Positions 1 through 64,000 of a DNA stretch of 64,000 bases are shown here, in pieces (the stretch's first letter is position 1; the number at the start of each line of letters is the position of its first letter). Both the position numbers and the translations under genes were made by a program. This DNA is from Flavobacterium sp. (GTDB lineage: Bacteria > Bacteroidota > Bacteroidia > Flavobacteriales > Flavobacteriaceae). The stretch spans positions 24,881 through 88,880 of the forward strand of contig NZ_JAPZSU010000014.1 in the NCBI RefSeq assembly GCF_027531905.1, in the 5' to 3' direction. A model generated the notes under the pieces. That model saw only the letters and a list, made by a program, of their open reading frames with translations, was not told the origin of the DNA and ran no database searches.

Positions 1-76
1 TTTCGTTTTTGAAACTTAAGCTCAAAAAGGCAATAATACCTAGTAAACCTAAGAAAAAATACCATCTCTTTATCAT
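1..76 (-). CDS. 5' end of a secreted/membrane-anchored protein running off the left edge (MIKRWYFFLGLLGIIAFLSLSFKNE...)
   Basis: Manual translation from ATG at 76; basic N-terminus plus hydrophobic stretch; TATCTTTG -7 element at 123-130 on the minus strand. Confidence 0.55.
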   Translation of the reverse strand, partial: MIKRWYFFLGLLGIIAFLSLSFKNE

Positions 77-173
77 AAATTGAATTTCTTCACACGCTGT
101 CACCCTGTGAAATTTCTATGCGCAAAGATACCACTTTAAAAAAGGAGACTGAAAAACAGTGAGTTAAAAATTG

Positions 174-1103
174 TTAAAAGTAAAAGGTGTGTGCCTTAAA
201 ACCAGTGTGAGTGCTATATGACAAAGTTGGAGCAGGTACTTTTATGGTGTTAAAAACCGAAAAAAGGGTCTTTAGAAAAGAATTTTTAGTAGTAATTTTC
301 GTTAGATCAACATCAAAACTGAGATAAAACTGTCTGTATCGCTGATCTGTTGGATCAATTCCTGAGCGCATCCCGTCAGCGCCGTATCCAAATGCTAGGT
401 TCAACCATTTTGGAATTTTAGACCCTTTAAAAAAAGAATGCATATTGACCGATAACCAATAGGTTTGTCCATTGTAATCTTTAAGCAACTGCTCTGAAAA
501 AGTACTGCCTAATTTATTGGGATTTTGTGCTGCAAATGAAGTCGTGTGAAAAGAAAACTTTGGGGTAATTCGTTGTTCCTTCCAAAGCAACTCTTGCGAA
601 ACGTAAAGTCCAGTTCCAAGTGCATTGGCCACAATATCACCAGATGAAGCTCCCCATTCAGCAGAAAAGCCATCCATCATTTCAACTATAGACAAAAAGG
701 CAAATCCTAAAGTAGCGCCATAAATCAGTTGATCTTGTTTCCGAACACCACTCCATTGCAAAGCTTCGGAACCAAAACGTCCCAAATGATAAGCAGAATA
801 TAAATGTCCTATTTTGTCCATCTGCAACCACTCGGCATTGTCGTTAATAAAGTGAAAATTTGATTTAGGATAATCCGCGTACCAGAGTTGATTCAGTCCC
901 ACCAAAGTAGCACCTCCCAACACCGTTTCGGTAATGATAACAGCGTTTCTTCTTTGAATATTTAAAGAATCGGATGGGGTAAAAAAAGAGTTTGGAGCCT
1001 CTTGTGCAAAAAGCCCAAAAGTGCTCCAAAAAAAAAGTAGCAATCGAAACATCGTATTTCGAAAGGAAATGATTATCGTTTTACACCTTGATTGTTGATC
1101 CAA
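174..1103 (-). CDS. DUF2279/YfiM-family protein (true start may be ATG 1052)
   Basis: EWLQMDKIGH, EMMDGFSAEWGAS.GD..AN, LLKDYNGQTYWLS motifs; conserved position downstream of mltG. Confidence 0.8.
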   Translation of the reverse strand: MDQQSRCKTIIISFRNTMFRLLLFFWSTFGLFAQEAPNSFFTPSDSLNIQRRNAVIITETVLGGATLVGLNQLWYADYPKSNFHFINDNAEWLQMDKIGHLYSAYHLGRFGSEALQWSGVRKQDQLIYGATLGFAFLSIVEMMDGFSAEWGASSGDIVANALGTGLYVSQELLWKEQRITPKFSFHTTSFAAQNPNKLGSTFSEQLLKDYNGQTYWLSVNMHSFFKGSKIPKWLNLAFGYGADGMRSGIDPTDQRYRQFYLSFDVDLTKITTKNSFLKTLFSVFNTIKVPAPTLSYSTHTGFKAHTFYF

Positions 1104-2113
1104 TCTGAATACTTTTTAGCATTAACATTATGTTCTGGCAACGTGGCTGCAAACTCATGATATCCAAAACGATCTACACTAGCACAAAAATAAAGGTAAT
1201 TGTGTTTTTCGGGTGCCAAAACCGCTTCGAGTGCCGTGATATCAGGCATAGCAATTGGACCTGGAGGCAAGCCAATATTCTTATAGGTATTGTAAGGCGA
1301 ATTCAAGAACAAATCATTGTAAAAGACGCGTTTTATCACTTGATTAAAATCATTGCTTTTCTTTTTTAAGGCAAAAATCACTGTAGGATCTGCTTGTAAA
1401 GGCATTTCTTGCTTCAAACGGTTCAAATAGACTCCTGCGATACGAGGTCTTTCGTCTTTTTTAACCGATTCTTTATGAACAATAGAAGCTAAAATCGTTG
1501 CTGTAACAGGAGTTAAACCTTGTTGAGCCGCTTGTTGGGTTCTTTTTTCATTCCAAAAAGTACGGTATTCTTTGATCATTTTATCACGGAACTTTTCAGC
1601 TGTAATATTCCAATATACTTCATAAGTATTGGCAATAAACATTACAAAAACATTATCCTCTGTAAAACCGTTTTCTTTAAGAAAAGTAGAATCTTTGAAC
1701 GTAGTCAATAATGACAAACTATCTGGTTCGATTTGTGAGCCCACACGACCTGCTAAGTTTTCTAAACGCTCTTGGTTGTTGAAAGCCAATTTCACAGGTT
1801 CATTGATTCGCATGGTTTTTACCAAATCATAACTACTCATTCCGTTTTTAAGTAAAAATCGTCCTGACTTCACATTTTCTGGATAACTCGTTTTCCCAGC
1901 TACCAATTCAAATCGTTGCATGTCTTCAACATAAGGTGAAATGAGTTTTTTGACTGCCTCATAATCAGAACCCGTTGGAACATAAACGTATACTTTCTCT
2001 TCTGTGAATTTAGTATTGACACTAAAAATTTGACGAATCAATACAAAACCGTACACTAATAACACAGCGGCAACTACTACAGCTCCGATTGAAATGATTT
2101 TTTTTACGTTCAA
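1073..2113 (-). CDS. mltG: Endolytic transglycosylase MltG (YceG family)
   Basis: N-terminal TM anchor; LASIVHKES, IAGVYLNRL, PLQADPTV, SPYNTY..GLPPGPI motifs. Confidence 0.95.
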   Translation of the reverse strand: MNVKKIISIGAVVVAAVLLVYGFVLIRQIFSVNTKFTEEKVYVYVPTGSDYEAVKKLISPYVEDMQRFELVAGKTSYPENVKSGRFLLKNGMSSYDLVKTMRINEPVKLAFNNQERLENLAGRVGSQIEPDSLSLLTTFKDSTFLKENGFTEDNVFVMFIANTYEVYWNITAEKFRDKMIKEYRTFWNEKRTQQAAQQGLTPVTATILASIVHKESVKKDERPRIAGVYLNRLKQEMPLQADPTVIFALKKKSNDFNQVIKRVFYNDLFLNSPYNTYKNIGLPPGPIAMPDITALEAVLAPEKHNYLYFCASVDRFGYHEFAATLPEHNVNAKKYSDWINNQGVKR

Positions 2114-2124
2114 AATATAAAACT

Positions 2125-2661
2125 TTAAAATTTATGATTAATTAACTGAAAGATAGCCTCGTCTTTGTAAGAACCATTTACTAAAATCCAATCTTTTTTT
2201 GTTCCAATTTTTTCGAAGCCAAATTTAGTAAAAAGAGCAATACTAGCGGTGTTTTCAACGCTTATATTTGCATAAAGCTGATGTAAATTCAAGTCATAAA
2301 AAGAATACCGAATCAAAAGTTCTAAAGCTTCAGAACCTATTTGCTGATTTCTATTTCCTGCTGACTGAATAACGATTCCAATGCCTGCTTTATTATTTTT
2401 GGGGTCAAATTCAAACAAATCAATGAGTCCAACAGCAGGAAAATCTTGGTCTTTACATATCGCTAATCGCAATTGCTTAGCTTCGTAAATATCTTGGTGC
2501 GCATTTTCTAAATACTGCTTGACCAAGAAGCGACTGTAGGGCGTTTGCGTATTGCTCACTTCCCAAATACTTTGGTCGTTTTCCATAGCATATACAAACT
2601 CCAAGTCATTGGGTTCTAAAGCTCGTAAATAAATGGTATTCCCTTTTAATGTATTCATCAA
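2125..2661 (-). CDS. GNAT N-acetyltransferase (RimL/SpeG-like)
   Basis: IYLRALEPND start, GIGIVI, LNLHQLYANI, N.ASIALF.K.GF motifs. Confidence 0.85.
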   Translation of the reverse strand: MMNTLKGNTIYLRALEPNDLEFVYAMENDQSIWEVSNTQTPYSRFLVKQYLENAHQDIYEAKQLRLAICKDQDFPAVGLIDLFEFDPKNNKAGIGIVIQSAGNRNQQIGSEALELLIRYSFYDLNLHQLYANISVENTASIALFTKFGFEKIGTKKDWILVNGSYKDEAIFQLINHKF

Positions 2662-2674
2662 GATGTTAGAATAA

Positions 2675-3457
2675 TTAGATTTCGATTTGGCCTTTGAAGA
2701 CGAATTGAGCAGGTCCTTTTAAGAATACATTGGTATACTGACCTCCTAATTGCTCAAAAGACACTTCAAGCTTTCCTCCTTCTACCTTCAAATGAATCGC
2801 ATTAGAAGCGGTAACTCCCGTTGCATTCATAGCTATTGCAACTGCTGTAACCCCTGTACCACAAGCCAAAGTTTCATCTTCTACACCGCGTTCGTATGTG
2901 CGAACTACAAACGTATCTTCATTTATTTGAGAAACAAAATTGACATTACTACCCGCCTTGCCGTACAAATCACTGTAACGAATTGCTGCACCATTTTCCT
3001 TTACATTATAATGTTCAAGGTCATCTACAATTTGAACGTGATGAGGCGATCCTGTATTCAAAAAAGAAAATTCAGGCGTGATTTTTAATTCATTTACATC
3101 GATCATCTGCAAGGAAACCAATCCATCTGGAGCAACAGTAGCATGATGTAGCCCATCTGTAGCAATAAAAGTTGTGGCATTCTCAATTACATTCAATTGT
3201 TTTGCAAAAGCCACTAAGCAACGGCCTCCGTTTCCACACATCGAACTTTCATTCCCATCAGAATTATAGTAAACCATACGGAAATCCGTATCGTTATCAT
3301 TTTCGAGTAAAATCAAACCATCCGCACCAATTCCAAATCGTCTATCGCATAAACGCTCTATTAGCACAACATCCTCTTTAGGAAAAAAAAGAGAACGATT
3401 ATCAATCATCACAAAATCGTTTCCTGTTCCTTGGTACTTATAAAAATCTAGTAGCAT
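2675..3457 (-). CDS. dapF: Diaminopimelate epimerase
   Basis: KYQGTGNDF, MCGNGGRC, NTGSPHHV, RTYERGVEDETLACGTG. Confidence 0.97.
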   Translation of the reverse strand: MLLDFYKYQGTGNDFVMIDNRSLFFPKEDVVLIERLCDRRFGIGADGLILLENDNDTDFRMVYYNSDGNESSMCGNGGRCLVAFAKQLNVIENATTFIATDGLHHATVAPDGLVSLQMIDVNELKITPEFSFLNTGSPHHVQIVDDLEHYNVKENGAAIRYSDLYGKAGSNVNFVSQINEDTFVVRTYERGVEDETLACGTGVTAVAIAMNATGVTASNAIHLKVEGGKLEVSFEQLGGQYTNVFLKGPAQFVFKGQIEI

Positions 3458-3476
3458 TTTTAGTAATTTTAATGCA

Positions 3477-3561
3477 CAAAAGTACGATTAATAATGAAAA
3501 GTTAAACACTGTTAAAGTGCGTTAAACTACTTTTTTAGTAAAAAGACATCTATTAAATTTG
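3477..3561. promoter_or_regulatory. Divergent dapF/htrA promoters with three phased GTTAAA repeats (3501, 3511, 3521)
   Basis: TACTTTTG on minus at 3477-3484; TAAATTTG on plus at 3554-3561; exact 10-bp period of GTTAAA. Confidence 0.6.
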
Positions 3562-3593
3562 TGACCAAATAACTAATAAAACTAAATTGTATT

Positions 3594-4994
3594 ATGAAAA
3601 AATTTTCATCCTTATTTTTGGTATCGTTGCTTAGTGGTGCTACCACTTTGGGAGCTTACAAGCTTTTATTTGAGGGCAATGGGTATTTTTCTAATGACAA
3701 AAAAGGCATTGTAACAGTCGCATCAGAAAATTACGGAAGAAATGTAGGTCTCTCAGCAGAAGCAGTCGATTTTACTGAAGCAGCTGACAAAGCCGTTCAC
3801 TCAGTAGTTCACGTAAAAAATGTATCTCGTAGAACCGTAAGTAATCCTATTATGGAATTTTTCTACGGCTATGGAGGCGGACAATTACAAGAACAAGTAG
3901 GAACAGGTTCAGGAGTAATTATTTCTGAAGATGGCTATATCGTAACGAATAATCACGTAATCAAAGACGCTTCAGAAATCGAAATCACACTAAACAATAA
4001 AAAGACCTATCCTGCCAAATTAATCGGAACCGATTCTAAAATGGATATCGCTTTATTGAAAATCACTGCCGATGAGAAATTGCCTTATACGGTTTTTGCT
4101 AACTCTGATAACGTAAAAGTAGGTGAATGGGTTTTGGCTGTTGGTAATCCTTACAACTTAAACTCAACAGTAACTGCAGGAATCGTTTCCGCCAAAGCTA
4201 GAAACTTAGACGCAAGAGGCATACAGTCGTTTATTCAAACCGATGCCGCTGTAAATCCAGGAAATTCAGGTGGTGCGTTGGTAAATGCAAGAGGAGAATT
4301 AATCGGAATCAATACGATGATTTCTTCACCAACTGGAAGTTATACGGGTTATTCTTTTGCTGTACCTTCTAATAATGCTAGAAAAATCATTGAAGATTTA
4401 ATGGAATTTGGAAACGTACAACGAGGCATTCTTGGTGTAGAAGGTAGAGAATTGAATAGTCCAGCTTCTAAAGATTTGGGAATAAAAGAAACGGAAGGTT
4501 TTTACATCAATAAAGTAAGTAAAAACTCGGGAGCTGAAAAAGCAGGTTTACAAAAAGGAGACATCATCGTAAAAATTGACAATCAAAACATAGCGACATA
4601 TGCTGACTTGTCTGGATACATTAGTACCAAACGTCCTAACGACAAAGTGGCTGTCAACTATATTCGTGAGGGTAAAAACAAATCGACCACTGTAACCTTG
4701 AGTAAAAACGATTATTTCAGTTCAGAACTCAAAGGAATCGAGGTAGAAAATATTGATGCTGCCGACAAAAAGAAATTCAAAATTGATTATGGTGTAAAAA
4801 TCAAAGCCATCACCAATGAACGTTACCTACAATATGCCGATGAATTACAAGGCAATATCATTTTGAGTATCGACAATGTAAAAGCTACGAATGTAGAAAC
4901 TGTTTCAAAAATCATGAAAAACAAAGAGGAGCAACAAAGCATCCGAATAGAAATGATCAACCGAAATGGAGAAATTTTCAGAATAATTATCTAG
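3594..4994 (+). CDS. htrA: HtrA/DegP (Do family) serine protease with PDZ domain(s)
   Basis: GTGSGVIIS.DGYIVTNNHV (His), DIALLK (Asp), QTDAAVNPGNSGG (Ser), PDZ GLQKGDIIVKID. Confidence 0.95.
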   Translation: MKKFSSLFLVSLLSGATTLGAYKLLFEGNGYFSNDKKGIVTVASENYGRNVGLSAEAVDFTEAADKAVHSVVHVKNVSRRTVSNPIMEFFYGYGGGQLQEQVGTGSGVIISEDGYIVTNNHVIKDASEIEITLNNKKTYPAKLIGTDSKMDIALLKITADEKLPYTVFANSDNVKVGEWVLAVGNPYNLNSTVTAGIVSAKARNLDARGIQSFIQTDAAVNPGNSGGALVNARGELIGINTMISSPTGSYTGYSFAVPSNNARKIIEDLMEFGNVQRGILGVEGRELNSPASKDLGIKETEGFYINKVSKNSGAEKAGLQKGDIIVKIDNQNIATYADLSGYISTKRPNDKVAVNYIREGKNKSTTVTLSKNDYFSSELKGIEVENIDAADKKKFKIDYGVKIKAITNERYLQYADELQGNIILSIDNVKATNVETVSKIMKNKEEQQSIRIEMINRNGEIFRIII

Positions 4995-5016
4995 CACTAC
5001 ATAACAGAAATCCAAT

Positions 5017-5051
5017 AGCCATCACGCTCCAAAGCATGATGGCTTTTTTTT
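5017..5051 (+). terminator. Intrinsic terminator after htrA
   Basis: AGCCATCACGC-loop-GCATGATGGCT followed by a T run. Confidence 0.8.
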
Positions 5052-5073
5052 ATGAAAAAAAATCACAAAACAG

Positions 5074-5105
5074 TTTACGAAATCGATTGAAATAGGGTAC
5101 TTTTG
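5074..5105 (+). promoter_or_regulatory. gap promoter (-7 TACTTTTG 5098-5105) with upstream LacI-like site TTTACGAAATCGATTG
   Basis: Bacteroidota -7 consensus match; 13/16 identity to a site at 7327-7342 (minus). Confidence 0.5.
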
Positions 5106-5152
5106 CAAAAAATTTAAAAAACACAACTTTATTTTTTTACAAAAAAACCCAT

Positions 5153-6601
5153 ATGAGTACAACACAATTATACGAAAAAGAAGTTACGTTACAAGCCGAC
5201 AGAAGACGGTCTGGAGTAGAATTAATCAAGATTATTAGTGATTTGTGGTATGACAAATCCATCGAATTGGTTTTATTCAGAAACCATTTGATTGACAGAA
5301 ATGTGAGCGAAATTCTAAACTTGCACGAATATGCAGGAGAATTTGTTGGAAAACCCATTTCAATTTCTGATTCTGTAGAAATCGCTAGTGTAATTCTAAC
5401 TTTAGACTTACCGCCTTCTAAATTAGATATCGGAAAATTGACTTACGAATACGGTCTTTTGGACGAAAAATATCCAGACGCTAGACATTTTGTTATTGAC
5501 AAATTAAAAGAAGCCAAAACAAGTGATGAAATTCAACCAAAAGATGTTGTATTGTATGGCTTTGGACGTATCGGACGTTTATTAGCTCGTGAGTTGATGT
5601 CTAAAACAGGTAAAGGTGACCAAATGCGTTTGAGAGCCATTGTAACTCGAGATAAAAACGATGCTACTAGCTTAGAAAAAAGAGCTTCTTTATTGCGTTA
5701 CGATTCCATTCATGGCGATTTTAATGGTTCTGTTATTGCCGATCTAGCCAACAATGCTTTAATCATCAACGGGACCACCGTTCATATGATTACTGCCAAT
5801 ACTCCAGAAGAAATTGATTATACTATTTACAATATTAACAATGCCTTAGTAATCGACAACACGGGAGCATTCACTACTCAAGAAGCTTTGAGTCGTCACT
5901 TGACTTCAAAAGGAACCGATAAAGTATTGCTTACGGCACCAGGAAAAGGAATACCAAATATTGTTCATGGCGTAAACCAAAACGAATACAATCCAGACGA
6001 AGTGTCTATTTTTTCAGCGGCTTCTTGCACAACTAATGCCATCACTCCAATTTTGAAAGCCATCGAAGATACTTTAGGAGTTGTAAAAGGACATTTAGAA
6101 ACCATTCACGCTTACACCAACGATCAGAATTTGGTTGACAACATGCACAAAAAATACCGTCGTGGTAGAGCTGCTGCCTTAAATATGGTAATTACCGAAA
6201 CAGGTGCTGGTAGTGCGGTTGCCAAAGCCTTACCATCATTAGAAGGAAAATTAACTTCAAACGCGATTCGTGTTCCTGTTCCAAATGGTTCATTAGTAGT
6301 TTTGAATCTTGAAGTTAACAAAGCAACTTCTGTCGAAGGCATTAACAACATTATGAAAAAATACGCTTTAGAAGGCGAATTGGTAGAACAAATCAAATAC
6401 TCGTTGAACAACGAATTGGTTTCTTCGGATATTGTGGGCACTACAGCCCCTTCAATCTATGATAGCAATGCCACTATTGTTTCGAAAGACGGAAAAAACA
6501 TAGTATTGTACATTTGGTACGACAACGAATACGGCTATAGCCATCAAGTAATTCGTTTGGCCAAATACATTTCAAAAGTAAGACGTTATACTTACTATTA
6601 G
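5153..6601 (+). CDS. gap: Glyceraldehyde-3-phosphate dehydrogenase, long form with ~130-aa N-terminal extension
   Basis: GFGRIG NAD(P) motif, catalytic ASCTTNA, HAYTNDQ, AIRVPVPNGS, WYDNEYGY. Confidence 0.92.
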   Translation: MSTTQLYEKEVTLQADRRRSGVELIKIISDLWYDKSIELVLFRNHLIDRNVSEILNLHEYAGEFVGKPISISDSVEIASVILTLDLPPSKLDIGKLTYEYGLLDEKYPDARHFVIDKLKEAKTSDEIQPKDVVLYGFGRIGRLLARELMSKTGKGDQMRLRAIVTRDKNDATSLEKRASLLRYDSIHGDFNGSVIADLANNALIINGTTVHMITANTPEEIDYTIYNINNALVIDNTGAFTTQEALSRHLTSKGTDKVLLTAPGKGIPNIVHGVNQNEYNPDEVSIFSAASCTTNAITPILKAIEDTLGVVKGHLETIHAYTNDQNLVDNMHKKYRRGRAAALNMVITETGAGSAVAKALPSLEGKLTSNAIRVPVPNGSLVVLNLEVNKATSVEGINNIMKKYALEGELVEQIKYSLNNELVSSDIVGTTAPSIYDSNATIVSKDGKNIVLYIWYDNEYGYSHQVIRLAKYISKVRRYTYY

Positions 6602-6632
6602 TAGATAAAACCAACGTTAATTATAATTCAAC

Positions 6633-6668
6633 AAACCATCAAGAGGCAACTTTTGATGGTTTTTTTTT
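6633..6668 (+). terminator. Intrinsic terminator after gap
   Basis: AAACCATCAA...TTGATGGTTT stem plus long T run. Confidence 0.8.
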
Positions 6669-6714
6669 AACTAAGATGAAAGAAAGTAGCAATTCAACAA
6701 TACACAGTTAACTT

Positions 6715-6805
6715 AACCGCAAGGTTCGCAAAGATTTACGCAAAGTTCGCAAAGGCCAAGATAACAACTATAAACTACAAACAATAAACAATAAACAACA
6801 AACAA
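6715..6805. repeat. CGCAAAG x4 intergenic repeat followed by a degenerate heptamer (AYAAACW) microsatellite
   Basis: CGCAAGG/CGCAAAG at 6718, 6727, 6739, 6748; about six A(C/T)AAAC(A/T) units at ~6763-6805. Confidence 0.7.
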
Positions 6806-6809
6806 TTTT

Positions 6810-7274
6810 TTAAATCGGTAATACCGTTGTACTTTTCACTTCAGAGATGATAAAGAAACTATTGATCAAACTAACCTCGGTCAACACCGATAATTTCTTT
6901 TGATGAAAATGATGGTAACTTTCCATATCAGGCAAGACCACTTTTAGCAAATAATCAAAGCTACCCGAAACAAAATCACATTCCACTACTTCAGGTAAAT
7001 TTAGAATCGCTTCATTAAAGGCTTCCGAGATATCAAACGTTTGTTTTACAAGAGTAACTTGGCAAAAAACGGTCAAGTTCTTCCCTAACTTTTTCTTATT
7101 GAGCACCGTAACATATTTATCAATAACTCCCTCTTTTTCAAGACGTTTCACTCGGTCGTGAACTGGTGTTAAAGACAAATTAATTTGGTTTGCAATGTCT
7201 TTTAGCGTCAAATGCGCGTTCGCTTGCAAAAGCCGTAAGATTTTTTTGTCGGTTTCATCTATATTCATAATCAA
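6810..7274 (-). CDS. Lrp/AsnC family transcriptional regulator (AldR-like), divergent from ald
   Basis: DETDKKILRLLQ.NA, HTH LSLTPVHDRVKRLEKEGVI, VSGSFDYLLKV; divergent to ald. Confidence 0.93.
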   Translation of the reverse strand: MIMNIDETDKKILRLLQANAHLTLKDIANQINLSLTPVHDRVKRLEKEGVIDKYVTVLNKKKLGKNLTVFCQVTLVKQTFDISEAFNEAILNLPEVVECDFVSGSFDYLLKVVLPDMESYHHFHQKKLSVLTEVSLINSFFIISEVKSTTVLPI

Positions 7275-7468
7275 GGTATTTTTTCTAGATGGGATTCTTT
7301 AGATAATTTTTCTTTTTAAATCAGAAAAAACGTTTTCGTAAAGAAATATTTAATGCTAAATTACACAAATAAATTAATTTTTTCCTATTTAATGGTAGTA
7401 TGTAAAAACTTTTTCTTTTTAAATTACTTTTATACTTTCAAACAAGTAGTAATTTAAATCTCTCTCAT

Positions 7469-8599
7469 ATGATTATTGGTGTTCCAAAAGAAATCAAAAA
7501 TAACGAAAACCGCGTAGCTCTTACACCAGCTGGTGTAGCCGAATTCAAAAAACAAGGTCATACCGTATATGTACAAACCAATGCTGGAATCAACAGCGGT
7601 TTTGGGGATCAATCTTATATAGATGCAGGAGCATCCATTCTTCCAACTATCGAAGCAGTGTATGACATTGCTGAAATGATCATAAAAGTAAAAGAGCCAA
7701 TCGCTTCTGAATATCCTTTGATTAAAAAAGACCAATTATTATTCACTTATTTCCACTTTGCTTCTTCTGAGCCTTTAACACACGCAATGTTAGAGCGCGG
7801 AGCCGTTTGTTTGGCTTACGAAACGGTAGAAAAAGCAGATCGTAGCTTGCCTTTATTGGTGCCAATGTCTGAAGTAGCGGGACGTATGTCTATCCAAGAA
7901 GGAGCTAAATATTTAGAAAAACCAATGAAAGGAAAAGGAATCCTTTTAGGTGGTGTACCAGGTGTTCCTCCAGCGAACGTAGTAGTTTTAGGTGGTGGAA
8001 TCGTAGGAACTCAAGCTGCTAGAATGGCCGCTGGTTTCGGAGCAAGAGTAACCATTATGGACGTAAGCTTACCACGTTTGAGATATTTGTCTGATGTAAT
8101 GCCAGCTAACGTAGTAACTCAAATGTCAAATCATTACAACATTTGCGAAGCGGTAAAAACTGCCGATTTAGTAATTGGTGGTGTATTGATTCCAGGAGCG
8201 AAAGCGCCTCACTTAATCACTCGCGATATGCTAAAATTAATGAGCCCTGGAACCGTAGTAGTAGACGTAGCTGTTGACCAAGGAGGTTGTATCGAAACTT
8301 GTAAACCAACCACTCACGAAGACCCAACTTTCATCATTGATGATATTGTTCACTATTGTGTGGCCAATATGCCAGGTGCAGTGCCTTACACTTCAACTTT
8401 AGCGTTGACGAATGCGACTTTGCCTTACGCGATTCAATTGGCCAACAAAGGATGGAGAAAAGCCTGCGAAGAAAACAAAGAATTAAAATTAGGATTGAAC
8501 GTAGCCAACGGAAAAGTAGTATACCGTGGCGTTGCCGAAGCTTGGGATTTACCTTTGCACGAAGTAGAAAGCGTTCTAGCTGAAGAAGCTGTTTGCTAA
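7469..8599 (+). CDS. ald: Alanine dehydrogenase
   Basis: IGVPKEIKNNENRVALTP, LFTYFH, PMSEVAGRMS, GGGIVG, VDVAVDQGGC, HYCVANMPGAVP. Confidence 0.97.
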   Translation: MIIGVPKEIKNNENRVALTPAGVAEFKKQGHTVYVQTNAGINSGFGDQSYIDAGASILPTIEAVYDIAEMIIKVKEPIASEYPLIKKDQLLFTYFHFASSEPLTHAMLERGAVCLAYETVEKADRSLPLLVPMSEVAGRMSIQEGAKYLEKPMKGKGILLGGVPGVPPANVVVLGGGIVGTQAARMAAGFGARVTIMDVSLPRLRYLSDVMPANVVTQMSNHYNICEAVKTADLVIGGVLIPGAKAPHLITRDMLKLMSPGTVVVDVAVDQGGCIETCKPTTHEDPTFIIDDIVHYCVANMPGAVPYTSTLALTNATLPYAIQLANKGWRKACEENKELKLGLNVANGKVVYRGVAEAWDLPLHEVESVLAEEAVC

Positions 8600-8619
8600 T
8601 TCCTTTTTACAATACATAC

Positions 8620-8657
8620 AAAATCCGTCTCGTTGCAAAACCAGACGGATTTTTTTT
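8620..8657 (+). terminator. Intrinsic terminator after ald (probably bidirectional)
   Basis: AAAATCCGTCT...AGACGGATTTT stem plus T run. Confidence 0.8.
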
Positions 8658-8660
8658 ATG

Positions 8661-8769
8661 CTTATTTTGGAGCGGAAAGAATAGGCTTTTTTGTGGTCAT
8701 CGTCCTGCTCTCCGCTATATCTTTGCTTTTTAACCCAAAAAGCAAAGGATGCCGCTGCGATCAGGGCTA
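8661..8769 (-). ncRNA. Flavo-1-like structured intergenic element, copy A (core 8703-8769)
   Basis: TAGCCCTGATCGCAGCGGCATC-CTTTGCTTTTT/AAAAAGCAAAG hairpin-GATATAGCGGAGAGCAGG; homologous to 12879-12988 with compensatory changes; Flavo-1 label from memory only. Confidence 0.55.
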
Positions 8770-8808
8770 AAAGCTGGAAATTGGCTTTCTTGGAGAGAAT
8801 TACAAAAA

Positions 8809-8946
8809 TTAGCTTTTATTATCTAGATACTTTACTACTTTCTTATAAAGTTTTACGACAAAATATACAATTGTAATTAGCAAAACTAAAACAAACAATT
8901 GCCATAAAAACAAACCTATACTTAAATCATTTATAGTTTTTTCCAT
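8809..8946 (-). CDS. Small single-TM protein, 45 aa, not in ORF track (MEKTINDLSIGLFLWQLFVLVLLITIVYFVVKLYKKVVKYLDNKS)
   Basis: Manual translation ATG 8946 to TAA 8809; A-rich translation start; one clear TM helix plus basic tail. Confidence 0.75.
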   Translation of the reverse strand: MEKTINDLSIGLFLWQLFVLVLLITIVYFVVKLYKKVVKYLDNKS

Positions 8947-9016
8947 TTTTTAATCTACTTTTAGAACAGATAGTAATGCTCATCGTTTATTATTAATGAT
9001 TGCTAAAAGGATAACC

Positions 9017-9181
9017 TTATTCACCATTCTTCTTTATTTCTTTTAATTTATATTGATAATATTCCGTTTTAACATCTAAATATTTTTTCACTAAAACATA
9101 AGTTCTTATCAAAAAAAGAATAAAAACAATAACAAGTAAACTTGGTATTAAACTTATCGCTACATCTATAAAATTTTCCAT
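9017..9181 (-). CDS. Small single-TM protein, 54 aa, not in ORF track (MENFIDVAISLIPSLLVIVFILFLIRTYVLVKKYLDVKTEYYQYKLKEIKKNGE)
   Basis: Manual translation ATG 9181 to TAA 9017; starts 2 nt after the stop of the 9184 ORF; TM plus KKYLD. Confidence 0.75.
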   Translation of the reverse strand: MENFIDVAISLIPSLLVIVFILFLIRTYVLVKKYLDVKTEYYQYKLKEIKKNGE

Positions 9182-9183
9182 AA

Positions 9184-10597
9184 TTATTTATTTTTAATAT
9201 TTTTTGTTGTAACACAACATATTTTACCTGTTACCTTATCTACTAATAATTCAATTAATTTTCTTTGCTTTATACCAAACTCAAGCCCTTCCATTTTAAT
9301 TCCGACTAGAATATATCCTGAAATTTGAATTTTGGCAACATCAGTCGAAAATGACGCATCAGATAAAAGCATTGAATTTTGAACCCAATCAAGTCCTACA
9401 ACAGTATTTGATATAAAAGTTTTGGATTCCCCTTTATCAAACGAATATGGTGTTCCTGAATTAGACACAATTTCAATTGATAAATCAACTATAGGAGTTA
9501 ATGGGATTGTCTTTGTAGCCCATATTTGGTTTTGAAGAATTCTAAAATCATTACTATCTGAATAATCACTAACTTCAGTTTTTAATTGTTCCATTACTTC
9601 TAATAGTCCCGAAAAATTGCTTATTAATACAGGATTTGATATCTCTGATTGAGCAACAATTTCAAAACTATCATTGCCAGTAAACCAATATTCAAACTGC
9701 TCTATACTTACATCAGGATTTTGCTTCAAGAAAGCATTAGCCCAATGAGGAAAACTATCATTGCCAAGAATGTAATTTAATCCTTCTAAATTTGGTATAA
9801 TAGAAACTCCTTCACTATCACTTATTCCTGTACCACCCTCACCAGAACCTCCAGAACCTCCTCCTATAACACTTCCTCCTGCATCAATATATACAGGATC
9901 AGGTCCAACTGGTTCGGAACCACATAATCTATAACTTTCATAACCAACACATAAATTACATTGGTCACAAGTGCCACTCGCACAATCACCTGTTCTTGTG
10001 CAATGCCAAAACTCAACAAAAATTGTTGTACAATTAAGTTGGGAACTTCTAGAAGTTTTTCCTGAATTTGATAAATTGGATTGATATAAACGGCTAATAG
10101 TTCCTTCAAATTTGGAATTAACCCCTTGTTTTAAAGATAATAAATACTCCTTAGTTGGTTTTAATTCTACAAGAATACTTTGCCACCCTTGTTTATAAAA
10201 CATGGTTAAGTTATAAATATTATTTGATTTTATGTTCTTAGGATGAACTTGAAAGGTATAGGTTGTCTTCTTATCTCTTACTAACTTTTTGATTACGATA
10301 GTGTCGATAACAAATTCATTTAATACATGCTTGTTTGTATTCTCTTTTTTAAGTCCCGCATCCAATGTCCCATCAATTTTGAATTTGTTTTCGAAATCCA
10401 AAAGTCCTGATTCCTTCTTAAAACGATCAAAAGTAATGTCTTTTTCATTAAAACTACTCTGTTTTTCGAAAGAATCATAACTATCCTTACTACAATTGAT
10501 AAAAAATAAAAAACAAGCCATAACACTAAGATATAAAGTTGCTTTTTTTCTAAAAGGCTGACTTCTTGTGTGTGTGTGTGTGTGTGTGTAATTTCAT
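9184..10597 (-). CDS. Large modular hypothetical lipoprotein, probably phase-variable. True start likely ATG 10597, currently out of frame; the open body is 9184-10521
   Basis: FFINC|SKD lipobox; Cys-rich cluster; Gly/Ser linker; upstream in-frame RSQPFRKKATLYLSV signal n/h-region is separated from ATG 10597 by a (CA)11 tract. Confidence 0.7.
10567..10589. repeat. Dinucleotide microsatellite (TG)11T / A(CA)11
   Basis: Perfect 23-nt alternating tract; the only long dinucleotide SSR I noticed in the window. Confidence 0.98.
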
Positions 10598-10622
10598 AAT
10601 TATTTATATTTGTTAATAAAAT

Positions 10623-10630
10623 CAAAGATA
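10623..10630 (-). promoter_or_regulatory. -7 element (TATCTTTG) for the lipoprotein operon
   Basis: Exact TAnnTTTG 26 nt upstream of ATG 10597. Confidence 0.6.
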
Positions 10631-10879
10631 TTTAAATTTAATTAACAAACATATACCCACATTTAGTGATATTTCAATAAAAAATAAATCTTATAAAATT
10701 CATTTACTGACAAACTACTTTCTGAGTTTCACAAAATTTAGACAAATTACTGCGAGCAACTAATGCCTATATTCTTTTAAAAATAAAACCTTACATTACA
10801 TGTTTTCACACCTGCCAATTTTCAAAAACCTATCAAATTAATAATTCAAAAGAACTATTAAAAAATTCACTTTTCTATA

Positions 10880-11161
10880 CAACGGATTAAAATCCGTTGC
10901 TACAAAATGTTTCGTTCCTACGGAACTAGCACAACCCAAAAAGAGCCGTAGACTCGGCATATATTATAGGGCTGGACTTCAGTTGCTACAAAATATTTCG
11001 TTCCTACGGAACTTGCACACCCCAAAAAGAGTCGTAGACTCGGCATATCTTATAGGGCTGGACTTCAGTCCAGTTAACAGCAAACCATATGAATAAAAGA
11101 GCCATAGGCTCGGTCCATTTTATTTTACAAAAAAAAGCAACGGATTACAATCCGTTGCTAT
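10880..11161. repeat. REP/REPIN-like palindrome cluster including an 86-bp tandem duplication (10896-10981, 10982-11067)
   Basis: GTAG/ATAG-prefixed palindromes (GTAGCAACGGATTTTAATCCGTTG on minus; ATAGGGCTGGACTTCAGTCCAG; ATAGCAACGGATTGTAATCCGTTGCT on minus) with secondary palindromes GTTCCTACGGAAC, GAGCCGTAGACTC, GAGCCATAGGCTC. Confidence 0.85.
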
Positions 11162-11205
11162 AAAAAACATTCTCTCTTTGAGTCTTGTCTATTCTATATA
11201 GAACA

Positions 11206-12624
11206 CTACTCCTTCAACACTTTACGCTGCGTAACATAATACACTGGAATTCCAGTAAGCATAATCAGTACGCCCCAACCACAAGTAGAGAATTTGGTAA
11301 ACAATAACGAAATACAAATTGCCGAAGCAATTACGATATACAAACCTGGCAAAAACGGATAGCCAAACGCTTTGTAAGGACGCTCAGCGTCGGGCATTTT
11401 TTTACGCAGAATAAAAATACCGTAGATGGTCAAAATGTAAAAAATCAAAACAATGATGATTACAAAATCCAATAAATCGCCGTATTTGCCTGTCAAACAC
11501 AATGCCGAAGCCCAAAAACACTGTGCCCAAAGCGCCCAACCTGGTACACTTTTCTCATTCAATTGTGCAGCTTGTTTGAAAAACAAACCGTCTTTTGCCA
11601 TCGTATAATACACTCGGGAGCCCGCCATAATCAATCCGTTGTTGCAGGCAAAAGTCGAAATCATAATCATCACCGCAATAATCACTGTACCATAATCGCC
11701 AAACGTATACTGAGAAGCAACCACCGCTACCCTATCGGATTTGGCTGTAGCAATTTCTTCTATTGGAATAACCGCCAAATACATCAAATTGGTCAACACA
11801 TAAATAATCGTCACAATGAAAGTCCCTAGAAACAAACTCAAGCCCACATTACGTTTTGGATTTTTCAATTCGGCTGCAATAAAAGTAACTCCGTTCCAAG
11901 CATCACTAGAGAATAACGACCCCACCATAGCTGCCGAAATTCCAGTCAATAAAGCCGTTCCTGCAATTGGTGTCCATTGTTTTGTGTCTAAATTATAAGA
12001 TTTGGTTTCCCATACATCCGTCCAGTTTACGTCCCAAACTTCGGCTTTTGCTGCCAGAATGAATCCAAAAACAATCAAACCAAAAAGAGACAAAATTTTG
12101 ATAATCGTAAGCACGGTTTGCAACGTTTTGCTGTCTTTTACGCCGCGACTGTTGAGATAGGTTAAGAAAACAATCGTAATAATGGAAACAATTTGAGCCG
12201 CATTGAGTTGAAAAGCACCCAAATCGAGTAAAATGTTTTCATCGCTCAACGATGGAACCAAATAAGCGGCAAACTTAGAAAAACCTACACCTACCGCAGC
12301 AATAGTTCCAGTTTGAATCACTGCAAAAAAACTCCAACCGAACAGAAACGCAATCAATTTATTATACGCTTCCTTAAGATACACGTATTGTCCGCCAGCA
12401 TTGGGCATCATGGCACTCAATTCGCCATAACTCACCGCAGCAATCATGGTGATTAGTCCAGAAATAATCCAAATTAAAGTAAGCCAAGCAGCTGAACCTA
12501 CTTGTCTGGCAATATCGGCACTTACAATAAAAATTCCTGAGCCAATCATAGAACCTACTACGAGCATGGTACCGTCTAAAAGTCCGAGTTCGCGTTTAAA
12601 ATCTTCGGGTTTGTTGTCTTGCAT
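11206..12624 (-). CDS. APC-superfamily amino acid permease
   Basis: GSMIGSGIF, AAVSYGELSAMMPNAGGQYVYL, ~12 TM, ERPYKAFGYP. Confidence 0.93.
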   Translation of the reverse strand: MQDNKPEDFKRELGLLDGTMLVVGSMIGSGIFIVSADIARQVGSAAWLTLIWIISGLITMIAAVSYGELSAMMPNAGGQYVYLKEAYNKLIAFLFGWSFFAVIQTGTIAAVGVGFSKFAAYLVPSLSDENILLDLGAFQLNAAQIVSIITIVFLTYLNSRGVKDSKTLQTVLTIIKILSLFGLIVFGFILAAKAEVWDVNWTDVWETKSYNLDTKQWTPIAGTALLTGISAAMVGSLFSSDAWNGVTFIAAELKNPKRNVGLSLFLGTFIVTIIYVLTNLMYLAVIPIEEIATAKSDRVAVVASQYTFGDYGTVIIAVMIMISTFACNNGLIMAGSRVYYTMAKDGLFFKQAAQLNEKSVPGWALWAQCFWASALCLTGKYGDLLDFVIIIVLIFYILTIYGIFILRKKMPDAERPYKAFGYPFLPGLYIVIASAICISLLFTKFSTCGWGVLIMLTGIPVYYVTQRKVLKE

Positions 12625-12878
12625 GGGTTGTTTTTTTGATTTTAGTTGGCTAAAGATATACTTTTTTGTTAAAATTTGAACTTCTTACAAAAAAGAAAAG
12701 AACATAATTTACAACTCATTCAATAGAAAGGAAACTGAAAAACTATACTTGTATAACGAAAGAAAATGCAAATACTAATTTTTAAAGAACTACCTCAAAA
12801 CACAACCCTCTAGAAGAAAAGCAATTGTTTTTTTTAGTATTTTTGAAGATGTCTCCAAAAGGGTACTATGATAACTTA

Positions 12879-12988
12879 TAGCCCCGGGAGGAGTGGCATC
12901 CTTTGTCTTTTTTCTTTAAAAAGACAAAGATATAGCGGATCACGGGACTTTGATGGCCAAAAAGCCTCTTGTTACTGCTCCTAAAAAT
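12879..12988 (+). ncRNA. Flavo-1-like structured intergenic element, copy B (core 12879-12947)
   Basis: TAGCCCCGGGAGGAGTGGCATC-CTTTGTCTTTTT/AAAAAGACAAAG-GATATAGCGGATCACGGGA; covaries with copy A. Confidence 0.55.
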
Positions 12989-13008
12989 CAACCAATTAAA
13001 ATTTTAAA

Positions 13009-13584
13009 ATGTTAGAGCGCATCGACATCATCAATAATTTTAATCCCTTAAAAGGAGATTCAGACACTGACACTTTTGTGAGATACAGAAAGAGTAAATG
13101 GCTCTTACTCGTGAATGGAGTTTTGGCAGGAATTTGTTTTTTGTTTGTTTTTTTTGCAATTATAAATGAATACTTAGGACTTGAATATCTGCCAAAATGG
13201 AGCAAAAGCGGAACAATGTTTCTGGTTTCATTTTCGTTTTTTATTAATCTACAAAGTGAAATTTATAAAACGCTTTTACTACAACATTTGATTAGAATTG
13301 AAAATAAAAACAGTAGCCAAATTGAAGAAATAAATTCGAAATTGGAGGCTATTCTTCGTAATATAACCAATACCAAAAAAGGATTACCTATCATTCTACT
13401 TGCAATTTTACTAATTATCGGAAGTGTAATCCAAATGCTTTCTGAGGGAGGCTTTCAATATTGGAATTATTTCATACTCCCTTTAATCGTCTTATTGTTT
13501 TTAAGTTTTTATAGAACGTTTTCCAATTACAAAGCCTTAAAAGAAAACATTACTACATTTGAAAATCAAACACTTTACACCTAA
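13009..13584 (+). CDS. Hypothetical 4-TM membrane protein
   Basis: 191-aa ORF with two pairs of hydrophobic helices; no family recognised. Confidence 0.7.
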   Translation: MLERIDIINNFNPLKGDSDTDTFVRYRKSKWLLLVNGVLAGICFLFVFFAIINEYLGLEYLPKWSKSGTMFLVSFSFFINLQSEIYKTLLLQHLIRIENKNSSQIEEINSKLEAILRNITNTKKGLPIILLAILLIIGSVIQMLSEGGFQYWNYFILPLIVLLFLSFYRTFSNYKALKENITTFENQTLYT

Positions 13585-13591
13585 TTCCCTA

Positions 13592-13942
13592 ATGAAAAAA
13601 CTACTCCTATCCCTATTATTTTTGGTTTTCAGTGTTTCTGCTGCTACTGCACAAACGCAGTTAGAGATGAACGAAAAAGCGTCACTAGATTACAAGAAAG
13701 CCGATGCGGAACTTAACAAAGTTTATAAAAAGTTGGTATCGCTTTTGGACAAAAATGAAAAAGTGTTACTCATTCAAGCGCAAAAAGATTGGATAAAATA
13801 CAGAGATTCGCATTGTAAATTTGAAGCTGACCCTTATACAGGTGGAAGCATAAAACCTTTAATTTTGCTGACTTGTTTGGAGGAAATCACCAGAGAAAGA
13901 ACCAAACATTTGAAGGAAAGTCTCAAAAATTTAAACCGATAA
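13592..13942 (+). CDS. Lysozyme inhibitor LprI / DUF1311 family secreted protein
   Basis: Signal MKKLLLSLLF..SAATA; ADAELNKVY, QAQKDWIKYRDSHC, C...T.ERT motifs; start taken as ATG 13592. Confidence 0.85.
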   Translation: MKKLLLSLLFLVFSVSAATAQTQLEMNEKASLDYKKADAELNKVYKKLVSLLDKNEKVLLIQAQKDWIKYRDSHCKFEADPYTGGSIKPLILLTCLEEITRERTKHLKESLKNLNR

Positions 13943-13945
13943 GAC

Positions 13946-14296
13946 ATGGAAACCGTAGACTCCTATTTAGCGAAATTTCCCGAAGCGAGTCAGAAAAGAA
14001 TGCAGCAAATTAGAGCGCTCATTTTGGAAAAAGCGCCAGAGGCACAAGAAAGTATTAGCTACGGAATGCCCGCCTACAAAACCAATGGGAAGCCGTTGAT
14101 TTACTTTGCGGCTTTCAAAAATCATATTGGTTTGTATGCCACGCCCTCTGGACATTCGCATTTCGCTGAAGCACTTTCGTCCTACAAACAAGGCAAAGGC
14201 TCCGTGCAATTTCCGAATGAACAGCCGCTGCCGCTTGATTTAATCGCTGAAATTATAGCATTTAGAATAGAAGAAAACGCCTCTAAAACGCAGTAA
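13946..14296 (+). CDS. DUF1801 (YdhG/YdeI-like) protein
   Basis: AQESISYGMPAY, YFAAFKNHIGLY, GKGSVQFP..QPLP..LI. Confidence 0.88.
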   Translation: METVDSYLAKFPEASQKRMQQIRALILEKAPEAQESISYGMPAYKTNGKPLIYFAAFKNHIGLYATPSGHSHFAEALSSYKQGKGSVQFPNEQPLPLDLIAEIIAFRIEENASKTQ

Positions 14297-14297
14297 A

Positions 14298-14334
14298 AAA
14301 ACCTCATTTCGCTATGACAGCAAAATGAGGTTTT
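14298..14334. terminator. Bidirectional terminator between convergent genes
   Basis: AAAACCTCATTT / AAATGAGGTTTT 12-bp arms. Confidence 0.7.
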
Positions 14335-14384
14335 AAAAACAAACCATCTACAAGCAACAAACTAAACTAGTATAGCAAATTCTG

Positions 14385-15299
14385 CTATTTTTTTAAGCAA
14401 TCGCGCAAAGCGAAATCAAGATTCTTAAATTGAAAGCGGAATCCCAAATGCAATAATTTATCATTGGATATTCGTCTTCCGGTAAGGACTAGAACCGACA
14501 TTTCCCCGAGAACCCATTGCAACACAAAAGCTGGAACATTAGGCAACCAAACCGAATAACCATAAATGTAAGCTAGGGTTTTGGAAAAAAGAGTATTTGT
14601 GGTACTATCTTCTATTGCCGCATTGTAAGCGCCTTCCATTGCTTCATTTTCTATCGTTTCAAGATAAATTCCGCACAAATCGTGAATATGAATCCAAGGC
14701 ATGTATTGATTACCAGAACCCAATGCAGAACCGAATCCGTATCGAAAAATTGGAATCATTTTTTGCAAAAATCCTTCATTTTTACCCAAAACCAATCCTG
14801 TTCTCACTTTTACAGTTCGGATACCAAGTGCGGCTATGCTATCAGCGTTTTTTTCCCATTCTAGGCATACTTTACCCAAAAAATCGTGCGCTGCTGGTGA
14901 AGTTTCAGTACAAATTCCTTCGCCATTCAACGCGCCGTAAATTCCGATTCCAGATGCAGAAATAAAAGCTTTAACATTATTCTTCTTTGACTGTAAAACC
15001 GATGCCAATAAAGCAGTAGATTGTACTCTACTATCTAAAATTGCTTTTTTTCGGGTTACCGTCCAACGCTTATCGCCAATGGATTCTCCAGCCAAATGGA
15101 TGATATAGTCGGCATCCAAAACGGCTTTTTCCTCGATGTTGCCAGTAGAAACATCCCAAGTATAATAAGAAATATCTTCCGTGTTCTCCTTTGGTGTTCG
15201 TGTCAATACATTGACTGCATATCCCTTGTTGTGTAACATTTGAGTCAAATATTTCCCAACAAAACCAGTACCTCCTGTCAACAATACCCTCTTTTTCAT
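14385..15299 (-). CDS. TIGR01777 family NAD-dependent epimerase/oxidoreductase (YfcH-like)
   Basis: TGGTGFVG, HLAGESI..KRWT, ISASGIG.YG, VRTGLVL, GSGNQYMPWIHI.D, PAFVL..VLGEMS. Confidence 0.92.
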   Translation of the reverse strand: MKKRVLLTGGTGFVGKYLTQMLHNKGYAVNVLTRTPKENTEDISYYTWDVSTGNIEEKAVLDADYIIHLAGESIGDKRWTVTRKKAILDSRVQSTALLASVLQSKKNNVKAFISASGIGIYGALNGEGICTETSPAAHDFLGKVCLEWEKNADSIAALGIRTVKVRTGLVLGKNEGFLQKMIPIFRYGFGSALGSGNQYMPWIHIHDLCGIYLETIENEAMEGAYNAAIEDSTTNTLFSKTLAYIYGYSVWLPNVPAFVLQWVLGEMSVLVLTGRRISNDKLLHLGFRFQFKNLDFALRDCLKK

Positions 15300-15350
15300 T
15301 TTATTTTTTTTGTGTTATCAAAATAACTTATGCAAACATAGGTTAAAATT

Positions 15351-15382
15351 TTGTTTAACATTATTAATAATAAGTTAAACAA
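15351..15382. promoter_or_regulatory. Palindromic operator TTGTTTA-N18-TAAACAA over the divergent TIGR01777/tetR promoters (putative CarH site)
   Basis: 9-bp arms TTGTTTAAC/GTTAAACAA; same N18 spacing as 37545-37576; -7 TATGTTTG (minus) at 15333-15340. Confidence 0.6.
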
Positions 15383-15417
15383 CAGTATCTTTATACTCTA
15401 ATTTAAACGGAACTAAA

Positions 15418-16080
15418 ATGGCAACTAAAAAAACAGTACTTACCAAAGACAAAATCGTATCATTCTATATGAATCACGTATTGGAAAACAATGAAAAACC
15501 AAAATCGATTTATCAATTTGCTCAGCAAAACGGATTTAGCGAAGCCGAGTTTTATACTTTTTTTGGAACACTTGAAGCTATCGAGAAGGAAATCTTCATT
15601 CAATTTTTTGATAAAACCATCGAATTGCTAGAAAAAAACCCAGCATATGCTAGTTATGAAATGCGTTCCAAACTGTTGAGTTTCTATTTTACTTTCTTTG
15701 AATTGCTTACTGCGAATCGAAGTTATGTTTTATATGCTTTGCAACAGCATAAAAATCAGTTAAAAAACGTAATGATTTTGGCTGATGTTCGTAAAAAATT
15801 CAAAAATTATATAGGTGAAATTACCACAGATGATTTCCGCATTCAAATCGAGCGTTTTCAGGAATACCAAGAAAAAGCGACAACCGAGTCATTATGGATT
15901 CAGTTTTTACTCACCTTAAAGTTTTGGATGGACGACAGTTCCGCTGGATTTGAAAAAACAGACATCTATATCGAAAAATCAGTAAAAGCTGCTTTCGAAT
16001 TAATGAACATTACTCCTATTGAAAGTTTAATCGATTTTGGCAAATTTATTTTCAAAGAAAAAATACAAAAACAAGACTAA
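15418..16080 (+). CDS. TetR-family transcriptional regulator
   Basis: N-terminal HTH-like KPKSIYQFAQQNGFSEAEFYTFFG; C-terminal FWMDD.S..FEKTD.YIEKSV. Confidence 0.8.
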   Translation: MATKKTVLTKDKIVSFYMNHVLENNEKPKSIYQFAQQNGFSEAEFYTFFGTLEAIEKEIFIQFFDKTIELLEKNPAYASYEMRSKLLSFYFTFFELLTANRSYVLYALQQHKNQLKNVMILADVRKKFKNYIGEITTDDFRIQIERFQEYQEKATTESLWIQFLLTLKFWMDDSSAGFEKTDIYIEKSVKAAFELMNITPIESLIDFGKFIFKEKIQKQD

Positions 16081-16154
16081 AAATGCGGTGACTCTCTGCT
16101 TGTTGTAACCAACAACAGCACACAAACCCCTTCATTACAGTAAAAAAAATATAA

Positions 16155-17462
16155 ATGAAAACTATAGACTATATTCCTACTTCAAAGATTGAAAGAGCGA
16201 CCAAATTGGTGCAAACGGGTGCAAAAGTAGGCGTGAATTACCTAAAATATTACGGCGAAAAAATAGTCAACTCAGATTTAACGAGAGATAAACTCAATGA
16301 AGACAATGCCGAAGATATTTATGATGGACTAAAAAGCTTGAAAGGAAGTGCGCTGAAAGTAGCACAAATGCTGAGTATGGACAAAAATTTTCTACCGCAA
16401 GCTTATGTAGAAAAATTTTCATTGTCGCAGTTTTCTGTTCCGCCGCTTTCAGCTCCTTTGGTACTCAAAACCTTCAAATCGAATTTTGGCAAAACCCCTT
16501 ATGAGATTTTTGATGAATTCAATGCCGAATCGGTAAACGCAGCAAGTATTGGTCAAGTGCATTTGGCCAAGAAAAACGGAAAAAAATTGGCCGTAAAAAT
16601 TCAATATCCAGGTGTTGCCAATAGCATTTCTTCGGATTTGGCTTTGGTAAAACCAATGGCGATTCGAATGTTTAATCTACAAGGCAAAGATTCTGATAAA
16701 TACTTTAAAGAAGTAGAGGACAAATTGATTGAAGAAACCAATTATACGCTTGAACTAAAACAGAGTCAAGAAGTAGTCGCTGCCTGCCAAAAGATAGACA
16801 ACTTGGTTTTCCCTGCTTACTATCCTGAATTTTCATCCGAAAAAATCCTGACGATGGATTGGATGACAGGCAAACATTTATCTGAGTTCACTGCTGAAAA
16901 TACCAATCAAGAAACTGCCAACAAAGTGGGACAAGCGCTTTGGGATTTTTATATGTACCAAATTCACGTCTTACGAAAAGTGCACGCCGACCCACATCCT
17001 GGTAACTTTTTGGTAGATAATAACCAACAATTGGTCGCATTGGATTTTGGCTGTATGAAAAGCATTCCGAAGGACTTTTATGTGCCTTACTTTGAATTAA
17101 TCAACAAAGAAATCATCGACAACAAACAGCTTTTTAATGCCAAATTATTTGAACTTGAGATTTTAAGAAAAGAAGACACTCCAGAAGAAATCGCGTATTT
17201 CACGAGTATGTTTTATGACTTGCTATCGCTATTCACTTTGCCATTTCAAAATACACATTTCGATTTTTCGGATGAAGCCTTCTTTAACAATATTGCGCAA
17301 TTGGGCGAGCGATTTGCAAAAGACACCAACCTGCGCAAGATGAATGGTAATCGCGGTTCCAAGCATTTTATTTATATGAACAGAACATTCTTTGGCTTGT
17401 ATAATTTGATGTTTGACCTCAAGGCTTCCATTGCCGTAAATCAATACCAAAACTATTTATAA
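16155..17462 (+). CDS. ABC1/AarF/UbiB-family atypical kinase
   Basis: KGSALKVAQMLS, AASIGQVH, AVKIQYPGV, E.NY..E, HADPHPGN, LDFGCMK. Confidence 0.92.
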   Translation: MKTIDYIPTSKIERATKLVQTGAKVGVNYLKYYGEKIVNSDLTRDKLNEDNAEDIYDGLKSLKGSALKVAQMLSMDKNFLPQAYVEKFSLSQFSVPPLSAPLVLKTFKSNFGKTPYEIFDEFNAESVNAASIGQVHLAKKNGKKLAVKIQYPGVANSISSDLALVKPMAIRMFNLQGKDSDKYFKEVEDKLIEETNYTLELKQSQEVVAACQKIDNLVFPAYYPEFSSEKILTMDWMTGKHLSEFTAENTNQETANKVGQALWDFYMYQIHVLRKVHADPHPGNFLVDNNQQLVALDFGCMKSIPKDFYVPYFELINKEIIDNKQLFNAKLFELEILRKEDTPEEIAYFTSMFYDLLSLFTLPFQNTHFDFSDEAFFNNIAQLGERFAKDTNLRKMNGNRGSKHFIYMNRTFFGLYNLMFDLKASIAVNQYQNYL

Positions 17463-17464
17463 AA

Positions 17465-17620
17465 TTGAAAAAAACGCACTTGCCTTCCAAAATATGCGTG
17501 GTCTGTAATCGCCCTTTTGATTGGAGAAAAAAATGGGAAAAAGTTTGGGACGAAGTAAAATATTGTAGCGAAAAATGCAAAAGAAACAAAAAGGAATCGT
17601 TTGGTTCAAAAATGACCTAA
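17465..17620 (+). CDS. DUF2256 family small Cys protein, 51 aa, not in ORF track
   Basis: TTG start; MKKTHLPSKICVVCNRPFDWRKKWEKVWDEVKYCSEKC is the family hallmark; overlaps cry-DASH start by 46 nt. Confidence 0.88.
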   Translation: MKKTHLPSKICVVCNRPFDWRKKWEKVWDEVKYCSEKCKRNKKESFGSKMT

Positions 17621-18879
17621 GAATCGCGGATAATCCAGCGCTACAACAGGCTATTGCCGAAAATGAAAGCGTCGTTGGAGTCTATTGTTTTGACCCAAAA
17701 CAGTATGCAACCACGGCTTTTGGATTTAAAAAAACGGCACATTTTAGAGCACAGTTTACTATAGAATCGGTTCAAGAATTAAGGGCAAATTTGGCAAGCC
17801 TTGGCATTACGCTTTTGGTGTATCACGATTCGGTTGCGCATGTCATTCCGACTTTGATTGATTCTTCTATCCAAACTGCGATTTACTTTCAAAACGAATG
17901 GACGAGCGAGGAAAAAGTGGAAATCGATAGCCTGAAAAAAAATTGCGGTTCAACTGTAGAATTTGTCGCTACTTATCATCAATTTTTATACCCGCCAGAA
18001 GTCATTCCGTTTGCTATAGCCGAAATACCAGCGGTTTTTACACAATTCAGAAATGCTTGTGAAAAAAAAGCTGTAGTCCCAAAAATTGGCAAGCTAACAG
18101 TTCTACCCGAGTCCAATACAATTGACATACAAACCACAATTCCTACTTTGGAAGATTTAGGATTTACAACATTTGAAGAAGATCGAAGAACTGCTTTTCC
18201 TTTTCGTGGTGGCGAAAATCAAGCTTTAGCAAGAGTGCAAGAATACCTTTGGAACACCCGAAAAATAAGTCAGTACAAACAAACCCGAAATGGATTACTT
18301 GGAACGGATTACAGCTCAAAATTTTCGCCATGGTTGGCCAATGGATGCCTTTCGCCAAAAACCATTTATTGGGAAATTAAGCGCTACGAAAAAGAAGTAG
18401 AAGCTAACGAATCTACCTATTGGTTGATTTTTGAATTGCTTTGGAGGGATTATTTCAAATACATCTCGCTTCAAAACGGCAATGCAATTTTTAAAATTGG
18501 TGGCATTCAAAACCGAGATTATCAATGGTCTCAAGACAACAAAGCAATCCAACAATGGATTAATGGCACTACAGCAGAACCTTTTGTGAATGCCAACATG
18601 CTGGAACTGCAACAAACGGGTTGGATGAGCAACCGCGGACGACAAAATGTAGCTTCTTATTTTGCCAAAACCTTACTCCTAGATTGGAGAATTGGCGCAG
18701 CCTATTTTGAGTCGATGTTATTGGATTATGATGTGCACAGCAATTACGGCAATTGGATGTACGTCTCTGGAGTAGGAAACGATCCCCGCGATAGAAAATT
18801 CAATATCGCTTTGCAAGCCCAAAACTATGATCAACAGTCGAAATTTCAACAACGCTGGTTACAACAACAACTTTTCTAA
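17575..18879 (+). CDS. DASH-family cryptochrome
   Basis: VWFKNDLRIADN, YKQTRNGLLG.DYSSKFSPWLANGCLSP, LLWRDYF, GWMSNRGRQNVAS, DYDVHSNYGNW.Y.SGVGNDPR. Confidence 0.9.
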   Translation: MQKKQKGIVWFKNDLRIADNPALQQAIAENESVVGVYCFDPKQYATTAFGFKKTAHFRAQFTIESVQELRANLASLGITLLVYHDSVAHVIPTLIDSSIQTAIYFQNEWTSEEKVEIDSLKKNCGSTVEFVATYHQFLYPPEVIPFAIAEIPAVFTQFRNACEKKAVVPKIGKLTVLPESNTIDIQTTIPTLEDLGFTTFEEDRRTAFPFRGGENQALARVQEYLWNTRKISQYKQTRNGLLGTDYSSKFSPWLANGCLSPKTIYWEIKRYEKEVEANESTYWLIFELLWRDYFKYISLQNGNAIFKIGGIQNRDYQWSQDNKAIQQWINGTTAEPFVNANMLELQQTGWMSNRGRQNVASYFAKTLLLDWRIGAAYFESMLLDYDVHSNYGNWMYVSGVGNDPRDRKFNIALQAQNYDQQSKFQQRWLQQQLF

Positions 18880-18882
18880 AAG

Positions 18883-20367
18883 ATGAATACCTCTAAAAAA
18901 CATATCAATATTGTCTGGTTCAAAAGAGACCTTCGTTTGCATGACAATGAAGCCCTGTATGCGGCTTTACAACATGAAGAACCTACGCTTTTACTGTATG
19001 TTTTTGAAAAATCGTTGCAAACCGATCCGCACTACAGCGCAAGGCATTGGAATTTCATCAAACAATCTCTCGTAGCGCTCAACACACAATTACTGCCTTA
19101 CAATACAAAAGTTTTGGCTGTAGATGGCGAAGTTATAGGTACTATCAACACTATTTTGGATTTGTACAGCGTCAAAAAAGTATTTTCTCATCAAGAAACA
19201 GGCATCAGAATTACGTACGAAAGAGATAAATCCTTCAAAAGATTTTGCAAAAACAACCAAATTGATTGGGTCGAAAATAGCAACAATGGCATTTTTAGAG
19301 GGCTAAAAAACCGAAGCAATTGGGTGGTGCAATGGGAAAAATATATGAATGAACCGCAATTTGCATTCTTACCAAATGACAATAGCTTTTTAGAATTGCC
19401 CCAAATTGAACAGCTAGAACGCTTGTTAGAAAAGACAAATTTGGTCACCATTCCCGATGCTATTTTTCAAAAAGGAGGGACAGAAATGGGACAGAAATAT
19501 TTAGACTCCTTTTTTAAAAATCGTTATTTCAATTACAGCAATCATATTTCCAAACCTTTACTAGCGAGAAAAAGTTGCAGCAGAATTTCACCTTATATTG
19601 CTTGGGGAAATTTATCTACCCGAGAAGTATTGCAAAAAGCCGCTACATTCCGACAAATTTGTTCGAATAAAAAACAAATTGACAGCTTTGTATCGCGACT
19701 CACTTGGCAAGCCCATTTTATTCAAAAATTTGAAATGGAAGAAATCATGGAGTTTGAGAGCATCAACAAAGGATACCATGATTTACAGAAGAAAATTAAT
19801 TGGAACTATGTCGAAGCTTGGAAAAAAGGACAAACGGGTGTTCCGCTTGTGGATGCATCTATGCGCTGTTTGAACGAAACGGGCTACCTCAACTTTAGAA
19901 TGCGGGCCCTTTTGGTATCGTTTTTTACCCATAACCTTTGGCAACCGTGGCAAGAAGCTACACAACATTTGTCGCAAATGTTTTTGGATTTTGAGCCAGG
20001 CATTCACTACCCGCAATTGCAAATGCAAGCCGGCGAAACGGGTGTCAACTTATTGCGCATTTACAATCCGATTAAAAATAGTTTGGAACACGACCCACAA
20101 GGAGAATTTATCAAACAATGGGTACCTGAGTTACGAAATTTGCCATTGCCTTTCGTTCATCAACCTAGTAAAATGACTTTTTTGGACCAAAAATTCAACA
20201 ACTTCGAACTAGGAAAAGACTATCCAAAACCGATTGTTAATATAGACAGAACTAGAAAATTTGCTTCAGATTATTTATGGAAAATGAAGAAAAACCCATT
20301 GGTTAAAGAAGAAAGTAATCGGATTTTAAAATTACATACCCTAGCCGATATTGGCGATAGCGATTAA
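18883..20367 (+). CDS. Cryptochrome/photolyase family protein (divergent CPD-like, FAD-binding)
   Basis: [54 protein letters not shown]. Confidence 0.9.
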
Positions 20368-20615
20368 AAATACTATTCATAAAATAAACAAACATTTAAT
20401 ACTAAACATATAAGCCAACTAAGTTTTTTAAAAAAGCCAATTCATCCAATTAGTCAAAAGTAAAAATGAGACACTAGTAGTTTCAACTACTTATTTGAAC
20501 TATAAATTTCACTTTAGTAATTCAAAGTAAAACTTATTTGACTTATATTTTTAAATATTTTTTTTGATAAAAGGGATTCAGATATAACCAAAAAAAATCA
20601 TAAAATGCTTTAGCT

Positions 20616-20900
20616 ATGCCTAACAAAACAGCCCTTACCGAATTAGAAATCGACCGAATTATAGAAATGGCTTGGGAAGACCGAACCACTTTCGAAGCCA
20701 TTCAATTGCAATTTGGATTAAAAGAACAAGAAGTCATCGACTTGATGCGTGCCGAAATGAAGCCTTCGAGTTTCAGACTTTGGCGCGCGCGAGTACAAGG
20801 TCGAAAAACCAAACACGAGAAACTTCGAAATTTTACCGAAGGAAGATTCAAATGTACTTTACAGCAACAAATCACGCATAACAAAATATCAAAACGATAA
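20616..20900 (+). CDS. TIGR03643 family protein
   Basis: DRIIEMAWEDRTTFEAI..QFGL.E.EVI..MR..MKPSSFRLWRARV.GRKTKH. Confidence 0.9.
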   Translation: MPNKTALTELEIDRIIEMAWEDRTTFEAIQLQFGLKEQEVIDLMRAEMKPSSFRLWRARVQGRKTKHEKLRNFTEGRFKCTLQQQITHNKISKR

Positions 20901-20918
20901 ACCAAACTCAAAACGTAT

Positions 20919-21602
20919 ATGAAAAACATCGTAATTATTGGCGGTAGCAAAGGAATTGGTAGCGCGATACTAATGCAACAATTGCAATCGAATCAAGTAA
21001 TCAACATCAGTAGAACAGCGCCAGATGTATCGCATCCCAATTTAACGCACTATGCCGTTGATGTTTTACAAGACCCACTTCCAGACATTGAAGACGTTGA
21101 TACTTTGATTTATTGTCCTGGTTCGATTAACTTAAAACCAATCGGAAACCTCAGCATATCCGATTTTAAAAACGATTTTGAAATCAATGTTATTGGGGCT
21201 GTAAAAGCCATACAAAAATATTTGCCGGCCTTACGAAAAGGTAAACAACCCTCAATTCTATTATTTAGCACTGTTGCTGCAAAATTAGGAATGCCTTTTC
21301 ACGCTAGTATTGCAACTGCCAAAGCAGGTGTAGAAGGATTAGTAAAATCATTAGGAGCGGAACTGGCTTCAGTTGTACGCGTAAACGCCATTGCGCCCAC
21401 AATTACCGAAACTTCATTAGCAGCGGGTATTTTAAGAAATGACAGAATGAAAGAAAACATGATTGAACGCCATCCGATGAAAGGGTATCTAAAACCAGAT
21501 GAAGTAGCACAGATGGCAAATTTTCTAATTTCAGAAGAAGCCAAATCCATTTCGGGACAAGTTTTTGCCATGGATTATGGTATGGTTAGTTTTAAAATAT
21601 AA
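20919..21602 (+). CDS. Short-chain dehydrogenase/reductase
   Basis: IGGSKGIG, FSTVA, atypical HASIATAK active-site segment, VNAIAPT. Confidence 0.9.
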   Translation: MKNIVIIGGSKGIGSAILMQQLQSNQVINISRTAPDVSHPNLTHYAVDVLQDPLPDIEDVDTLIYCPGSINLKPIGNLSISDFKNDFEINVIGAVKAIQKYLPALRKGKQPSILLFSTVAAKLGMPFHASIATAKAGVEGLVKSLGAELASVVRVNAIAPTITETSLAAGILRNDRMKENMIERHPMKGYLKPDEVAQMANFLISEEAKSISGQVFAMDYGMVSFKI

Positions 21603-21813
21603 AATCATTTGATTGAAATTAAAGTAATACAAAAAAATCAGTCCAATAGAAGTCTAGATTACCAACAGTAATTGACCAGAAAAAATATAAGAATTAGTAA
21701 TCAAAAAAACATGATTCAGACAATTTTATCGATAATTTCAGCAATTCTATCGGTTATTTCTAAGATTATACAATTTTTTTAACTATATTGTTATCAATCA
21801 ATTAACAAACCAA

Positions 21814-23235
21814 ATGAATATTCTTTTAACAGGAGCCACAGGATATATTGGAAAGCGACTATTGCCTTTGCTAGTGGCTCAAGGACATCATGTGATTTGC
21901 TGTGTAAGAGATAAAGATCGTTTTTATTTACCCGAAAATTTAATTGATAAAGTACAAGTTATAGAAGTCGATTTTTTGAATCAAGAAAGTTTAAGTGCTA
22001 TTCCCAACGAAATTGATGCCGCTTATTATTTGATTCATTCCATGTCAGGTTCGGCTAAGAACTATGATGAGCTGGAGTATGCCTCGGCTATGAATTTTGT
22101 AGACCGAATGAACCTTACCCAAGTCAAACAAGTCATTTACTTGAGTGGCATTGTCAATGATACTATTTTGTCTAAGCATTTAGCTTCTCGCAAAGCCGTA
22201 GAGGATGTCCTGAAAACGGGTCTTTTTGCCATAACTACCTTAAGAGCAGGTATTATTGTAGGCTCAGGCAGTGCTTCTTTTGAAATCATCCGTGATTTGG
22301 TCAACAAACTTCCAGTAATGATTACTCCAAAATGGCTCAATACCAAATGCCAACCGATAGCTATTTCGGATGTGTTGGATTTTTTGATGGGAAGTTTACA
22401 TCAACCTGAAACTTACGATCAAAACTTTGACATAGGTGGTCCTGATATTTTAACTTACAAAGAAATGCTCTTGGGGTTTGCACAAGCCGCAGGATTGAAA
22501 CGCTACATCTATACAGTTCCGGTAATGACACCCAAATTGTCATCGTATTGGTTGTATTTTGTTACTTCAACAACTTACAAACTCGCTGCTGCTTTGGTAA
22601 GCAGTATGAAAGTAGAAGTAGTTTGCAAAGACAACCGAATTAACGCATTACTAGGAGTTGTGCCTATGACCTACAACGAAGCGGTTGCAAGAGCGCTTGT
22701 CAAAATAGACAAAGACGACATTGTGTCAAGTTGGAAAGACGCTATGATTAGCGGTCAATTCACTGGGAGTGTTGCCGATTATCTCAAAGTACCTAAAAAG
22801 AATTGCTTCATCGATCGTCGCAAAAAAGAAATCCTCAACCGCTCCTATACCACAGAACGCATTTGGTCTATTGGCGGTGAAACAGGTTGGTATTATGGCG
22901 ACTGGCTTTGGGAAATACGCGGTTTTCTTGACAAATTAGTTGGAGGTGTGGGGCTTCGCAGAGGACGTACTAACAAGCACGACATTCATTCAGGCGATGT
23001 TTTGGATTTTTGGCGGGTATTGTATGCCAACAAAAAAGAAGGCAAGCTCGTTTTGTATGCCGAAATGAAACTCCCTGGAGAAGCTTGGCTAGAATTCAAA
23101 ATCATACATAATACGTTATACCAAGCCGCCACTTTCAAACCGCATGGTTTTTGGGGCAAATTGTATTGGTACTCCGTTCTGCCCTTTCATGGCTTTATCT
23201 TTGAGGGCATGATTAATAAATTGATTAAAAAATAG
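21814..23235 (+). CDS. Atypical SDR with C-terminal DUF2867 (YbjT-like)
   Basis: TGATGYIG, AYYLIHSM, LRAGIIVGSGSASFE, GDVLDFWRV, AEMKLPGEAWLEF. Confidence 0.9.
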   Translation: MNILLTGATGYIGKRLLPLLVAQGHHVICCVRDKDRFYLPENLIDKVQVIEVDFLNQESLSAIPNEIDAAYYLIHSMSGSAKNYDELEYASAMNFVDRMNLTQVKQVIYLSGIVNDTILSKHLASRKAVEDVLKTGLFAITTLRAGIIVGSGSASFEIIRDLVNKLPVMITPKWLNTKCQPIAISDVLDFLMGSLHQPETYDQNFDIGGPDILTYKEMLLGFAQAAGLKRYIYTVPVMTPKLSSYWLYFVTSTTYKLAAALVSSMKVEVVCKDNRINALLGVVPMTYNEAVARALVKIDKDDIVSSWKDAMISGQFTGSVADYLKVPKKNCFIDRRKKEILNRSYTTERIWSIGGETGWYYGDWLWEIRGFLDKLVGGVGLRRGRTNKHDIHSGDVLDFWRVLYANKKEGKLVLYAEMKLPGEAWLEFKIIHNTLYQAATFKPHGFWGKLYWYSVLPFHGFIFEGMINKLIKK

Positions 23236-23272
23236 ATTTAATTCTTGAAAGAAATTTCAAATTCCAAAATTT

Positions 23273-23319
23273 AAATTCCAAATTCCAAGGCTTGTGCAAA
23301 ACCTTAGGATTTGGAATTT
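23273..23319. repeat. ATTCCAA-type hairpin element, copy 1 (terminator-like)
   Basis: AAATTCCAAATTCCAAGG / CCTTAGGATTTGGAATTT arms; homologous to 25547-25591. Confidence 0.75.
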
Positions 23320-23447
23320 ATTTTTTTTGGAATTTAGCTCAGCTATGAAAAAACATCTCAAAATCATTTACGTAAAGCTTTTGCAAAAAAAAGAATATAT
23401 TTGGTTAGGATTAAAGAAAAGGATTTAATTAGCTGAAAAGAAAAAGT

Positions 23448-23740
23448 ATGGCGAAAGACAATTGAAAAATCAACACTAATAGCGAATTAATACTACGTTC
23501 TTCTTCAGTAGGATATTTGACATTTATGCAGATGAAACTATTTGGCTGACACAAAAAATGATGGGAACACTTTATAATGTAAATGTAAGAACCATTAGCG
23601 ACCATCTTCAAAAAGTATTTGTAGACAACGAATTAGAAAAAGATTCAGTTATCCGAAAATTTCGGATAACTGTCACTGACAACAAAAAATACAATACTAA
23701 GCACTACAATCACAAGTATAAAACGAAACCTAAAATATGA
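23448..23740 (+). pseudogene. Degenerate 5' fragment of a RhuM-family (virulence/defence-island) gene
   Basis: ELILRSSSVGYLTF in one frame, then YADETIWLTQKMMGTLYNVNVRTISDHLQKVF..ELEKDSVIRKFRIT...NTKHYN in another; TGA at codon 6, frameshift near 23525, truncated. Confidence 0.8.
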
Positions 23741-24657
23741 CATTTAGATACGCAAGACATACAACTGACTTAAAACAGATTCAAAAATTTTACACAGAAA
23801 TCGTTGGGCTTGAAAAATTAGGTGGCTTTGAAAATCACAACAATTATGATGGACTTTTTTTGGGACACAAGAATGCTAATTGGCATTTAGAATTCACGAC
23901 TTCCATAGAAAAACCAGAAAGTAAGTTTGACGAAGACGATATTCTTGTATTTTATGTAAACTCCGAAATTGAATTTAAGAAAATAAAAAAAACACTACAG
24001 CAAAAAAATATAAATCTTGAAATTCCTAAAAATCCATATTGGGTAGAAAACGGAATTATGATTTCAGACCCTGACAATTTTAAAGTAATTTTTTCGGTAA
24101 GACATCAAAACTTCAATTCTACTGATAATTTAACGACATTTGTCAAAGACAATGGAATTGAAAATTGGAGCGAATTAATTGAATTTATACAAAAGTTACC
24201 CTATGGAAGAAATCAAAATCGTGAAGATTTTTCACTTGTTATAAAAGAAAAAAAAGGCACGTGTAGTTCTAAACATTCATTTTTAAAAAAAGTTGCTGAG
24301 CTAAATAATTTTGACAATGTAAAACTAATTTTAGGAATGTATCGAATGAACAATTTGAACACACCAAAAATTGGAGAGACCCTTTTAGAAAGTGGTTTAG
24401 AATATATTCCAGAAGCACATTGTTATTTAAAATTGAATAACCAACGTATTGACATAACAAATTGCAACTCTGACATTGAAAATTTAATTGGTGACATCAT
24501 TGAAGAAATTGAAATTGAGCCTGAACAAGTGAATACGTTTAAAGTAGATTATCACAAAAAATACATACAAAATTGGGTTATTGAAAACGAAGTTAGAATG
24601 GACTTTGAAAAAATCTGGGAAATTAGAGAGCAATGTATAAAGAAACTCGAACTATAA
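23737..24657 (+). CDS. VOC/glyoxalase (YycE-like) domain fused to a transglutaminase-like Cys-His-Asp domain
   Basis: N-terminal RYARHT.DL, FENHNNYDGLFLG, WHLEFT, DPDNFKV; C-terminal LPYGRN, GTCSSKH, IPEAHCYL, RIDIT. Confidence 0.75.
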   Translation: MTFRYARHTTDLKQIQKFYTEIVGLEKLGGFENHNNYDGLFLGHKNANWHLEFTTSIEKPESKFDEDDILVFYVNSEIEFKKIKKTLQQKNINLEIPKNPYWVENGIMISDPDNFKVIFSVRHQNFNSTDNLTTFVKDNGIENWSELIEFIQKLPYGRNQNREDFSLVIKEKKGTCSSKHSFLKKVAELNNFDNVKLILGMYRMNNLNTPKIGETLLESGLEYIPEAHCYLKLNNQRIDITNCNSDIENLIGDIIEEIEIEPEQVNTFKVDYHKKYIQNWVIENEVRMDFEKIWEIREQCIKKLEL

Positions 24658-24864
24658 TACCACAGCACCCAACACACTATACTATCACTGTTAGCTAAAA
24701 AGTAAATTCTGAGCGAGCTGTTCAATTCAGAAAAAGGTACATCCAAATAGTGAAAGAGTTTATGAAGACTTAGTAAAATTATCCATTTTATTTGTTGTTT
24801 CGTTTAGAAAAAAATAATCCGCTAAAAAACACCAAACTCAAACAAGCAATTAGAATTAATTAGA

Positions 24865-25236
24865 TTGAACAAAAACATAAAATATCTTCTTTCTCTCATT
24901 CTAGTTTTTGGACTAGTTGTTAATGATTGTACTTTACATTCTCAAACAAATTCAGCAGCTTATTATCAATTCTCGAACGTAATTCTCAAAACAGAATTAA
25001 ACACGAAAGATTCCGGATTATACTTCTTCAAGCAAGTAAATTCATCTAAGATTACCTCCTTTCCAATTCTATTTTTATGTCTAGACATCAAAGATTTTAT
25101 TAATCTTCAAGTCAAGGTTCTTTTAAAAATTCAAACACTACTTTATCAAGAAGTAAGTGCTATGATGTCCCAAAACATCTTTATAAATGAATTGATTACT
25201 TCAAAAAACGCATACAAAAGTTTATACATAGCATAA
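24865..25236 (+). CDS. Hypothetical protein with N-terminal signal/TM
   Basis: 123-aa ORF with TTG start and hydrophobic N-terminus. Confidence 0.5.
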   Translation: MNKNIKYLLSLILVFGLVVNDCTLHSQTNSAAYYQFSNVILKTELNTKDSGLYFFKQVNSSKITSFPILFLCLDIKDFINLQVKVLLKIQTLLYQEVSAMMSQNIFINELITSKNAYKSLYIA

Positions 25237-25309
25237 ATTAATTTTTAAGCATTTATGCCAATCAGCGCATAAGAATATAAAAAATGTATAATCTTTTATC
25301 ATTTACTAA

Positions 25310-25492
25310 ATGTATAAACATAATAACAAAACACGTTTAGAGAAATCTAAACGACCTCTTCTTTGGATAAAAAGAAAAATTATTCTAATTATTACAGCAT
25401 TTATGGTCGGAATGTCAAACGGACTAAACGAGGGAGACACAATGCTTAATGGAAATCAAAATCATACCGAACAACAACATAAAAAAGATTAA
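25310..25492 (+). CDS. Small hypothetical single-TM protein (60 aa)
   Basis: Basic N-terminus, KIILIITAFMVGMSN helix, polar tail; good A-rich start context. Confidence 0.55.
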   Translation: MYKHNNKTRLEKSKRPLLWIKRKIILIITAFMVGMSNGLNEGDTMLNGNQNHTEQQHKKD

Positions 25493-25546
25493 TTTTTAAT
25501 TTGACAAATCCCCATCCCGAAGTTTCGAGATAAATCCCAAGATTTT

Positions 25547-25591
25547 AATTCCAAATTCCAAGGCTCCTGCGGCCACTTGGAATTTGGAATT
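25547..25591. repeat. ATTCCAA-type hairpin element, copy 2 (bidirectional terminator position)
   Basis: Perfect 16-bp inverted repeat AATTCCAAATTCCAAG / CTTGGAATTTGGAATT with a 13-nt loop, between convergent genes. Confidence 0.8.
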
Positions 25592-25614
25592 TGTTTTTTT
25601 TAAAGCTTACTTCC

Positions 25615-27825
25615 CTACAACTTTTTCAATTTCAATAGCAAACTATTACTTACCACACTCACGCTGCTAAGCGCCATAGCTGCACCTGCAAGCATTGGGT
25701 TAAGTAAGAAACCATTGAAAGGAAATAAAATACCTGCCGCGATAGGAATCCCAATTACATTGTATATAAAGGCCCAAAATAAGTTTTGGTGAATCATAGC
25801 AACAGTAGCTTTAGACAAGCGAATCGATTGTGGAATCTTATGCAAATCGGAGGTCATTAGCGTCATATTGGCGACTTCCATAGCAATGGCGCTTCCTTTT
25901 CCCATAGCAATACTCACATCGGCTTGAGCCAATGCGGTGCTGTCATTTATGCCGTCACCCACCATCGCTACTTTTTTGCCTTGAGCTTGTAATTCCTTGA
26001 TGAAATCGGCTTTTTGTTGAGGTAACACTCCGCCTTTGTAATGAGTAATTCCCGTTTGTTCGGCCATTGCGTGGGCTGCTTTTTCAGTATCGCCGGTTAG
26101 CATATAGACCGCAATGCCCATTTGTTCCAACTCACGAATCGCAGCCACCGAAGTAGGTTTTACCGCATCCGAAATGGCCAAAAGGGCTAAAACACTAGTT
26201 GCATTAGCAAAGCCAATTACGGTTTTGGCTTCGGCTTCCCAAGCAGTACTTTTTTGAAGGAAGTCATCGTTTATTTCGATTTGGTTGGCTTTTAAAAAAG
26301 AGGGATTCCCGATAAAATACTCCTCACCTCCTACTTTGGCTCGAACGCCTTGCCCCGTAACACTCTCGAAATTCGCAATTGGAACCGTTGGAACTCCTTG
26401 TAAATGTTGCACCACAGCTTCCGCCAAGGGATGTTCCGATTGCGATTCGATACTCAACAAAATAGAACGTAAATTGGAATCCTTGCTATTCCACAATTCC
26501 TCGGTTACTTTAGGTTTTCCTTCGGTGATGGTACCTGTTTTATCTAGAACAATGGTGTCTATCTTTTGTGCCAATTCTAAACTCAGTGCATCTTTGATGA
26601 GAATTCCATTTTCGGCACCCTTGCCTACTCCAACCATAATGGCAGTAGGAGTTGCCAATCCCAAGGCACACGGACAAGCAATCACCAAAACAGTAACTAA
26701 AGCCAAAATTCCTTGTGTAAAACCATTTTCTCCTCCTAAAATCCACCACAAAACAAAAGCTACAACCGCAATCGCCATAACCACAGGCACAAAAATACTA
26801 GCGATAAAATCGACCTTTTTTTGGACTGGCGCTTTACTTCCTTGTGCGTCTTGGACTGTTTTGACGATGTGTGCCAAAAGGGTTTCGGAGCCAATTTGAA
26901 CTGCTTGGAATACCAAACTCCCTTTTTGGTTGAGTGTTCCCGCCCAAACCTTTTCATTTGCCATTTTGAGTACAGGAATGGGTTCGCCACTTAACATACT
27001 TTCATCTACATAGGAATCCCCACTTATTACGACCCCATCGACCGCAATTCGCTCGCCGGGTTTTACCAACAATTTATCCCCTACTTTGACTTGGGCAATA
27101 GGAATTACTTTTTGTTGCTCGTTGTCTAGCCACAAAGTCACCTCATTAGGTTGCAACGCCATCAACTTTTTTATGGCGGTGGAAGTATTGGATTTGGCGT
27201 TTTCTTCCAACCATTTACCCAATAAAATAAAAGCAATCACTACTGCTGCTGCTTCAAAATAGACGTGTCCGTGTAGGCCTTTTTGATGCCAATACTCTGG
27301 AAATAATGTATTGAATACACTAAATATATACGCGACTCCCGTACTCAATGCCACGAGTGTGTCCATATTGGCTGTGCGATGTTGAGCTTGCTTCCAAGCA
27401 TTTACAAAAAAACTACTTCCTAATCCGAAAACAACTGGAGTTGCTAATACCCACATAATTTCGTTAGCATAGGGCATTTCCATAAAAAACATTCCAATAA
27501 TTACAATAGGCAAAGCCAATAGCAAAGCCCAAATGGTTTTGTTTTTTAAAGTGGTCATTTTTTCTTCTTGTATCGAAGCCAAGGTTTTGTTTTCGTTGGC
27601 TTCTTCTTCAATAAACAAATCATAGCCTGCGTCTTGCACCGCTTTTTGGACTTCGGATAGGGTAATAATTTTGGGCAGGAACTCAAGGGAAAGCATAGCC
27701 GAAGCATAGTTGACTTCGGCTGAAACAATCCCATTTAAGACTTGAACTGAAGAAGCGATTTTATTGGCGCAAGACGCACATCCCATTTGTAAAACGGGAA
27801 TTTGTCTCTTTATAGTAGTTTTCAT
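25615..27825 (-). CDS. copA: Cu(I)-translocating P1B-type ATPase
   Basis: HMA MGCASC, TGEP-like LSGEP, IACPCALGLA, DKTGT, SEHPLA, GDGIND, YN/MxxSS P1B-1 motifs. Confidence 0.93.
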   Translation of the reverse strand: MKTTIKRQIPVLQMGCASCANKIASSVQVLNGIVSAEVNYASAMLSLEFLPKIITLSEVQKAVQDAGYDLFIEEEANENKTLASIQEEKMTTLKNKTIWALLLALPIVIIGMFFMEMPYANEIMWVLATPVVFGLGSSFFVNAWKQAQHRTANMDTLVALSTGVAYIFSVFNTLFPEYWHQKGLHGHVYFEAAAVVIAFILLGKWLEENAKSNTSTAIKKLMALQPNEVTLWLDNEQQKVIPIAQVKVGDKLLVKPGERIAVDGVVISGDSYVDESMLSGEPIPVLKMANEKVWAGTLNQKGSLVFQAVQIGSETLLAHIVKTVQDAQGSKAPVQKKVDFIASIFVPVVMAIAVVAFVLWWILGGENGFTQGILALVTVLVIACPCALGLATPTAIMVGVGKGAENGILIKDALSLELAQKIDTIVLDKTGTITEGKPKVTEELWNSKDSNLRSILLSIESQSEHPLAEAVVQHLQGVPTVPIANFESVTGQGVRAKVGGEEYFIGNPSFLKANQIEINDDFLQKSTAWEAEAKTVIGFANATSVLALLAISDAVKPTSVAAIRELEQMGIAVYMLTGDTEKAAHAMAEQTGITHYKGGVLPQQKADFIKELQAQGKKVAMVGDGINDSTALAQADVSIAMGKGSAIAMEVANMTLMTSDLHKIPQSIRLSKATVAMIHQNLFWAFIYNVIGIPIAAGILFPFNGFLLNPMLAGAAMALSSVSVVSNSLLLKLKKL

Positions 27826-27848
27826 AATGAACTGTTTAAATTACAGTA

Positions 27849-27910
27849 CAAAATTACTTAGAATCAAATTGAGAAGTATTACACAATTATCCTAAAGAAT
27901 TACAACAATT
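27849..27910 (-). promoter_or_regulatory. copA promoter (-7 TAATTTTG) with 21-bp-spaced direct repeats (putative AraC site)
   Basis: CAAAATTA at 27849-27856; ATTACACAATT at 27878 and ATTACAACAATT at 27899. Confidence 0.5.
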
Positions 27911-27931
27911 TCGGAAGGTGAACAATAAAAA

Positions 27932-28513
27932 TTATGCTTTCACTTGGTCTAGGGGAATGCGACGGTCAGCGCGAAGATTTTTGAAATAACTCGGAGTTAA
28001 ACCTGTCACACTTTTGAATTGATTGCTCAAATGTGCCACGCTGGAATAATGCAACTGGAAGGCGATTTCACTCAATGTTAATTCGTTGTACACCAACAAT
28101 TCTTTGACTTTTTCGATTTTTTGAGCGATGAAATATTTCTCAATCGTAGTGCCCTCAAGTTCTGTAAATAAAGTAGTAATGTATTTATAGTCACAATTCA
28201 ATTGTGTACTCAAATAGTCGGAAAGGGTGTTTTTGAGTACCGAATTTTGATTTTGAACCAAATCAATAATCAAGTTTTTCACTTTTTCAACACCTTGCTT
28301 TTTTTGGTCTTCGATGATTTCAAAACCAACATTTTGAAGTGTTTTAGCTATAATTTCTTGGTCACTTACAGCAAGTTCCTTTTCAAAAACTACTTCGCCA
28401 AGAGATACGGAAAGTGGCGTAAACCCGCTCTTTTCCAACTCAGATTGTACCACCATAATGCAACGAGGGCACACCATATTTTTGATATAGATTATCATTT
28501 GTTTTTTTACCAT
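27932..28513 (-). CDS. AraC-family regulator with N-terminal HMA-like CxxC domain
   Basis: IKNMVCPRC; C-terminal TIEKYFI..KIEKVKELL, LSEIAFQLHYSSVAHLSNQFK..TGLTPS. Confidence 0.92.
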   Translation of the reverse strand: MVKKQMIIYIKNMVCPRCIMVVQSELEKSGFTPLSVSLGEVVFEKELAVSDQEIIAKTLQNVGFEIIEDQKKQGVEKVKNLIIDLVQNQNSVLKNTLSDYLSTQLNCDYKYITTLFTELEGTTIEKYFIAQKIEKVKELLVYNELTLSEIAFQLHYSSVAHLSNQFKSVTGLTPSYFKNLRADRRIPLDQVKA

Positions 28514-28528
28514 TAGTTTTGATTCTCT

Positions 28529-30775
28529 TTAATAATTCAAATTAATTCCAAATCCAAGCCCCATATCACTATCATAGTGTGTAGTAATACCAAAATTCCT
28601 TCCGGTAATATAGCGTAATCCTGCCATATACTCTTTATCCGTATTCCACATCACATTCATTCGTAAGCGTTTCGAAATTGGGATATCCTTTCGTTCTAAT
28701 TGTAGTCGAACATTTCCATCCGAATACACTTCAGTTTGTAGTTTTACCAACATAGGTAATACATATTCTATTCCCAAACTTACTACAGAACGGTTATCTT
28801 TTGTATTAGATTGTCCGAACAGATTTTTTTCCTGTTGTCCTAAATTCATTTTTCTGTATCTCCAATCAAATCCAACAAAGGGCATTATCCACTGCATTTT
28901 ACCCAAGTACCGCCCAACATGTGTTTCTGTTTCATACCCATGATGATCGTTGTATCCCAATCTCCATTCGGTTCCAATGCTCCATCGTGTATTACTAAAC
29001 ATGGCTTCTCCATCGTTTCCATTGGTTGCAAAATCATTTTCTGCCATAAAATGAAACTTTCTATCCTCGGCAAACAATTGCTTTTGCGCCAATTTAGGAT
29101 TGGGAATCAAAGGATTTGCAGCCTGATTCTCATAAGTAAAAACCCTACCCATTCCTGCCATCATGTGGTACAAGATATGACAATGAAAAAACCAATCTCC
29201 TTCCACATTAGCATTAAATTCCAACGTATCTGTTTCCATTGGCATGATATCAACCACATTTTTCAAAGGAGCATAATCACCTTGATTGTTAAGTAACCTA
29301 AAATCATGACCATGCAAATGCATTGGATGTCTCATCATGGATCCATTATAAATGGTAATCCGAACGTTTTCTCCCTTTTTAATCAATATTTTATCGGTTT
29401 CAGAAACTACTTTATTATTTAAGCTCCATACGTACCGATTCATATTTCCAGTAAGTTCAAAACGCAATTCTTTTACTGGAGCATCCTTGGGCAAACTAGT
29501 TTTCCAAGGTGATTTTAACATAGCATAATTGAGCGTTACAATATCGGAAAGGGCATTACTATCATAGTCACTTTCAGACATATTCATAGTCTTTTTACTC
29601 GTAGCTTTTTTTGCTTCACCCGTAATTTCAGGATACATTACTACATTCATATCCATTTGATTCAAACTCATGCTCATTCCCATATCATCTAAATCCCCAT
29701 TCATTTTCATCATACCATTCATCATTTTCATTCCCTCAAAATACTTTAATTTAGGTAATGGTTTGGCTAATTGCTTTGGGCCATTTCCTAAATACAATGA
29801 AGTTGATTTCGTTCTGTCTTCAGCGGTTGCCAAAAATTCGTAGGACGCTCCATCATTTGGTATAGTAACTACTACATCGTAGGTTTCAGAAACAGCTATA
29901 AGCAAGCGATCCACCTCGATAGGTTCAACATCATTTCCGTCGTTAGCCACAACTGTTATTTTTCCGCCAGCATAAGTTAGCCAAAAATAAGTAGAAGCGC
30001 CTCCATTTGAAATGCGTAAGCGTACTTTATCACCGGCCTTGAATTGCGATAATTGCGTTTCCTTTTTACCATTAATTAAAAAAGCATCATAGAAAACATC
30101 GCTTACATCCATAGCGTTCATGCGCTTCCATTCATTATTCAATTTAGTACCAAAGTGTCCTTGGTTAATTGCTTCAGCATAACTTTGAGTAGTCCCTTTT
30201 TTTATAGCAAACCAATCGGTCGCATTATGCAACATTCTATGCACATTATTAGGATTGATATCGGTCCACTCACTTAAAATAATGGGTACAGTAGGCAGAT
30301 TATCTATTCCATCTCTAAACCGCTCATCCGTCGAACGCTTTTTCAAAACCATTGATCCATACATTCCTATTTGCTCTTGTAAACCTGAATGGCTGTGATA
30401 CCAATGGGTTCCGTTTTGTATAATGGGAAAAGTATATTTGTGTGTGGTATTAGGAGCAATTGGCATTTGAGTCAAATTGGGAACACCATCTTCTTGGTTG
30501 GGCAAAAACAAACCGTGCCAATGCAAAGAGGTGGATTCCTTTAGCTCATTATGCACATAAATTTCTGCAATATCCCCTTCGGTAAAAGTTAAAGTCGGCA
30601 TTGGAATTTGACCGTTTACTGCAATAGCTCTCTTGGGGTTACCGGTAAAATTGACTACAGTATCACGAACATACAAATCATATCGAACCACATTTTGAGC
30701 AAAACTTAAAACTGAAAACAGCATTAACAGTAAAGAGACTTTCAGTAGCCTCATCCTTTTTTTTATATCTATCAT
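28529..30775 (-). CDS. Multicopper oxidase (CopA/PcoA-like) with Met-rich insert and C-terminal CopB-like beta region
   Basis: HWHG, WYHSH, HPMHLHGH, HCHILYHM copper ligands; MKMMNGMMKM segment; ~170-aa beta-rich tail. Confidence 0.92.
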   Translation of the reverse strand: MIDIKKRMRLLKVSLLLMLFSVLSFAQNVVRYDLYVRDTVVNFTGNPKRAIAVNGQIPMPTLTFTEGDIAEIYVHNELKESTSLHWHGLFLPNQEDGVPNLTQMPIAPNTTHKYTFPIIQNGTHWYHSHSGLQEQIGMYGSMVLKKRSTDERFRDGIDNLPTVPIILSEWTDINPNNVHRMLHNATDWFAIKKGTTQSYAEAINQGHFGTKLNNEWKRMNAMDVSDVFYDAFLINGKKETQLSQFKAGDKVRLRISNGGASTYFWLTYAGGKITVVANDGNDVEPIEVDRLLIAVSETYDVVVTIPNDGASYEFLATAEDRTKSTSLYLGNGPKQLAKPLPKLKYFEGMKMMNGMMKMNGDLDDMGMSMSLNQMDMNVVMYPEITGEAKKATSKKTMNMSESDYDSNALSDIVTLNYAMLKSPWKTSLPKDAPVKELRFELTGNMNRYVWSLNNKVVSETDKILIKKGENVRITIYNGSMMRHPMHLHGHDFRLLNNQGDYAPLKNVVDIMPMETDTLEFNANVEGDWFFHCHILYHMMAGMGRVFTYENQAANPLIPNPKLAQKQLFAEDRKFHFMAENDFATNGNDGEAMFSNTRWSIGTEWRLGYNDHHGYETETHVGRYLGKMQWIMPFVGFDWRYRKMNLGQQEKNLFGQSNTKDNRSVVSLGIEYVLPMLVKLQTEVYSDGNVRLQLERKDIPISKRLRMNVMWNTDKEYMAGLRYITGRNFGITTHYDSDMGLGFGINLNY

Positions 30776-30821
30776 AGTACATCTAATTAATAAGGCGAAA
30801 TGAAAACATTTCGCCTTAAAA

Positions 30822-31409
30822 TTATTTTATAGTTTCCACTACTTTACCACAAGTTAGCATCATTGATCCATAATATGGATTTTTGACAGTACTCTCTTTA
30901 CTAAGCCAATTGGCTCCTTTTCCACCATTTGCCATTGGACAATGTTGGAAGTAAACAGGCTCAGCTTGTTTGGATACTTTCATTAATTGATAAACATTTT
31001 TAGACAAAGTAATAAAATGATCTCTTTGGTGTTTTGGATCTTTTGTCTCTGAAATATGTTCAGCATCTTCAGTCAAATCTTTCACAACCTTCATCCAAAC
31101 CATATGAACTTTCATGTCTAATTTTTCCATTTTAACGCTTTTAATAGCCAAAAGCATTTGCTTTGCTTTTCCCGCCACATCATTACCGTTACTACTAACT
31201 AAAGCGTCTTTAACTGTAAAGTAAGTATCAAAAACTGGGGTGAGCTGATCCACTTTTTGCGTCTCACCCATTGATTTGATATCTACTGACTCGTTATTAG
31301 TATTTTGAAATTGGTTAATTCCTTTTACAGGAATTACTTGTTTTGCCTGTGAAGTTACGGTTGATAATAATACAGCGATTACTCCCAACATTTTTGATGT
31401 TTGTTTCAT
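30822..31409 (-). CDS. DUF3347 heavy-metal-associated secreted protein
   Basis: Signal peptide; YF.VKDALV, HQRDHF..LS, QHCPMA, WLS....KNPYYGSMMLTCG. Confidence 0.88.
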   Translation of the reverse strand: MKQTSKMLGVIAVLLSTVTSQAKQVIPVKGINQFQNTNNESVDIKSMGETQKVDQLTPVFDTYFTVKDALVSSNGNDVAGKAKQMLLAIKSVKMEKLDMKVHMVWMKVVKDLTEDAEHISETKDPKHQRDHFITLSKNVYQLMKVSKQAEPVYFQHCPMANGGKGANWLSKESTVKNPYYGSMMLTCGKVVETIK

Positions 31410-31493
31410 TTTTTTTCTATTTAGATATAATACAATTTTTTCTCATAAGTCTCCATTCTCAAGAAAACAGACCTATGGCTAGGAACAAAAAAA

Positions 31494-31862
31494 TTATATT
31501 ATTTTTGGGGGTAACCAAATAGAAACATGACCAGTAGAAACGAAAGGATCTACATAATAAAAAGTAGTTTTTTGAATGAAATTTTCAAAGATGCTTGATT
31601 CAAATGTAAACTCAATATTTAGAAATAAATTAAATGAAGTGCAAGAAGTTAAGCATTTGGTGCTTCCACATTTTCCTGAACATGGATTAGACTTCTTATT
31701 TGAATGATTTTCGCAACACGTTTGCTTTTGTGTTTTTGAAGACTCGCATTTTGAAGTACTGATTTTATCAGTCGATTTCTTTGTAGCACAAGCATAGCCT
31801 TTCATTGGAACACAAAAGAGTCCAAAAAAAACAAGCAATAGCACAAAAAACCATTTTTTCAT
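31494..31862 (-). CDS. Cys-rich leader protein of the copper operon ending IWLPPKII (DUF2946/CruR-like architecture)
   Basis: Signal/TM, nine Cys in total, C-terminal PP motif; -7 TAGTTTTG ends 5 nt upstream of the ATG (leaderless). Confidence 0.7.
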   Translation of the reverse strand: MKKWFFVLLLVFFGLFCVPMKGYACATKKSTDKISTSKCESSKTQKQTCCENHSNKKSNPCSGKCGSTKCLTSCTSFNLFLNIEFTFESSIFENFIQKTTFYYVDPFVSTGHVSIWLPPKII

Positions 31863-31931
31863 GATGCAAAACTAATCATTTATTTGTTTTTATTCTAAAT
31901 TGTAAAATTAATTATCATTTAAAATAAGTAT

Positions 31932-33227
31932 TCACTTCAAAATTCCCGCTTTATACCTTGCAATGGCACGATCTCTTGCCATAGCGTGTTCGACCATAGG
32001 TGCGCCGTAGCCTAAGTCAAATTCAGGTATCCATTTTCGAATGTAGTGGCCTTTAGAATCAAATTTTTGTAATTGAATATCAGGATTAAACACTCTAAAA
32101 TAAGGAGCAGCATCGCAACCTGTACCGGCAGCCCATTGCCAATTACCTACATTGGCAGACAAATCATAGTCTAAGAGCTTTTGAGCGAAATAGGCTTCGC
32201 CCCATTGCCAAGGCAATAACAAATGCTTACACAAAAAGCTTGCTACCACCATACGCACTCGATTGTGCATATAGCCTGTCGCATTGAGTTCACGCATACC
32301 AGCATCGACCATTGGATAACCTGTAGTTCCTGAACACCAACGTTGAAAATCGTCTTGGTCATTGCGCCATTCTATGCCGTCGTAGGCCGATTTAAAATTG
32401 TGTTGCACTACTTTGGGGAAATGATACAGGATTTGCATAAAAAATTCTCTCCAAATGAGTTCACTCAAGAAAACATCATTTTTTCGTGCGGCCCAATTCA
32501 CTAATTTACGAACACTAACGGTACCAAATCGCAAATGTGGAGATAAATATGAGGTAGTATCTAATGCGGGAAAATCACGCGTTTCGTGATAGGTAACAAT
32601 TTTAGTCAAATTATGGGGTTTGACTTTGATGGCACTGGCTTCAAAACCAATAGCAGACAAAGCAGGAAATGCAAAAGTACTTACCAACCAATTCTTAGAA
32701 AAAACAGTAGTATCATATTCCACAACGGGAGCTAGTGTACGATATTTTTCTAACCATTTGTTTTTATAAGGCGTGTAAACGGTGTAAGGCAAACCATCAG
32801 CTTTGGTGATTTCGGCTTCTTCAAAAATGACTTGGTCTTTGAATGCCTGCACTTTTATCCCATTTTGAGCTAACAATTCGGTAATCTCTTGGTCTCTTTT
32901 TATAGCATAGGGTTCGTAATCTTTATTGTAAAAGACTTCTTTGATATCAAATTCAGACAACAATTGTTGCCAAACTTCGTGTGTTTTTCCTTTTTTTACT
33001 AAAAGAGAACTGCCCAATTCGACTAATTTTTCGTTGATTTTCGAAAGTGATTCGTAGATAAAAGTGACTCTAGCATCGTCTTTAGGCAAATGCTCCAAAA
33101 TGGCATCATCAAAAATAAAAAGAGGAAGTACTGGATAGCCACTTTGTAACGCCTGATACAAGCTTACATTATCTTCTAACCGCAAATCGCGACGAAACCA
33201 AAAAAAAGTAATAGGCTGCGCAGTCAT
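31932..33227 (-). CDS. phrB: Class I CPD deoxyribodipyrimidine photolyase
   Basis: FWFRRDLRLEDN, TSYLSPHLRFG, ELIWREF, GYMHNRVRM, DYDLSANVGNWQW.AG.G.DAAPYFR. Confidence 0.93.
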   Translation of the reverse strand: MTAQPITFFWFRRDLRLEDNVSLYQALQSGYPVLPLFIFDDAILEHLPKDDARVTFIYESLSKINEKLVELGSSLLVKKGKTHEVWQQLLSEFDIKEVFYNKDYEPYAIKRDQEITELLAQNGIKVQAFKDQVIFEEAEITKADGLPYTVYTPYKNKWLEKYRTLAPVVEYDTTVFSKNWLVSTFAFPALSAIGFEASAIKVKPHNLTKIVTYHETRDFPALDTTSYLSPHLRFGTVSVRKLVNWAARKNDVFLSELIWREFFMQILYHFPKVVQHNFKSAYDGIEWRNDQDDFQRWCSGTTGYPMVDAGMRELNATGYMHNRVRMVVASFLCKHLLLPWQWGEAYFAQKLLDYDLSANVGNWQWAAGTGCDAAPYFRVFNPDIQLQKFDSKGHYIRKWIPEFDLGYGAPMVEHAMARDRAIARYKAGILK

Positions 33228-33688
33228 TATTTGGTATTAAAAAGTTCATCTACGGCTTTTTCTCGATAAGAGAATATTTCTTTTAACTTGCTTTTGACCA
33301 CAAGAGTGTTCATAATGCGACCCAAAAAACCAAGAGGAAGGGCGTAATGAACAACATCCGTCATTTTTACTCCGTTTTCAGTAGCTTCAAAGAAATGTTT
33401 GTGGTGCCATAATGTATAAGGTCCAAAACGTTGCTCGTCTATAAAATAGCTTTTGTCTTTTACGGCAGTAATGATGGTCATCCAACTGAGTTTTATTCCT
33501 GCTAAAGGCGACACTTTGTATTGTATCACTTGACCAGGATAAGCGGTTCTTCCGTCGAAATCTACGATTTGAAACCCCATATCCAGAGGCGTAATTTTTT
33601 GCAGATTTTGTGGACTAGAGAAAAAATCCCAACATTCGTCCAATTTAGCGTTTACATGTTGAACGGTTTCTAATTTATATACTTTCAT
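33227..33688 (-). CDS. SRPBCC/START-fold family protein
   Basis: WDFFSSP.NL..ITP, FIDEQRFGPY..WHHKH.F, M.D.VHY.LP.G.LG. Confidence 0.88.
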   Translation of the reverse strand: MKVYKLETVQHVNAKLDECWDFFSSPQNLQKITPLDMGFQIVDFDGRTAYPGQVIQYKVSPLAGIKLSWMTIITAVKDKSYFIDEQRFGPYTLWHHKHFFEATENGVKMTDVVHYALPLGFLGRIMNTLVVKSKLKEIFSYREKAVDELFNTK

Positions 33689-33719
33689 AATATTTGCAAT
33701 AAATGATGTTGATTTCCCT

Positions 33720-33850
33720 GCGTGAGGGGTAGTAATGGAGCTCTTGTTGTAGTGGCGATAAAGGCCACTACAACAAAGCGGGAATGGATGACCCGACCCC
33801 CGATTGGAGAATGGTGTCGGTAGTATATTCGTGTTTCGGGGGGCACGCCC
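33720..33850 (-). ncRNA. GC-rich multi-stem intergenic element (GGGCGTGCCCC...GGGGTCGGG...CCCTCACGC type)
   Basis: Terminal GCGTG/CACGC pairing, CCCCCGA/TCGGGGG stem, perfect 13-bp TTGTTGTAGTGGC hairpin (33744-33776); resembles a Bacteroidota repeat/RNA class (Acido-Lenti-1-like, from memory). Confidence 0.45.
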
Positions 33851-33855
33851 AAAAA

Positions 33856-34296
33856 CTACATTTTATAATATTTGAAGGGTACGAATAGCATTCCGAAACA
33901 TTCGCCGTGTTCTTTGCCTAAATGTTTGTGGTGTACTTTGTGGGCTTTTCTGAGTCCGATTAGGTATTTGTTGTTGGTGTTTTTGAACCACTTGAAGCGT
34001 TGATGAATCAAAACATCGTGAATTAAAAAGTAGCAAATACCGTAAAAAAGGATGCCAAGACCGATGAAAAACTTGTAATTGAGGCCGCCCTCTACGCCAT
34101 AGTAAAAAAGAATGATGCTAGGAATGGCAAAAATGACAAAGAAAATATCGTTACGTTCAAAGATATTAGCATATTTTGGCTGATGGTGGTCGGCGTGAAA
34201 ATACCACATAAAACCGTGCATCACGAACTTATGTGTACACCAAGTGACGCACTCCATAAAAAGAAAAACTCCTAGAAATATGAAAAAATTAAGCAT
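33856..34296 (-). CDS. crtZ: Beta-carotene hydroxylase
   Basis: His boxes HKFVMHG, HADHH, HDVLIHQR, HKVHH; FERND; located in crt operon. Confidence 0.93.
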   Translation of the reverse strand: MLNFFIFLGVFLFMECVTWCTHKFVMHGFMWYFHADHHQPKYANIFERNDIFFVIFAIPSIILFYYGVEGGLNYKFFIGLGILFYGICYFLIHDVLIHQRFKWFKNTNNKYLIGLRKAHKVHHKHLGKEHGECFGMLFVPFKYYKM

Positions 34297-34321
34297 TTTT
34301 GAATGAATTTGAAATGAAATA

Positions 34322-35161
34322 TTAAACTAATCGCAACTTGTAGGTTACGAAAGATTGGGCCAATAATCCCGCTTTGGAATAATTCGAAACGCGTATTCTT
34401 GATGTGCCGATTTTGTGTGAAGGAGTACGCTCTAACTTGTTCAATAGTTTTTTGTAATACACATAGGCTGTAAAAACACCAAATTTTGCTTCAAGCGGTA
34501 ATTTCTTGATGCCTTCTCTTGCTGCTTTAAAATCCTCATCAATTTCAGCAATAATTGCTTTTTTTGCTTCATCATCAAAAGAACGAAGGTCTACTCCTGG
34601 AAAATAATTGCGATTCAAAACCAGATTGTCGTCTTTTAAATCTCTTAAGAAATTTACTTTTTGAAAAGCAGAACCTAAGCGCATTGCTTCGTCTTTGAGA
34701 GCATCGTATTTTTCTTGATTGCCTTGTACAAAAACCTTAAGACACATTAAACCAACCACATCAGCGGAACCGTAAATGTAATCATCGTATTCGGCCTTAG
34801 TATTATACTCTGATTTTACTAGGTCCATTTTCATACTTTTTAGAAAAGCTTGTACCAAATCATCAGAAATATTGTTCTTTTTTACAGTGATTTGAAAGGC
34901 ATTCAGAATAGGATTCAAACTAATTCCTGATTCCAATGCTTTGTAATAATCGGTTTCAAAATCTTGAATCAATTGTTCTTTTTGATATCCGTGAAAAGAG
35001 TCAACAATTTCGTCAGCAAAGCGGACAAAACCATATATATTATAGATATCTTCTCGAATACTTGGCGCTAGCATTTTTACGGCCAAAGAGAAAGAAGTAC
35101 TATAGCTTTTGGTAACTAACTTACTACACTTAAAAGATACATCATCAAATAATTGCTTCAT
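34322..35161 (-). CDS. crtB: Phytoene synthase
   Basis: YSTSFS, YGFVRFADEIVD, YIYGSADVVGLM, LGSAFQKVNFLRD. Confidence 0.95.
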   Translation of the reverse strand: MKQLFDDVSFKCSKLVTKSYSTSFSLAVKMLAPSIREDIYNIYGFVRFADEIVDSFHGYQKEQLIQDFETDYYKALESGISLNPILNAFQITVKKNNISDDLVQAFLKSMKMDLVKSEYNTKAEYDDYIYGSADVVGLMCLKVFVQGNQEKYDALKDEAMRLGSAFQKVNFLRDLKDDNLVLNRNYFPGVDLRSFDDEAKKAIIAEIDEDFKAAREGIKKLPLEAKFGVFTAYVYYKKLLNKLERTPSHKIGTSRIRVSNYSKAGLLAQSFVTYKLRLV

Positions 35162-35164
35162 AAT

Positions 35165-36631
35165 TTACGCTTCTGAATTTTTTTTATTAATTAACTCTGA
35201 TACTAACTTTCCTGAAATTAATGCAGGTGGAACGCCTGGTCCTGGCACTGTTAATTGTCCAGTGAAATATAAATTGTTTACTTTTTTACTTTTCAATTTT
35301 GGTCTCAAAAAAGCCGTTTGGAGTAGCGTATTGGCCATACCGTAAGCATTTCCTTTATATGAATTATACTCTGAAACAAAATCATTTTTACAAAATGATT
35401 GTTTAAATATAATATTATTTTTTACAGTTTGTTGCGTAAGTTGCTCAAAACGAGCAATTATTTTATCAAAATATTGTTCTCTCAATTCCTCAGAGTCATT
35501 AATTCCGGGTGCCAAGGGTACCAAAAAGAAAGCAGATTCCATACCCTCTGGTGCCGCGGTCGGGTCTGTAAGAGAAGGGAAATTGGCATAAAACAAAGGC
35601 TCTTTTGGCCATTGTGGTTCATCGTAAATATCTTTTGCGTGTTGGTAAAAATCAACATCAAAGAATAAAGCGTGATGCGAAATATTTTCTATTTTTTTTT
35701 CAAAACCTACATAAAACAATAATGAGGAAGGTGCAAAGACACGACTTTCCCAATACGCTTCTGAGTAAGCTCGATACTCTTTGTCCAATAAAGTTTCGGT
35801 ATGATGATAATCGGCACCACTTAGCACTACATCAGAAGTAATCGTTTGTCCGTTGATAACAACAGCTTTGGCTGTTTTGTTTTCGACTACTATTTTTTCG
35901 ATGGCTGCATTGGTAACAAATTTAACTCCCAACTCTCTAGCTAGACTTTCCATAGCTAAAACTACATCAAACATTCCTGTTTTGGGATGCCAAGTGCCTA
36001 AACCAAAATCGGCATAATTCATAAAACTGTAAAACGAAGGTGTATCGGAAGGTTTAGCCCCTAAAAAAAGAACCGGAAACTCTAGAATCTGAATCAGTCT
36101 TGGATTGGTAAACTTTTTACGAACATCTCTGCTGATGTTGCTAAAAAATTGTCCAACTTTTTTGGCCGTTTTAGTAGTTACTAACTCTAATGGTGATACT
36201 CCTGGTCGGTACACCAAATCCTTGATGGCAATATCATAATTGCTTTGGGCTTCTGCCATAAAAGCTCTGAGGACTTTACCACTTCCTTTTTCTATAGCTT
36301 CGAAAGTTTGGGCAATTTCGTCTAAATTATCAGCTATAGCAATAAAATCATTGATTCCAAAATACACTCGGTAGGCTGGAGATAGTTTGATTAGCTCATA
36401 GTAATCGGTAGTTTTTTTTCCAAAATCGGCAAAAAAACGTTCGAAAATATCGGGCATCCAATACCAACTCGGGCCCATATCAAAAGTAAAACCAACGGCT
36501 TTCATCTGCCTTGCTCTTCCGCCAATTGTTGCATTTTTCTCAAAAATAGTAACATCGTGGCCACTTTGGGCCAAATAACAAGAGGCGGATAAAGCAGAAA
36601 AACCGGAACCAATAATTGTGATTTTTTTCAT
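35165..36631 (-). CDS. crtI: Phytoene desaturase
   Basis: IGSGFSAL, FDMGPSWYWMPD, NLYFTGQLTVPGPGVPP. Confidence 0.93.
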   Translation of the reverse strand: MKKITIIGSGFSALSASCYLAQSGHDVTIFEKNATIGGRARQMKAVGFTFDMGPSWYWMPDIFERFFADFGKKTTDYYELIKLSPAYRVYFGINDFIAIADNLDEIAQTFEAIEKGSGKVLRAFMAEAQSNYDIAIKDLVYRPGVSPLELVTTKTAKKVGQFFSNISRDVRKKFTNPRLIQILEFPVLFLGAKPSDTPSFYSFMNYADFGLGTWHPKTGMFDVVLAMESLARELGVKFVTNAAIEKIVVENKTAKAVVINGQTITSDVVLSGADYHHTETLLDKEYRAYSEAYWESRVFAPSSLLFYVGFEKKIENISHHALFFDVDFYQHAKDIYDEPQWPKEPLFYANFPSLTDPTAAPEGMESAFFLVPLAPGINDSEELREQYFDKIIARFEQLTQQTVKNNIIFKQSFCKNDFVSEYNSYKGNAYGMANTLLQTAFLRPKLKSKKVNNLYFTGQLTVPGPGVPPALISGKLVSELINKKNSEA

Positions 36632-36655
36632 TATAAGAGGGGCATTATTTGGGAT

Positions 36656-37552
36656 TTAAATTGCGTCTACTAATTCTGTTATGGATTGAAAAATATGCGT
36701 TTCAGAGGCAATTTTATCTCTATCAATGTTCTCAACCAATCGACCAATAAACCACAATTGCGTTCCATCGCCCAACAACTCCGACTCCATCGTCGAAATA
36801 TAATTATCAATCGCTTCGCGGTCTGGCTGAACTGTCATATATGTAATGTATACAATAGGTTCAAAATTGTTTTTCAACACCTTCAGATTGTCAATTGGCA
36901 TGCTTTCGCCCAAATAAACCGTTTTGTAGCCTTGCAACAAAATTTCGTAATGCAAATACATCAAACCTAGCTCATGAATTTCATTCATTGGCAAAGACAA
37001 TACAAATACTTTACCATGATGTTGTACAGGCTGCGTTTGTAATTGCTCAATATTAATTAGTAATTTTTGTTTAATCAAATAGCTCACAAAATGCTCATGT
37101 GCTGGTGTAATAGTGTCGGTTTGCCATAATAAACCCAATTCATTCATCAAAGGAACAAACACTTGTAAAAAAACCTCTTTGAATGTTTTTTTTGCAATTA
37201 ACCAATCGTACGTTTTAAAAAACAAATCTTGGTCAAAATTCATCATTGCCATTTTAAAATCACTAATTGCGTGATTATTGGCATTTTTGGTAGTGATTAT
37301 CTCACGTACCAATGAGGGATTTTTTTCTTCTGAGTAGGTAGCAATCTTGGATATTTTGTACCCATAATCATGAAGCAAAGTTATGTTTAGTAACTTTTGA
37401 AGACTTTGAAGGTCATATAAACGAATATTAGTATCTGTTCGCATAGGTTGCAAAACATTGTATCGTTTTTCCCAAATACGAATCGTATGTGCTTTAATCC
37501 CTGAGAGGTTTTCTAGGTCTTTGATGCTGAATACATTTTTAATATTGTTCAT
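36656..37552 (-). CDS. carH: MerR-type cobalamin-binding photoreceptor repressor (CarH/LitR family)
   Basis: MerR HTH (SIKDLENLSGIKAHTIRIWEKRY); W-x9-EH (WQTDTITPAHEH); ExHxxG (EIHELG); heads the crt operon. Confidence 0.88.
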   Translation of the reverse strand: MNNIKNVFSIKDLENLSGIKAHTIRIWEKRYNVLQPMRTDTNIRLYDLQSLQKLLNITLLHDYGYKISKIATYSEEKNPSLVREIITTKNANNHAISDFKMAMMNFDQDLFFKTYDWLIAKKTFKEVFLQVFVPLMNELGLLWQTDTITPAHEHFVSYLIKQKLLINIEQLQTQPVQHHGKVFVLSLPMNEIHELGLMYLHYEILLQGYKTVYLGESMPIDNLKVLKNNFEPIVYITYMTVQPDREAIDNYISTMESELLGDGTQLWFIGRLVENIDRDKIASETHIFQSITELVDAI

Positions 37553-37581
37553 TGTTTTTCAAAATTTATTAAACAAAAGTA
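37545..37581 (-). promoter_or_regulatory. carH/crt promoter (-7 TACTTTTG 37574-37581) overlapped by TTGTTCA-N18-TAAACAA
   Basis: Same arms and spacing as 15351-15382; overlaps the -7 element and the start codon. Confidence 0.6.
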
Positions 37582-37611
37582 ACGTTTTTTTTTGATTCAC
37601 AACAAAAAAAA

Positions 37612-38571
37612 TTACAACATCACTTTTTCAAATGTATTAAGGTCATCCAAATGGATTAAGGTATGCGAATGTTTTGCGCTACTTTCAAACATCGATTTAA
37701 ACTTCGCTCCATAAACAACTTCAGAAAAAATATAAGAAGTTCTAGTGGCCACAGTAGTACTATACATGTCGTCAAATGTTTTCACAAAAACTAAAATCTC
37801 TCCTTGTAGGTTTGCAAAATCCTCTTCCGTGAATTGATACAATGGACTTTTATCCGTAATTGGATGTACAATGGTCCAACTCAATACGAGCGTATTTACT
37901 TTGTTGATTTCTAAATCTAAAGTGTAAAATTTATTGGTCAAAACACCATCTTCTTCTATGCTCAATCCTATAGTAGCGTTCACTTCGGAATCGAGGTAGT
38001 TCGTGTTTTTGTAGGGCGCCATTCTAAACATCAAAGCGGTTCCATTTTGATAAGGAGCAATAATTGCATTGTCAGAAAATTTCAAAAAAACTCTAGGCTT
38101 GCTAAAACGTCCAAAAAACAATCCTGTAGCTATCGCAAAACTTAACAATCCGATTAATGCCTCAGCAGCAGAAAGTGAACTCGTTAAAAAACCAACAGGA
38201 CTTATGTGTCCATATCCAACCGTAGTAAAAGTTTGAGCACTAAAAAAATAAGCTTGTCCAAACTGTTCCCATTGACTTTGAGTAGTAGCTATCCCGTTTA
38301 AGTGCTCAATTCCGATAGCGAAATATAAACAAGCAAAAACAAAATTAATCCCCATATAAAACAAAAACAACACACCAAGAAATTTCCATGTAGGCAAATC
38401 CAATAAGGTATGATACCAACTATTACTCTCAAAAAAAGAAAGTCCTAATCGTTTTACTCTTGCATTACCGTCTTTATTTAAAAAACGTTTTCCGTTAAGA
38501 GTTGCATTTGTCCCAAACCCAGTATTGATTATCGGTGTTAATTTGGAATTCAATCGTTTAAAAAGTGCCAT
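37612..38571 (-). CDS. Inward-rectifier-type potassium channel (KirBac-like)
   Basis: Selectivity filter TTVGYG, two TM helices, ARF-like GRFSKP, cytoplasmic SWTIVHPI...SPL. Confidence 0.9.
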   Translation of the reverse strand: MALFKRLNSKLTPIINTGFGTNATLNGKRFLNKDGNARVKRLGLSFFESNSWYHTLLDLPTWKFLGVLFLFYMGINFVFACLYFAIGIEHLNGIATTQSQWEQFGQAYFFSAQTFTTVGYGHISPVGFLTSSLSAAEALIGLLSFAIATGLFFGRFSKPRVFLKFSDNAIIAPYQNGTALMFRMAPYKNTNYLDSEVNATIGLSIEEDGVLTNKFYTLDLEINKVNTLVLSWTIVHPITDKSPLYQFTEEDFANLQGEILVFVKTFDDMYSTTVATRTSYIFSEVVYGAKFKSMFESSAKHSHTLIHLDDLNTFEKVML

Positions 38572-38709
38572 GCCATTTTGCTATTAATTACTAATAAGAG
38601 TATTTTGTTGATTTTTAGATCTTAAAAATAACTAAATAACCTTAGAATTATCAACCACTATTTAAGTATGAGAAAAAAAAAGTATTTTTATGTGCTAAAA
38701 TCAACTTCT

Positions 38710-39087
38710 ATGAGAACACTGTTTTTTATTTTTTCCTTAGCAATTTCTCAATTGTATGCTCAAAATCTCAAAACGTCCATTCCTCTAGGATCTTTTCAAC
38801 CTAAATTGGCGTTTTCAAATTACAACAGCATTCAATTTACATATCCGAATTTTAGTTTCAAAACGCATACTACGCCCTATTCGTTGAATGTGTATAATCC
38901 AACTAGCGGTTTGAACGATGCATTTTATTTAAAAAACCAAGAGGCAAAATACAGTAAATCGTTTTATATTCCACAAAACGCTTTGTATGCGAGAGGAACA
39001 AAAATAGATTCTTTTAACCCTTATGGAACCAACAATTTTGGAGCTGCTTTGGCTCTTGGAGTTATAGATTTATTGCTCAACAAATAA
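38710..39087 (+). CDS. Hypothetical secreted protein
   Basis: Signal MRTLFFIFSLAISQLYA; KIDSFNPYG motif; ORF track start 38668 is probably too far upstream. Confidence 0.6.
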   Translation: MRTLFFIFSLAISQLYAQNLKTSIPLGSFQPKLAFSNYNSIQFTYPNFSFKTHTTPYSLNVYNPTSGLNDAFYLKNQEAKYSKSFYIPQNALYARGTKIDSFNPYGTNNFGAALALGVIDLLLNK

Positions 39088-39115
39088 ACCTACATAACCC
39101 AAAAAACAACCAACG

Positions 39116-40003
39116 ATGAAAGAAATCACCAAAGCAGACATTAGCCAAGAAGTTTTTGATTTATATGATGATTATGCTCATAACAAAATTGAAAGAAGGC
39201 AATTTATTGAAAAATTATCGCTTTTTGCTGTGGGAAGTTTGACTGTCCCTACCCTACTCAATTTTATGACACCAAATTACAAGGACACTCAAACTATCGC
39301 AGCCGATGACCCAAGATTAGAATCAGCTATGATTAGCTATGCGTCTCCAAAAGGAGGCGGCACAATCAAAGGATTACTTTCTAAACCAACTGACAAAAAG
39401 AAAAAACTACCCGGTATTATTGTCGTTCATGAAAACAGAGGCCTAAATCCTTACATTGAAGACGTTGGAAGAAGAGGGGCGCTAGAAGGTTTTATCACAT
39501 TAGCTCCTGATGCTTTGAGTCCGCTTGGTGGATATCCAGGAAATGATGATGCTGGTCGGGAATTACAAAAAAAACGTACCCGTGAGGAAATGCTTGAAGA
39601 TTTTATTGCTGCTTACGACTTTTTAAAAAATCATAAAGATTGTAATGGCCATGTAGGTGTGGTAGGATTTTGTTTTGGCGGATGGATTGCCAACATGATG
39701 GCCGTTCGCATTCCAAAATTAGGTGCTGCTGTTCCGTTTTACGGAGGACAACCAAGTGCAGATGATGCTGCTAAAATAAAAGCACCGCTTTTGATACAAT
39801 ATGCAGCCTTGGACACTCGAGTAAATGAAGGTTGGCCCGCCTATGAAACCATTTTAAAACAAAACAAAGTTGATTATACCGCCTATATCTACCCCGATGT
39901 AAATCACGGTTTTCACAACAATACTACGCCAAGATATGATGAAAAAGCAGCTACATTGGCTTGGACAAGAACCATTGACTTTTTCAAAAAGAATCTAAAA
40001 TAA
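39116..40003 (+). CDS. Dienelactone hydrolase family (YghX-like)
   Basis: FDLYDDYAH...[18 protein letters not shown] nucleophile, HGFHN. Confidence 0.92.
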
Positions 40004-40037
40004 GTCGTATTTATAAAAGACATACCACAAGAGCACT

Positions 40038-40676
40038 ATGCAATACCCCAATAAAAATCAAAAATTTCCACTCGAAAACTACACAAGATTATGCTTTTTA
40101 AAAAACATCATCACCAATCCCAATATTATCGTTGGAGATTACACCTATTATGATGATTTTGAAGATGTGGCTAATTTTGAAAAAAACGTAAAATACCACT
40201 TTGATTTTATAGGCGATCAATTGATTATTGGTAAGTTTTGTATGATTGCCTCTGACGTAACTTTTATTATGAATGGAGCCAACCATCTAACCCAAAGCAT
40301 TAGTTCGTATCCCTTCGCCATCTTTGGTCACGATTGGCAAAATGCTATGAAAGACAAAACATATCCCAACAAAGGAAATACAATAGTGGGCAACGATGTT
40401 TGGATTGGTTACAACGTTACAATTTTACCAGGAATAACAATTGGTGACGGTGCCATAATTGCAGCCAATACAACAGTAACCAAAGATGTTCTACCGTACT
40501 CGATTGTTGGTGGTAACCCCTCAAAAGTAATTAAAAAAAGATTCTCAGATGAAAAAATTGAAACACTTTTAGAACTTAAGTGGTGGGATTGGGATATAGA
40601 AAAAATCACAGCCCATGTTACTGAGCTAACAGGAGATAGTATCACTAATTTGAAAGCTATTGCAAATGAGAAATAG
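40038..40676 (+). CDS. Vat/CatB-family hexapeptide O-acetyltransferase
   Basis: IIVGDYTYY, LIIGKFCMIA, GANH, GNDVWIG..V.ILPG..IGDGAIIAA, PYSIVGGNP, WWDW. Confidence 0.9.
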   Translation: MQYPNKNQKFPLENYTRLCFLKNIITNPNIIVGDYTYYDDFEDVANFEKNVKYHFDFIGDQLIIGKFCMIASDVTFIMNGANHLTQSISSYPFAIFGHDWQNAMKDKTYPNKGNTIVGNDVWIGYNVTILPGITIGDGAIIAANTTVTKDVLPYSIVGGNPSKVIKKRFSDEKIETLLELKWWDWDIEKITAHVTELTGDSITNLKAIANEK

Positions 40677-41319
40677 TCTCCTTCTATTATTTTTGCTCTG
40701 TTTCACTCCCTTTTTTTTCGCACAAGAAAAGATAGTAAATAGTGATCCAGAAGAAATTATTACAGAAGAAGTCACCTATGGAAAAATAGAGAACAACATA
40801 TTCATTTGTAATCTATTCGATTGGAAAATTGCTATACCTGAAGGATTTAAAGTAACCGAACTCAAAACAGCAGATGAACTTCAAAATAAAGGCTATACTT
40901 TTATCAAAAACAATGCTCCAGAAGGCACAGTTGTCCATTCCAAACCTCCTATTTTGATTGGTTTTGAAAGAAATAAATACAACTATTTCAGTTCAAGTTA
41001 CGAATCGCTTAAAGGAGATAAAAAAATAACTTTGGAAGAACACAAGGATTTTTCGGTGCAATTATTAACTAATACCTATACTAAAATAAAAGAGCTCAAA
41101 TCCGAAATAAAAGCTTCAAACCTAAAGTTAGGACCTCGCCAATTCTACAAAATAACAATTAGACTCTACAATGCTAAAAATGACAGACTCGTATTAACAC
41201 AAGAAATCTATAACACTTTCATCAATAATCATTTGCTTAGCGCCTCCATAAACTACACTAATGAAATTACGGGAATGTTATTATACTATAGTCTGAAAAA
41301 ATCTTTTGAAACCAACTAA
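40666..41319 (+). CDS. Hypothetical secreted protein
   Basis: Signal MRNSLLLLFLLCFTPFFFA; no family recognised. Confidence 0.65.
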   Translation: MRNSLLLLFLLCFTPFFFAQEKIVNSDPEEIITEEVTYGKIENNIFICNLFDWKIAIPEGFKVTELKTADELQNKGYTFIKNNAPEGTVVHSKPPILIGFERNKYNYFSSSYESLKGDKKITLEEHKDFSVQLLTNTYTKIKELKSEIKASNLKLGPRQFYKITIRLYNAKNDRLVLTQEIYNTFINNHLLSASINYTNEITGMLLYYSLKKSFETN

Positions 41320-41328
41320 AAATTAAAT

Positions 41329-42174
41329 ATGTCAGTATCACCAATTATAAACGCCACAGAGCTACTAACTATTTACAAAACCGAAAATATCCTTTTGGTT
41401 GATGCTAGTAATGGTCCAAACACTAGACTTAATTATGAGAGCAAACATTTGGAAGGAGCCATTTTTGCTGATGCTAACACACAATTGGCCACTATCGAAA
41501 CTGATGTCGCCATTGGAGGAAGACACCCATTACCTAGCATTGAAGATTTTTCAAAAACTTTGGGCGATTTCGGGATTACTCCTCAAACTTGGGTAGTAGT
41601 TTATGACGATAAAAATGGAGCAAATGCCGCCGCTCGTTTTTGGTGGATGCTACGTGCTATTGGTCACGAAAAAGTACAAGTCCTTAATGGCGGAATTCAA
41701 GCAGCAGAAAAAATAGGTTTCCCTGTAAATTCAGAACCCGTTTCTATAGCAAAAACAGAAAAATATCCTTGTACAACCTGGCAATGGCCTTTGGTTTCGA
41801 TTGATGAAGTTGAAAATGTAGCACAACTTCATTCACATAAAGTAATAGATGTTAGAGAAGCTTATCGCTATAACGGAGAAAGCGAACCTATTGACTTAAT
41901 TGCAGGTCATATTCCAGGTGCAATCAACTTTCCTTTTACTGAAAACCTAGATGAGAATGGTTTGTTTTTAGCTCCAGAGGTAGTAAAAGAAAAATACAAT
42001 GCCATTCTCGAAAAATCTTCTACAGAGAATACCATTGTTCATTGTGGGTCGGGAATTACAGCCTGCCATACTTTACTAACAATGTATTCTGCTGGTTTTA
42101 CTATACCAAAATTGTATGTAGGCTCTTGGAGTGAATGGAGCAGAAACAACAAACCAATAGCTACGAACCAATAA
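41329..42174 (+). CDS. Tandem-domain sulfurtransferase (rhodanese/SseA)
   Basis: GRHPLP, VVVYD, AAARFWWML, GHIPGA, HCGSGITAC, YVGSWSEWS. Confidence 0.93.
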   Translation: MSVSPIINATELLTIYKTENILLVDASNGPNTRLNYESKHLEGAIFADANTQLATIETDVAIGGRHPLPSIEDFSKTLGDFGITPQTWVVVYDDKNGANAAARFWWMLRAIGHEKVQVLNGGIQAAEKIGFPVNSEPVSIAKTEKYPCTTWQWPLVSIDEVENVAQLHSHKVIDVREAYRYNGESEPIDLIAGHIPGAINFPFTENLDENGLFLAPEVVKEKYNAILEKSSTENTIVHCGSGITACHTLLTMYSAGFTIPKLYVGSWSEWSRNNKPIATNQ

Positions 42175-42232
42175 AAGCTGGGTATTTCATTTGAAACAAA
42201 AACAAAATCCTCTATAGTAATTATCAGACACG

Positions 42233-42258
42233 AAAAAAGCCCCAAAAAGGGGCTTTTT
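42233..42258. terminator. Bidirectional terminator
   Basis: AAAAAGCCCC-AAAAA-GGGGCTTTTT between convergent genes. Confidence 0.8.
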
Positions 42259-42276
42259 CTATCAATTAGTTTGAGT

Positions 42277-45129
42277 TTATTTACTCAAGTACATTTTTCT
42301 TCTAGAATACAATTCATAGAATTGATCGTCTTTCAAGTCATCAATAAACAAAATGCTCTCTCCAGTAGATTTCATTTCTGGCCCTAAAGCTTTGTTTACA
42401 TTTTTGAACTTACTAAATGAGAAAACGGGTTGTTTGATAGCATAACCTTTTAACTGTGGATTAAAGTCAAAATCAGTAACTTTACTGTGACCTAACATCA
42501 CCTTAGTAGCGTAATTTACGTAAGGTTCACCATAGGCTTTAGCAATGAATGGTACCGTTCTAGAAGCTCTAGGATTCGCTTCGATGATGTAAACCATATC
42601 ATCTTTTATAGCAAACTGAATATTGATTAATCCTACCGTTTTCAATGCCAAGGCAATTTTCTTAGTATGATCTTTAATTTGTTGCATTACGAATTCCCCT
42701 AAGTTAAAAGGAGGCAAAGTAGCATTACTATCACCAGAGTGTACTCCACAAGGCTCAATGTGTTCCATAATTCCGATGATGTACACATTTTCACCATCAC
42801 AAATCGCATCAGCCTCAGCTTCAATAGCTCCTGCTAAGTAATGATCTAACAGTAATTTATTTCCTGGAATAGACTTCAACAAGTTGATTACGTGTTCTTC
42901 TAATTCTTGTTTGTTGATTACAATTTTCATTCCTTGACCACCCAATACATACGATGGACGAATCAACAATGGAAAATCTAACTTATCCGCTAAAGCCGAA
43001 GCTTCATCAGCAGTCTCTGCAATTCCAAACTGTGGGAAAGGAATTTCTAATTCGGTCAAAAGATCAGAGAAACGTCCTCTATCTTCTGCTAAATCCAAAG
43101 CTTCAAAACTAGTTCCAATAATTTTTACACCATATTTAGATAGTTTTTCAGCTAATTTCAAAGCGGTTTGCCCTCCTAACTGCACGATAACACCTTCTGG
43201 TTTTTCGTGTTTGATGATATCATAAATATGTTCCCAGAAAACAGGTTCAAAATACAATTTATCCGCTGTATCAAAATCGGTAGAAACCGTTTCTGGATTA
43301 CAATTGATCATAATGGTTTCGTAACCACACTCTTTTGCGGCTAAAACCCCGTGTACACAAGAGTAATCAAATTCAATTCCTTGACCAATTCGGTTCGGTC
43401 CTGATCCAAGAACGACAATCTTCTTTTTATCTGTAACTATACTTTCGTTATCAACATAACGCTCTCCATTGGCTTTTTCAATTTCGGCCTCAAAAGTAGA
43501 ATAGTAATATGGTGTTTGTGCTTTAAACTCAGCCGCACAAGTATCAACCAATTTGAACACACGATTGATGTTCATCTTTTCTCTCAACTCGTGTACTTGA
43601 CTCTCTAAGCAACCCATCATATGCGCAATTTGTCTGTCGGCAAAGCCTTTCTGCTTCGCTTCAAGAAGCAATTCTCTTGACAAAGTGTCTACTTTATAAT
43701 TAGAAATCTCTTTTTCTAAGCTATAAAGTTCTTCATATTGTTTTAAGAACCACATATCGATTTTGGTAATTTCGTGAATACGACTCAACGGAATTCCCAT
43801 CGCGATAGCGTCATAAATTACGAAAACACGATCCCAACTAGCAAAGGTTAGTTTCTCGATAATTTGCTCGTAATTGGTATACCCTTTTCCGTCAGCTCCT
43901 AATCCATTACGTTTGATTTCTAATGACTGAGTGGCTTTGTGTAATGCTTCTTGAAACGAACGTCCAATTCCCATCACCTCACCTACAGATTTCATTTGAA
44001 GTCCTAACGTTCTATCAGAACCTTCGAATTTATCAAAATTCCAACGAGGTATTTTTACAATTACATAATCCAAAGTTGGCTCAAATAAAGCTGATGTAGA
44101 TTTTGTAATTTGATTTTGTAATTCATCTAAGTTGTAGCCCAAAGCCAATTTCGAAGCAATTTTAGCAATTGGATATCCAGTAGCTTTTGATGCTAAAGCA
44201 GAAGAACGCGACACACGAGGGTTAATCTCGATAGCAACGATATCTTCTTTTTCATCAGGAGAAACCGCAAACTGTACGTTACAACCTCCAGCAAAATTTC
44301 CGATAGAACGCATCATTAAGATGGCCATATCACGCATTTTTTGGAAAGTAGTATCCGATAAAGTCATCGCTGGAGCAACAGTAATCGAGTCTCCTGTGTG
44401 AATTCCCATAGGATCCATGTTCTCAATAGAACAAATGATTACTACGTTGTCATTTTTATCTCTTAGAAGCTCCAACTCATATTCTTTCCAACCTAGCAGC
44501 GCTTTATCAATCAATACTTCGTGAATTGGTGACATTTCTAAACCATAGGTAAGTTTTTCGTCAAATTCTTCTTTAGTATGCACAAAAGCAGCTCCTGTTC
44601 CTCCTAAAGTAAACGATGGACGAATTACTAACGGAAAGCCAAACTCTTGAGCAATTTCTTTACCTTCAAGGAAAGAAGTAGCTGTTTTAGCTGGCGCTGT
44701 AGGTACATTTATTTTTTGAAGTAATTGTTTGAACTGCTCTCTATCTTCAGTGATGTTGATTGCATTTACATCAACACCAATCATTTTTACTCCAAAATCG
44801 TCCCATATTCCTTTTTCATCAGCCTCCAAACATAAATTCAAAGCTGTTTGACCTCCCATGGTTGGCAAAACAGCATCAATTTCTGGATGCGCTTTAAGAA
44901 TTTCAATGATTGATTTTGTAGTTAAAGGTTTTAGATAAACGTGATCCGCCATAGAAGGATCTGTCATAATTGTAGCTGGATTCGAATTGATAAGAATCAC
45001 TTCAATTCCTTCTTCACGAATAGAGCGTGCCGATTGAGATCCTGCATAATCAAATTCGCAAGCTTGACCAATTACAATAGGACCTGAACCTATTATTAAA
45101 ACGGATTTTATTGAGTTATCTTTTGGCAT
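42277..45129 (-). CDS. carB: Carbamoyl-phosphate synthase large subunit (short form without the C-terminal MGS-like domain)
   Basis: IGSGPIVIGQACEFDYAG, two ATP-grasp units, HTGDS, IEINPRVSRS, EANPRASRT, GPEMKSTGE. Confidence 0.97.
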   Translation of the reverse strand: MPKDNSIKSVLIIGSGPIVIGQACEFDYAGSQSARSIREEGIEVILINSNPATIMTDPSMADHVYLKPLTTKSIIEILKAHPEIDAVLPTMGGQTALNLCLEADEKGIWDDFGVKMIGVDVNAINITEDREQFKQLLQKINVPTAPAKTATSFLEGKEIAQEFGFPLVIRPSFTLGGTGAAFVHTKEEFDEKLTYGLEMSPIHEVLIDKALLGWKEYELELLRDKNDNVVIICSIENMDPMGIHTGDSITVAPAMTLSDTTFQKMRDMAILMMRSIGNFAGGCNVQFAVSPDEKEDIVAIEINPRVSRSSALASKATGYPIAKIASKLALGYNLDELQNQITKSTSALFEPTLDYVIVKIPRWNFDKFEGSDRTLGLQMKSVGEVMGIGRSFQEALHKATQSLEIKRNGLGADGKGYTNYEQIIEKLTFASWDRVFVIYDAIAMGIPLSRIHEITKIDMWFLKQYEELYSLEKEISNYKVDTLSRELLLEAKQKGFADRQIAHMMGCLESQVHELREKMNINRVFKLVDTCAAEFKAQTPYYYSTFEAEIEKANGERYVDNESIVTDKKKIVVLGSGPNRIGQGIEFDYSCVHGVLAAKECGYETIMINCNPETVSTDFDTADKLYFEPVFWEHIYDIIKHEKPEGVIVQLGGQTALKLAEKLSKYGVKIIGTSFEALDLAEDRGRFSDLLTELEIPFPQFGIAETADEASALADKLDFPLLIRPSYVLGGQGMKIVINKQELEEHVINLLKSIPGNKLLLDHYLAGAIEAEADAICDGENVYIIGIMEHIEPCGVHSGDSNATLPPFNLGEFVMQQIKDHTKKIALALKTVGLINIQFAIKDDMVYIIEANPRASRTVPFIAKAYGEPYVNYATKVMLGHSKVTDFDFNPQLKGYAIKQPVFSFSKFKNVNKALGPEMKSTGESILFIDDLKDDQFYELYSRRKMYLSK

Positions 45130-45198
45130 TTTGTATGAATTGTGAGGTTATTGTATTTATTCCGAGGAAACTAATTAACGCTAGTCGCGTTTGGGTAT

Positions 45199-45232
45199 AA
45201 AAAAAGGCGATACTAAAAAAAAGTAACGCCTT
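45199..45232 (-). terminator. Terminator after rpmH
   Basis: AAGGCGTTACT...AGTATCGCCTTTTTT on the minus strand. Confidence 0.7.
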
Positions 45233-45252
45233 ATATGATGTTTATACAAACA

Positions 45253-45414
45253 TTATTTTTTGTGTCTAGGTTCGCTAGAAACAGTCAATTTATGTCTTCC
45301 TTTAGCTCTTCTACGCGCTAGAACTTTTCTTCCATTCGCAGACGCCATTCTGTCCATAAATCCGTGTTTATTTCTTCTTTTTCTTTTCGATGGTTGAAAT
45401 GTTCTTTTGCTCAT
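45253..45414 (-). CDS. rpmH: 50S ribosomal protein L34 (53 aa, not in ORF track)
   Basis: Manual translation [53 protein letters not shown]; -7 TATATTTG at 45488-45495. Confidence 0.97.
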
Positions 45415-45581
45415 TGCTTTGTATCTTTAAAATCTTGTTTATGTATCTTTATTTTGTTTGGACTAACCCTTATTCCAAAACCGAGTGCAAATATACAAAG
45501 ACTTTTTTTTCTAGCAAGTAGTTTTATAAAAATATTTTTAATTCCTTTTACTATCTTTGCAATCTAAATTTAACACCTATT

Positions 45582-46097
45582 ATGTTTCACAGAAATATCA
45601 AACTTATCCTAGCTGCATTAATCATCATTGCAGGAATTTGGCAATTTACAGAATCTAATATTGGAAACGGAATTTTCTTATTATTCCTAAGTGCTTTCCC
45701 TATTTTTCTTTACTACAAAAATGAATTTATTTTATTAGCCTTCTTAAAATTAAGAAAACAAGATTTTCCTGGCGCTCAAAAATGGCTGGCTTACATCAAA
45801 AATCCAGAAACTGCACTGGTAAGAAAACAACAAGGTTACTTTAATTATCTTCATGGAATTATGGTTTCACAAACCAATATCAACCAAGCTGAAAAGTTCT
45901 TCAAAAAAGCTATCGAATTAGGCCTTTCTATGGACATGGATTTGGCGGTAGCCAAATTAAATTTAGCTGGTGTTGCTATGTCTCGTAGAAGAAAATTGGA
46001 AGCTACTACCTTATTAAATGAAGCCAAAAAGCTAGACAAACAAAATATGTTGAAAGAGCAAATTACAATGATGAAAGAGCAAATGAAAAAAATCTAA
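45582..46097 (+). CDS. Conserved membrane-anchored TPR-like protein
   Basis: Two N-terminal TM helices then TPR-like helices (AEKFFKKAIELG); -7 TATCTTTG at 45552-45559. Confidence 0.7.
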   Translation: MFHRNIKLILAALIIIAGIWQFTESNIGNGIFLLFLSAFPIFLYYKNEFILLAFLKLRKQDFPGAQKWLAYIKNPETALVRKQQGYFNYLHGIMVSQTNINQAEKFFKKAIELGLSMDMDLAVAKLNLAGVAMSRRRKLEATTLLNEAKKLDKQNMLKEQITMMKEQMKKI

Positions 46098-46116
46098 TGC
46101 TTAATTTATAAAAAAC

Positions 46117-46154
46117 AAAAGGCGATTAACTTAGTAAAGTTAGTCGCCTTTTTT
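46117..46154. terminator. Bidirectional terminator
   Basis: AAAAGGCGATTAACT / AGTTAGTCGCCTTTT. Confidence 0.75.
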
Positions 46155-46814
46155 AATTCCCTTCAAAATTATCTCTGGCAAATGTTCGTTCAGCCATCGA
46201 AATCGAAACAAAATCATGGCGTGATTCCCTCCTGGAACAATTATACAATTAGTAATATATTTGATTGGAAAAACATCGTCTTGATTGCCATGAATATGAA
46301 TTACTGATGAATCTATCACAGTTCTTTCCCAAAGAATCACCTGTTCAATGGCCCAATCCAAATAATTAATATCCCGAACCGAAAGGAATTTTTCATACAA
46401 TTTGAGTCGGCTTTTTATTTTTTCACCAAAAGAAAATTTAGCTAAATTCTCTACATTCAAAATCAAACTCGTAGGAATCAACTTGTAAGCTTTAGTAGTT
46501 TTGGCAACTTTCATTCGTCTAGGAAATTCTAAATTGCTCTTAACACTCGAAATGATGATTAAACGAAATGGATTCAAAAAAGCTGCCATTTCTTGAACCA
46601 AAATACCCCCAAAAGAAACCCCAATCAATACTGGGTTTGTATGAATAACTTTAGTACTCATTCGCCTAGCGTAGTCAGAAAGCGTTTCGTTGACCAAGGG
46701 AATCTCCCATTCTAACAAAATGACTTCAAATTGCTCCTTAGGCAAATCAATTCGTTCAAAAATAGCAGAACTGGCCGCCAAACCTGGCATAAAATAAACA
46801 GGGATTTTACTCAT
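46140..46814 (-). CDS. Alpha/beta hydrolase
   Basis: MPGLAA oxyanion, GVSFGG nucleophile elbow, HIHG..D.VFP, GGNH. Confidence 0.88.
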   Translation of the reverse strand: MSKIPVYFMPGLAASSAIFERIDLPKEQFEVILLEWEIPLVNETLSDYARRMSTKVIHTNPVLIGVSFGGILVQEMAAFLNPFRLIIISSVKSNLEFPRRMKVAKTTKAYKLIPTSLILNVENLAKFSFGEKIKSRLKLYEKFLSVRDINYLDWAIEQVILWERTVIDSSVIHIHGNQDDVFPIKYITNCIIVPGGNHAMILFRFRWLNEHLPEIILKGIKKGD

Positions 46815-47057
46815 TATATTTCAAATCTAATACAAGCTAAAATTAGTTTTAAAAATACAAAGACAAGCCATCCTTTAAAAATAATAATCAACTTTCTTTA
46901 GTTTCGTTTCTTTAAAAAACAAAAAAAGAACCTCAAGAAACATCACACATTCACTATTTATTGATTATCAATTCCTTACCTTTGCGAGATAATATTCTTT
47001 AACCACAAAAGAATAATCATATGTTTCAATCCAAATTTCTGAAAAACAATCTCATCA

Positions 47058-47342
47058 ATGGAAGTTAAAGACAATATTTTTGCAAGACAATTTGAAACCA
47101 TTGTTCCTGAAGGGCTTTTAATCGTTGAATATTCCTTTCAAGAGAAAAAGATATTTTTAACAAAATTCAATGCCCCCGATTCATTTTCTGATGAAGAAAT
47201 AATTCAGCAATTTTTCAAAGCAATCCTAGACACTATTAGCGAACGCAATTTGAAAGCCGTACCAATCTTGCCTAAAATAGTTCTTTTCTTTAAAAAAAAT
47301 CCATCCTATAAAGAACTTTTACCTCCAGGTATTCGTCTATAA
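47058..47342 (+). CDS. Small GNAT-like (YjdJ-type) protein
   Basis: DN.FARQFE, EYS...KKIFLTK, P..PK...FFKKNP.Y; -7 TACCTTTG at 46977-46984. Confidence 0.7.
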   Translation: MEVKDNIFARQFETIVPEGLLIVEYSFQEKKIFLTKFNAPDSFSDEEIIQQFFKAILDTISERNLKAVPILPKIVLFFKKNPSYKELLPPGIRL

Positions 47343-47378
47343 AAAAAGCTACCTTTTCAGGCAGCTCTTATCATTCAA

Positions 47379-48524
47379 CTAATTTCTTCCCCCTCTATTA
47401 GACATATTTCCCGATGAAGGTCTAGTGGCGGGTCTAGTAGCAGGTCGTGTTGCAGGTCTTGCTGTTGGCCTTGATGCTGGAGCACTTGGACGCGTCATTG
47501 GAGTACTTGGTCTCACATTAGGAGTTGTAGGTCTCGATGTTGATGGTAATCTATCAGAAGGTCTTGTAGACGGACGACTCATATTGTTATTAGAGTTCGT
47601 AGGTCTTGTAGTTGGCCTTGTTGTTGGTCGTGTCGTAGGACGATTAGTTGATGGCCTAACTGATGGAGAAGCCGGTTTTCTATATGTTCTTCCATCATAA
47701 GTTGCTCTGTAATTTCCATTCACTCTATTGTTTCTTACCACAACCGAAGTAGTTCTTCGATTAGAATAATACACGCGGTGTCCTGGATTACGGATAATTA
47801 CCGTTCTGTGATAGTAATGATTTCCATAATAATGTCTGTGATACCCCCAGTAATTGTGATAATAAACAGGGCGCCAAGGTCTCCAGTAAGGCGGATAATA
47901 GCCCCAATACCAAGGAGAACGCCAAGGAATAAACAGTGGAGAAAACAAATACACTACTACTGGCCAAGCACTAACCGTTGTTCCGCTATTCGTATTATAA
48001 TTGTTGGTCGTATTATTATTAATTATAACCGTTCCTTCGCCCTTATAGCCTGGATTTGGAGTACCCGAAACTTTGGCTACTTCTGCTGGTTCAACTATAT
48101 AATCTTTACCGTATAATTCTTCGTCACCAATGATTTGAACCAATATTTGTCCTTTTTTATCTTTTGTTACCTCAACAACTGCGACATCTTGTTTTTCTGA
48201 TGAACTGACTGCTACTTGCAAAACCACAAAAAAAGAATCTCCTTTTTTCTCACTCACCACTTGAATATAATCAATAGTATTATCGTTGTTCAAATCAAGA
48301 TTGTTGATTTTGCCCTCTTCATCATTAATCGCTTTCTCAAAATCCTCCAACGTTTTTGATTTTTGAAAAACATCCAATACCGCATACAAATTGAGATTAT
48401 CTCCTGGCAGCCCTAATGCTTCTGGCTCCTCATTGGATTGAGCATAGATTGAGCTACAAAAACAACTCATTACAAAAAGCGTCAAATACATCAATACATT
48501 TTTCATGCCTATAATTTTTACCAT
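47379..48524 (-). CDS. Secreted hypothetical protein with EF-hand-like loop, aromatic-rich middle and RP(T/A)T repeat tail
   Basis: Signal peptide; DLNNDNTIDY; W/Y/P/H-rich segment; repeated RPTT/RPAT. Confidence 0.75.
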   Translation of the reverse strand: MVKIIGMKNVLMYLTLFVMSCFCSSIYAQSNEEPEALGLPGDNLNLYAVLDVFQKSKTLEDFEKAINDEEGKINNLDLNNDNTIDYIQVVSEKKGDSFFVVLQVAVSSSEKQDVAVVEVTKDKKGQILVQIIGDEELYGKDYIVEPAEVAKVSGTPNPGYKGEGTVIINNNTTNNYNTNSGTTVSAWPVVVYLFSPLFIPWRSPWYWGYYPPYWRPWRPVYYHNYWGYHRHYYGNHYYHRTVIIRNPGHRVYYSNRRTTSVVVRNNRVNGNYRATYDGRTYRKPASPSVRPSTNRPTTRPTTRPTTRPTNSNNNMSRPSTRPSDRLPSTSRPTTPNVRPSTPMTRPSAPASRPTARPATRPATRPATRPSSGNMSNRGGRN

Positions 48525-48668
48525 TACTATACCTCTAAGATAGACAAATTAGCAAAAGGTTTAATAACAAATAATAATTTGACAAACAATTAGTTGTTAT
48601 TTTTTTATACTTTTAAAAAACAAACATTTTAAAAATTACTTTTTCAATCTTATTTTAACGATTTCACT

Positions 48669-50075
48669 ATGAAAAGAAGCACCCGCCACCCTATTCATTG
48701 GTTTACAGTTTTTCTTTTACTATCCACTATTTCAATTTCTTGGGGACAAATAAATATCTCAACAACCTTAGACGAAGCTATAAATAGAGCTTTAGAAAAA
48801 AGTCTTTCCCTAAAAAACAAAGAACTTGAAATTGAAAAACTGAATTTACAAGAAAAAGGAATTTGGAATAAATACATTCCAACGGTTGAAGCCAGTGCTA
48901 TTTATTCCTATTTCGACAACAAACTCACTGTAGATTTACCTACTACGCAAATTCCAATAATTAATTACCCCCTTTTTGACGGAAAGACAGCTTTTAATAA
49001 TTATGGAAATCTTTTCAACGGGAGCATCATGGCAAAAACAGTCCTTTTTAGCGGTATGCAAATCCCTAATGGCGCCAAAGCTGTTAAGGAAAAAACCAAA
49101 GGAACTCAATATTTAAAAGATTCAGAGAAAGACCAAATCATCAAGGAAGTCATCAATACTTTTGACCAATTGTCGCTTTTGAAAGCTATCGACACATTAA
49201 TCAAAGACAGCAATAATCGCCTTCAAACCGAAGCAAAAAGGGTTCAAAAAGCAATCGAACAAGGACTTGCAGTTCCTTATGACCGCGATAAAATAAAACT
49301 CGCTTCTTTAGAATTGCAATCCAAAAAAGTGGAGCTTGACGGAAAAAGAGAATTAGTTTATAAAAAAATTACTTATTTAACAGGATATTCAATTTCTCAA
49401 ATAGATAAAGTTTCTTATCAATTAGAACCATACTTACTCTTGAATAGTCAATTAAAAACAGAAAACAAACAAGAAATCAAAGCCCTTGAATCGTTCAAAA
49501 CAGCTTATGAGTTTTTATTAAAAAAAGAAAAAGGCACGTATCTCCCAACGGTTGGAGCTTTTGGAGGCGTTGCCTATTCAAGTTTATTTAATGCCAAAGC
49601 CACTACTCCAGTAATCACAGGAGTTAATCAAGCGCTTTACTTAGGACTCAATGAATTAACCATAAGCAACAATTGGATGATTGGAGCAGCAGTTAAATGG
49701 GAGATTTTTACTGGTTTTGAAAGGCAGCACAAAATTCATGAAGCCAAAATAAACATTAATCAATTGCAGAATCAAATCGATGATACTAAAGAAAAACTTG
49801 AGCTTTTACTTGAAAACAATTGGGTAAATTATTCGGTTTTGAACAAAAAATTAGAAATTGCTAATCAACAAGAAAAAATAGCAAAAAACAATTTGAATCT
49901 TGCTTCGAAACAATATACCCAAGGACTTATCTCAGTTTCTGAACGATTAGAAGCAGAAAATGATTGCTTTAAGAGCGAGGTAAACAAAATTAATACTGTA
50001 ATTGACCAACGTTTGGCTGCGATAGAAACTATAATAGCTACTGGTGATTTCACTAAACAACTCAAAATACAATAA
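48669..50075 (+). CDS. TolC-family outer membrane efflux protein
   Basis: TLDEAI.RAL start, helical repeats, YLPTVGAFG, AVKWEIFTG, Y.QGL.S..ERL.A. Confidence 0.88.
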   Translation: MKRSTRHPIHWFTVFLLLSTISISWGQINISTTLDEAINRALEKSLSLKNKELEIEKLNLQEKGIWNKYIPTVEASAIYSYFDNKLTVDLPTTQIPIINYPLFDGKTAFNNYGNLFNGSIMAKTVLFSGMQIPNGAKAVKEKTKGTQYLKDSEKDQIIKEVINTFDQLSLLKAIDTLIKDSNNRLQTEAKRVQKAIEQGLAVPYDRDKIKLASLELQSKKVELDGKRELVYKKITYLTGYSISQIDKVSYQLEPYLLLNSQLKTENKQEIKALESFKTAYEFLLKKEKGTYLPTVGAFGGVAYSSLFNAKATTPVITGVNQALYLGLNELTISNNWMIGAAVKWEIFTGFERQHKIHEAKININQLQNQIDDTKEKLELLLENNWVNYSVLNKKLEIANQQEKIAKNNLNLASKQYTQGLISVSERLEAENDCFKSEVNKINTVIDQRLAAIETIIATGDFTKQLKIQ

Positions 50076-50104
50076 ACAATTTAAATTCAAAAACAGCACT
50101 AAAG

Positions 50105-51058
50105 ATGAAAAACACACTCATATTATTCCTCACCCTACTATTGAGCTCGAGTTGTAACCAATCTAAAGACAAGGAACTTCTTCAAGGCAAGGTAGAAAAT
50201 GAACAAATTGCAATTGTCAGCAAAGTACCCGGAAAAATCATTCGTTTATTAGTAAAAGAGGGGGATTTTGTTCAAAAAGGCGACACTCTAGCCATCCTAG
50301 ATATTCCTGAAGTAGATGCTAAAAAAAGTCAAGCTGAAGGAGCCGTTTTTTCTGCGAAAGCCCAGTACAATATGGCCATAAAAGGAGCTACTGATAATCA
50401 AATCAAACAATTGGAAGCCAAACTAATGGCCTTAAAAGAACAATATCAATTTGCTCAAAAATCAATTCGACGCTTGAATAACATGTTGAAAGACTCTTTA
50501 ATTCCACAACAAACCTATGACGAAACTTTTGCTAAATATCAAGGTGCATTAGCGCAATACAACGCTGTGCAAGCAGAATTAGCTGATGCCCAAAAAGGCG
50601 CTAGAAAAGAACAACAAGAAATGGCTCTAGGACAACAAGAACGAGCTTATGGCGCATTGCAAGAAGTAGAAACAGCCAACAAAGAGCGATTTGTAATTGC
50701 GCCTCAAGACATGAGTATCGAAACCATAACTTTGAATCTAGGAGAATTGGCTTTGCCAGGCTACACCCTTTTCAATGGCTCACTCAAAAACAGTACGTAT
50801 TTTAGATTTACCATTGCAGAAAGCAAGTTAAGCCAAATCAAAAAAGGACAAGAAGTCGAGATAAACATTCCCTACAATAAACAATCCATTAAAGGAAAAG
50901 TCACTACTATAAAACAATTAAGTGCCTATGGAAATATAGCTACGGCTTATCCTGACTATGAAATGCAGGAAAGCTTATTTGAAATCAAAATCACACCTAT
51001 CGAGATTCAAGACACGAAAAATTTGATTCCTAAAACATCAGCAACTTTATCTTTATAA
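50105..51058 (+). CDS. HlyD-family periplasmic adaptor (lipoprotein)
   Basis: LSSSC lipobox, SKVPGKI..LLVKEGDFVQKGDTLA lipoyl half-motif, coiled-coil, IAP.D. Confidence 0.9.
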   Translation: MKNTLILFLTLLLSSSCNQSKDKELLQGKVENEQIAIVSKVPGKIIRLLVKEGDFVQKGDTLAILDIPEVDAKKSQAEGAVFSAKAQYNMAIKGATDNQIKQLEAKLMALKEQYQFAQKSIRRLNNMLKDSLIPQQTYDETFAKYQGALAQYNAVQAELADAQKGARKEQQEMALGQQERAYGALQEVETANKERFVIAPQDMSIETITLNLGELALPGYTLFNGSLKNSTYFRFTIAESKLSQIKKGQEVEINIPYNKQSIKGKVTTIKQLSAYGNIATAYPDYEMQESLFEIKITPIEIQDTKNLIPKTSATLSL

Positions 51059-51060
51059 CC

Positions 51061-52230
51061 ATGCAAAACTTTTTTTTCCTATTAAAAAGAGAATTCAAAT
51101 TGTTTTGGCAAAATAGTGTTTTGCGTATGCTCTTTATTGGTGCACCACTCTTATATGCTGTATTATTAGGATATGTGTACAGCAAAGGAAAAGTAACCGA
51201 CTTACCCATACTTGTCATTGACTATGACCAAACCGAGATGAGCGCCAAAGCCATCGAAATGTTTAATGACGATGAAGTCATCAATGTAGCTAAGGTTTTA
51301 TACGATCAAAATGATGTGGCAAAAATCACTATTGACGAAGAAGCCAATGCTGTTGTAATTATCCCAAAAGGTTTTCAAAAAATGGTATTTACCAAAAAGT
51401 ATCCAGAAATAACCACCATTGTCAATACGGCCAATATTTTAACAGCCAATTATGCCTCGACTGCTATACAAATTTGTTTGGGGACTTTAAAAGTTGGAGT
51501 TCAGATGGAAACCTTAAGAAAACAAGGCGTACCAGAAAAATTAATTCCCTCTCAATATGAACCCTTTAAAACAACTTTCATAAAAAAATACAATCGAAGC
51601 ACCAACTACATGTATTACTTGTGGCCAGGAGTATTATCGGCCGTACTACAACAAGTTATACTTTTGGCTTTAGCCTTATCTTTTGCCTCAGAATTTGAGA
51701 ATGGTACTTTTTACTTTTTAGTTAATAAGAGTAGTTCCATCATTCAAATGATTGGCATAAAAATCATCCCCTATTTGATAATGAGCTTTGGAGTATGGCT
51801 TATCTATTGGTTTTTCACCTTTTACTTCCGAATTCCATTTTTCAAAAATCTTCCTGAGCTCACTTTTGTAGCAGGAATTTTTATTCTCTCTGTGTCCTTC
51901 ATTGGCATATTAGTAAGTATTGTGCTTCCTAATCAACTTAAGGCTACCGAAATTTTAATGGTGATTGCAACTCCAAGTTTTATTTTGAGTGGGTTTAGTT
52001 GGCCTTTAAGTCAAATGCCCAATTGGGTTCAAGGTGTAGCTAATGTCATTCCACTTACTCATTTTTTAAAGGCTTTTCGAATACTAATTATTGAAGAAGG
52101 GACTTTATCACAAGTAAAGAATCCTATTTATAATATGATTATTATTGGAATAGTTTGTGCAATACTAGCCTTTATCGCACTTTATTTTAAGAAAAAAGAA
52201 GCTTTAAAAATAAGTAATACAAAAAATTAA
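51061..52230 (+). CDS. ABC-2 type transporter permease (YbhS/YhhJ-like)
   Basis: KREFK, GAP..Y..LLG, periplasmic loop, FASEFENGT, SG.SWP...MP, IPLTHFL. Confidence 0.88.
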   Translation: MQNFFFLLKREFKLFWQNSVLRMLFIGAPLLYAVLLGYVYSKGKVTDLPILVIDYDQTEMSAKAIEMFNDDEVINVAKVLYDQNDVAKITIDEEANAVVIIPKGFQKMVFTKKYPEITTIVNTANILTANYASTAIQICLGTLKVGVQMETLRKQGVPEKLIPSQYEPFKTTFIKKYNRSTNYMYYLWPGVLSAVLQQVILLALALSFASEFENGTFYFLVNKSSSIIQMIGIKIIPYLIMSFGVWLIYWFFTFYFRIPFFKNLPELTFVAGIFILSVSFIGILVSIVLPNQLKATEILMVIATPSFILSGFSWPLSQMPNWVQGVANVIPLTHFLKAFRILIIEEGTLSQVKNPIYNMIIIGIVCAILAFIALYFKKKEALKISNTKN

Positions 52231-52372
52231 ATTTCAAAAATTAGTATTCATATTAAAAAAACTACGTCGTATTTTGTCGTAGTTTTTTTTTCATAAGAAC
52301 TAATTCATGTACTCAAAACATGTCCTTAATTTAATACCAATAATTTTATTACTTAAGACAACATATTTTATT

Positions 52373-53803
52373 TTAGAAATACCCAATAACTCCGAGCCAA
52401 ACCCAACCTGCAATTAAAAAAATTAACAACATTACCACTCCAGTTATAAATCCATTTATCCACCAACTTTTTAAATCAACGAAACCGCCTCCAAAAAACA
52501 CAGGTGCTGGACCATGTCCATAATGAGTTATGGTCCCATAAATTGAACCGATAAAACCAAGCATATAAGCCATTAACAACGGAGGCACTCCTATTGAAAT
52601 CCCAACTCCTAACAAAGCAGCATACATAGCAGCAACATGGGCTGTTGCGCTAGCAAACAAATAATGGCTGAAAAAATAAACTCCAATAATGATAGGAAAC
52701 CCTACCTGCCAGCTTAATCCGCCTATTTTTGACTTTACAATAATTCCAAACCAATCTATAAAACCCAATTCGTTAAGTGAACTAGCCATCATTACTAAAA
52801 CCGAAAACCAAATAATAGTACCCCATGCGCCTTTCTCAGATTTAATATCCTCCCAGGTTAAAACAGAGGACAACAATAAAATCACTAAACCAATAAAGGC
52901 TGTAGTGGTAGCATCTATAGAGAACAAATCGCCCGTCATCCAAAGGGTTAACAAAATCACAAAAGTCAATAACATAAGCCATTCATTCCAGCTAATGGCT
53001 CCCATTTCTTTTAGCTTTTGACTTGCCATTTGTGGCGCATCACCTGTTTTCTTTAACTCTGGTGGATAAATTTTGTAAAGCAAAATAGGAATAATTATAA
53101 ACGACAATAATCCCGGTACTATTGCAGCCTTTGCCCATGACATCCAAGTTATATCAATTCCAAAATCATGTGCAAATTTTTGACACATCGGATTACTAGC
53201 CGTCCCTGTTAAAAACATTGAAGAAGCAATAAGATTCATATTATAACTACTTAATGTCAAAAAAGAACCTAGTTTACGGTGTGTTTCAGGTTTATCTGGA
53301 TCAGAACCAAAACCTATTGCCATTGATTTCATAATTGGGTAAATGATTCCTCCTCCTCTTGCAGTATTACTTGGTACAGCAGGGGCTAACACTAAGTCGG
53401 CTAATCCTAACCCATATGCTAATCCTAATGAACTTTTTCCAAAAACTTTAATAAATAAAAAGGCAATTCGATTACCTAATCCCGTTTTGATAAACCCTCG
53501 AGCAATAAAAAAAGAAATTCCTATCAACCAAATAACTTTATCTCCAAAACCTTTTAAGGCTAAACTAATTGATTTTCCTGCTTCACCTGGAGCTAAGACT
53601 TGAGAAAATGCAGTAATTGCAATTGCAATCATACACATCGTTCCCATAGGAGCAGCTTTTAAAATAATTCCCAAAATCGTAGAAACAAAAATAGCAAACA
53701 AATGCCACGCTTCTATCTTTACACCATCAGGAGCAGGAATAATCCAAATACTTAATCCAATTAAAAAAGTAACCAATAGGGGTATAATTTTTACTTCTTT
53801 CAT
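52373..53803 (-). CDS. DASS-family di/tricarboxylate transporter (CitT-like)
   Basis: PSNTARGGGII.PI, FLTGTASNP, HYLFASATAH, THYGHGPAPVFFG. Confidence 0.92.
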   Translation of the reverse strand: MKEVKIIPLLVTFLIGLSIWIIPAPDGVKIEAWHLFAIFVSTILGIILKAAPMGTMCMIAIAITAFSQVLAPGEAGKSISLALKGFGDKVIWLIGISFFIARGFIKTGLGNRIAFLFIKVFGKSSLGLAYGLGLADLVLAPAVPSNTARGGGIIYPIMKSMAIGFGSDPDKPETHRKLGSFLTLSSYNMNLIASSMFLTGTASNPMCQKFAHDFGIDITWMSWAKAAIVPGLLSFIIIPILLYKIYPPELKKTGDAPQMASQKLKEMGAISWNEWLMLLTFVILLTLWMTGDLFSIDATTTAFIGLVILLLSSVLTWEDIKSEKGAWGTIIWFSVLVMMASSLNELGFIDWFGIIVKSKIGGLSWQVGFPIIIGVYFFSHYLFASATAHVAAMYAALLGVGISIGVPPLLMAYMLGFIGSIYGTITHYGHGPAPVFFGGGFVDLKSWWINGFITGVVMLLIFLIAGWVWLGVIGYF

Positions 53804-53824
53804 AACATACAGTTTAGATTGTTT

Positions 53825-54976
53825 TTATAAACGACATTGAAATTGCAAGATAAATAATTCATCATCAAATGTGGTAGAATCTGGAATACTATGCTTAAAT
53901 CGATCGATTTCAAAACCAAATTCAATTCTTCCTCGATAAGCTTTTCCAAATTCTAAACTTACCATAGGTGTATAAGTTTGTCTTACATTAGAATTTACTT
54001 TATAATTATTATCAAATGATTCATACCTACATGAAAATTCAATTGATGTTAGTTTTTTATAATTGATAGCATATCTAATATTTGGTAAAAAATAAAAACC
54101 CTTCATTTCATAATTTGACAAACTACCTACTCTATTAGCTTCTGGTAATGAAAAAAACAAATTATGATTCGTCCCCTGTTTATATTCAATTTGTCCATCA
54201 AAAGAAAATTTATCTGTCAATTTTATATCAAAAGTTGCATCAGCACCTATAGCATAAACATCCTTTTTAAAAACAGATCCCACACCACCATTCAAGCCTA
54301 AATTCACTTTATACTTTTTAGACAAACCAAAAACCCATCTCGAAGAATATTGTTTACCGCTATCTTTGTCTTTTTCTTGATTTCTACCATTACCATTTAC
54401 CACTGAAAATGCATAATGAACAGGTACGTTTTTAATGTCAAAATCTCCCATTAAAGATGCTCCTACTTGAAAACTTGTCCAACCATTTTTACCAAATTCA
54501 TAATATTGATTTGAAAAATCAAAAGATTTAATAAGGTCTGCAGGTTCAGATTCTTCAATCCCAAAATTAGGTCGAAACTGCCCTGCGGTTACTGATAAAT
54601 ACTTATTAAAAGTGTATTTAGCAAATGCATTTTCTAGAACTTTCGACTTAGGGTCTGATTTAAAATCAGCAAAATTTACCAAAAGAGAAACTTCTAGTTG
54701 ATCTGTAACTTTAGCACCAACACTAAGTCGAACTCTTTTTAAATCAAAAGTATTTTGAGTAAAATCTCCATTTGAATGATGCAAACCAGCAACATCTACG
54801 TTGTCTGTTAATGCATACAAGTATCTCGCTTGAAACAACCCTTTAAATTGAAATTGTGGATAGGAAATATCCTTTTTTGAATTCAGATTAGAATCATTAG
54901 TAGATTGAGCATTTAACAAAAAGGGAGCAAAAAACAGCACTACTAATTGTATTAAAAACAAAAAAAAAATATTCAT
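53825..54976 (-). CDS. OprO/OprP-like outer membrane porin
   Basis: Signal peptide, FDLKRVRL, LENAF, GQFRPNFG, NG.G.N, alternating beta strands. Confidence 0.8.
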   Translation of the reverse strand: MNIFFLFLIQLVVLFFAPFLLNAQSTNDSNLNSKKDISYPQFQFKGLFQARYLYALTDNVDVAGLHHSNGDFTQNTFDLKRVRLSVGAKVTDQLEVSLLVNFADFKSDPKSKVLENAFAKYTFNKYLSVTAGQFRPNFGIEESEPADLIKSFDFSNQYYEFGKNGWTSFQVGASLMGDFDIKNVPVHYAFSVVNGNGRNQEKDKDSGKQYSSRWVFGLSKKYKVNLGLNGGVGSVFKKDVYAIGADATFDIKLTDKFSFDGQIEYKQGTNHNLFFSLPEANRVGSLSNYEMKGFYFLPNIRYAINYKKLTSIEFSCRYESFDNNYKVNSNVRQTYTPMVSLEFGKAYRGRIEFGFEIDRFKHSIPDSTTFDDELFILQFQCRL

Positions 54977-55119
54977 AGACCTATCAATTTAGTTAGACAT
55001 GTATTCATAAAAACCATAATTTACTTATAATCAATAGTAAACATACTAAATTTAAACACAAAAAAAAAAGTCACTTCAAAACATACTTTAAAGTGACTTT
55101 TATTTGTAAATAAATACTT

Positions 55120-56757
55120 TTATTTCTTTTCGATTTCGCGCATACTGTCCATTTTCTTATGAGCAAGGAAACCTTTGATGTCTTCAAAATGTTCTACTAC
55201 ACGTTTATTTCCAAATTCAAAAACTTTTGTAGCTAATCCGTCAAGGAAATCCCTGTCGTGCGAAACTAGAATTAAAGTTCCATCAAAATCACGCAACGCA
55301 TCTTTAATAATATCTTTAGTTTTCATATCCAAGTGATTGGACGGCTCATCCAGAATCAAAAGATTTACAGGTTCTAATAACAATTTAATCATGGCCAAAC
55401 GCGTTTTTTCTCCCCCAGAAAGCACTTTTACTTTCTTTTGAATATCATCTCCTTGAAACATAAACGCGCCAAGAATATTTTTTATTTGCGTTCGAACATC
55501 ACCCACCGCAATTCTATCAATCGTTTCAAATATGGTGGCGTTTTCATCTAACATTGCGGCTTGATTTTGAGCAAAATAACCAATTTGAGCATTGTGTCCA
55601 ACTTCTACAGAACCCCCATTAATTTCAATTTCTTTCATAATGGCTTTAATCATCGTAGATTTACCTTCACCATTTTTACCTACGAAGGCCACTTTTTGTC
55701 CACGCTCAATTACTAAATTGGCATCTTTAAAAATCAACTTATCGCCATAGGATTTTTCCAAATCTTTAACAATAACTGGATATTGTCCCGAACGAACCGA
55801 CGGTGGAAATTTCAATCGTAAAGCCGAGGTATCAATTTCATCTACTTCAATTGGAACAATTTTTTCTAACATTCTCACACGAGATTGCACGGCATCGGTT
55901 TTAGAAAAAGTACCTCGAAAACGCTCAATGAATGCCTGATTATCTGCAATAAACTTTTGTTGCTCATCGTATGCTTTTTGCTGGTGAACACGTCTTTCTT
56001 TTCGCAATTCTAAATAGTGAGAATATTTGGCTTTGTAGTCGTAAATTCTACCCATTGTCACTTCGATAGTTCGGTTTGTAATATTATCTACAAAAGCTCT
56101 ATCGTGAGAAATTACCATTACCGCTTTGGCTTGATTAATTAAAAAGTCTTCCAACCATTCGATACTATCCATATCCAAGTGATTAGTTGGCTCATCAAGT
56201 AGAATCAAATCAGGTTTTGTTAAAAGGATTTTGGCCAATTCAATTCTCATTCTCCAACCACCAGAAAACTCTTTCGTTGGACGATTGAAATCTTCTCTTT
56301 CAAAACCTAAACCTTTTAATATTTTTTCAACTTCAGCTTCATAATTAACCTCTTCGATAGAATAATATTTTTCTGAAAGTTCTGAAACTCTTTCAATCAA
56401 CTTCATATACTCATCACTTTCATAATCAGTACGAATCGTTAATTGTTCATTGATTTCGTCAATTTCTTTTTTCATATTCAAAACACCCGCAAAAGCTTTG
56501 GATGTCTCTTCCATAACAGTACAGTTATCTTCCGTCAATAAATGTTGTGGCAAATAAGCTACCACCGCATCACTTGGAGCTGAAATCACACCACGAGTAG
56601 GTTTGTTTGCACCAGCAACTATCTTTAACAAAGTAGATTTTCCCGCTCCATTTTTACCCATAAGGGCAATTTTATCAGTTTCATTGATAGCAAAGGTAAC
56701 TTCACTAAATAGCGTTGTGCCACCAAATTCAACCGCAATATCGTTTACTGTAATCAT
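55120..56757 (-). CDS. ABC-F family ATPase (no TM; ribosome-associated)
   Basis: Two NBDs (GKNGAGKST, FSGGWRMR, LLDEPTNHLD; GKNGEGKST, LSGGEK); -7 TATCTTTG at 56825-56832. Confidence 0.93.
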   Translation of the reverse strand: MITVNDIAVEFGGTTLFSEVTFAINETDKIALMGKNGAGKSTLLKIVAGANKPTRGVISAPSDAVVAYLPQHLLTEDNCTVMEETSKAFAGVLNMKKEIDEINEQLTIRTDYESDEYMKLIERVSELSEKYYSIEEVNYEAEVEKILKGLGFEREDFNRPTKEFSGGWRMRIELAKILLTKPDLILLDEPTNHLDMDSIEWLEDFLINQAKAVMVISHDRAFVDNITNRTIEVTMGRIYDYKAKYSHYLELRKERRVHQQKAYDEQQKFIADNQAFIERFRGTFSKTDAVQSRVRMLEKIVPIEVDEIDTSALRLKFPPSVRSGQYPVIVKDLEKSYGDKLIFKDANLVIERGQKVAFVGKNGEGKSTMIKAIMKEIEINGGSVEVGHNAQIGYFAQNQAAMLDENATIFETIDRIAVGDVRTQIKNILGAFMFQGDDIQKKVKVLSGGEKTRLAMIKLLLEPVNLLILDEPSNHLDMKTKDIIKDALRDFDGTLILVSHDRDFLDGLATKVFEFGNKRVVEHFEDIKGFLAHKKMDSMREIEKK

Positions 56758-56931
56758 TTAATTTAAAAATAAAAGGTTAGAGGTTAAAAATCAGATGATT
56801 TCGAACGCCAAAATTTTGAAGGTGCAAAGATAGTTTAAATAAAGAATTGCGCAATTGGTAACCCCATTAACTGCAAAAAAAATGCCTCTCCAAAACGAAG
56901 AGGCATTTTCTATAAATAACTGAAAAACCAA

Positions 56932-58107
56932 TTATTCTTTGCGATACTTTTTAGTTACTTCAAAAACATGCTCTAAAATTGCTGCTTCCTTTTCGTCAAA
57001 AACAATATTTCTTCGAGACATTACCAAACGTGCTGTTTCAAAAGCTTTTTTTGTTAAGTAAGTAGTAAATCCTGAAGCACCTCCCCATGAAAAACTGGGT
57101 ACAAAATTTCTCGGAAAACCACTGCCAAAAATATTAGCACTCACTCCTACTACAGTTCCGGTATTGAACATGGTATTGATGCCACATTTACTATGGTCGC
57201 CCATCATTAAACCGCAAAACTGAAGCCCTGTTTTCGCAAAACCTTCTGTTTCATAGCTCCACAAACGCACTTCTTCATAGTTATTTTTAAGATTCGAATT
57301 GTTACTATCAGCACCAATATTACACCATTCACCCAAAACAGAGTCACCTAAAAATCCATCATGCCCTTTATTAGAATTAGCAAACAAAACAGAGTTTTTA
57401 ACCTCACCTCCTATCCTAGATGCAGGCCCTACTGTTGTTGCACCATAGACTTTTGCTCCCATTTTAACTTGAGCTTTTTCGCACAAAGCAAAGGGACCGC
57501 GAATTATGGATCCTTCCATGATCTCAGCATCTTTACCAATATAAATTGGCCCTGAGGAAGCATTTAAAGTAACATATTCCAACTTAGCACCTTCCTCAAT
57601 AAATACATTTTCAGGAGCAATTACGTTGACACTCTTAGGAATTGGTTGTGATTTCCTGCCTTGTGTTATCAATTCAAAATCTTCTCTAATGGCAGCATCA
57701 TTTTTAGAAAAAATATCCCACGTGTTTTCAATAGTAATACAATCGTCGTTGTATTCTATAATTTCATAAGTATCGAAATTAACTTCATCTTGATTGTCAG
57801 AAGTATAAAATGCAATGATTTCGTCTTTTTTGAAAATAGCTTGATTGGGCTCTAAATTACTCACCAATTCTACCAAAATTTCATTCGGCAAAAAAGAAGC
57901 ATTGATCATAACATTGCCTTCTAATTCCACCATTGGGTATTTATCAGACAAATATTCTTCGGTTAAAGTAGTGGTAGTCGACCCGAGATATAATTCCCAT
58001 TTTTGGCGAATGGTCATGATTCCCACCAAAATATCAGCAACGGGACGAGTAAAGGTAAACGGCAACAAAGCATTTCGAGCGGGACCGTCAAAAAGAATGT
58101 AATTCAT
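56932..58107 (-). CDS. GlmU-family putative sugar nucleotidyltransferase/acetyltransferase
   Basis: LLPFTFTRPVADI.VGI.TI..KW; left-handed beta-helix; HDGFLGDSVLGEWCNIGA. Confidence 0.85.
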   Translation of the reverse strand: MNYILFDGPARNALLPFTFTRPVADILVGIMTIRQKWELYLGSTTTTLTEEYLSDKYPMVELEGNVMINASFLPNEILVELVSNLEPNQAIFKKDEIIAFYTSDNQDEVNFDTYEIIEYNDDCITIENTWDIFSKNDAAIREDFELITQGRKSQPIPKSVNVIAPENVFIEEGAKLEYVTLNASSGPIYIGKDAEIMEGSIIRGPFALCEKAQVKMGAKVYGATTVGPASRIGGEVKNSVLFANSNKGHDGFLGDSVLGEWCNIGADSNNSNLKNNYEEVRLWSYETEGFAKTGLQFCGLMMGDHSKCGINTMFNTGTVVGVSANIFGSGFPRNFVPSFSWGGASGFTTYLTKKAFETARLVMSRRNIVFDEKEAAILEHVFEVTKKYRKE

Positions 58108-58259
58108 AAAAAAATTGATTTGGCTATTGTTTCTTTTTCGATTTGGTTATCACGGACAAAGTTAATTCATTTTCTGGTATAAATTCTATGCAAACAAGGC
58201 GCAAATAAAAAAGCCTCTCTAAAAAGAAAGGCTTCATTGTATTTAAAAACGAGTTAAAA

Positions 58260-58511
58260 TTACTTAACGTGTTTTGCGTATTTAGTTTTGAATTTATCAA
58301 TACGTCCTGCAGTATCGATAAGTTTAGATTTACCTGTGTAAAAAGGGTGAGAAGTTCTAGAGATCTCCATTTTTACTACTGGATACTCAACGCCTTCGTG
58401 AATAATTGTTTCTTTAGTTTCAGCTGTAGATTTAGTAATAAAAACATCGTCATTTGACATGTCTTTGAAAGCAACTAATCTGTAATTCTCTGGGTGAATA
58501 CCTTTTTTCAT
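58260..58511 (-). CDS. rpmE2: 50S ribosomal protein L31 type B (Zn-independent)
   Basis: [30 protein letters not shown]...DTAGRIDKF; no CxxC. Confidence 0.95.
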
Positions 58512-58751
58512 CTTAAATCTTTTTTTATTAGTTCAATTATAATTTGTTTTGCAGCTTTTCTTCTGAGTGAAAAGGTATAAACATCTTATAACTTTTTATT
58601 TACACTATTATTTTTGAGTGTGCAAATTTACACTTATTTTTAGAATTACAAACCTTTACTTTGTTTTTTTTAGCTTTTCCTTCAAAACATTTTTTAGCCT
58701 CCATAAAAGCAGAATTGCTATATTTGTGGACTAATTAAAAAACCAACCACC

Positions 58752-59285
58752 ATGATCAACGAAATTATTAAAAAAAACGGAATTACTTTTGGGATAATAA
58801 GCGGCATTATCTCTTGTTTAATTACTGCAACTATCTATGCTATTGATTTGAATTTATTCCTTAAATCATGGATTACTATAATAACAATCACAACCTCAAT
58901 TATTCTTTCAATAGTCTTACTATCTAAAACAAAAAAAGAAATTCAAACCGATTTTTCCTTCAAAGATGCATTTACCACTTATTTCATCTATGCAGTTGTT
59001 GGTGTATTAATTTCAACATTATTCAACATAGTACTATGGAATTTTATAGATCCTTCAGCAAAGGAAACTTTGAACGAACTCTTCATAAAATATACTGCTT
59101 CAATAATGCAAAAATTTGGAGCTCCTTCCTCTTCAATTAATGAAGCTATTAAAGGAATGAAAGAAAGCAGTCCTTACGATATCGATTCATTATTAAAAGG
59201 AATGATAACAAGCATAGTTTTCAGTTCAATCTTTGGACTAATTATGGCTGCCTTTTTCAAAACAAGAAAAACACATCAAGAATAA
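58752..59285 (+). CDS. DUF4199 family membrane protein
   Basis: 4 TM; FSFKDAF..., NFIDP motifs; -7 TATATTTG at 58719-58726. Confidence 0.8.
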   Translation: MINEIIKKNGITFGIISGIISCLITATIYAIDLNLFLKSWITIITITTSIILSIVLLSKTKKEIQTDFSFKDAFTTYFIYAVVGVLISTLFNIVLWNFIDPSAKETLNELFIKYTASIMQKFGAPSSSINEAIKGMKESSPYDIDSLLKGMITSIVFSSIFGLIMAAFFKTRKTHQE

Positions 59286-59294
59286 AACAATTAA

Positions 59295-60251
59295 ATGAAT
59301 TTATCTATCTTAATACCACTTCTTAACGAAGAGGAATCCTTACAAGAATTGTACACTTGGATTCTAAAAGTGATGCAATCTAATAATTACTCCTATGAAA
59401 TCCTTTTTTTGGATGACGGAAGTACCGACAATTCTTGGTCCATTATTGAAAATTTTGCCGCTACAAATCCCTTTGTAAAAGGGATTCGTTTTATGAAAAA
59501 CTTTGGCAAATCGCAAGCGTTACATGCTGGATTTGCTCAAGCCAAAGGTGACGTAATCATCACGATGGATGCCGATTTACAAGATAGCCCTGACGAAATT
59601 CCAGGATTATACAATATGATTACCGAACAAAAATATGACTTGGTTTCGGGTTGGAAAAAGAAACGCTACGACTCGGTTGTAGCCAAAAATCTTCCTTCCA
59701 AATTATTCAATTGGGCGGCGAGAAAAACTTCAGGTGTTGAACTGAACGATTTCAACTGCGGATTAAAAGCCTATAAAAATGTAGTAGTCAAAAACATTGA
59801 GGTTTCTGGCGAAATGCACCGTTATATTCCAGTTTTGGCTAAAAATGCTGGTTTTGGAAAAATTGGAGAAAAAGTAGTACAACATCAAGCTAGAAAATAC
59901 GGAGAAACCAAATTTGGAATGGACCGTTTCATTAATGGATTCTTAGATTTGATTACCATTTGGTTTTTGTCGCGTTTTGGCAAAAGACCGATGCATCTTT
60001 TTGGCGCTATTGGCTCTTTAATGTTTATTATCGGATTTTTTGCAGCTGCTTATATTGGTGTTTCAAAACTGTATCATATGTATAACGACATGAAGTACAC
60101 TTTGGTTACCAATAATCCTTGGTTTTATATTGCCTTAACCACAATGGTTTTGGGTACTCAACTATTTTTGGCTGGTTTTCTTGGGGAAATTATCCTAAGA
60201 ACCAAAAACAATGAAGCGCGATACAAAATTGCCAATCAAATCAATTTATAA
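59295..60251 (+). CDS. GT2 glycosyltransferase (ArnC/DPM1-like) with C-terminal TM helices
   Basis: IPLLNEEESL, DDGSTD, NFGKSQAL, TMDADLQD.P.EI, NDFNCGLKAY, GEMHRYIP. Confidence 0.93.
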   Translation: MNLSILIPLLNEEESLQELYTWILKVMQSNNYSYEILFLDDGSTDNSWSIIENFAATNPFVKGIRFMKNFGKSQALHAGFAQAKGDVIITMDADLQDSPDEIPGLYNMITEQKYDLVSGWKKKRYDSVVAKNLPSKLFNWAARKTSGVELNDFNCGLKAYKNVVVKNIEVSGEMHRYIPVLAKNAGFGKIGEKVVQHQARKYGETKFGMDRFINGFLDLITIWFLSRFGKRPMHLFGAIGSLMFIIGFFAAAYIGVSKLYHMYNDMKYTLVTNNPWFYIALTTMVLGTQLFLAGFLGEIILRTKNNEARYKIANQINL

Positions 60252-60306
60252 AGTCATTCAAATACACTTTAAAACAATTTATTGTTTCATATAACATCAC
60301 TATAAA

Positions 60307-62034
60307 ATGCACATTCCTCAAAATATCCTAGACGCACTAAATGTTTGGCTTACCCCAACCTTTGACTCCGCTACACAAGACGCTGTAAGAGAACTTATGA
60401 CTACTGCTCCAAAAGATTTAGAAGAAAGTTTTTATAAAAATTTAGAATTTGGAACAGGAGGAATGCGCGGCGTAATGGGCGTTGGTGACAACCGAATCAA
60501 CAAATACACTTTAGGAAAAAGCACCCAAGGTCTATCTAATTACTTAAAAAGCGTTTTTCCTGGCGAGCCAATAAAGGCTGCCATTGCTTTTGACTGTCGT
60601 CACAATAGTAAAACCCTAGCAAAAATCGTAGCCGATGTATTTTCAGCTAACGGTATTGAGGTGTTTCTTTTTTCTGACTTACGACCTACACCGGAATTAT
60701 CTTTTGCCCTAAAACATTTGAACTGTCATTGTGGAATCGTACTCACTGCATCTCACAATCCTCCAGAATACAACGGGTACAAAGTATATTGGCAAGATGG
60801 CGGACAAATCGTTCCTCCACAAGATGGCGCCATCATCAAGGTGATTGAAAATTTAAAATACGATGAAATTAATTTCACCGCCAACGAAGATTTGATTCAT
60901 TATATAGACACTGAGTTAGACCAAGCCTTCATTCAATCCTCTATTGAAAATGCTAGTTTTAACACTCCAGCAACTGCTAAAGAGAATTTAAACATTGTGT
61001 TTACTTCTTTGCACGGAACATCAATCACGATCATCCCAGAAACCTTAAGCAAAGCAGGCTATACTAATGTTAATATAGTTGAAGAACAAGCAGTTCCCAA
61101 CGGAGATTTTCCAACGGTAAAATCACCCAACCCAGAAGAACCAGAAGCGCTAACAATGGCATTGGCATTAGCTGACAAAACAAATGCAGATATCGTAGTA
61201 GGTACAGATCCTGATTGTGATCGTCTTGGTGTTGCCGTGCGAAATAACGATGGAAAAATGGTCTTGTTAAACGGAAATCAAACGATGATTTTGATGACCG
61301 CATTCTTATTAGAAAAATGGAAACAAGCTGGAAAAATTAACGGTAAACAATTTGTTGGGTCAACTATAGTTTCTACTCCAATGATGATGGAATTAGCCAC
61401 TGCTTATAACGTAGAATGCAAAGTGGGCTTGACAGGATTCAAATGGATTGCCAAAATGATCAAAGATTTCCCTGAACTACAATTCATTGGTGGTGGAGAA
61501 GAAAGTTTTGGTTTTATGGTAGGCGATGCCGTTAGAGATAAAGATGCCGTGGCTGCAACGCTTCTAATTTGTGAAGTGGCTGCACAAGCAAAAGCAAGCG
61601 GCAGCTCCGTTTACAAAGAGTTAATCAATCTTTATGTAGATCACGGTTTTTACAAAGAACATTTAGTTTCGCTAACCAAAAAAGGAATGGACGGTTTACA
61701 AGCCATTAATCAAATGATGATTGACTTGCGTGAAAATCCTGTAAAAGAAATCGACGGACAACGTGTAATCATGGTAGAAGATTATCAATCCTCTATCGCA
61801 AAAAATTTGTTGTCTGGAGAAGAATTGACTATGGATATTCCAAAATCTAATGTACTTATTTACTATACAGAAGATGGTTCGAAAATTTGTGCAAGACCAA
61901 GTGGCACCGAACCTAAAATCAAATTCTATATCAGTGTAAATACAACACTCGAAGCTGTGGAAGATTTTGTGGAAGTAGAACACATTTTAGATCAAAAAAT
62001 AAAAAATATTATTGCTGCAATGCAATTGAACTAA
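60307..62034 (+). CDS. pgm: Phospho-sugar mutase (phosphoglucomutase/phosphomannomutase)
   Basis: [14 protein letters not shown] phosphoserine loop, [19 protein letters not shown]. Confidence 0.93.
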
Positions 62035-63863
62035 TGGATAAAAATTTAATAAAATTACTACCCTATACAAAAAAATACCAGTCAAACATTGTTTGGAATG
62101 TGACGTATAATATTTTGTATGCCCTATTTAGTACCATTTCAATGCTGACTTTATTACCAATGCTGGAAGTATTGTTTGGCAAAAACAAAGCAATTGAAAA
62201 AGCTCCAGTTTATGAAGGAATAGGAAATATAATGGCTTATGGAAAAAATCTATTGTATTATCAAATTTCAGAAATCACCAAAGATAGTGGTAAACAATTT
62301 GCTTTATTATTAGTAGTCGCTTTAGTAATTACTACATTTTTGTTGAAAAATGTTTTTAATTACCTAGCCTCATATCACATTATGCACCTTAAAAATGGAG
62401 TGTTAAAAGATTTGAGAAAAAAAATGTTTGACAAAATAATCGAATTACCAATCTCCTATTATTCTGAAAAAAGAAAAGGGGACGTGATGGCTAGAATGCT
62501 TGGAGACGTTAATGAAGTACAAAATTCTTTTTTTTCTATTTTAGAATTAGTTGTAAAAGAACCACTAACAATCGTTTTTGCATTAATAACCATGTTTGCT
62601 ATTAGTGCTAAACTAACCTTATTTGTTTTGGTTTTCATCCCTCTTTCTGGACTAATCATATCCAAAATTGGAAAAAACCTTAAGTCAAAATCTTTGAAAG
62701 TACAAAACGAAAACGGATTGCTAATTTCAATTGTTGAAGAAAGTCTAAGCGGTTTGAAAGTAGTGAAAAGCTATAACGCAGAAGCTAGTCTAAAAAACAA
62801 ATTCAACAATTCTATCACAAGATTACTCCATTTATCGAATAGCATAGGAAACAAAAACAACCTAGCCTCACCTTTGAGTGAATTCTTGGGTATTACTACT
62901 ATTGCTGTTTTACTTTGGTACGGAGGAAATTTAGTTTTGGTTGATGAAACGCTAGATGGTGCTTCTTTTATAGTTTATCTAACATTAGCCTACAACATTC
63001 TAACCCCTGCAAAAGCGATCTCTAAGGCATCATATTCTGTAAAAAATGGTTTAGCTGCAGCACAACGTGTTTTCGAAGTATTGGAAGTTGAAAATGAAAT
63101 CACTTCAAAAGAAAACGCTATACAAAAACAAACTTTTGAAAGCAGTATCGAAATTAAAAACATCAACTTTAAGTATGAAGATGAAAATGTTCTAAAAGAT
63201 TTTTCTTTAGAAGTAAAAAAAGGACAAACTGTTGCTCTCGTTGGACAATCCGGTAGTGGAAAAAGCACAATTGCCAATTTATTAACGCGCTTTTACGATG
63301 TGAATGAAGGAACAATTTCGATTGACAATCATAACATCAAAGATTTCGATTTGCATTCATTACGAAGCTTAATTGGGCTAGTTACCCAAGATAGTATTTT
63401 ATTTAATGACACTATTAAAGAAAATATAGCGCTTGGCAAACCCAACGCCACCGACGAAGAAATCATAGACGCTTTAAAAATTGCCAATGCCTATGAATTC
63501 GTATCTACGCTTCCAAACGGAATTTACACCAATATTGGCGACAGCGGAAACAAATTATCTGGCGGACAAAAACAACGTTTATCTATCGCCAGAGCGGTAT
63601 TGAAAAATCCGCCGATTATGATTTTGGATGAAGCCACATCGGCTTTGGATACCGAAAGCGAAAAATTCGTTCAAGTAGCACTCGAAAACATGATGCAAAA
63701 CAGAACGTCTATCGTTATTGCCCATCGCCTTTCTACCATTCAAAAAGCAGATAAGATTGTGGTGATGAAAAAAGGAAAAATTGTAGAGCAAGGCACGCAT
63801 GAAGAATTGATTGCGCTTGATGGCACTTATAACAAATTAGTAACCATGCAATCCCTTGAGTAG
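62034..63863 (+). CDS. Type I ABC exporter, TMD-NBD (MsbA-like)
   Basis: 6-TM TMD, GQSGSGKST, LSGGQKQR, ILDEATSALD. Confidence 0.93.
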   Translation: MDKNLIKLLPYTKKYQSNIVWNVTYNILYALFSTISMLTLLPMLEVLFGKNKAIEKAPVYEGIGNIMAYGKNLLYYQISEITKDSGKQFALLLVVALVITTFLLKNVFNYLASYHIMHLKNGVLKDLRKKMFDKIIELPISYYSEKRKGDVMARMLGDVNEVQNSFFSILELVVKEPLTIVFALITMFAISAKLTLFVLVFIPLSGLIISKIGKNLKSKSLKVQNENGLLISIVEESLSGLKVVKSYNAEASLKNKFNNSITRLLHLSNSIGNKNNLASPLSEFLGITTIAVLLWYGGNLVLVDETLDGASFIVYLTLAYNILTPAKAISKASYSVKNGLAAAQRVFEVLEVENEITSKENAIQKQTFESSIEIKNINFKYEDENVLKDFSLEVKKGQTVALVGQSGSGKSTIANLLTRFYDVNEGTISIDNHNIKDFDLHSLRSLIGLVTQDSILFNDTIKENIALGKPNATDEEIIDALKIANAYEFVSTLPNGIYTNIGDSGNKLSGGQKQRLSIARAVLKNPPIMILDEATSALDTESEKFVQVALENMMQNRTSIVIAHRLSTIQKADKIVVMKKGKIVEQGTHEELIALDGTYNKLVTMQSLE

Positions 63864-63916
63864 TCTCAAATTATTTGTATCTTTAAACTAGATTTTTTCT
63901 TTTTTAAATTTCACAA

Positions 63917-64000
63917 ATGTACTTAGACAACCTCAACATAAAATTACCCGAAGATCCTGAAACCATTGTCTGGAAATACCTAGACTTGTCTAAATTTTTA
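63917..64000 (+). CDS. 5' end of a hypothetical protein (DUF2971-like, WKYLDLSKF) running off the right edge
   Basis: Manual translation MYLDNLNIKLPEDPETIVWKYLDLSKFL. Confidence 0.55.
   Translation, partial: MYLDNLNIKLPEDPETIVWKYLDLSKFL

Follow-up and report, generated by a model that had tools for sequence, protein, structure and literature searches.

A CA microsatellite in the signal-peptide n-region of a Flavobacterium lipoprotein gene as a probable translational phase switch

The lipoprotein locus and its reading frames

The window, i.e., the stretch of 64,000 nucleotides analysed here (contig NZ_JAPZSU010000014.1, positions 24,881 to 88,880), belongs to a Flavobacterium genome of 3.36 Mb (74 contigs, 35% GC), and carries on its minus strand a predicted lipoprotein gene followed by two small ORFs (Table 1). 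Read on this strand, the 5' end of the gene comprises TATCTTTG (10630-10623), followed by AATAATT, ATG 10597, AAA, TTA, (CA)11, and AGAAGTCAGCCTTTTAG. The (CA)11 tract is perfect, is situated 9 nt past ATG 10597, and encodes a His-Thr repeat of the signal-peptide n-region; Tandem Repeats Finder reports it at 10567-10589 with period 2, 11.5 copies, and 100% matches. The frame of ATG 10597 encodes a 15-codon peptide, MKLHTHTHTHKKSAF, representing the OFF state. ATG 10521 is located 76 nt 3' of ATG 10597, one base out of register, and heads a 445-aa ORF (9184-10521). Upstream of ATG 10521 the same frame remains open for 24 codons, up to a TGA that overlaps ATG 10597, and no in-frame ATG, GTG, or TTG occurs in these 24 codons. 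All coordinates given for these elements in a preliminary description of the locus (ATG 10597 with A at -3, the -7 box, TAG 10552-10550, and the offset of 76 nt) hold.

In a simulation of tract lengths, n = 9 and n = 12 placed ATG 10597 in frame with the long ORF (MKLHTH..TRSQPFRKKATLYLSVMACFLFFINCSKD) with the product MKLHTH..TRSQPFRKKATLYLSVMACFLFFIN-C-SKD, and n = 10 and n = 13 led into the third frame. At n = 9 this agrees with the earlier claim that two fewer units restore the frame. By sequence inspection only, the ON frame carries the features of an SPII signal, namely a basic n-region, a hydrophobic h-region, and a lipobox (..RSQPFRKKATLYLSVMACFLFFIN-C). The corresponding part of homologs is MKK..L[AS][GSN]C, with N at -1 found repeatedly in the family. 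The residues starting with the lipobox Cys are CSKDSYDSFE in the window and CSEDIYD, CQNEDL, and CEKDLYE in relatives, which resembles the published K-(D/E)2 type of surface-export signal.

CA/TG tracts of at least six units occur only twice in the genome, and (CA)11 is thus regarded as a product of slippage rather than of chance. A length of 11 units is also found in a Logan contig of run SRR22360645, which was built by a second assembler and aligns over 3282 nt at 100% identity; since both assemblies probably derive from a single read set, their agreement is not fully independent, and rare variants are dropped from Logan contigs. The second CA tract, (AC)13, is located among REP-like intergenic repeats (C71:97943-97968) and has no coding role. 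The same applies to (AGAGGTA)12, situated between convergent genes (C9:45582-45666). Furthermore, two contigs of the source genome (C54:2337-2472 and C68:1-136) terminate in (GGTTTTG) with at least 19 units, a repeat that caused an assembly break. On C54 it precedes by 3 nt the ATG of an ORF for a 451-aa membrane protein (C54:979-2334, minus strand) and may represent a promoter or 5' repeat.

The interval from the permease gene to the promoter of the lipoprotein gene contains a tandem duplication of 86 bp (10896-11069, 94% identity) with many short GC hairpins; the ORF-like repeats observed there represent this element. In the region 8700-11300, 7 terminator-like hairpins were found compared to 0.8 expected. 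A tRNA scan upstream of the lipoprotein gene found none.

Table 1. Features of the lipoprotein locus (positions in the window)
Feature	Position	Strand	Remarks
Upstream motif ATCACTAAATGTGGGTAT	10653..10670	-	common to other SSR-lipoprotein genes of the source genome
-7 box TATCTTTG, putative promoter	10623..10630	-	fits the Bacteroidota -7 promoter consensus TAnnTTTG; identical in L013 and L088
Start codon ATG, A at -3	10595..10597	-	same ATG opens intact genes of 471 aa (L088) and 542 aa (L013)
(CA)11 microsatellite, gene out of frame at current length	10567..10588	-	12 units in frame in ortholog
TAG, stop of OFF peptide	10550..10552	-	frame reading
Remainder of leader, ON frame RSQPFRKKATLYLSV; basic n-region and start of h-region	10522..10566	-	conserved, in frame in L088 and L013
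Internal Met (ATG 10521) to lipobox Cys codon (TGT 10494-10492), MACFLFFINC	10492..10521	-	LxxC lipoboxes aligned in family
Lipoprotein gene body: N-domain (~215 aa) with Cys-rich motif, Gly-rich linker, C-terminal domain	9184..10521	-	
54-aa single-TM ORF, 2 nt after lipoprotein stop, candidate immunity or partner gene	9017..9181	-	conserved in L088
45-aa single-TM ORF, paralog-like second small partner	8809..8946	-	

Orthologous alleles and the start codon

In Flavobacterium sp. RSSA_27 (L088), the locus is collinear with positions 11723-8670 of the window (3057 nt) and shares 95.2% nucleotide identity with it. Its gene reads ATG CAA TTA GAC (ACA CAC)... AGG, i.e., GA(CA)11 with 12 dinucleotide units, the two ATG codons are 78 nt apart, and translation from the same ATG proceeds in frame into a 471-aa lipoprotein (MQLDTHTHTHTRNQPFRKKVTLYLRVMACFLFFINC...). 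It had been predicted that one additional CA unit results in a complete SPII signal and a protein of 471 aa, and this allele, like the simulated n = 12, matches the prediction. L013, a syntenic Logan contig with an amino-acid permease gene upstream as in the window, possesses an interrupted tract of 6 units, which is in frame as well (CACACGCACACA) and reads ATG CAA TTA CAC ACG CAC ACA AGG ... (MQLHTHTRSQPFRKKVTLYLRVMACFLFFINC). Among these close relatives the tract number is therefore 11 (OFF) in the window, 12 (ON) in RSSA_27, and 6, interrupted (ON), in L013, and the orthologues with in-frame tract length and HTHT N-terminus that had been anticipated were found in the latter two. All three loci share TATCTTTG and a conserved upstream region. 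Searches of genome contigs and metagenome contigs with patterns of the locus that allowed the tract to vary gave no match.

Repeat-free homologs start with MKK...LxxC, e.g., MKKILKTIVLCALAIFASC and MKKNYFLMLLALVLFLSGC, and align with RKKATLYLSVMACFLFFINC (RKKATLYLSV segment). Due to this alignment, ATG 10521 is considered to encode a Met within the signal peptide and MACFLFFINC to be the tail of this peptide instead of a whole signal, in accordance with the earlier view of a truncated signal. The repeat-free homologs, L013, and RSSA_27 all point to ATG 10597 as the true start of the lipoprotein gene. Gene callers start such genes at the internal Met (MACFLFFINC, MLFIGC), and the annotated proteins are consequently truncated and apparently signal-less, which hides the switch. 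In case of P0008, a truncated N-terminus was considered as a hidden further switch, but it only reflects the start chosen by the gene caller and is in frame.

The comparison of the window to RSSA_27 (dS 0.10) resulted in a dN/dS of 0.225 overall, 0.04 for the N-domain, and 0.39 for the C-terminal part, and that of the window to L013 in a dN/dS of 0.13 for the N-domain. The two small ORFs 3' of the lipoprotein gene are also conserved in RSSA_27. The lipoprotein gene has kept an intact frame and evolves under purifying selection, and due to these dN/dS values and the conserved small ORFs the frameshift is considered recent or reversible rather than an old lesion.

Protein architecture and small membrane ORFs

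Members of the window's family are composed of four parts: a conserved N-domain of approximately 215 aa, the Cys-rich motif HCTGTGxCASGTCDxC, a Gly-rich linker, and alternative C-terminal modules, which in relatives include a Tae4 amidase (E = 1.4e-18) and a SprT-like zincin. P0002 of L013 is 91% identical to the window protein up to the Gly-rich linker, where the homology ends (window position 9849), and continues with a different, SprT-like C-domain. The C-domain of the window in turn recurs in P0007 on a different N-domain. L016 and L017 share the same C-domain followed by a similar 58-aa TM ORF, and other C-domains precede different ORFs.

Sequence searches with the window protein, including its C-domain, revealed no match in Pfam, NCBIfam, or PDB. 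The C-domain is beta-rich, and its AlphaFold model, built from an alignment of 14 sequences, has a pLDDT of 41. A second family of lipoproteins (see below) is of the same build, and its HExxH C-domains match zincin models below threshold; no sequence similarity was found between the first and the second family. The lipoprotein gene and the small membrane ORFs resemble a polymorphic toxin/immunity cassette, and toxicity of the window's C-domain is presumed on this account.

Repeats at the same site in other genes

The same genome contains tandem paralogs on contig C61 with ATG-A-(AAAC)10 (C61:59249-59288) and ATG-A-(AAAC)16 (C61:61317-61380). Both tracts are located in the signal-peptide n-region upstream of lipoprotein frames starting with MLFIGC..., and both genes are out of frame. 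In a third paralog (C5:24594) (AAAC)3 is in frame (MKTNKLKASVLILLTLLFIGC). The C-domains of these (AAAC)n paralogs contain HExxH. Including the (CA)11 gene, the source genome thus encodes three genes of this switch type.

For a survey of both families, 400 species of Flavobacterium were searched. Genus-wide, the second family exhibits (AAAC)3/4/5/10/13/14/16, (AACCA)10, (AAACCAA)4, and (ACAAACC)7, each directly after the start codon, and is ON in case of (AAAC)n with n = 3 and n = 13 and OFF in all others. Within the window's family, G032 possesses two paralogs that have their leader in common, one with G9 in frame (MRKSVFSWGGVFLLLLFLTGC) and the other with G10 out of frame. G089 carries (ACAAACC)7 after a TTG start, out of frame and one unit from ON, and this tract is the sole occurrence in its genome.

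Altogether, 14 tracts were found in 61 leaders of 100 nt compared to 0.036 expected from the density of comparable repeats in the source genome (20 in 3.36 Mb, poly-A/T excluded), a count in which kin are not independent and at least 6 distinct repeat units are involved. Three of the 14 repeat-bearing members are ON, compared to one third expected for random phase (P = 0.26), and a bias toward OFF was rejected for this reason.

L022 (G089) and L056 (G265), members of the two lipoprotein families, which are otherwise unrelated, both carry the heptamer (ACAAACC)7 and encode the same NHKPQTT leader; this suggests an exchange of leaders between families. L095 of RSSA_27 (G425:C13:1-361), syntenic to the C61 locus and located after frr, encodes a different lipoprotein, which is preceded by the common promoter motif and has a leader with ATG-A-(AAAC)3 in frame (MKTNKLKLNAILVTIAILIGLLHSC). 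Promoter and leader thus look like a modular cassette.

Shared upstream motif

Copies of ATCACTAAATGTGGGTAT with at most one mismatch were observed upstream of 7 genes of the source genome (G000), all of them predicted to encode exported or membrane proteins and both C61 (AAAC)n genes among them. An eighth gene, on C5, is preceded by the motif with 3 mismatches. The sites beside that of the window are C61:59174, C61:61241, C5:24477, C14, C22:1562, C23:87710, and C74:59025. The motif takes the form ATCACTAAA[AT]GTGGGTAT(TGT) and is situated approximately 70-105 nt upstream of start codons, with 40-41 nt from its first position to that of the -7 box. Furthermore, it precedes family members in other species. 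At the locus, ATCACTAAATGTGGGTAT is probably a promoter-proximal or regulator site, and it may represent a regulator or promoter element common to those genes.

Proposed mechanism and alternative explanations

The gene at 9184-10597 (minus strand) probably encodes an SPII lipoprotein that starts at ATG 10597 and undergoes slipped-strand translational phase variation by (CA)n in the signal-peptide n-region, within a toxin/immunity-like cassette. Slipped-strand mispairing during replication would add or remove CA units. Tract lengths that are multiples of 3 (n = 9, 12, 15) would encode the whole signal peptide and the full-length protein of approximately 471 aa (ON), and other lengths would end in a stop after 15 codons or in a junk frame of approximately 90 codons (OFF). 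The isolate consensus of n = 11 would accordingly be OFF and one unit from ON, and the polar His-Thr repeat would be tolerated as an extension of the n-region. The slippage rate, reversibility within the population, and surface exposure of the product are presumed. Since MutS and MutL are encoded in the genome, dinucleotide slippage is expected to be partly corrected. The reading of an SSR-switched lipoprotein, put forward from the window alone in the preliminary description, has gained support from the ON alleles of the orthologues, from purifying selection, and from the recurrence of different SSRs at the same site.

An unlikely alternative is non-adaptive decay, in which neutral slippage knocked the gene out, the OFF allele is a young pseudogene, and reversion is incidental. 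In the single genome available for this strain the gene is OFF, as are 11 of the 14 repeat-bearing relatives, and in L054 the tract is degenerate and non-mutable, yet out of frame. Moreover, the second long CA tract, (AC)13 (C71:97943), is intergenic and looks functionless, so that CA tracts can expand in this genome without obvious function, which counts against a switch. However, the out-of-frame genes in both families all keep uninterrupted frames of 450-480 codons despite their AT-rich genomes, dN/dS ranges from 0.04 to 0.39, and the ON fraction fits the one third of free switching. In addition, at least 6 repeat units arose at one 60-nt site in two families, which is hard to explain without selection for mutability.

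Less probable than decay is a switch in the form of the product rather than in its presence. In this case translation at OFF lengths would start at the internal ATG 10521 and yield a protein with the crippled signal MACFLFFINC, which would be cytoplasmic or poorly exported. ATG 10521 lies 29 nt past the stop of the OFF peptide, and Bacteroidota do not rely on Shine-Dalgarno sites. An in-frame Met in the h-region was observed in the window and in 8 of the 13 other repeat-bearing members compared to approximately 6 of 29 repeat-free members, but the Met-bearing members are close kin and the count is not independent. Furthermore, L012, L053, L056, and L022 possess no usable internal start (L022 only MTNC). 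Least probable of all is a miscount of a true tract of 12 units in a gene that is simply ON: polymerase stutter is common at microsatellites and 12 units are present in the ortholog, but n = 11 in two assemblies with 100% identical flanks, though probably from one read set, makes a plain assembler miscount unlikely, and the 22-nt tract is well within read length.

Beyond translational phase variation of the single gene, it is tempting to speculate on a genus-wide "phasome" of independently switching genes in free-living Flavobacterium species, to which we would give slightly less than even chances. It would comprise at least two unrelated families of toxin-like surface lipoproteins with a common promoter motif and leader cassette, in which repeats (CA, G, AAAC, AACCA, and two heptamers) would have evolved repeatedly at one n-region site and by which lineages would stochastically arm or disarm antagonism or phage-receptor modules.

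Comparison with known systems

The slippage mechanism itself is already known from H. pylori oipA and Neisseria opa; convergent repeats, toxin-like cargo, and a common promoter motif are added here. A literature search found no report of SSR switches in lipoprotein signal peptides of Flavobacterium. The nearest precedent in the genus is given by F. psychrophilum with reversible mutations in a 7-bp repeat and in polyA under phage pressure (PMC9804748).

In case of H. pylori oipA, CT dinucleotide repeats in the signal-peptide region mediate slipped-strand On/Off switching, and the repeat number varies by strain (PMC10564699). The likeness, which extends to sabA and hopZ, consists in a dinucleotide repeat in the 5' signal-peptide coding part and the resulting change of frame. 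In contrast to oipA, the gene described here occurs in a free-living or freshwater Flavobacterium instead of a host-restricted pathogen, and the signal is that of an SPII lipoprotein instead of an outer-membrane beta-barrel. Moreover, the repeat is CA, encodes His-Thr, and is located in the n-region, the cargo is modular and toxin-like, and the system is known from sequence alone.

Neisseria opa genes contain CTCTT pentamers that are translated within the signal peptide, the number of pentamers sets the frame, and several paralogs switch independently. Translation of the repeat as part of the signal peptide and the presence of several genes per genome are shared features, whereas the opa repeats form the hydrophobic core and those described here a polar extension of the n-region, with other units, in another family, and in a non-pathogen. 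The H. influenzae loci lic1 (CAAT) and hgp (CCAA) carry tetranucleotide tracts just after the start codon at several loci per genome, and alternative start codons of such loci give graded expression. The (AAAC)n sister genes are similar with respect to the position of the tract just after the start codon and to the number of loci, but lineage and gene functions differ, and the (CA)11 gene lacks an alternative in-frame start upstream of 10521.

Similar to polymorphic toxin systems, the family combines a conserved N-domain with an exchange of C-domains at a Gly-rich linker (Tae4 and SprT-like in relatives), and the small 3' ORFs co-vary with the C-domains. Here, delivery would use a lipoprotein signal instead of T5, T6, or T7 secretion, the C-domain of the window has no recognised toxin fold, and the immunity ORFs are putative.

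Contingency loci based on repeats are commonly described as a means by which host-restricted pathogens adapt to immune pressure, and switching by invertases is a known trait of Bacteroidota. Three repeat-bearing genes of this kind in a single environmental Flavobacterium genome and many more in the genus, always with the repeat at the same signal-peptide site and in genes for polymorphic-toxin-like proteins, suggest that surface weaponry, or phage receptors, may be turned on and off stochastically in freshwater communities too.

What the first reader, a model, noticed from the sequence alone, without database searches (positions are those of the whole stretch)
15351..15382. Shared TTGTTYA-N18-TAAACAA operator links two distant light-response operons: candidate Flavobacterium CarH box
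Seen: TTGTTTA-N18-TAAACAA (15351-15382) lies over the divergent TIGR01777 / tetR-ABC1-cry promoters. TTGTTCA-N18-TAAACAA (37545-37576) overlaps the -7 element and start codon of carH-crtIBZ-SRPBCC-phrB. The arms match at 13/14 positions and the spacing is identical, 22 kb apart. Established: CarH/CarA operators in Thermus and Myxococcus are built from TnnACA half-sites and block the promoter in the dark; each arm here contains a TnnACA. Inference: CarH represses both arms, defining a ~20-gene photoregulon whose operator geometry (inverted, N18) differs from the 11-bp direct-repeat arrays described elsewhere.
Basis: partly seen in the sequence, partly recalled or inferred. Interest (0 to 1): 0.7.

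Follow-up and report, generated by a model that had tools for sequence, protein, structure and literature searches.

The report
Conserved light-response operator of Bacteroidia CarH
The two matching palindromes are real copies of a widely conserved DNA switch, TTGTTTAA-N16-TTAAACAA, that sits on the promoters of light-induced genes (carotenoids, photolyases, proteorhodopsin, repair enzymes) and is most likely bound by the vitamin-B12 light sensor CarH, which would explain how these bacteria switch on their light response.

Summary
Both sites are exact. The true consensus is TTGTTTAA-N16-TTAAACAA.

This Flavobacterium genome has exactly five such operators. Besides the two in the window, they lie at blh/proteorhodopsin, at msrA-folE and at a flavin-reductase-like gene.

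Across 301 genera of the family, the perfect palindrome occurs in 199 of 226 genomes with the CarH ortholog. It occurs in 3 of 56 without one, all three fragmentary assemblies. TetR presence makes no difference.

Other supporting results:
- The carH start codon lies inside one operator arm in 77 of 78 Flavobacterium species and in 10 other genera.
- The operator overlaps the Bacteroidetes -7 box in three fixed registers.
- It lies upstream of proteorhodopsin in 26 of 30 genera and of tetR in 32 of 33.
- It extends across the class Bacteroidia. A divergent CarH subclass goes with a changed half-site (TAGACA).
- The predicted regulon matches the light-induced genes reported for Dokdonia MED134.

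Half-sites keep the CarH TnnACA signature but are inverted, 22 bp apart. Published CarH operators are tandem 11-bp direct repeats, so I call this a new variant of a known kind. I found no prior description in the open literature searched.

The parts
15351..15382 (.). Operator 1, a perfect TTGTTTAA-N16-TTAAACAA palindrome between the divergent SDR and tetR promoters
   Evidence: An orthologous operator lies 28-38 nt before tetR in 32 of 33 CarH-ortholog genomes.
37545..37576 (.). Operator 2 (TTGTTCAT...TTAAACAA; 2 mismatches to the 16-nt consensus). It covers the carH 5' leader and start codon.
   Evidence: The same register is found in 77 of 78 Flavobacterium species and in 10 other genera.
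37574..37581 (-). carH -7 box TACTTTTG (Bacteroidetes TAnnTTTG). Its TTG forms the first 3 nt of the operator.
   Evidence: Read from the sequence. Register -4 holds in all 11 carH promoters examined.
15386..15393 (+). Likely tetR -7 box TATCTTTA (one mismatch to TAnnTTTG), 3 nt downstream of operator 1
   Evidence: Read from the sequence. Exact boxes sit at register 37 in two other genera.
15333..15340 (-). -7 box TATGTTTG of the divergent SDR gene, 10 nt from operator 1
   Evidence: Read from the sequence; register 43.
36656..37552 (-). carH: MerR-type DNA-binding domain plus B12-binding module, 298 aa
   Evidence: Pfam MerR_1 and B12-binding_2. Best PDB match is Thermus CarH 5C8D, with Wx9EH and ExHExG conserved.
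31932..36631 (-). Genes downstream of carH: crtI (35165-36631), crtB (34322-35161), crtZ-like (33856-34296), a 153-aa ORF (33227-33688) and a photolyase (31932-33227)
   Evidence: Pfam. The carH-crtI-crtB-crtZ order recurs beside the operator in 12-15 genera. No second operator is present in this genome.
15418..20367 (+). tetR (15418-16080), ABC1 kinase (16155-17462), cryptochrome/photolyase (17575-18879) and photolyase (18883-20367)
   Evidence: Pfam. tetR-ABC1 follows the operator in 4 of 20 genomes sampled and in 32 of 33 tetR loci.
14385..15299 (-). Divergent NAD-dependent epimerase/DUF1731 (TIGR01777-like SDR) gene
   Evidence: Pfam. The operator ends 51 nt before its ATG.

Best explanation
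The 32-bp palindrome TTGTTTAA-N16-TTAAACAA is the operator of the CarH-type AdoCbl photoreceptor-repressor of Bacteroidia. In the dark, B12-loaded CarH is inferred to bind two inverted TnnACA half-sites that lie 22 bp apart, on one face of the helix. It thereby covers the -7 box, the transcription start or the -33 region of its target promoters and keeps RNA polymerase off. Light is inferred to break the Co-C bond of AdoCbl, release CarH and switch the genes on. In this Flavobacterium five operators control these units:
- carH-crtIBZ-photolyase (autoregulated)
- tetR-ABC1-cryptochrome-photolyase together with the divergent SDR gene
- blh and proteorhodopsin
- msrA-folE
- a flavin-reductase-like gene
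What is shown: the motif, its conservation, its position on promoters and its link to CarH. What is inferred: binding, repression in the dark, and dependence on B12 and light.
For: (1) The motif is far beyond chance, with one sharp spacing preference and exactly five sites in the genome.
(2) In 301 genera of the family there are 895 loose sites against 123 for the reversed control. The perfect palindrome is in 199 of 226 genomes with the CarH ortholog and in 3 of 56 without one; those three are 81-93% complete and one holds a CarH fragment.
(3) The rate is the same with TetR (149/169) and without it (50/57). Genomes with TetR but no CarH lack the site.
(4) Across the class, 92 of 95 genomes with the motif have a CarH homolog, and perfect sites lie within about 300 bp of carH in many families.
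(5) The carH ATG lies inside the distal arm in 11 genera and in 77 of 78 Flavobacterium species.
(6) The divergent CarH subclass goes with the variant TTGTCTAA-N16-TTAGACAA: 8 sites against 0 control, including a site over its own ATG.
(7) The half-site keeps the family's TnnACA, and the hexamers are 22 bp = 2 x 11 bp apart, which equals the DR1-DR3 distance of the Thermus operator.
(8) The -7 boxes fall at registers -4, 17 or 37-43 relative to the operator, always overlapping or abutting it.
(9) The operator is upstream of proteorhodopsin in 26 of 30 genera and of tetR in 32 of 33.
(10) The genes light-induced in Dokdonia MED134 are PR, crtB, crtI, a MerR regulator, photolyases, the cry operon, MsrA and an adhesion lipoprotein. 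This equals the predicted regulon.
(11) CarH keeps Wx9EH and the His ligand, and the genome has a PduO-type adenosyltransferase.
Against: No binding, expression or B12 experiment exists for this protein. Co-occurrence cannot separate CarH from another factor that is always inherited with it. The operator is an inverted repeat, whereas every characterised CarH operator is a set of tandem direct repeats, so how the protein docks is unknown. 27 of 226 CarH-ortholog genomes lack a perfect site; most still have near-perfect ones, and four have no loose match either. The genomes are related, so the counts overstate independence. The Dokdonia genome could not be scanned by name, so the match of regulon to expression is by gene function, not by locus.
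Confidence: 0.85

Rival explanations
1. The site at 15351-15382 is the operator of the adjacent TetR-family regulator, and its likeness to the carH site is coincidental or reflects TetR control of both.
For: TetR regulators usually bind palindromes in their own promoter region. The site lies 35 nt upstream of tetR, and that position is conserved.
Against: The perfect motif is equally frequent in CarH-ortholog genomes with TetR (149/169) and without it (50/57). It is missing from the two CarH-lacking genomes whose tetR upstream was examined (G079, G210), and complete TetR-positive, CarH-negative genomes have no perfect site. The same motif sits on carH, crtI, proteorhodopsin, msrA and fasciclin promoters far from any tetR. 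A 32-bp site with half-sites 22 bp apart is atypical for TetR.
Confidence: 0.03
2. Another, unidentified DNA-binding protein that is co-inherited with CarH binds the palindrome, for example a partner of a BLUF, LOV or cryptochrome sensor. CarH would then act elsewhere or only on crt genes.
For: Co-occurrence would also hold for any gene tightly linked to the light regulon. The inverted geometry does not match known CarH operators.
Against: The operator is fused to the carH start codon in two CarH subclasses. The half-site changes together with the CarH subclass. The half-site carries the CarH-family TnnACA at 2 x 11 bp spacing. No other regulator gene recurs next to the sites.
Confidence: 0.08
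3. The motif is a promoter for an alternative (ECF-type, light-responsive) sigma factor, or CarH works as a classical MerR-type activator that remodels the promoter spacer.
For: MerR-family proteins are typically activators. In Streptomyces and Myxococcus, light regulons use ECF sigma factors (own knowledge).
Against: The motif is a symmetric palindrome and lies at three different registers relative to good housekeeping -7 boxes. These include +1 to +30 on carH and upstream of the -33 region on tetR. That is incompatible with a fixed promoter element or with a MerR-type site between the -35 and -10 elements. Divergent genes share a single copy.
Confidence: 0.03
4. The palindrome acts as an RNA hairpin in the leaders, or the match is chance in AT-rich intergenic DNA.
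For: The left site folds better than shuffles as RNA (-8.2 kcal/mol, z = -3.2).
Against: The carH site does not fold better than shuffles (-1.9 kcal/mol, z = 0.38). In registers 17 and 37-43 the site is wholly or partly untranscribed. The spacers are not conserved. Chance is excluded.
Confidence: 0.01

Closest known systems
CarH of Thermus thermophilus (PDB 5C8D/5C8E) and CarH of Bacillus megaterium with their operators
   Same: Same domain plan: a MerR-type DNA-binding domain followed by a B12-binding module, with Wx9EH and the His lower ligand conserved. The gene sits next to crt genes and is autoregulated. The operator overlaps core promoter elements. The half-site contains TnnACA with 11-bp phasing.
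   Different: The known operators are three or four tandem 11-bp direct repeats nnnnTnnACAn. Here there are two inverted 8-bp arms 22 bp apart with no central repeat. Protein identity is low (E = 3e-14 to 5C8D). The regulon is much wider and includes proteorhodopsin/blh, cry/photolyase, msrA-folE, fasciclin proteins and HtpG.
CarA/CarH operator at Pcrt of Myxococcus xanthus and other Myxococcales
   Same: A large operator over the promoter of a carotenoid cluster that contains the regulator gene. Plasticity of operator design has been documented, and inverted repeats were once proposed there.
   Different: The myxobacterial inverted repeats degenerate between species and the proteins are now held to read direct repeats. 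Here the inverted arms are the conserved part across a whole class.
LitR of Streptomyces and Bacillus (class I LitR/CarH family)
   Same: An AdoCbl-dependent, light-released repressor of carotenoid genes.
   Different: In Streptomyces LitR acts through an ECF sigma factor (LitS). Here the operator sits directly on every target promoter and no sigma factor gene is linked.
Light-induced gene set of Dokdonia sp. MED134 (bioRxiv 10.1101/2023.12.25.573297)
   Same: The set comprises PR, crtB, crtI, a MerR-family regulator, photolyases, the cry-DASH operon, MsrA and an adhesion lipoprotein. These are the same functions as the operons that carry the operator here and in other genera.
   Different: That work reports expression only. 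No regulator or operator is proposed, and I could not scan that genome by name.

Membership tests
CarH/LitR class I (AdoCbl photoreceptor repressors): the protein at 36656-37552 | N-terminal MerR-type winged-helix DNA-binding domain | tested here: met
   Pfam MerR_1 E = 1.4e-13, residues 8-75. Aligns to the DNA-binding domain of Thermus CarH.
CarH/LitR class I (AdoCbl photoreceptor repressors): the protein at 36656-37552 | Four-helix-bundle cap with the Wx9EH motif over the upper ligand | tested here: met
   Pfam B12-binding_2 E = 5.6e-9. W-QTDTITPAH-EH aligns with W-HRGEIGVAE-EH of 5C8D. Conserved in 12 orthologs and in the divergent subclass.
CarH/LitR class I (AdoCbl photoreceptor repressors): the protein at 36656-37552 | Rossmann-type B12-binding domain with His lower axial ligand in (D/E)xHxxG | tested here: met
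   EIHELG aligns with ERHEIG of 5C8D. The Pfam B12-binding model itself did not pass E = 0.001.
CarH/LitR class I (AdoCbl photoreceptor repressors): the protein at 36656-37552 | AdoCbl-dependent oligomerisation and DNA binding in the dark, lost in light | not testable with these tools
   Needs purified protein. Only the supply side was checked: a PduO-type adenosyltransferase is present in the genome.
Canonical CarH operator architecture | Three or four tandem 11-bp direct repeats nnnnTnnACAn | tested here: not met
   Two inverted arms. The logo of 71 sites shows no central or flanking ACA repeat. The definition is taken from PMC9304148.
Canonical CarH operator architecture | Half-site TnnACA with helical (11-bp) phasing | tested here: met
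   TAAACA on each strand, centres 22 bp apart. The variant TAGACA in the divergent subclass keeps T..ACA.
Canonical CarH operator architecture | Operator overlaps core promoter elements of crt genes and of the regulator's own gene | tested here: met
   -7 box registers -4, 17 and 37-43. Sites are present at carH and crtI.
TetR-family operator (for 15351-15382) | Presence of the site depends on the cognate TetR gene | tested here: not met
   The motif is present in 50 of 57 CarH-positive, TetR-negative genomes. It is absent upstream of tetR in CarH-negative genomes.
MerR-type activator site | Palindrome centred in an over-long spacer between the -35 and -10 elements at a fixed position | tested here: not met
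   There are three different registers, including one fully downstream of the -7 box.

The most novel reading that the evidence does not exclude
One head-to-tail CarH dimer binds each palindrome symmetrically with two DNA-binding domains. That leaves the other two domains of the tetramer free to capture a second operator. This would explain the recurrent operator pairs: 43 bp apart in mnmA-fasciclin regions and about 935 bp apart on either side of carH, implying looping or cooperative repression. It would also make vitamin B12 supply a gate on proteorhodopsin phototrophy and photoprotection across Bacteroidia, since without B12 there would be no dark repression.
Probability: 0.3. Interest if true: 0.88.

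Novelty: new variant of a known kind. Interest (0 to 1): 0.78.

Why it matters
Light induction of proteorhodopsin, carotenoid and photolyase genes in marine and freshwater flavobacteria has been measured many times. No regulator or operator was named for it in the papers I could search.

A 32-bp operator that predicts the light regulon in most genomes searched across 301 genera of the family makes that question directly testable with one protein and a few oligonucleotides. It ties phototrophy and photoprotection in a dominant group of aquatic bacteria to vitamin B12. It also shows that CarH-type sensors can read inverted half-sites, which widens the known plasticity of their DNA recognition. 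Finally, it offers a compact, well-defined operator for B12- and green-light-controlled expression tools in Bacteroidota.

Tried and rejected
- **Third window match.** The match at 27587 (1 mismatch) lies inside the ORF 25615-27825 and is chance.
- **Loose hits in genomes without CarH.** Those in G234 and G005 have GC-rich spacers and non-canonical arms, and disappear with the 16-nt pattern.
- **TetR as binder.** Rejected by the contingency table.
- **RNA hairpin.** Rejected.
- **Promoter and terminator scan.** The sigma-70 style scan was uninformative for this phylum: 29 promoter-like sites found against 29.5 expected.
- **Literature.** The search for the motif letters themselves returned only unrelated hits. 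Kimura et al. 2011 is not held.
- **Other sites in this genome.** CobA-type adenosyltransferase was not found. No further operator is present anywhere in the genome, so no separate one lies upstream of DUF2805-SDR (20616) or SDR-DUF2867 (21814). Their membership in the regulon is therefore open.

Full report
**Observation**

The left site is a perfect TTGTTTAA-N16-TTAAACAA. It lies between an NAD-epimerase/DUF1731 gene (14385-15299, minus strand) and the run tetR-ABC1-cryptochrome-photolyase (15418-20367). The right site, TTGTTCAT-N16-TTAAACAA, covers the start codon of a MerR/B12-binding gene (36656-37552, minus strand), which is followed by crtI, crtB, a crtZ-like gene and a photolyase.

In the whole genome (3.36 Mb, 35% GC) the loose pattern occurs 5 times at spacing 18. 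At every other spacing from 0 to 40 it occurs 0-3 times, mostly 0. The 16-position form has three perfect copies at N16 and none at spacings 10-22. A weight matrix trained only on sites from other genomes scores the five sites at 32-36 bits, and the next best position in the genome scores 20. The third window match (27587) is inside an ORF and is chance.

**The other three operators in this genome**

- One lies between a beta-carotene dioxygenase gene (blh, Pfam BCD) and a proteorhodopsin gene (Bac_rhodopsin).
- One lies 22 nt before msrA, which is followed by folE.
- One lies 23 nt before a flavin-reductase-like gene.

So the pair in the window belongs to a five-operator set whose genes nearly all deal with light.

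**Conservation**

In 301 genomes, about one per genus of the same family, the loose pattern gives 895 sites against 123 for the reversed control. The perfect palindrome is found in 205 genomes, with about 10 control hits in all.

A search with the window's CarH splits the genomes into three groups:

| CarH status | Genomes | With perfect palindrome |
|---|---|---|
| Ortholog (E < 1e-55) | 226 | 199 |
| Only a divergent MerR-B12 protein (E 1e-38 to 1e-46) | 19 | 3 |
| None | 56 | 3 |

The three exceptions in the last group are assemblies that are 81-93% complete, and one of them holds a CarH fragment. The loose hits in complete genomes without CarH are non-canonical.

The TetR ortholog is present in 187 genomes. 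The frequency of the palindrome is the same with TetR (149/169) and without it (50/57) when CarH is present, and near nil when CarH is absent. That removes TetR as the binder.

Across the class (251 genomes, 72 families), 95 genomes have the perfect site and 92 of these have a CarH homolog. In many families the site lies within about 300 bp of carH. The genomes are related, so these counts are not independent trials. Even so, the pattern holds across many families.

**Anatomy**

I fetched 60 loci around 72 sites in 20 genera. A logo of 71 canonical sites shows the following beyond the searched letters:
- T at positions -1 and 0, and A at position 8.
- Strictly A/T at positions 11-13 and 20-22.
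- No central or flanking ACA element.

The TnnACA hexamers of the two arms are on opposite strands, with centres 22 bp apart.

The Bacteroidetes -7 box (TAnnTTTG) falls at three registers:
- **Register -4.** The TTG of the box is the start of the operator. This holds for all 11 carH promoters, with the ATG at operator positions 25-27.
- **Register 17.** The box abuts the distal arm. This is seen at crtI, fasciclin, mevalonate kinase and msrA, and at register 16 for proteorhodopsin.
- **Registers 37-43.** The operator lies over the -33 region. This is seen at tetR, blh, the SDR gene and the flavin reductase-like gene.

In the window the boxes are TACTTTTG (37581-37574), TATGTTTG (15340-15333, minus strand) and the one-mismatch TATCTTTA (15386-15393).

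Among 78 distinct Flavobacterium carH upstream regions, 77 carry the site in the same register. Conservation falls away about 45 nt upstream of the ATG. Those records also identify the window as Flavobacterium, close to F. succinicans.

**Regulon**

These gene families recur next to the sites:
- carH-crtI-crtB-crtZ(-crtY).
- A second operator directly before crtI (9 genera).
- Fasciclin-domain proteins (13 genera), often divergent from mnmA and sometimes with two operators 43 bp apart.
- tetR-ABC1, HtpG, mevalonate kinase-UbiA, msrA-folE and PR/blh.

Two targeted tests followed. Of the 30 best proteorhodopsin loci from 30 genera, 26 have an operator with at most 2 mismatches (13 perfect) within 260 nt upstream. 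Windows that miss the operator typically give a best match with 5-6 mismatches.

Of 33 tetR loci in CarH-ortholog genomes, 32 have the operator 28-38 nt before tetR, usually as TTGTTTAA-N16-TTAAACAT. The two CarH-negative genomes have none. The focal site at 15351-15382 is therefore one of the most conserved members of the set.

**Co-variation**

In genomes that hold only the divergent CarH subclass, the tetR operator reads TTGTCTAA...TTAGACAA. That variant gives 8 sites against 0 control in five such genomes. The divergent carH genes have their own ATG inside a TTAGACATG arm.

The two subclasses differ in the presumed recognition region (RIWEKRY against RKWETRY), while both keep Wx9EH and ExHExG. 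The sample is small, but this is the kind of regulator-site co-variation expected if CarH reads the site.

**Independent expression data**

In Dokdonia sp. MED134, a member of the same family, these genes were reported as induced by light, most of them at all four temperatures tested:
- proteorhodopsin, crtB and crtI
- a MerR-family regulator
- a class I photolyase
- a blue-light regulator
- methionine sulfoxide reductase
- a three-gene cry-DASH/photolyase operon
- an extracellular lipoprotein with adhesion domains

(bioRxiv 10.1101/2023.12.25.573297.) This is the same list of functions as the operator-bearing operons. I could not scan that genome by name, so the match is by function only.

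**Mechanism**

The protein is a CarH by its defining sequence features, and the genome can make AdoCbl from cobalamin. The operator always overlaps or abuts core promoter elements, and on carH it lies downstream of the -7 box. This fits a repressor and not a MerR-type activator or a sigma-factor promoter.

Known CarH operators are three or four tandem 11-bp repeats nnnnTnnACAn, bound on one face of the DNA. In Thermus one head-to-tail dimer contacts DR1 and DR3, which are 22 bp apart (PMC9304148). Here the same half-site signature and the same 22-bp distance are kept, but the arms are inverted.

I infer that one two-fold-symmetric CarH dimer reads each palindrome. Whether the active form is a tetramer, and whether paired operators are bridged, is open. 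Binding, dark repression, and release by light and B12 are all inferred, not shown.

**Rivals and novelty**

TetR, an RNA hairpin, an alternative-sigma promoter and chance are each contradicted by the data (and 9/14/73). An unknown co-inherited binder cannot be formally excluded, but the autoregulatory position and the co-variation argue against it.

None of the searches of the held library aimed at the operator, or at a link between CarH and proteorhodopsin, found a description of either. A genome paper on Dokdonia discusses the proteorhodopsin promoter only in terms of the RpoD consensus. Subscription literature was not searchable. I therefore rate this a new variant of a known kind.

Noticed in passing
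G000 C28:78733-80483 (outside the window): This Flavobacterium carries a proteorhodopsin gene and a divergent blh gene that share one perfect operator. The -7 box TAAATTTG lies inside the spacer.
   Followed up: yes
L017, L028, L044, L057 (mnmA-fasciclin intergenic regions): Two operators lie in tandem, start to start 43 bp apart (about four helical turns), between mnmA and a fasciclin-domain gene. Fasciclin proteins are the commonest target of the operator, and their role in a light response is unexplained.
   Followed up: partly
L002, L009, L021, L024, L027, L035, L043, L049: The crtI start codon begins within 1 nt of the operator end, only 9-10 nt after the -7 box. These transcripts would be leaderless or nearly so. 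In the window's genome this second operator is missing and carH-crtI are 24 bp apart.
   Followed up: partly
G127, G032, G087, G296 (L211-L214): A divergent CarH subclass (35-38% identity) pairs with a TAGACA half-site variant of the same geometry. Several extra TTAGACAA/TTGGACAA copies lie upstream of its gene.
   Followed up: partly
window 15359-15374: The spacer of the left operator holds an inner palindrome (ATTATTAATAAT), so the whole site folds at -8.2 kcal/mol (z = -3.2). Orthologous spacers differ, so this looks local.
   Followed up: partly
L011, L050, L054 versus window 14385-15299: In three other genera the gene divergent from tetR across the operator is htpG. In this genome it is a TIGR01777-like SDR instead.
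   Followed up: no
window 37612-38571 and 28529-30775: A KirBac-like inward-rectifier potassium channel gene lies directly upstream of carH on the same strand. A 748-aa multicopper oxidase with a DUF3347 neighbour lies downstream of the carH operon. Neither has an operator.
   Followed up: no
G000 C1:1942-3741: A 599-aa protein with no Pfam match lies downstream of the operator-controlled flavin-reductase-like gene and may be co-transcribed with it. That would make it an uncharacterised candidate member of the light regulon.
   Followed up: no
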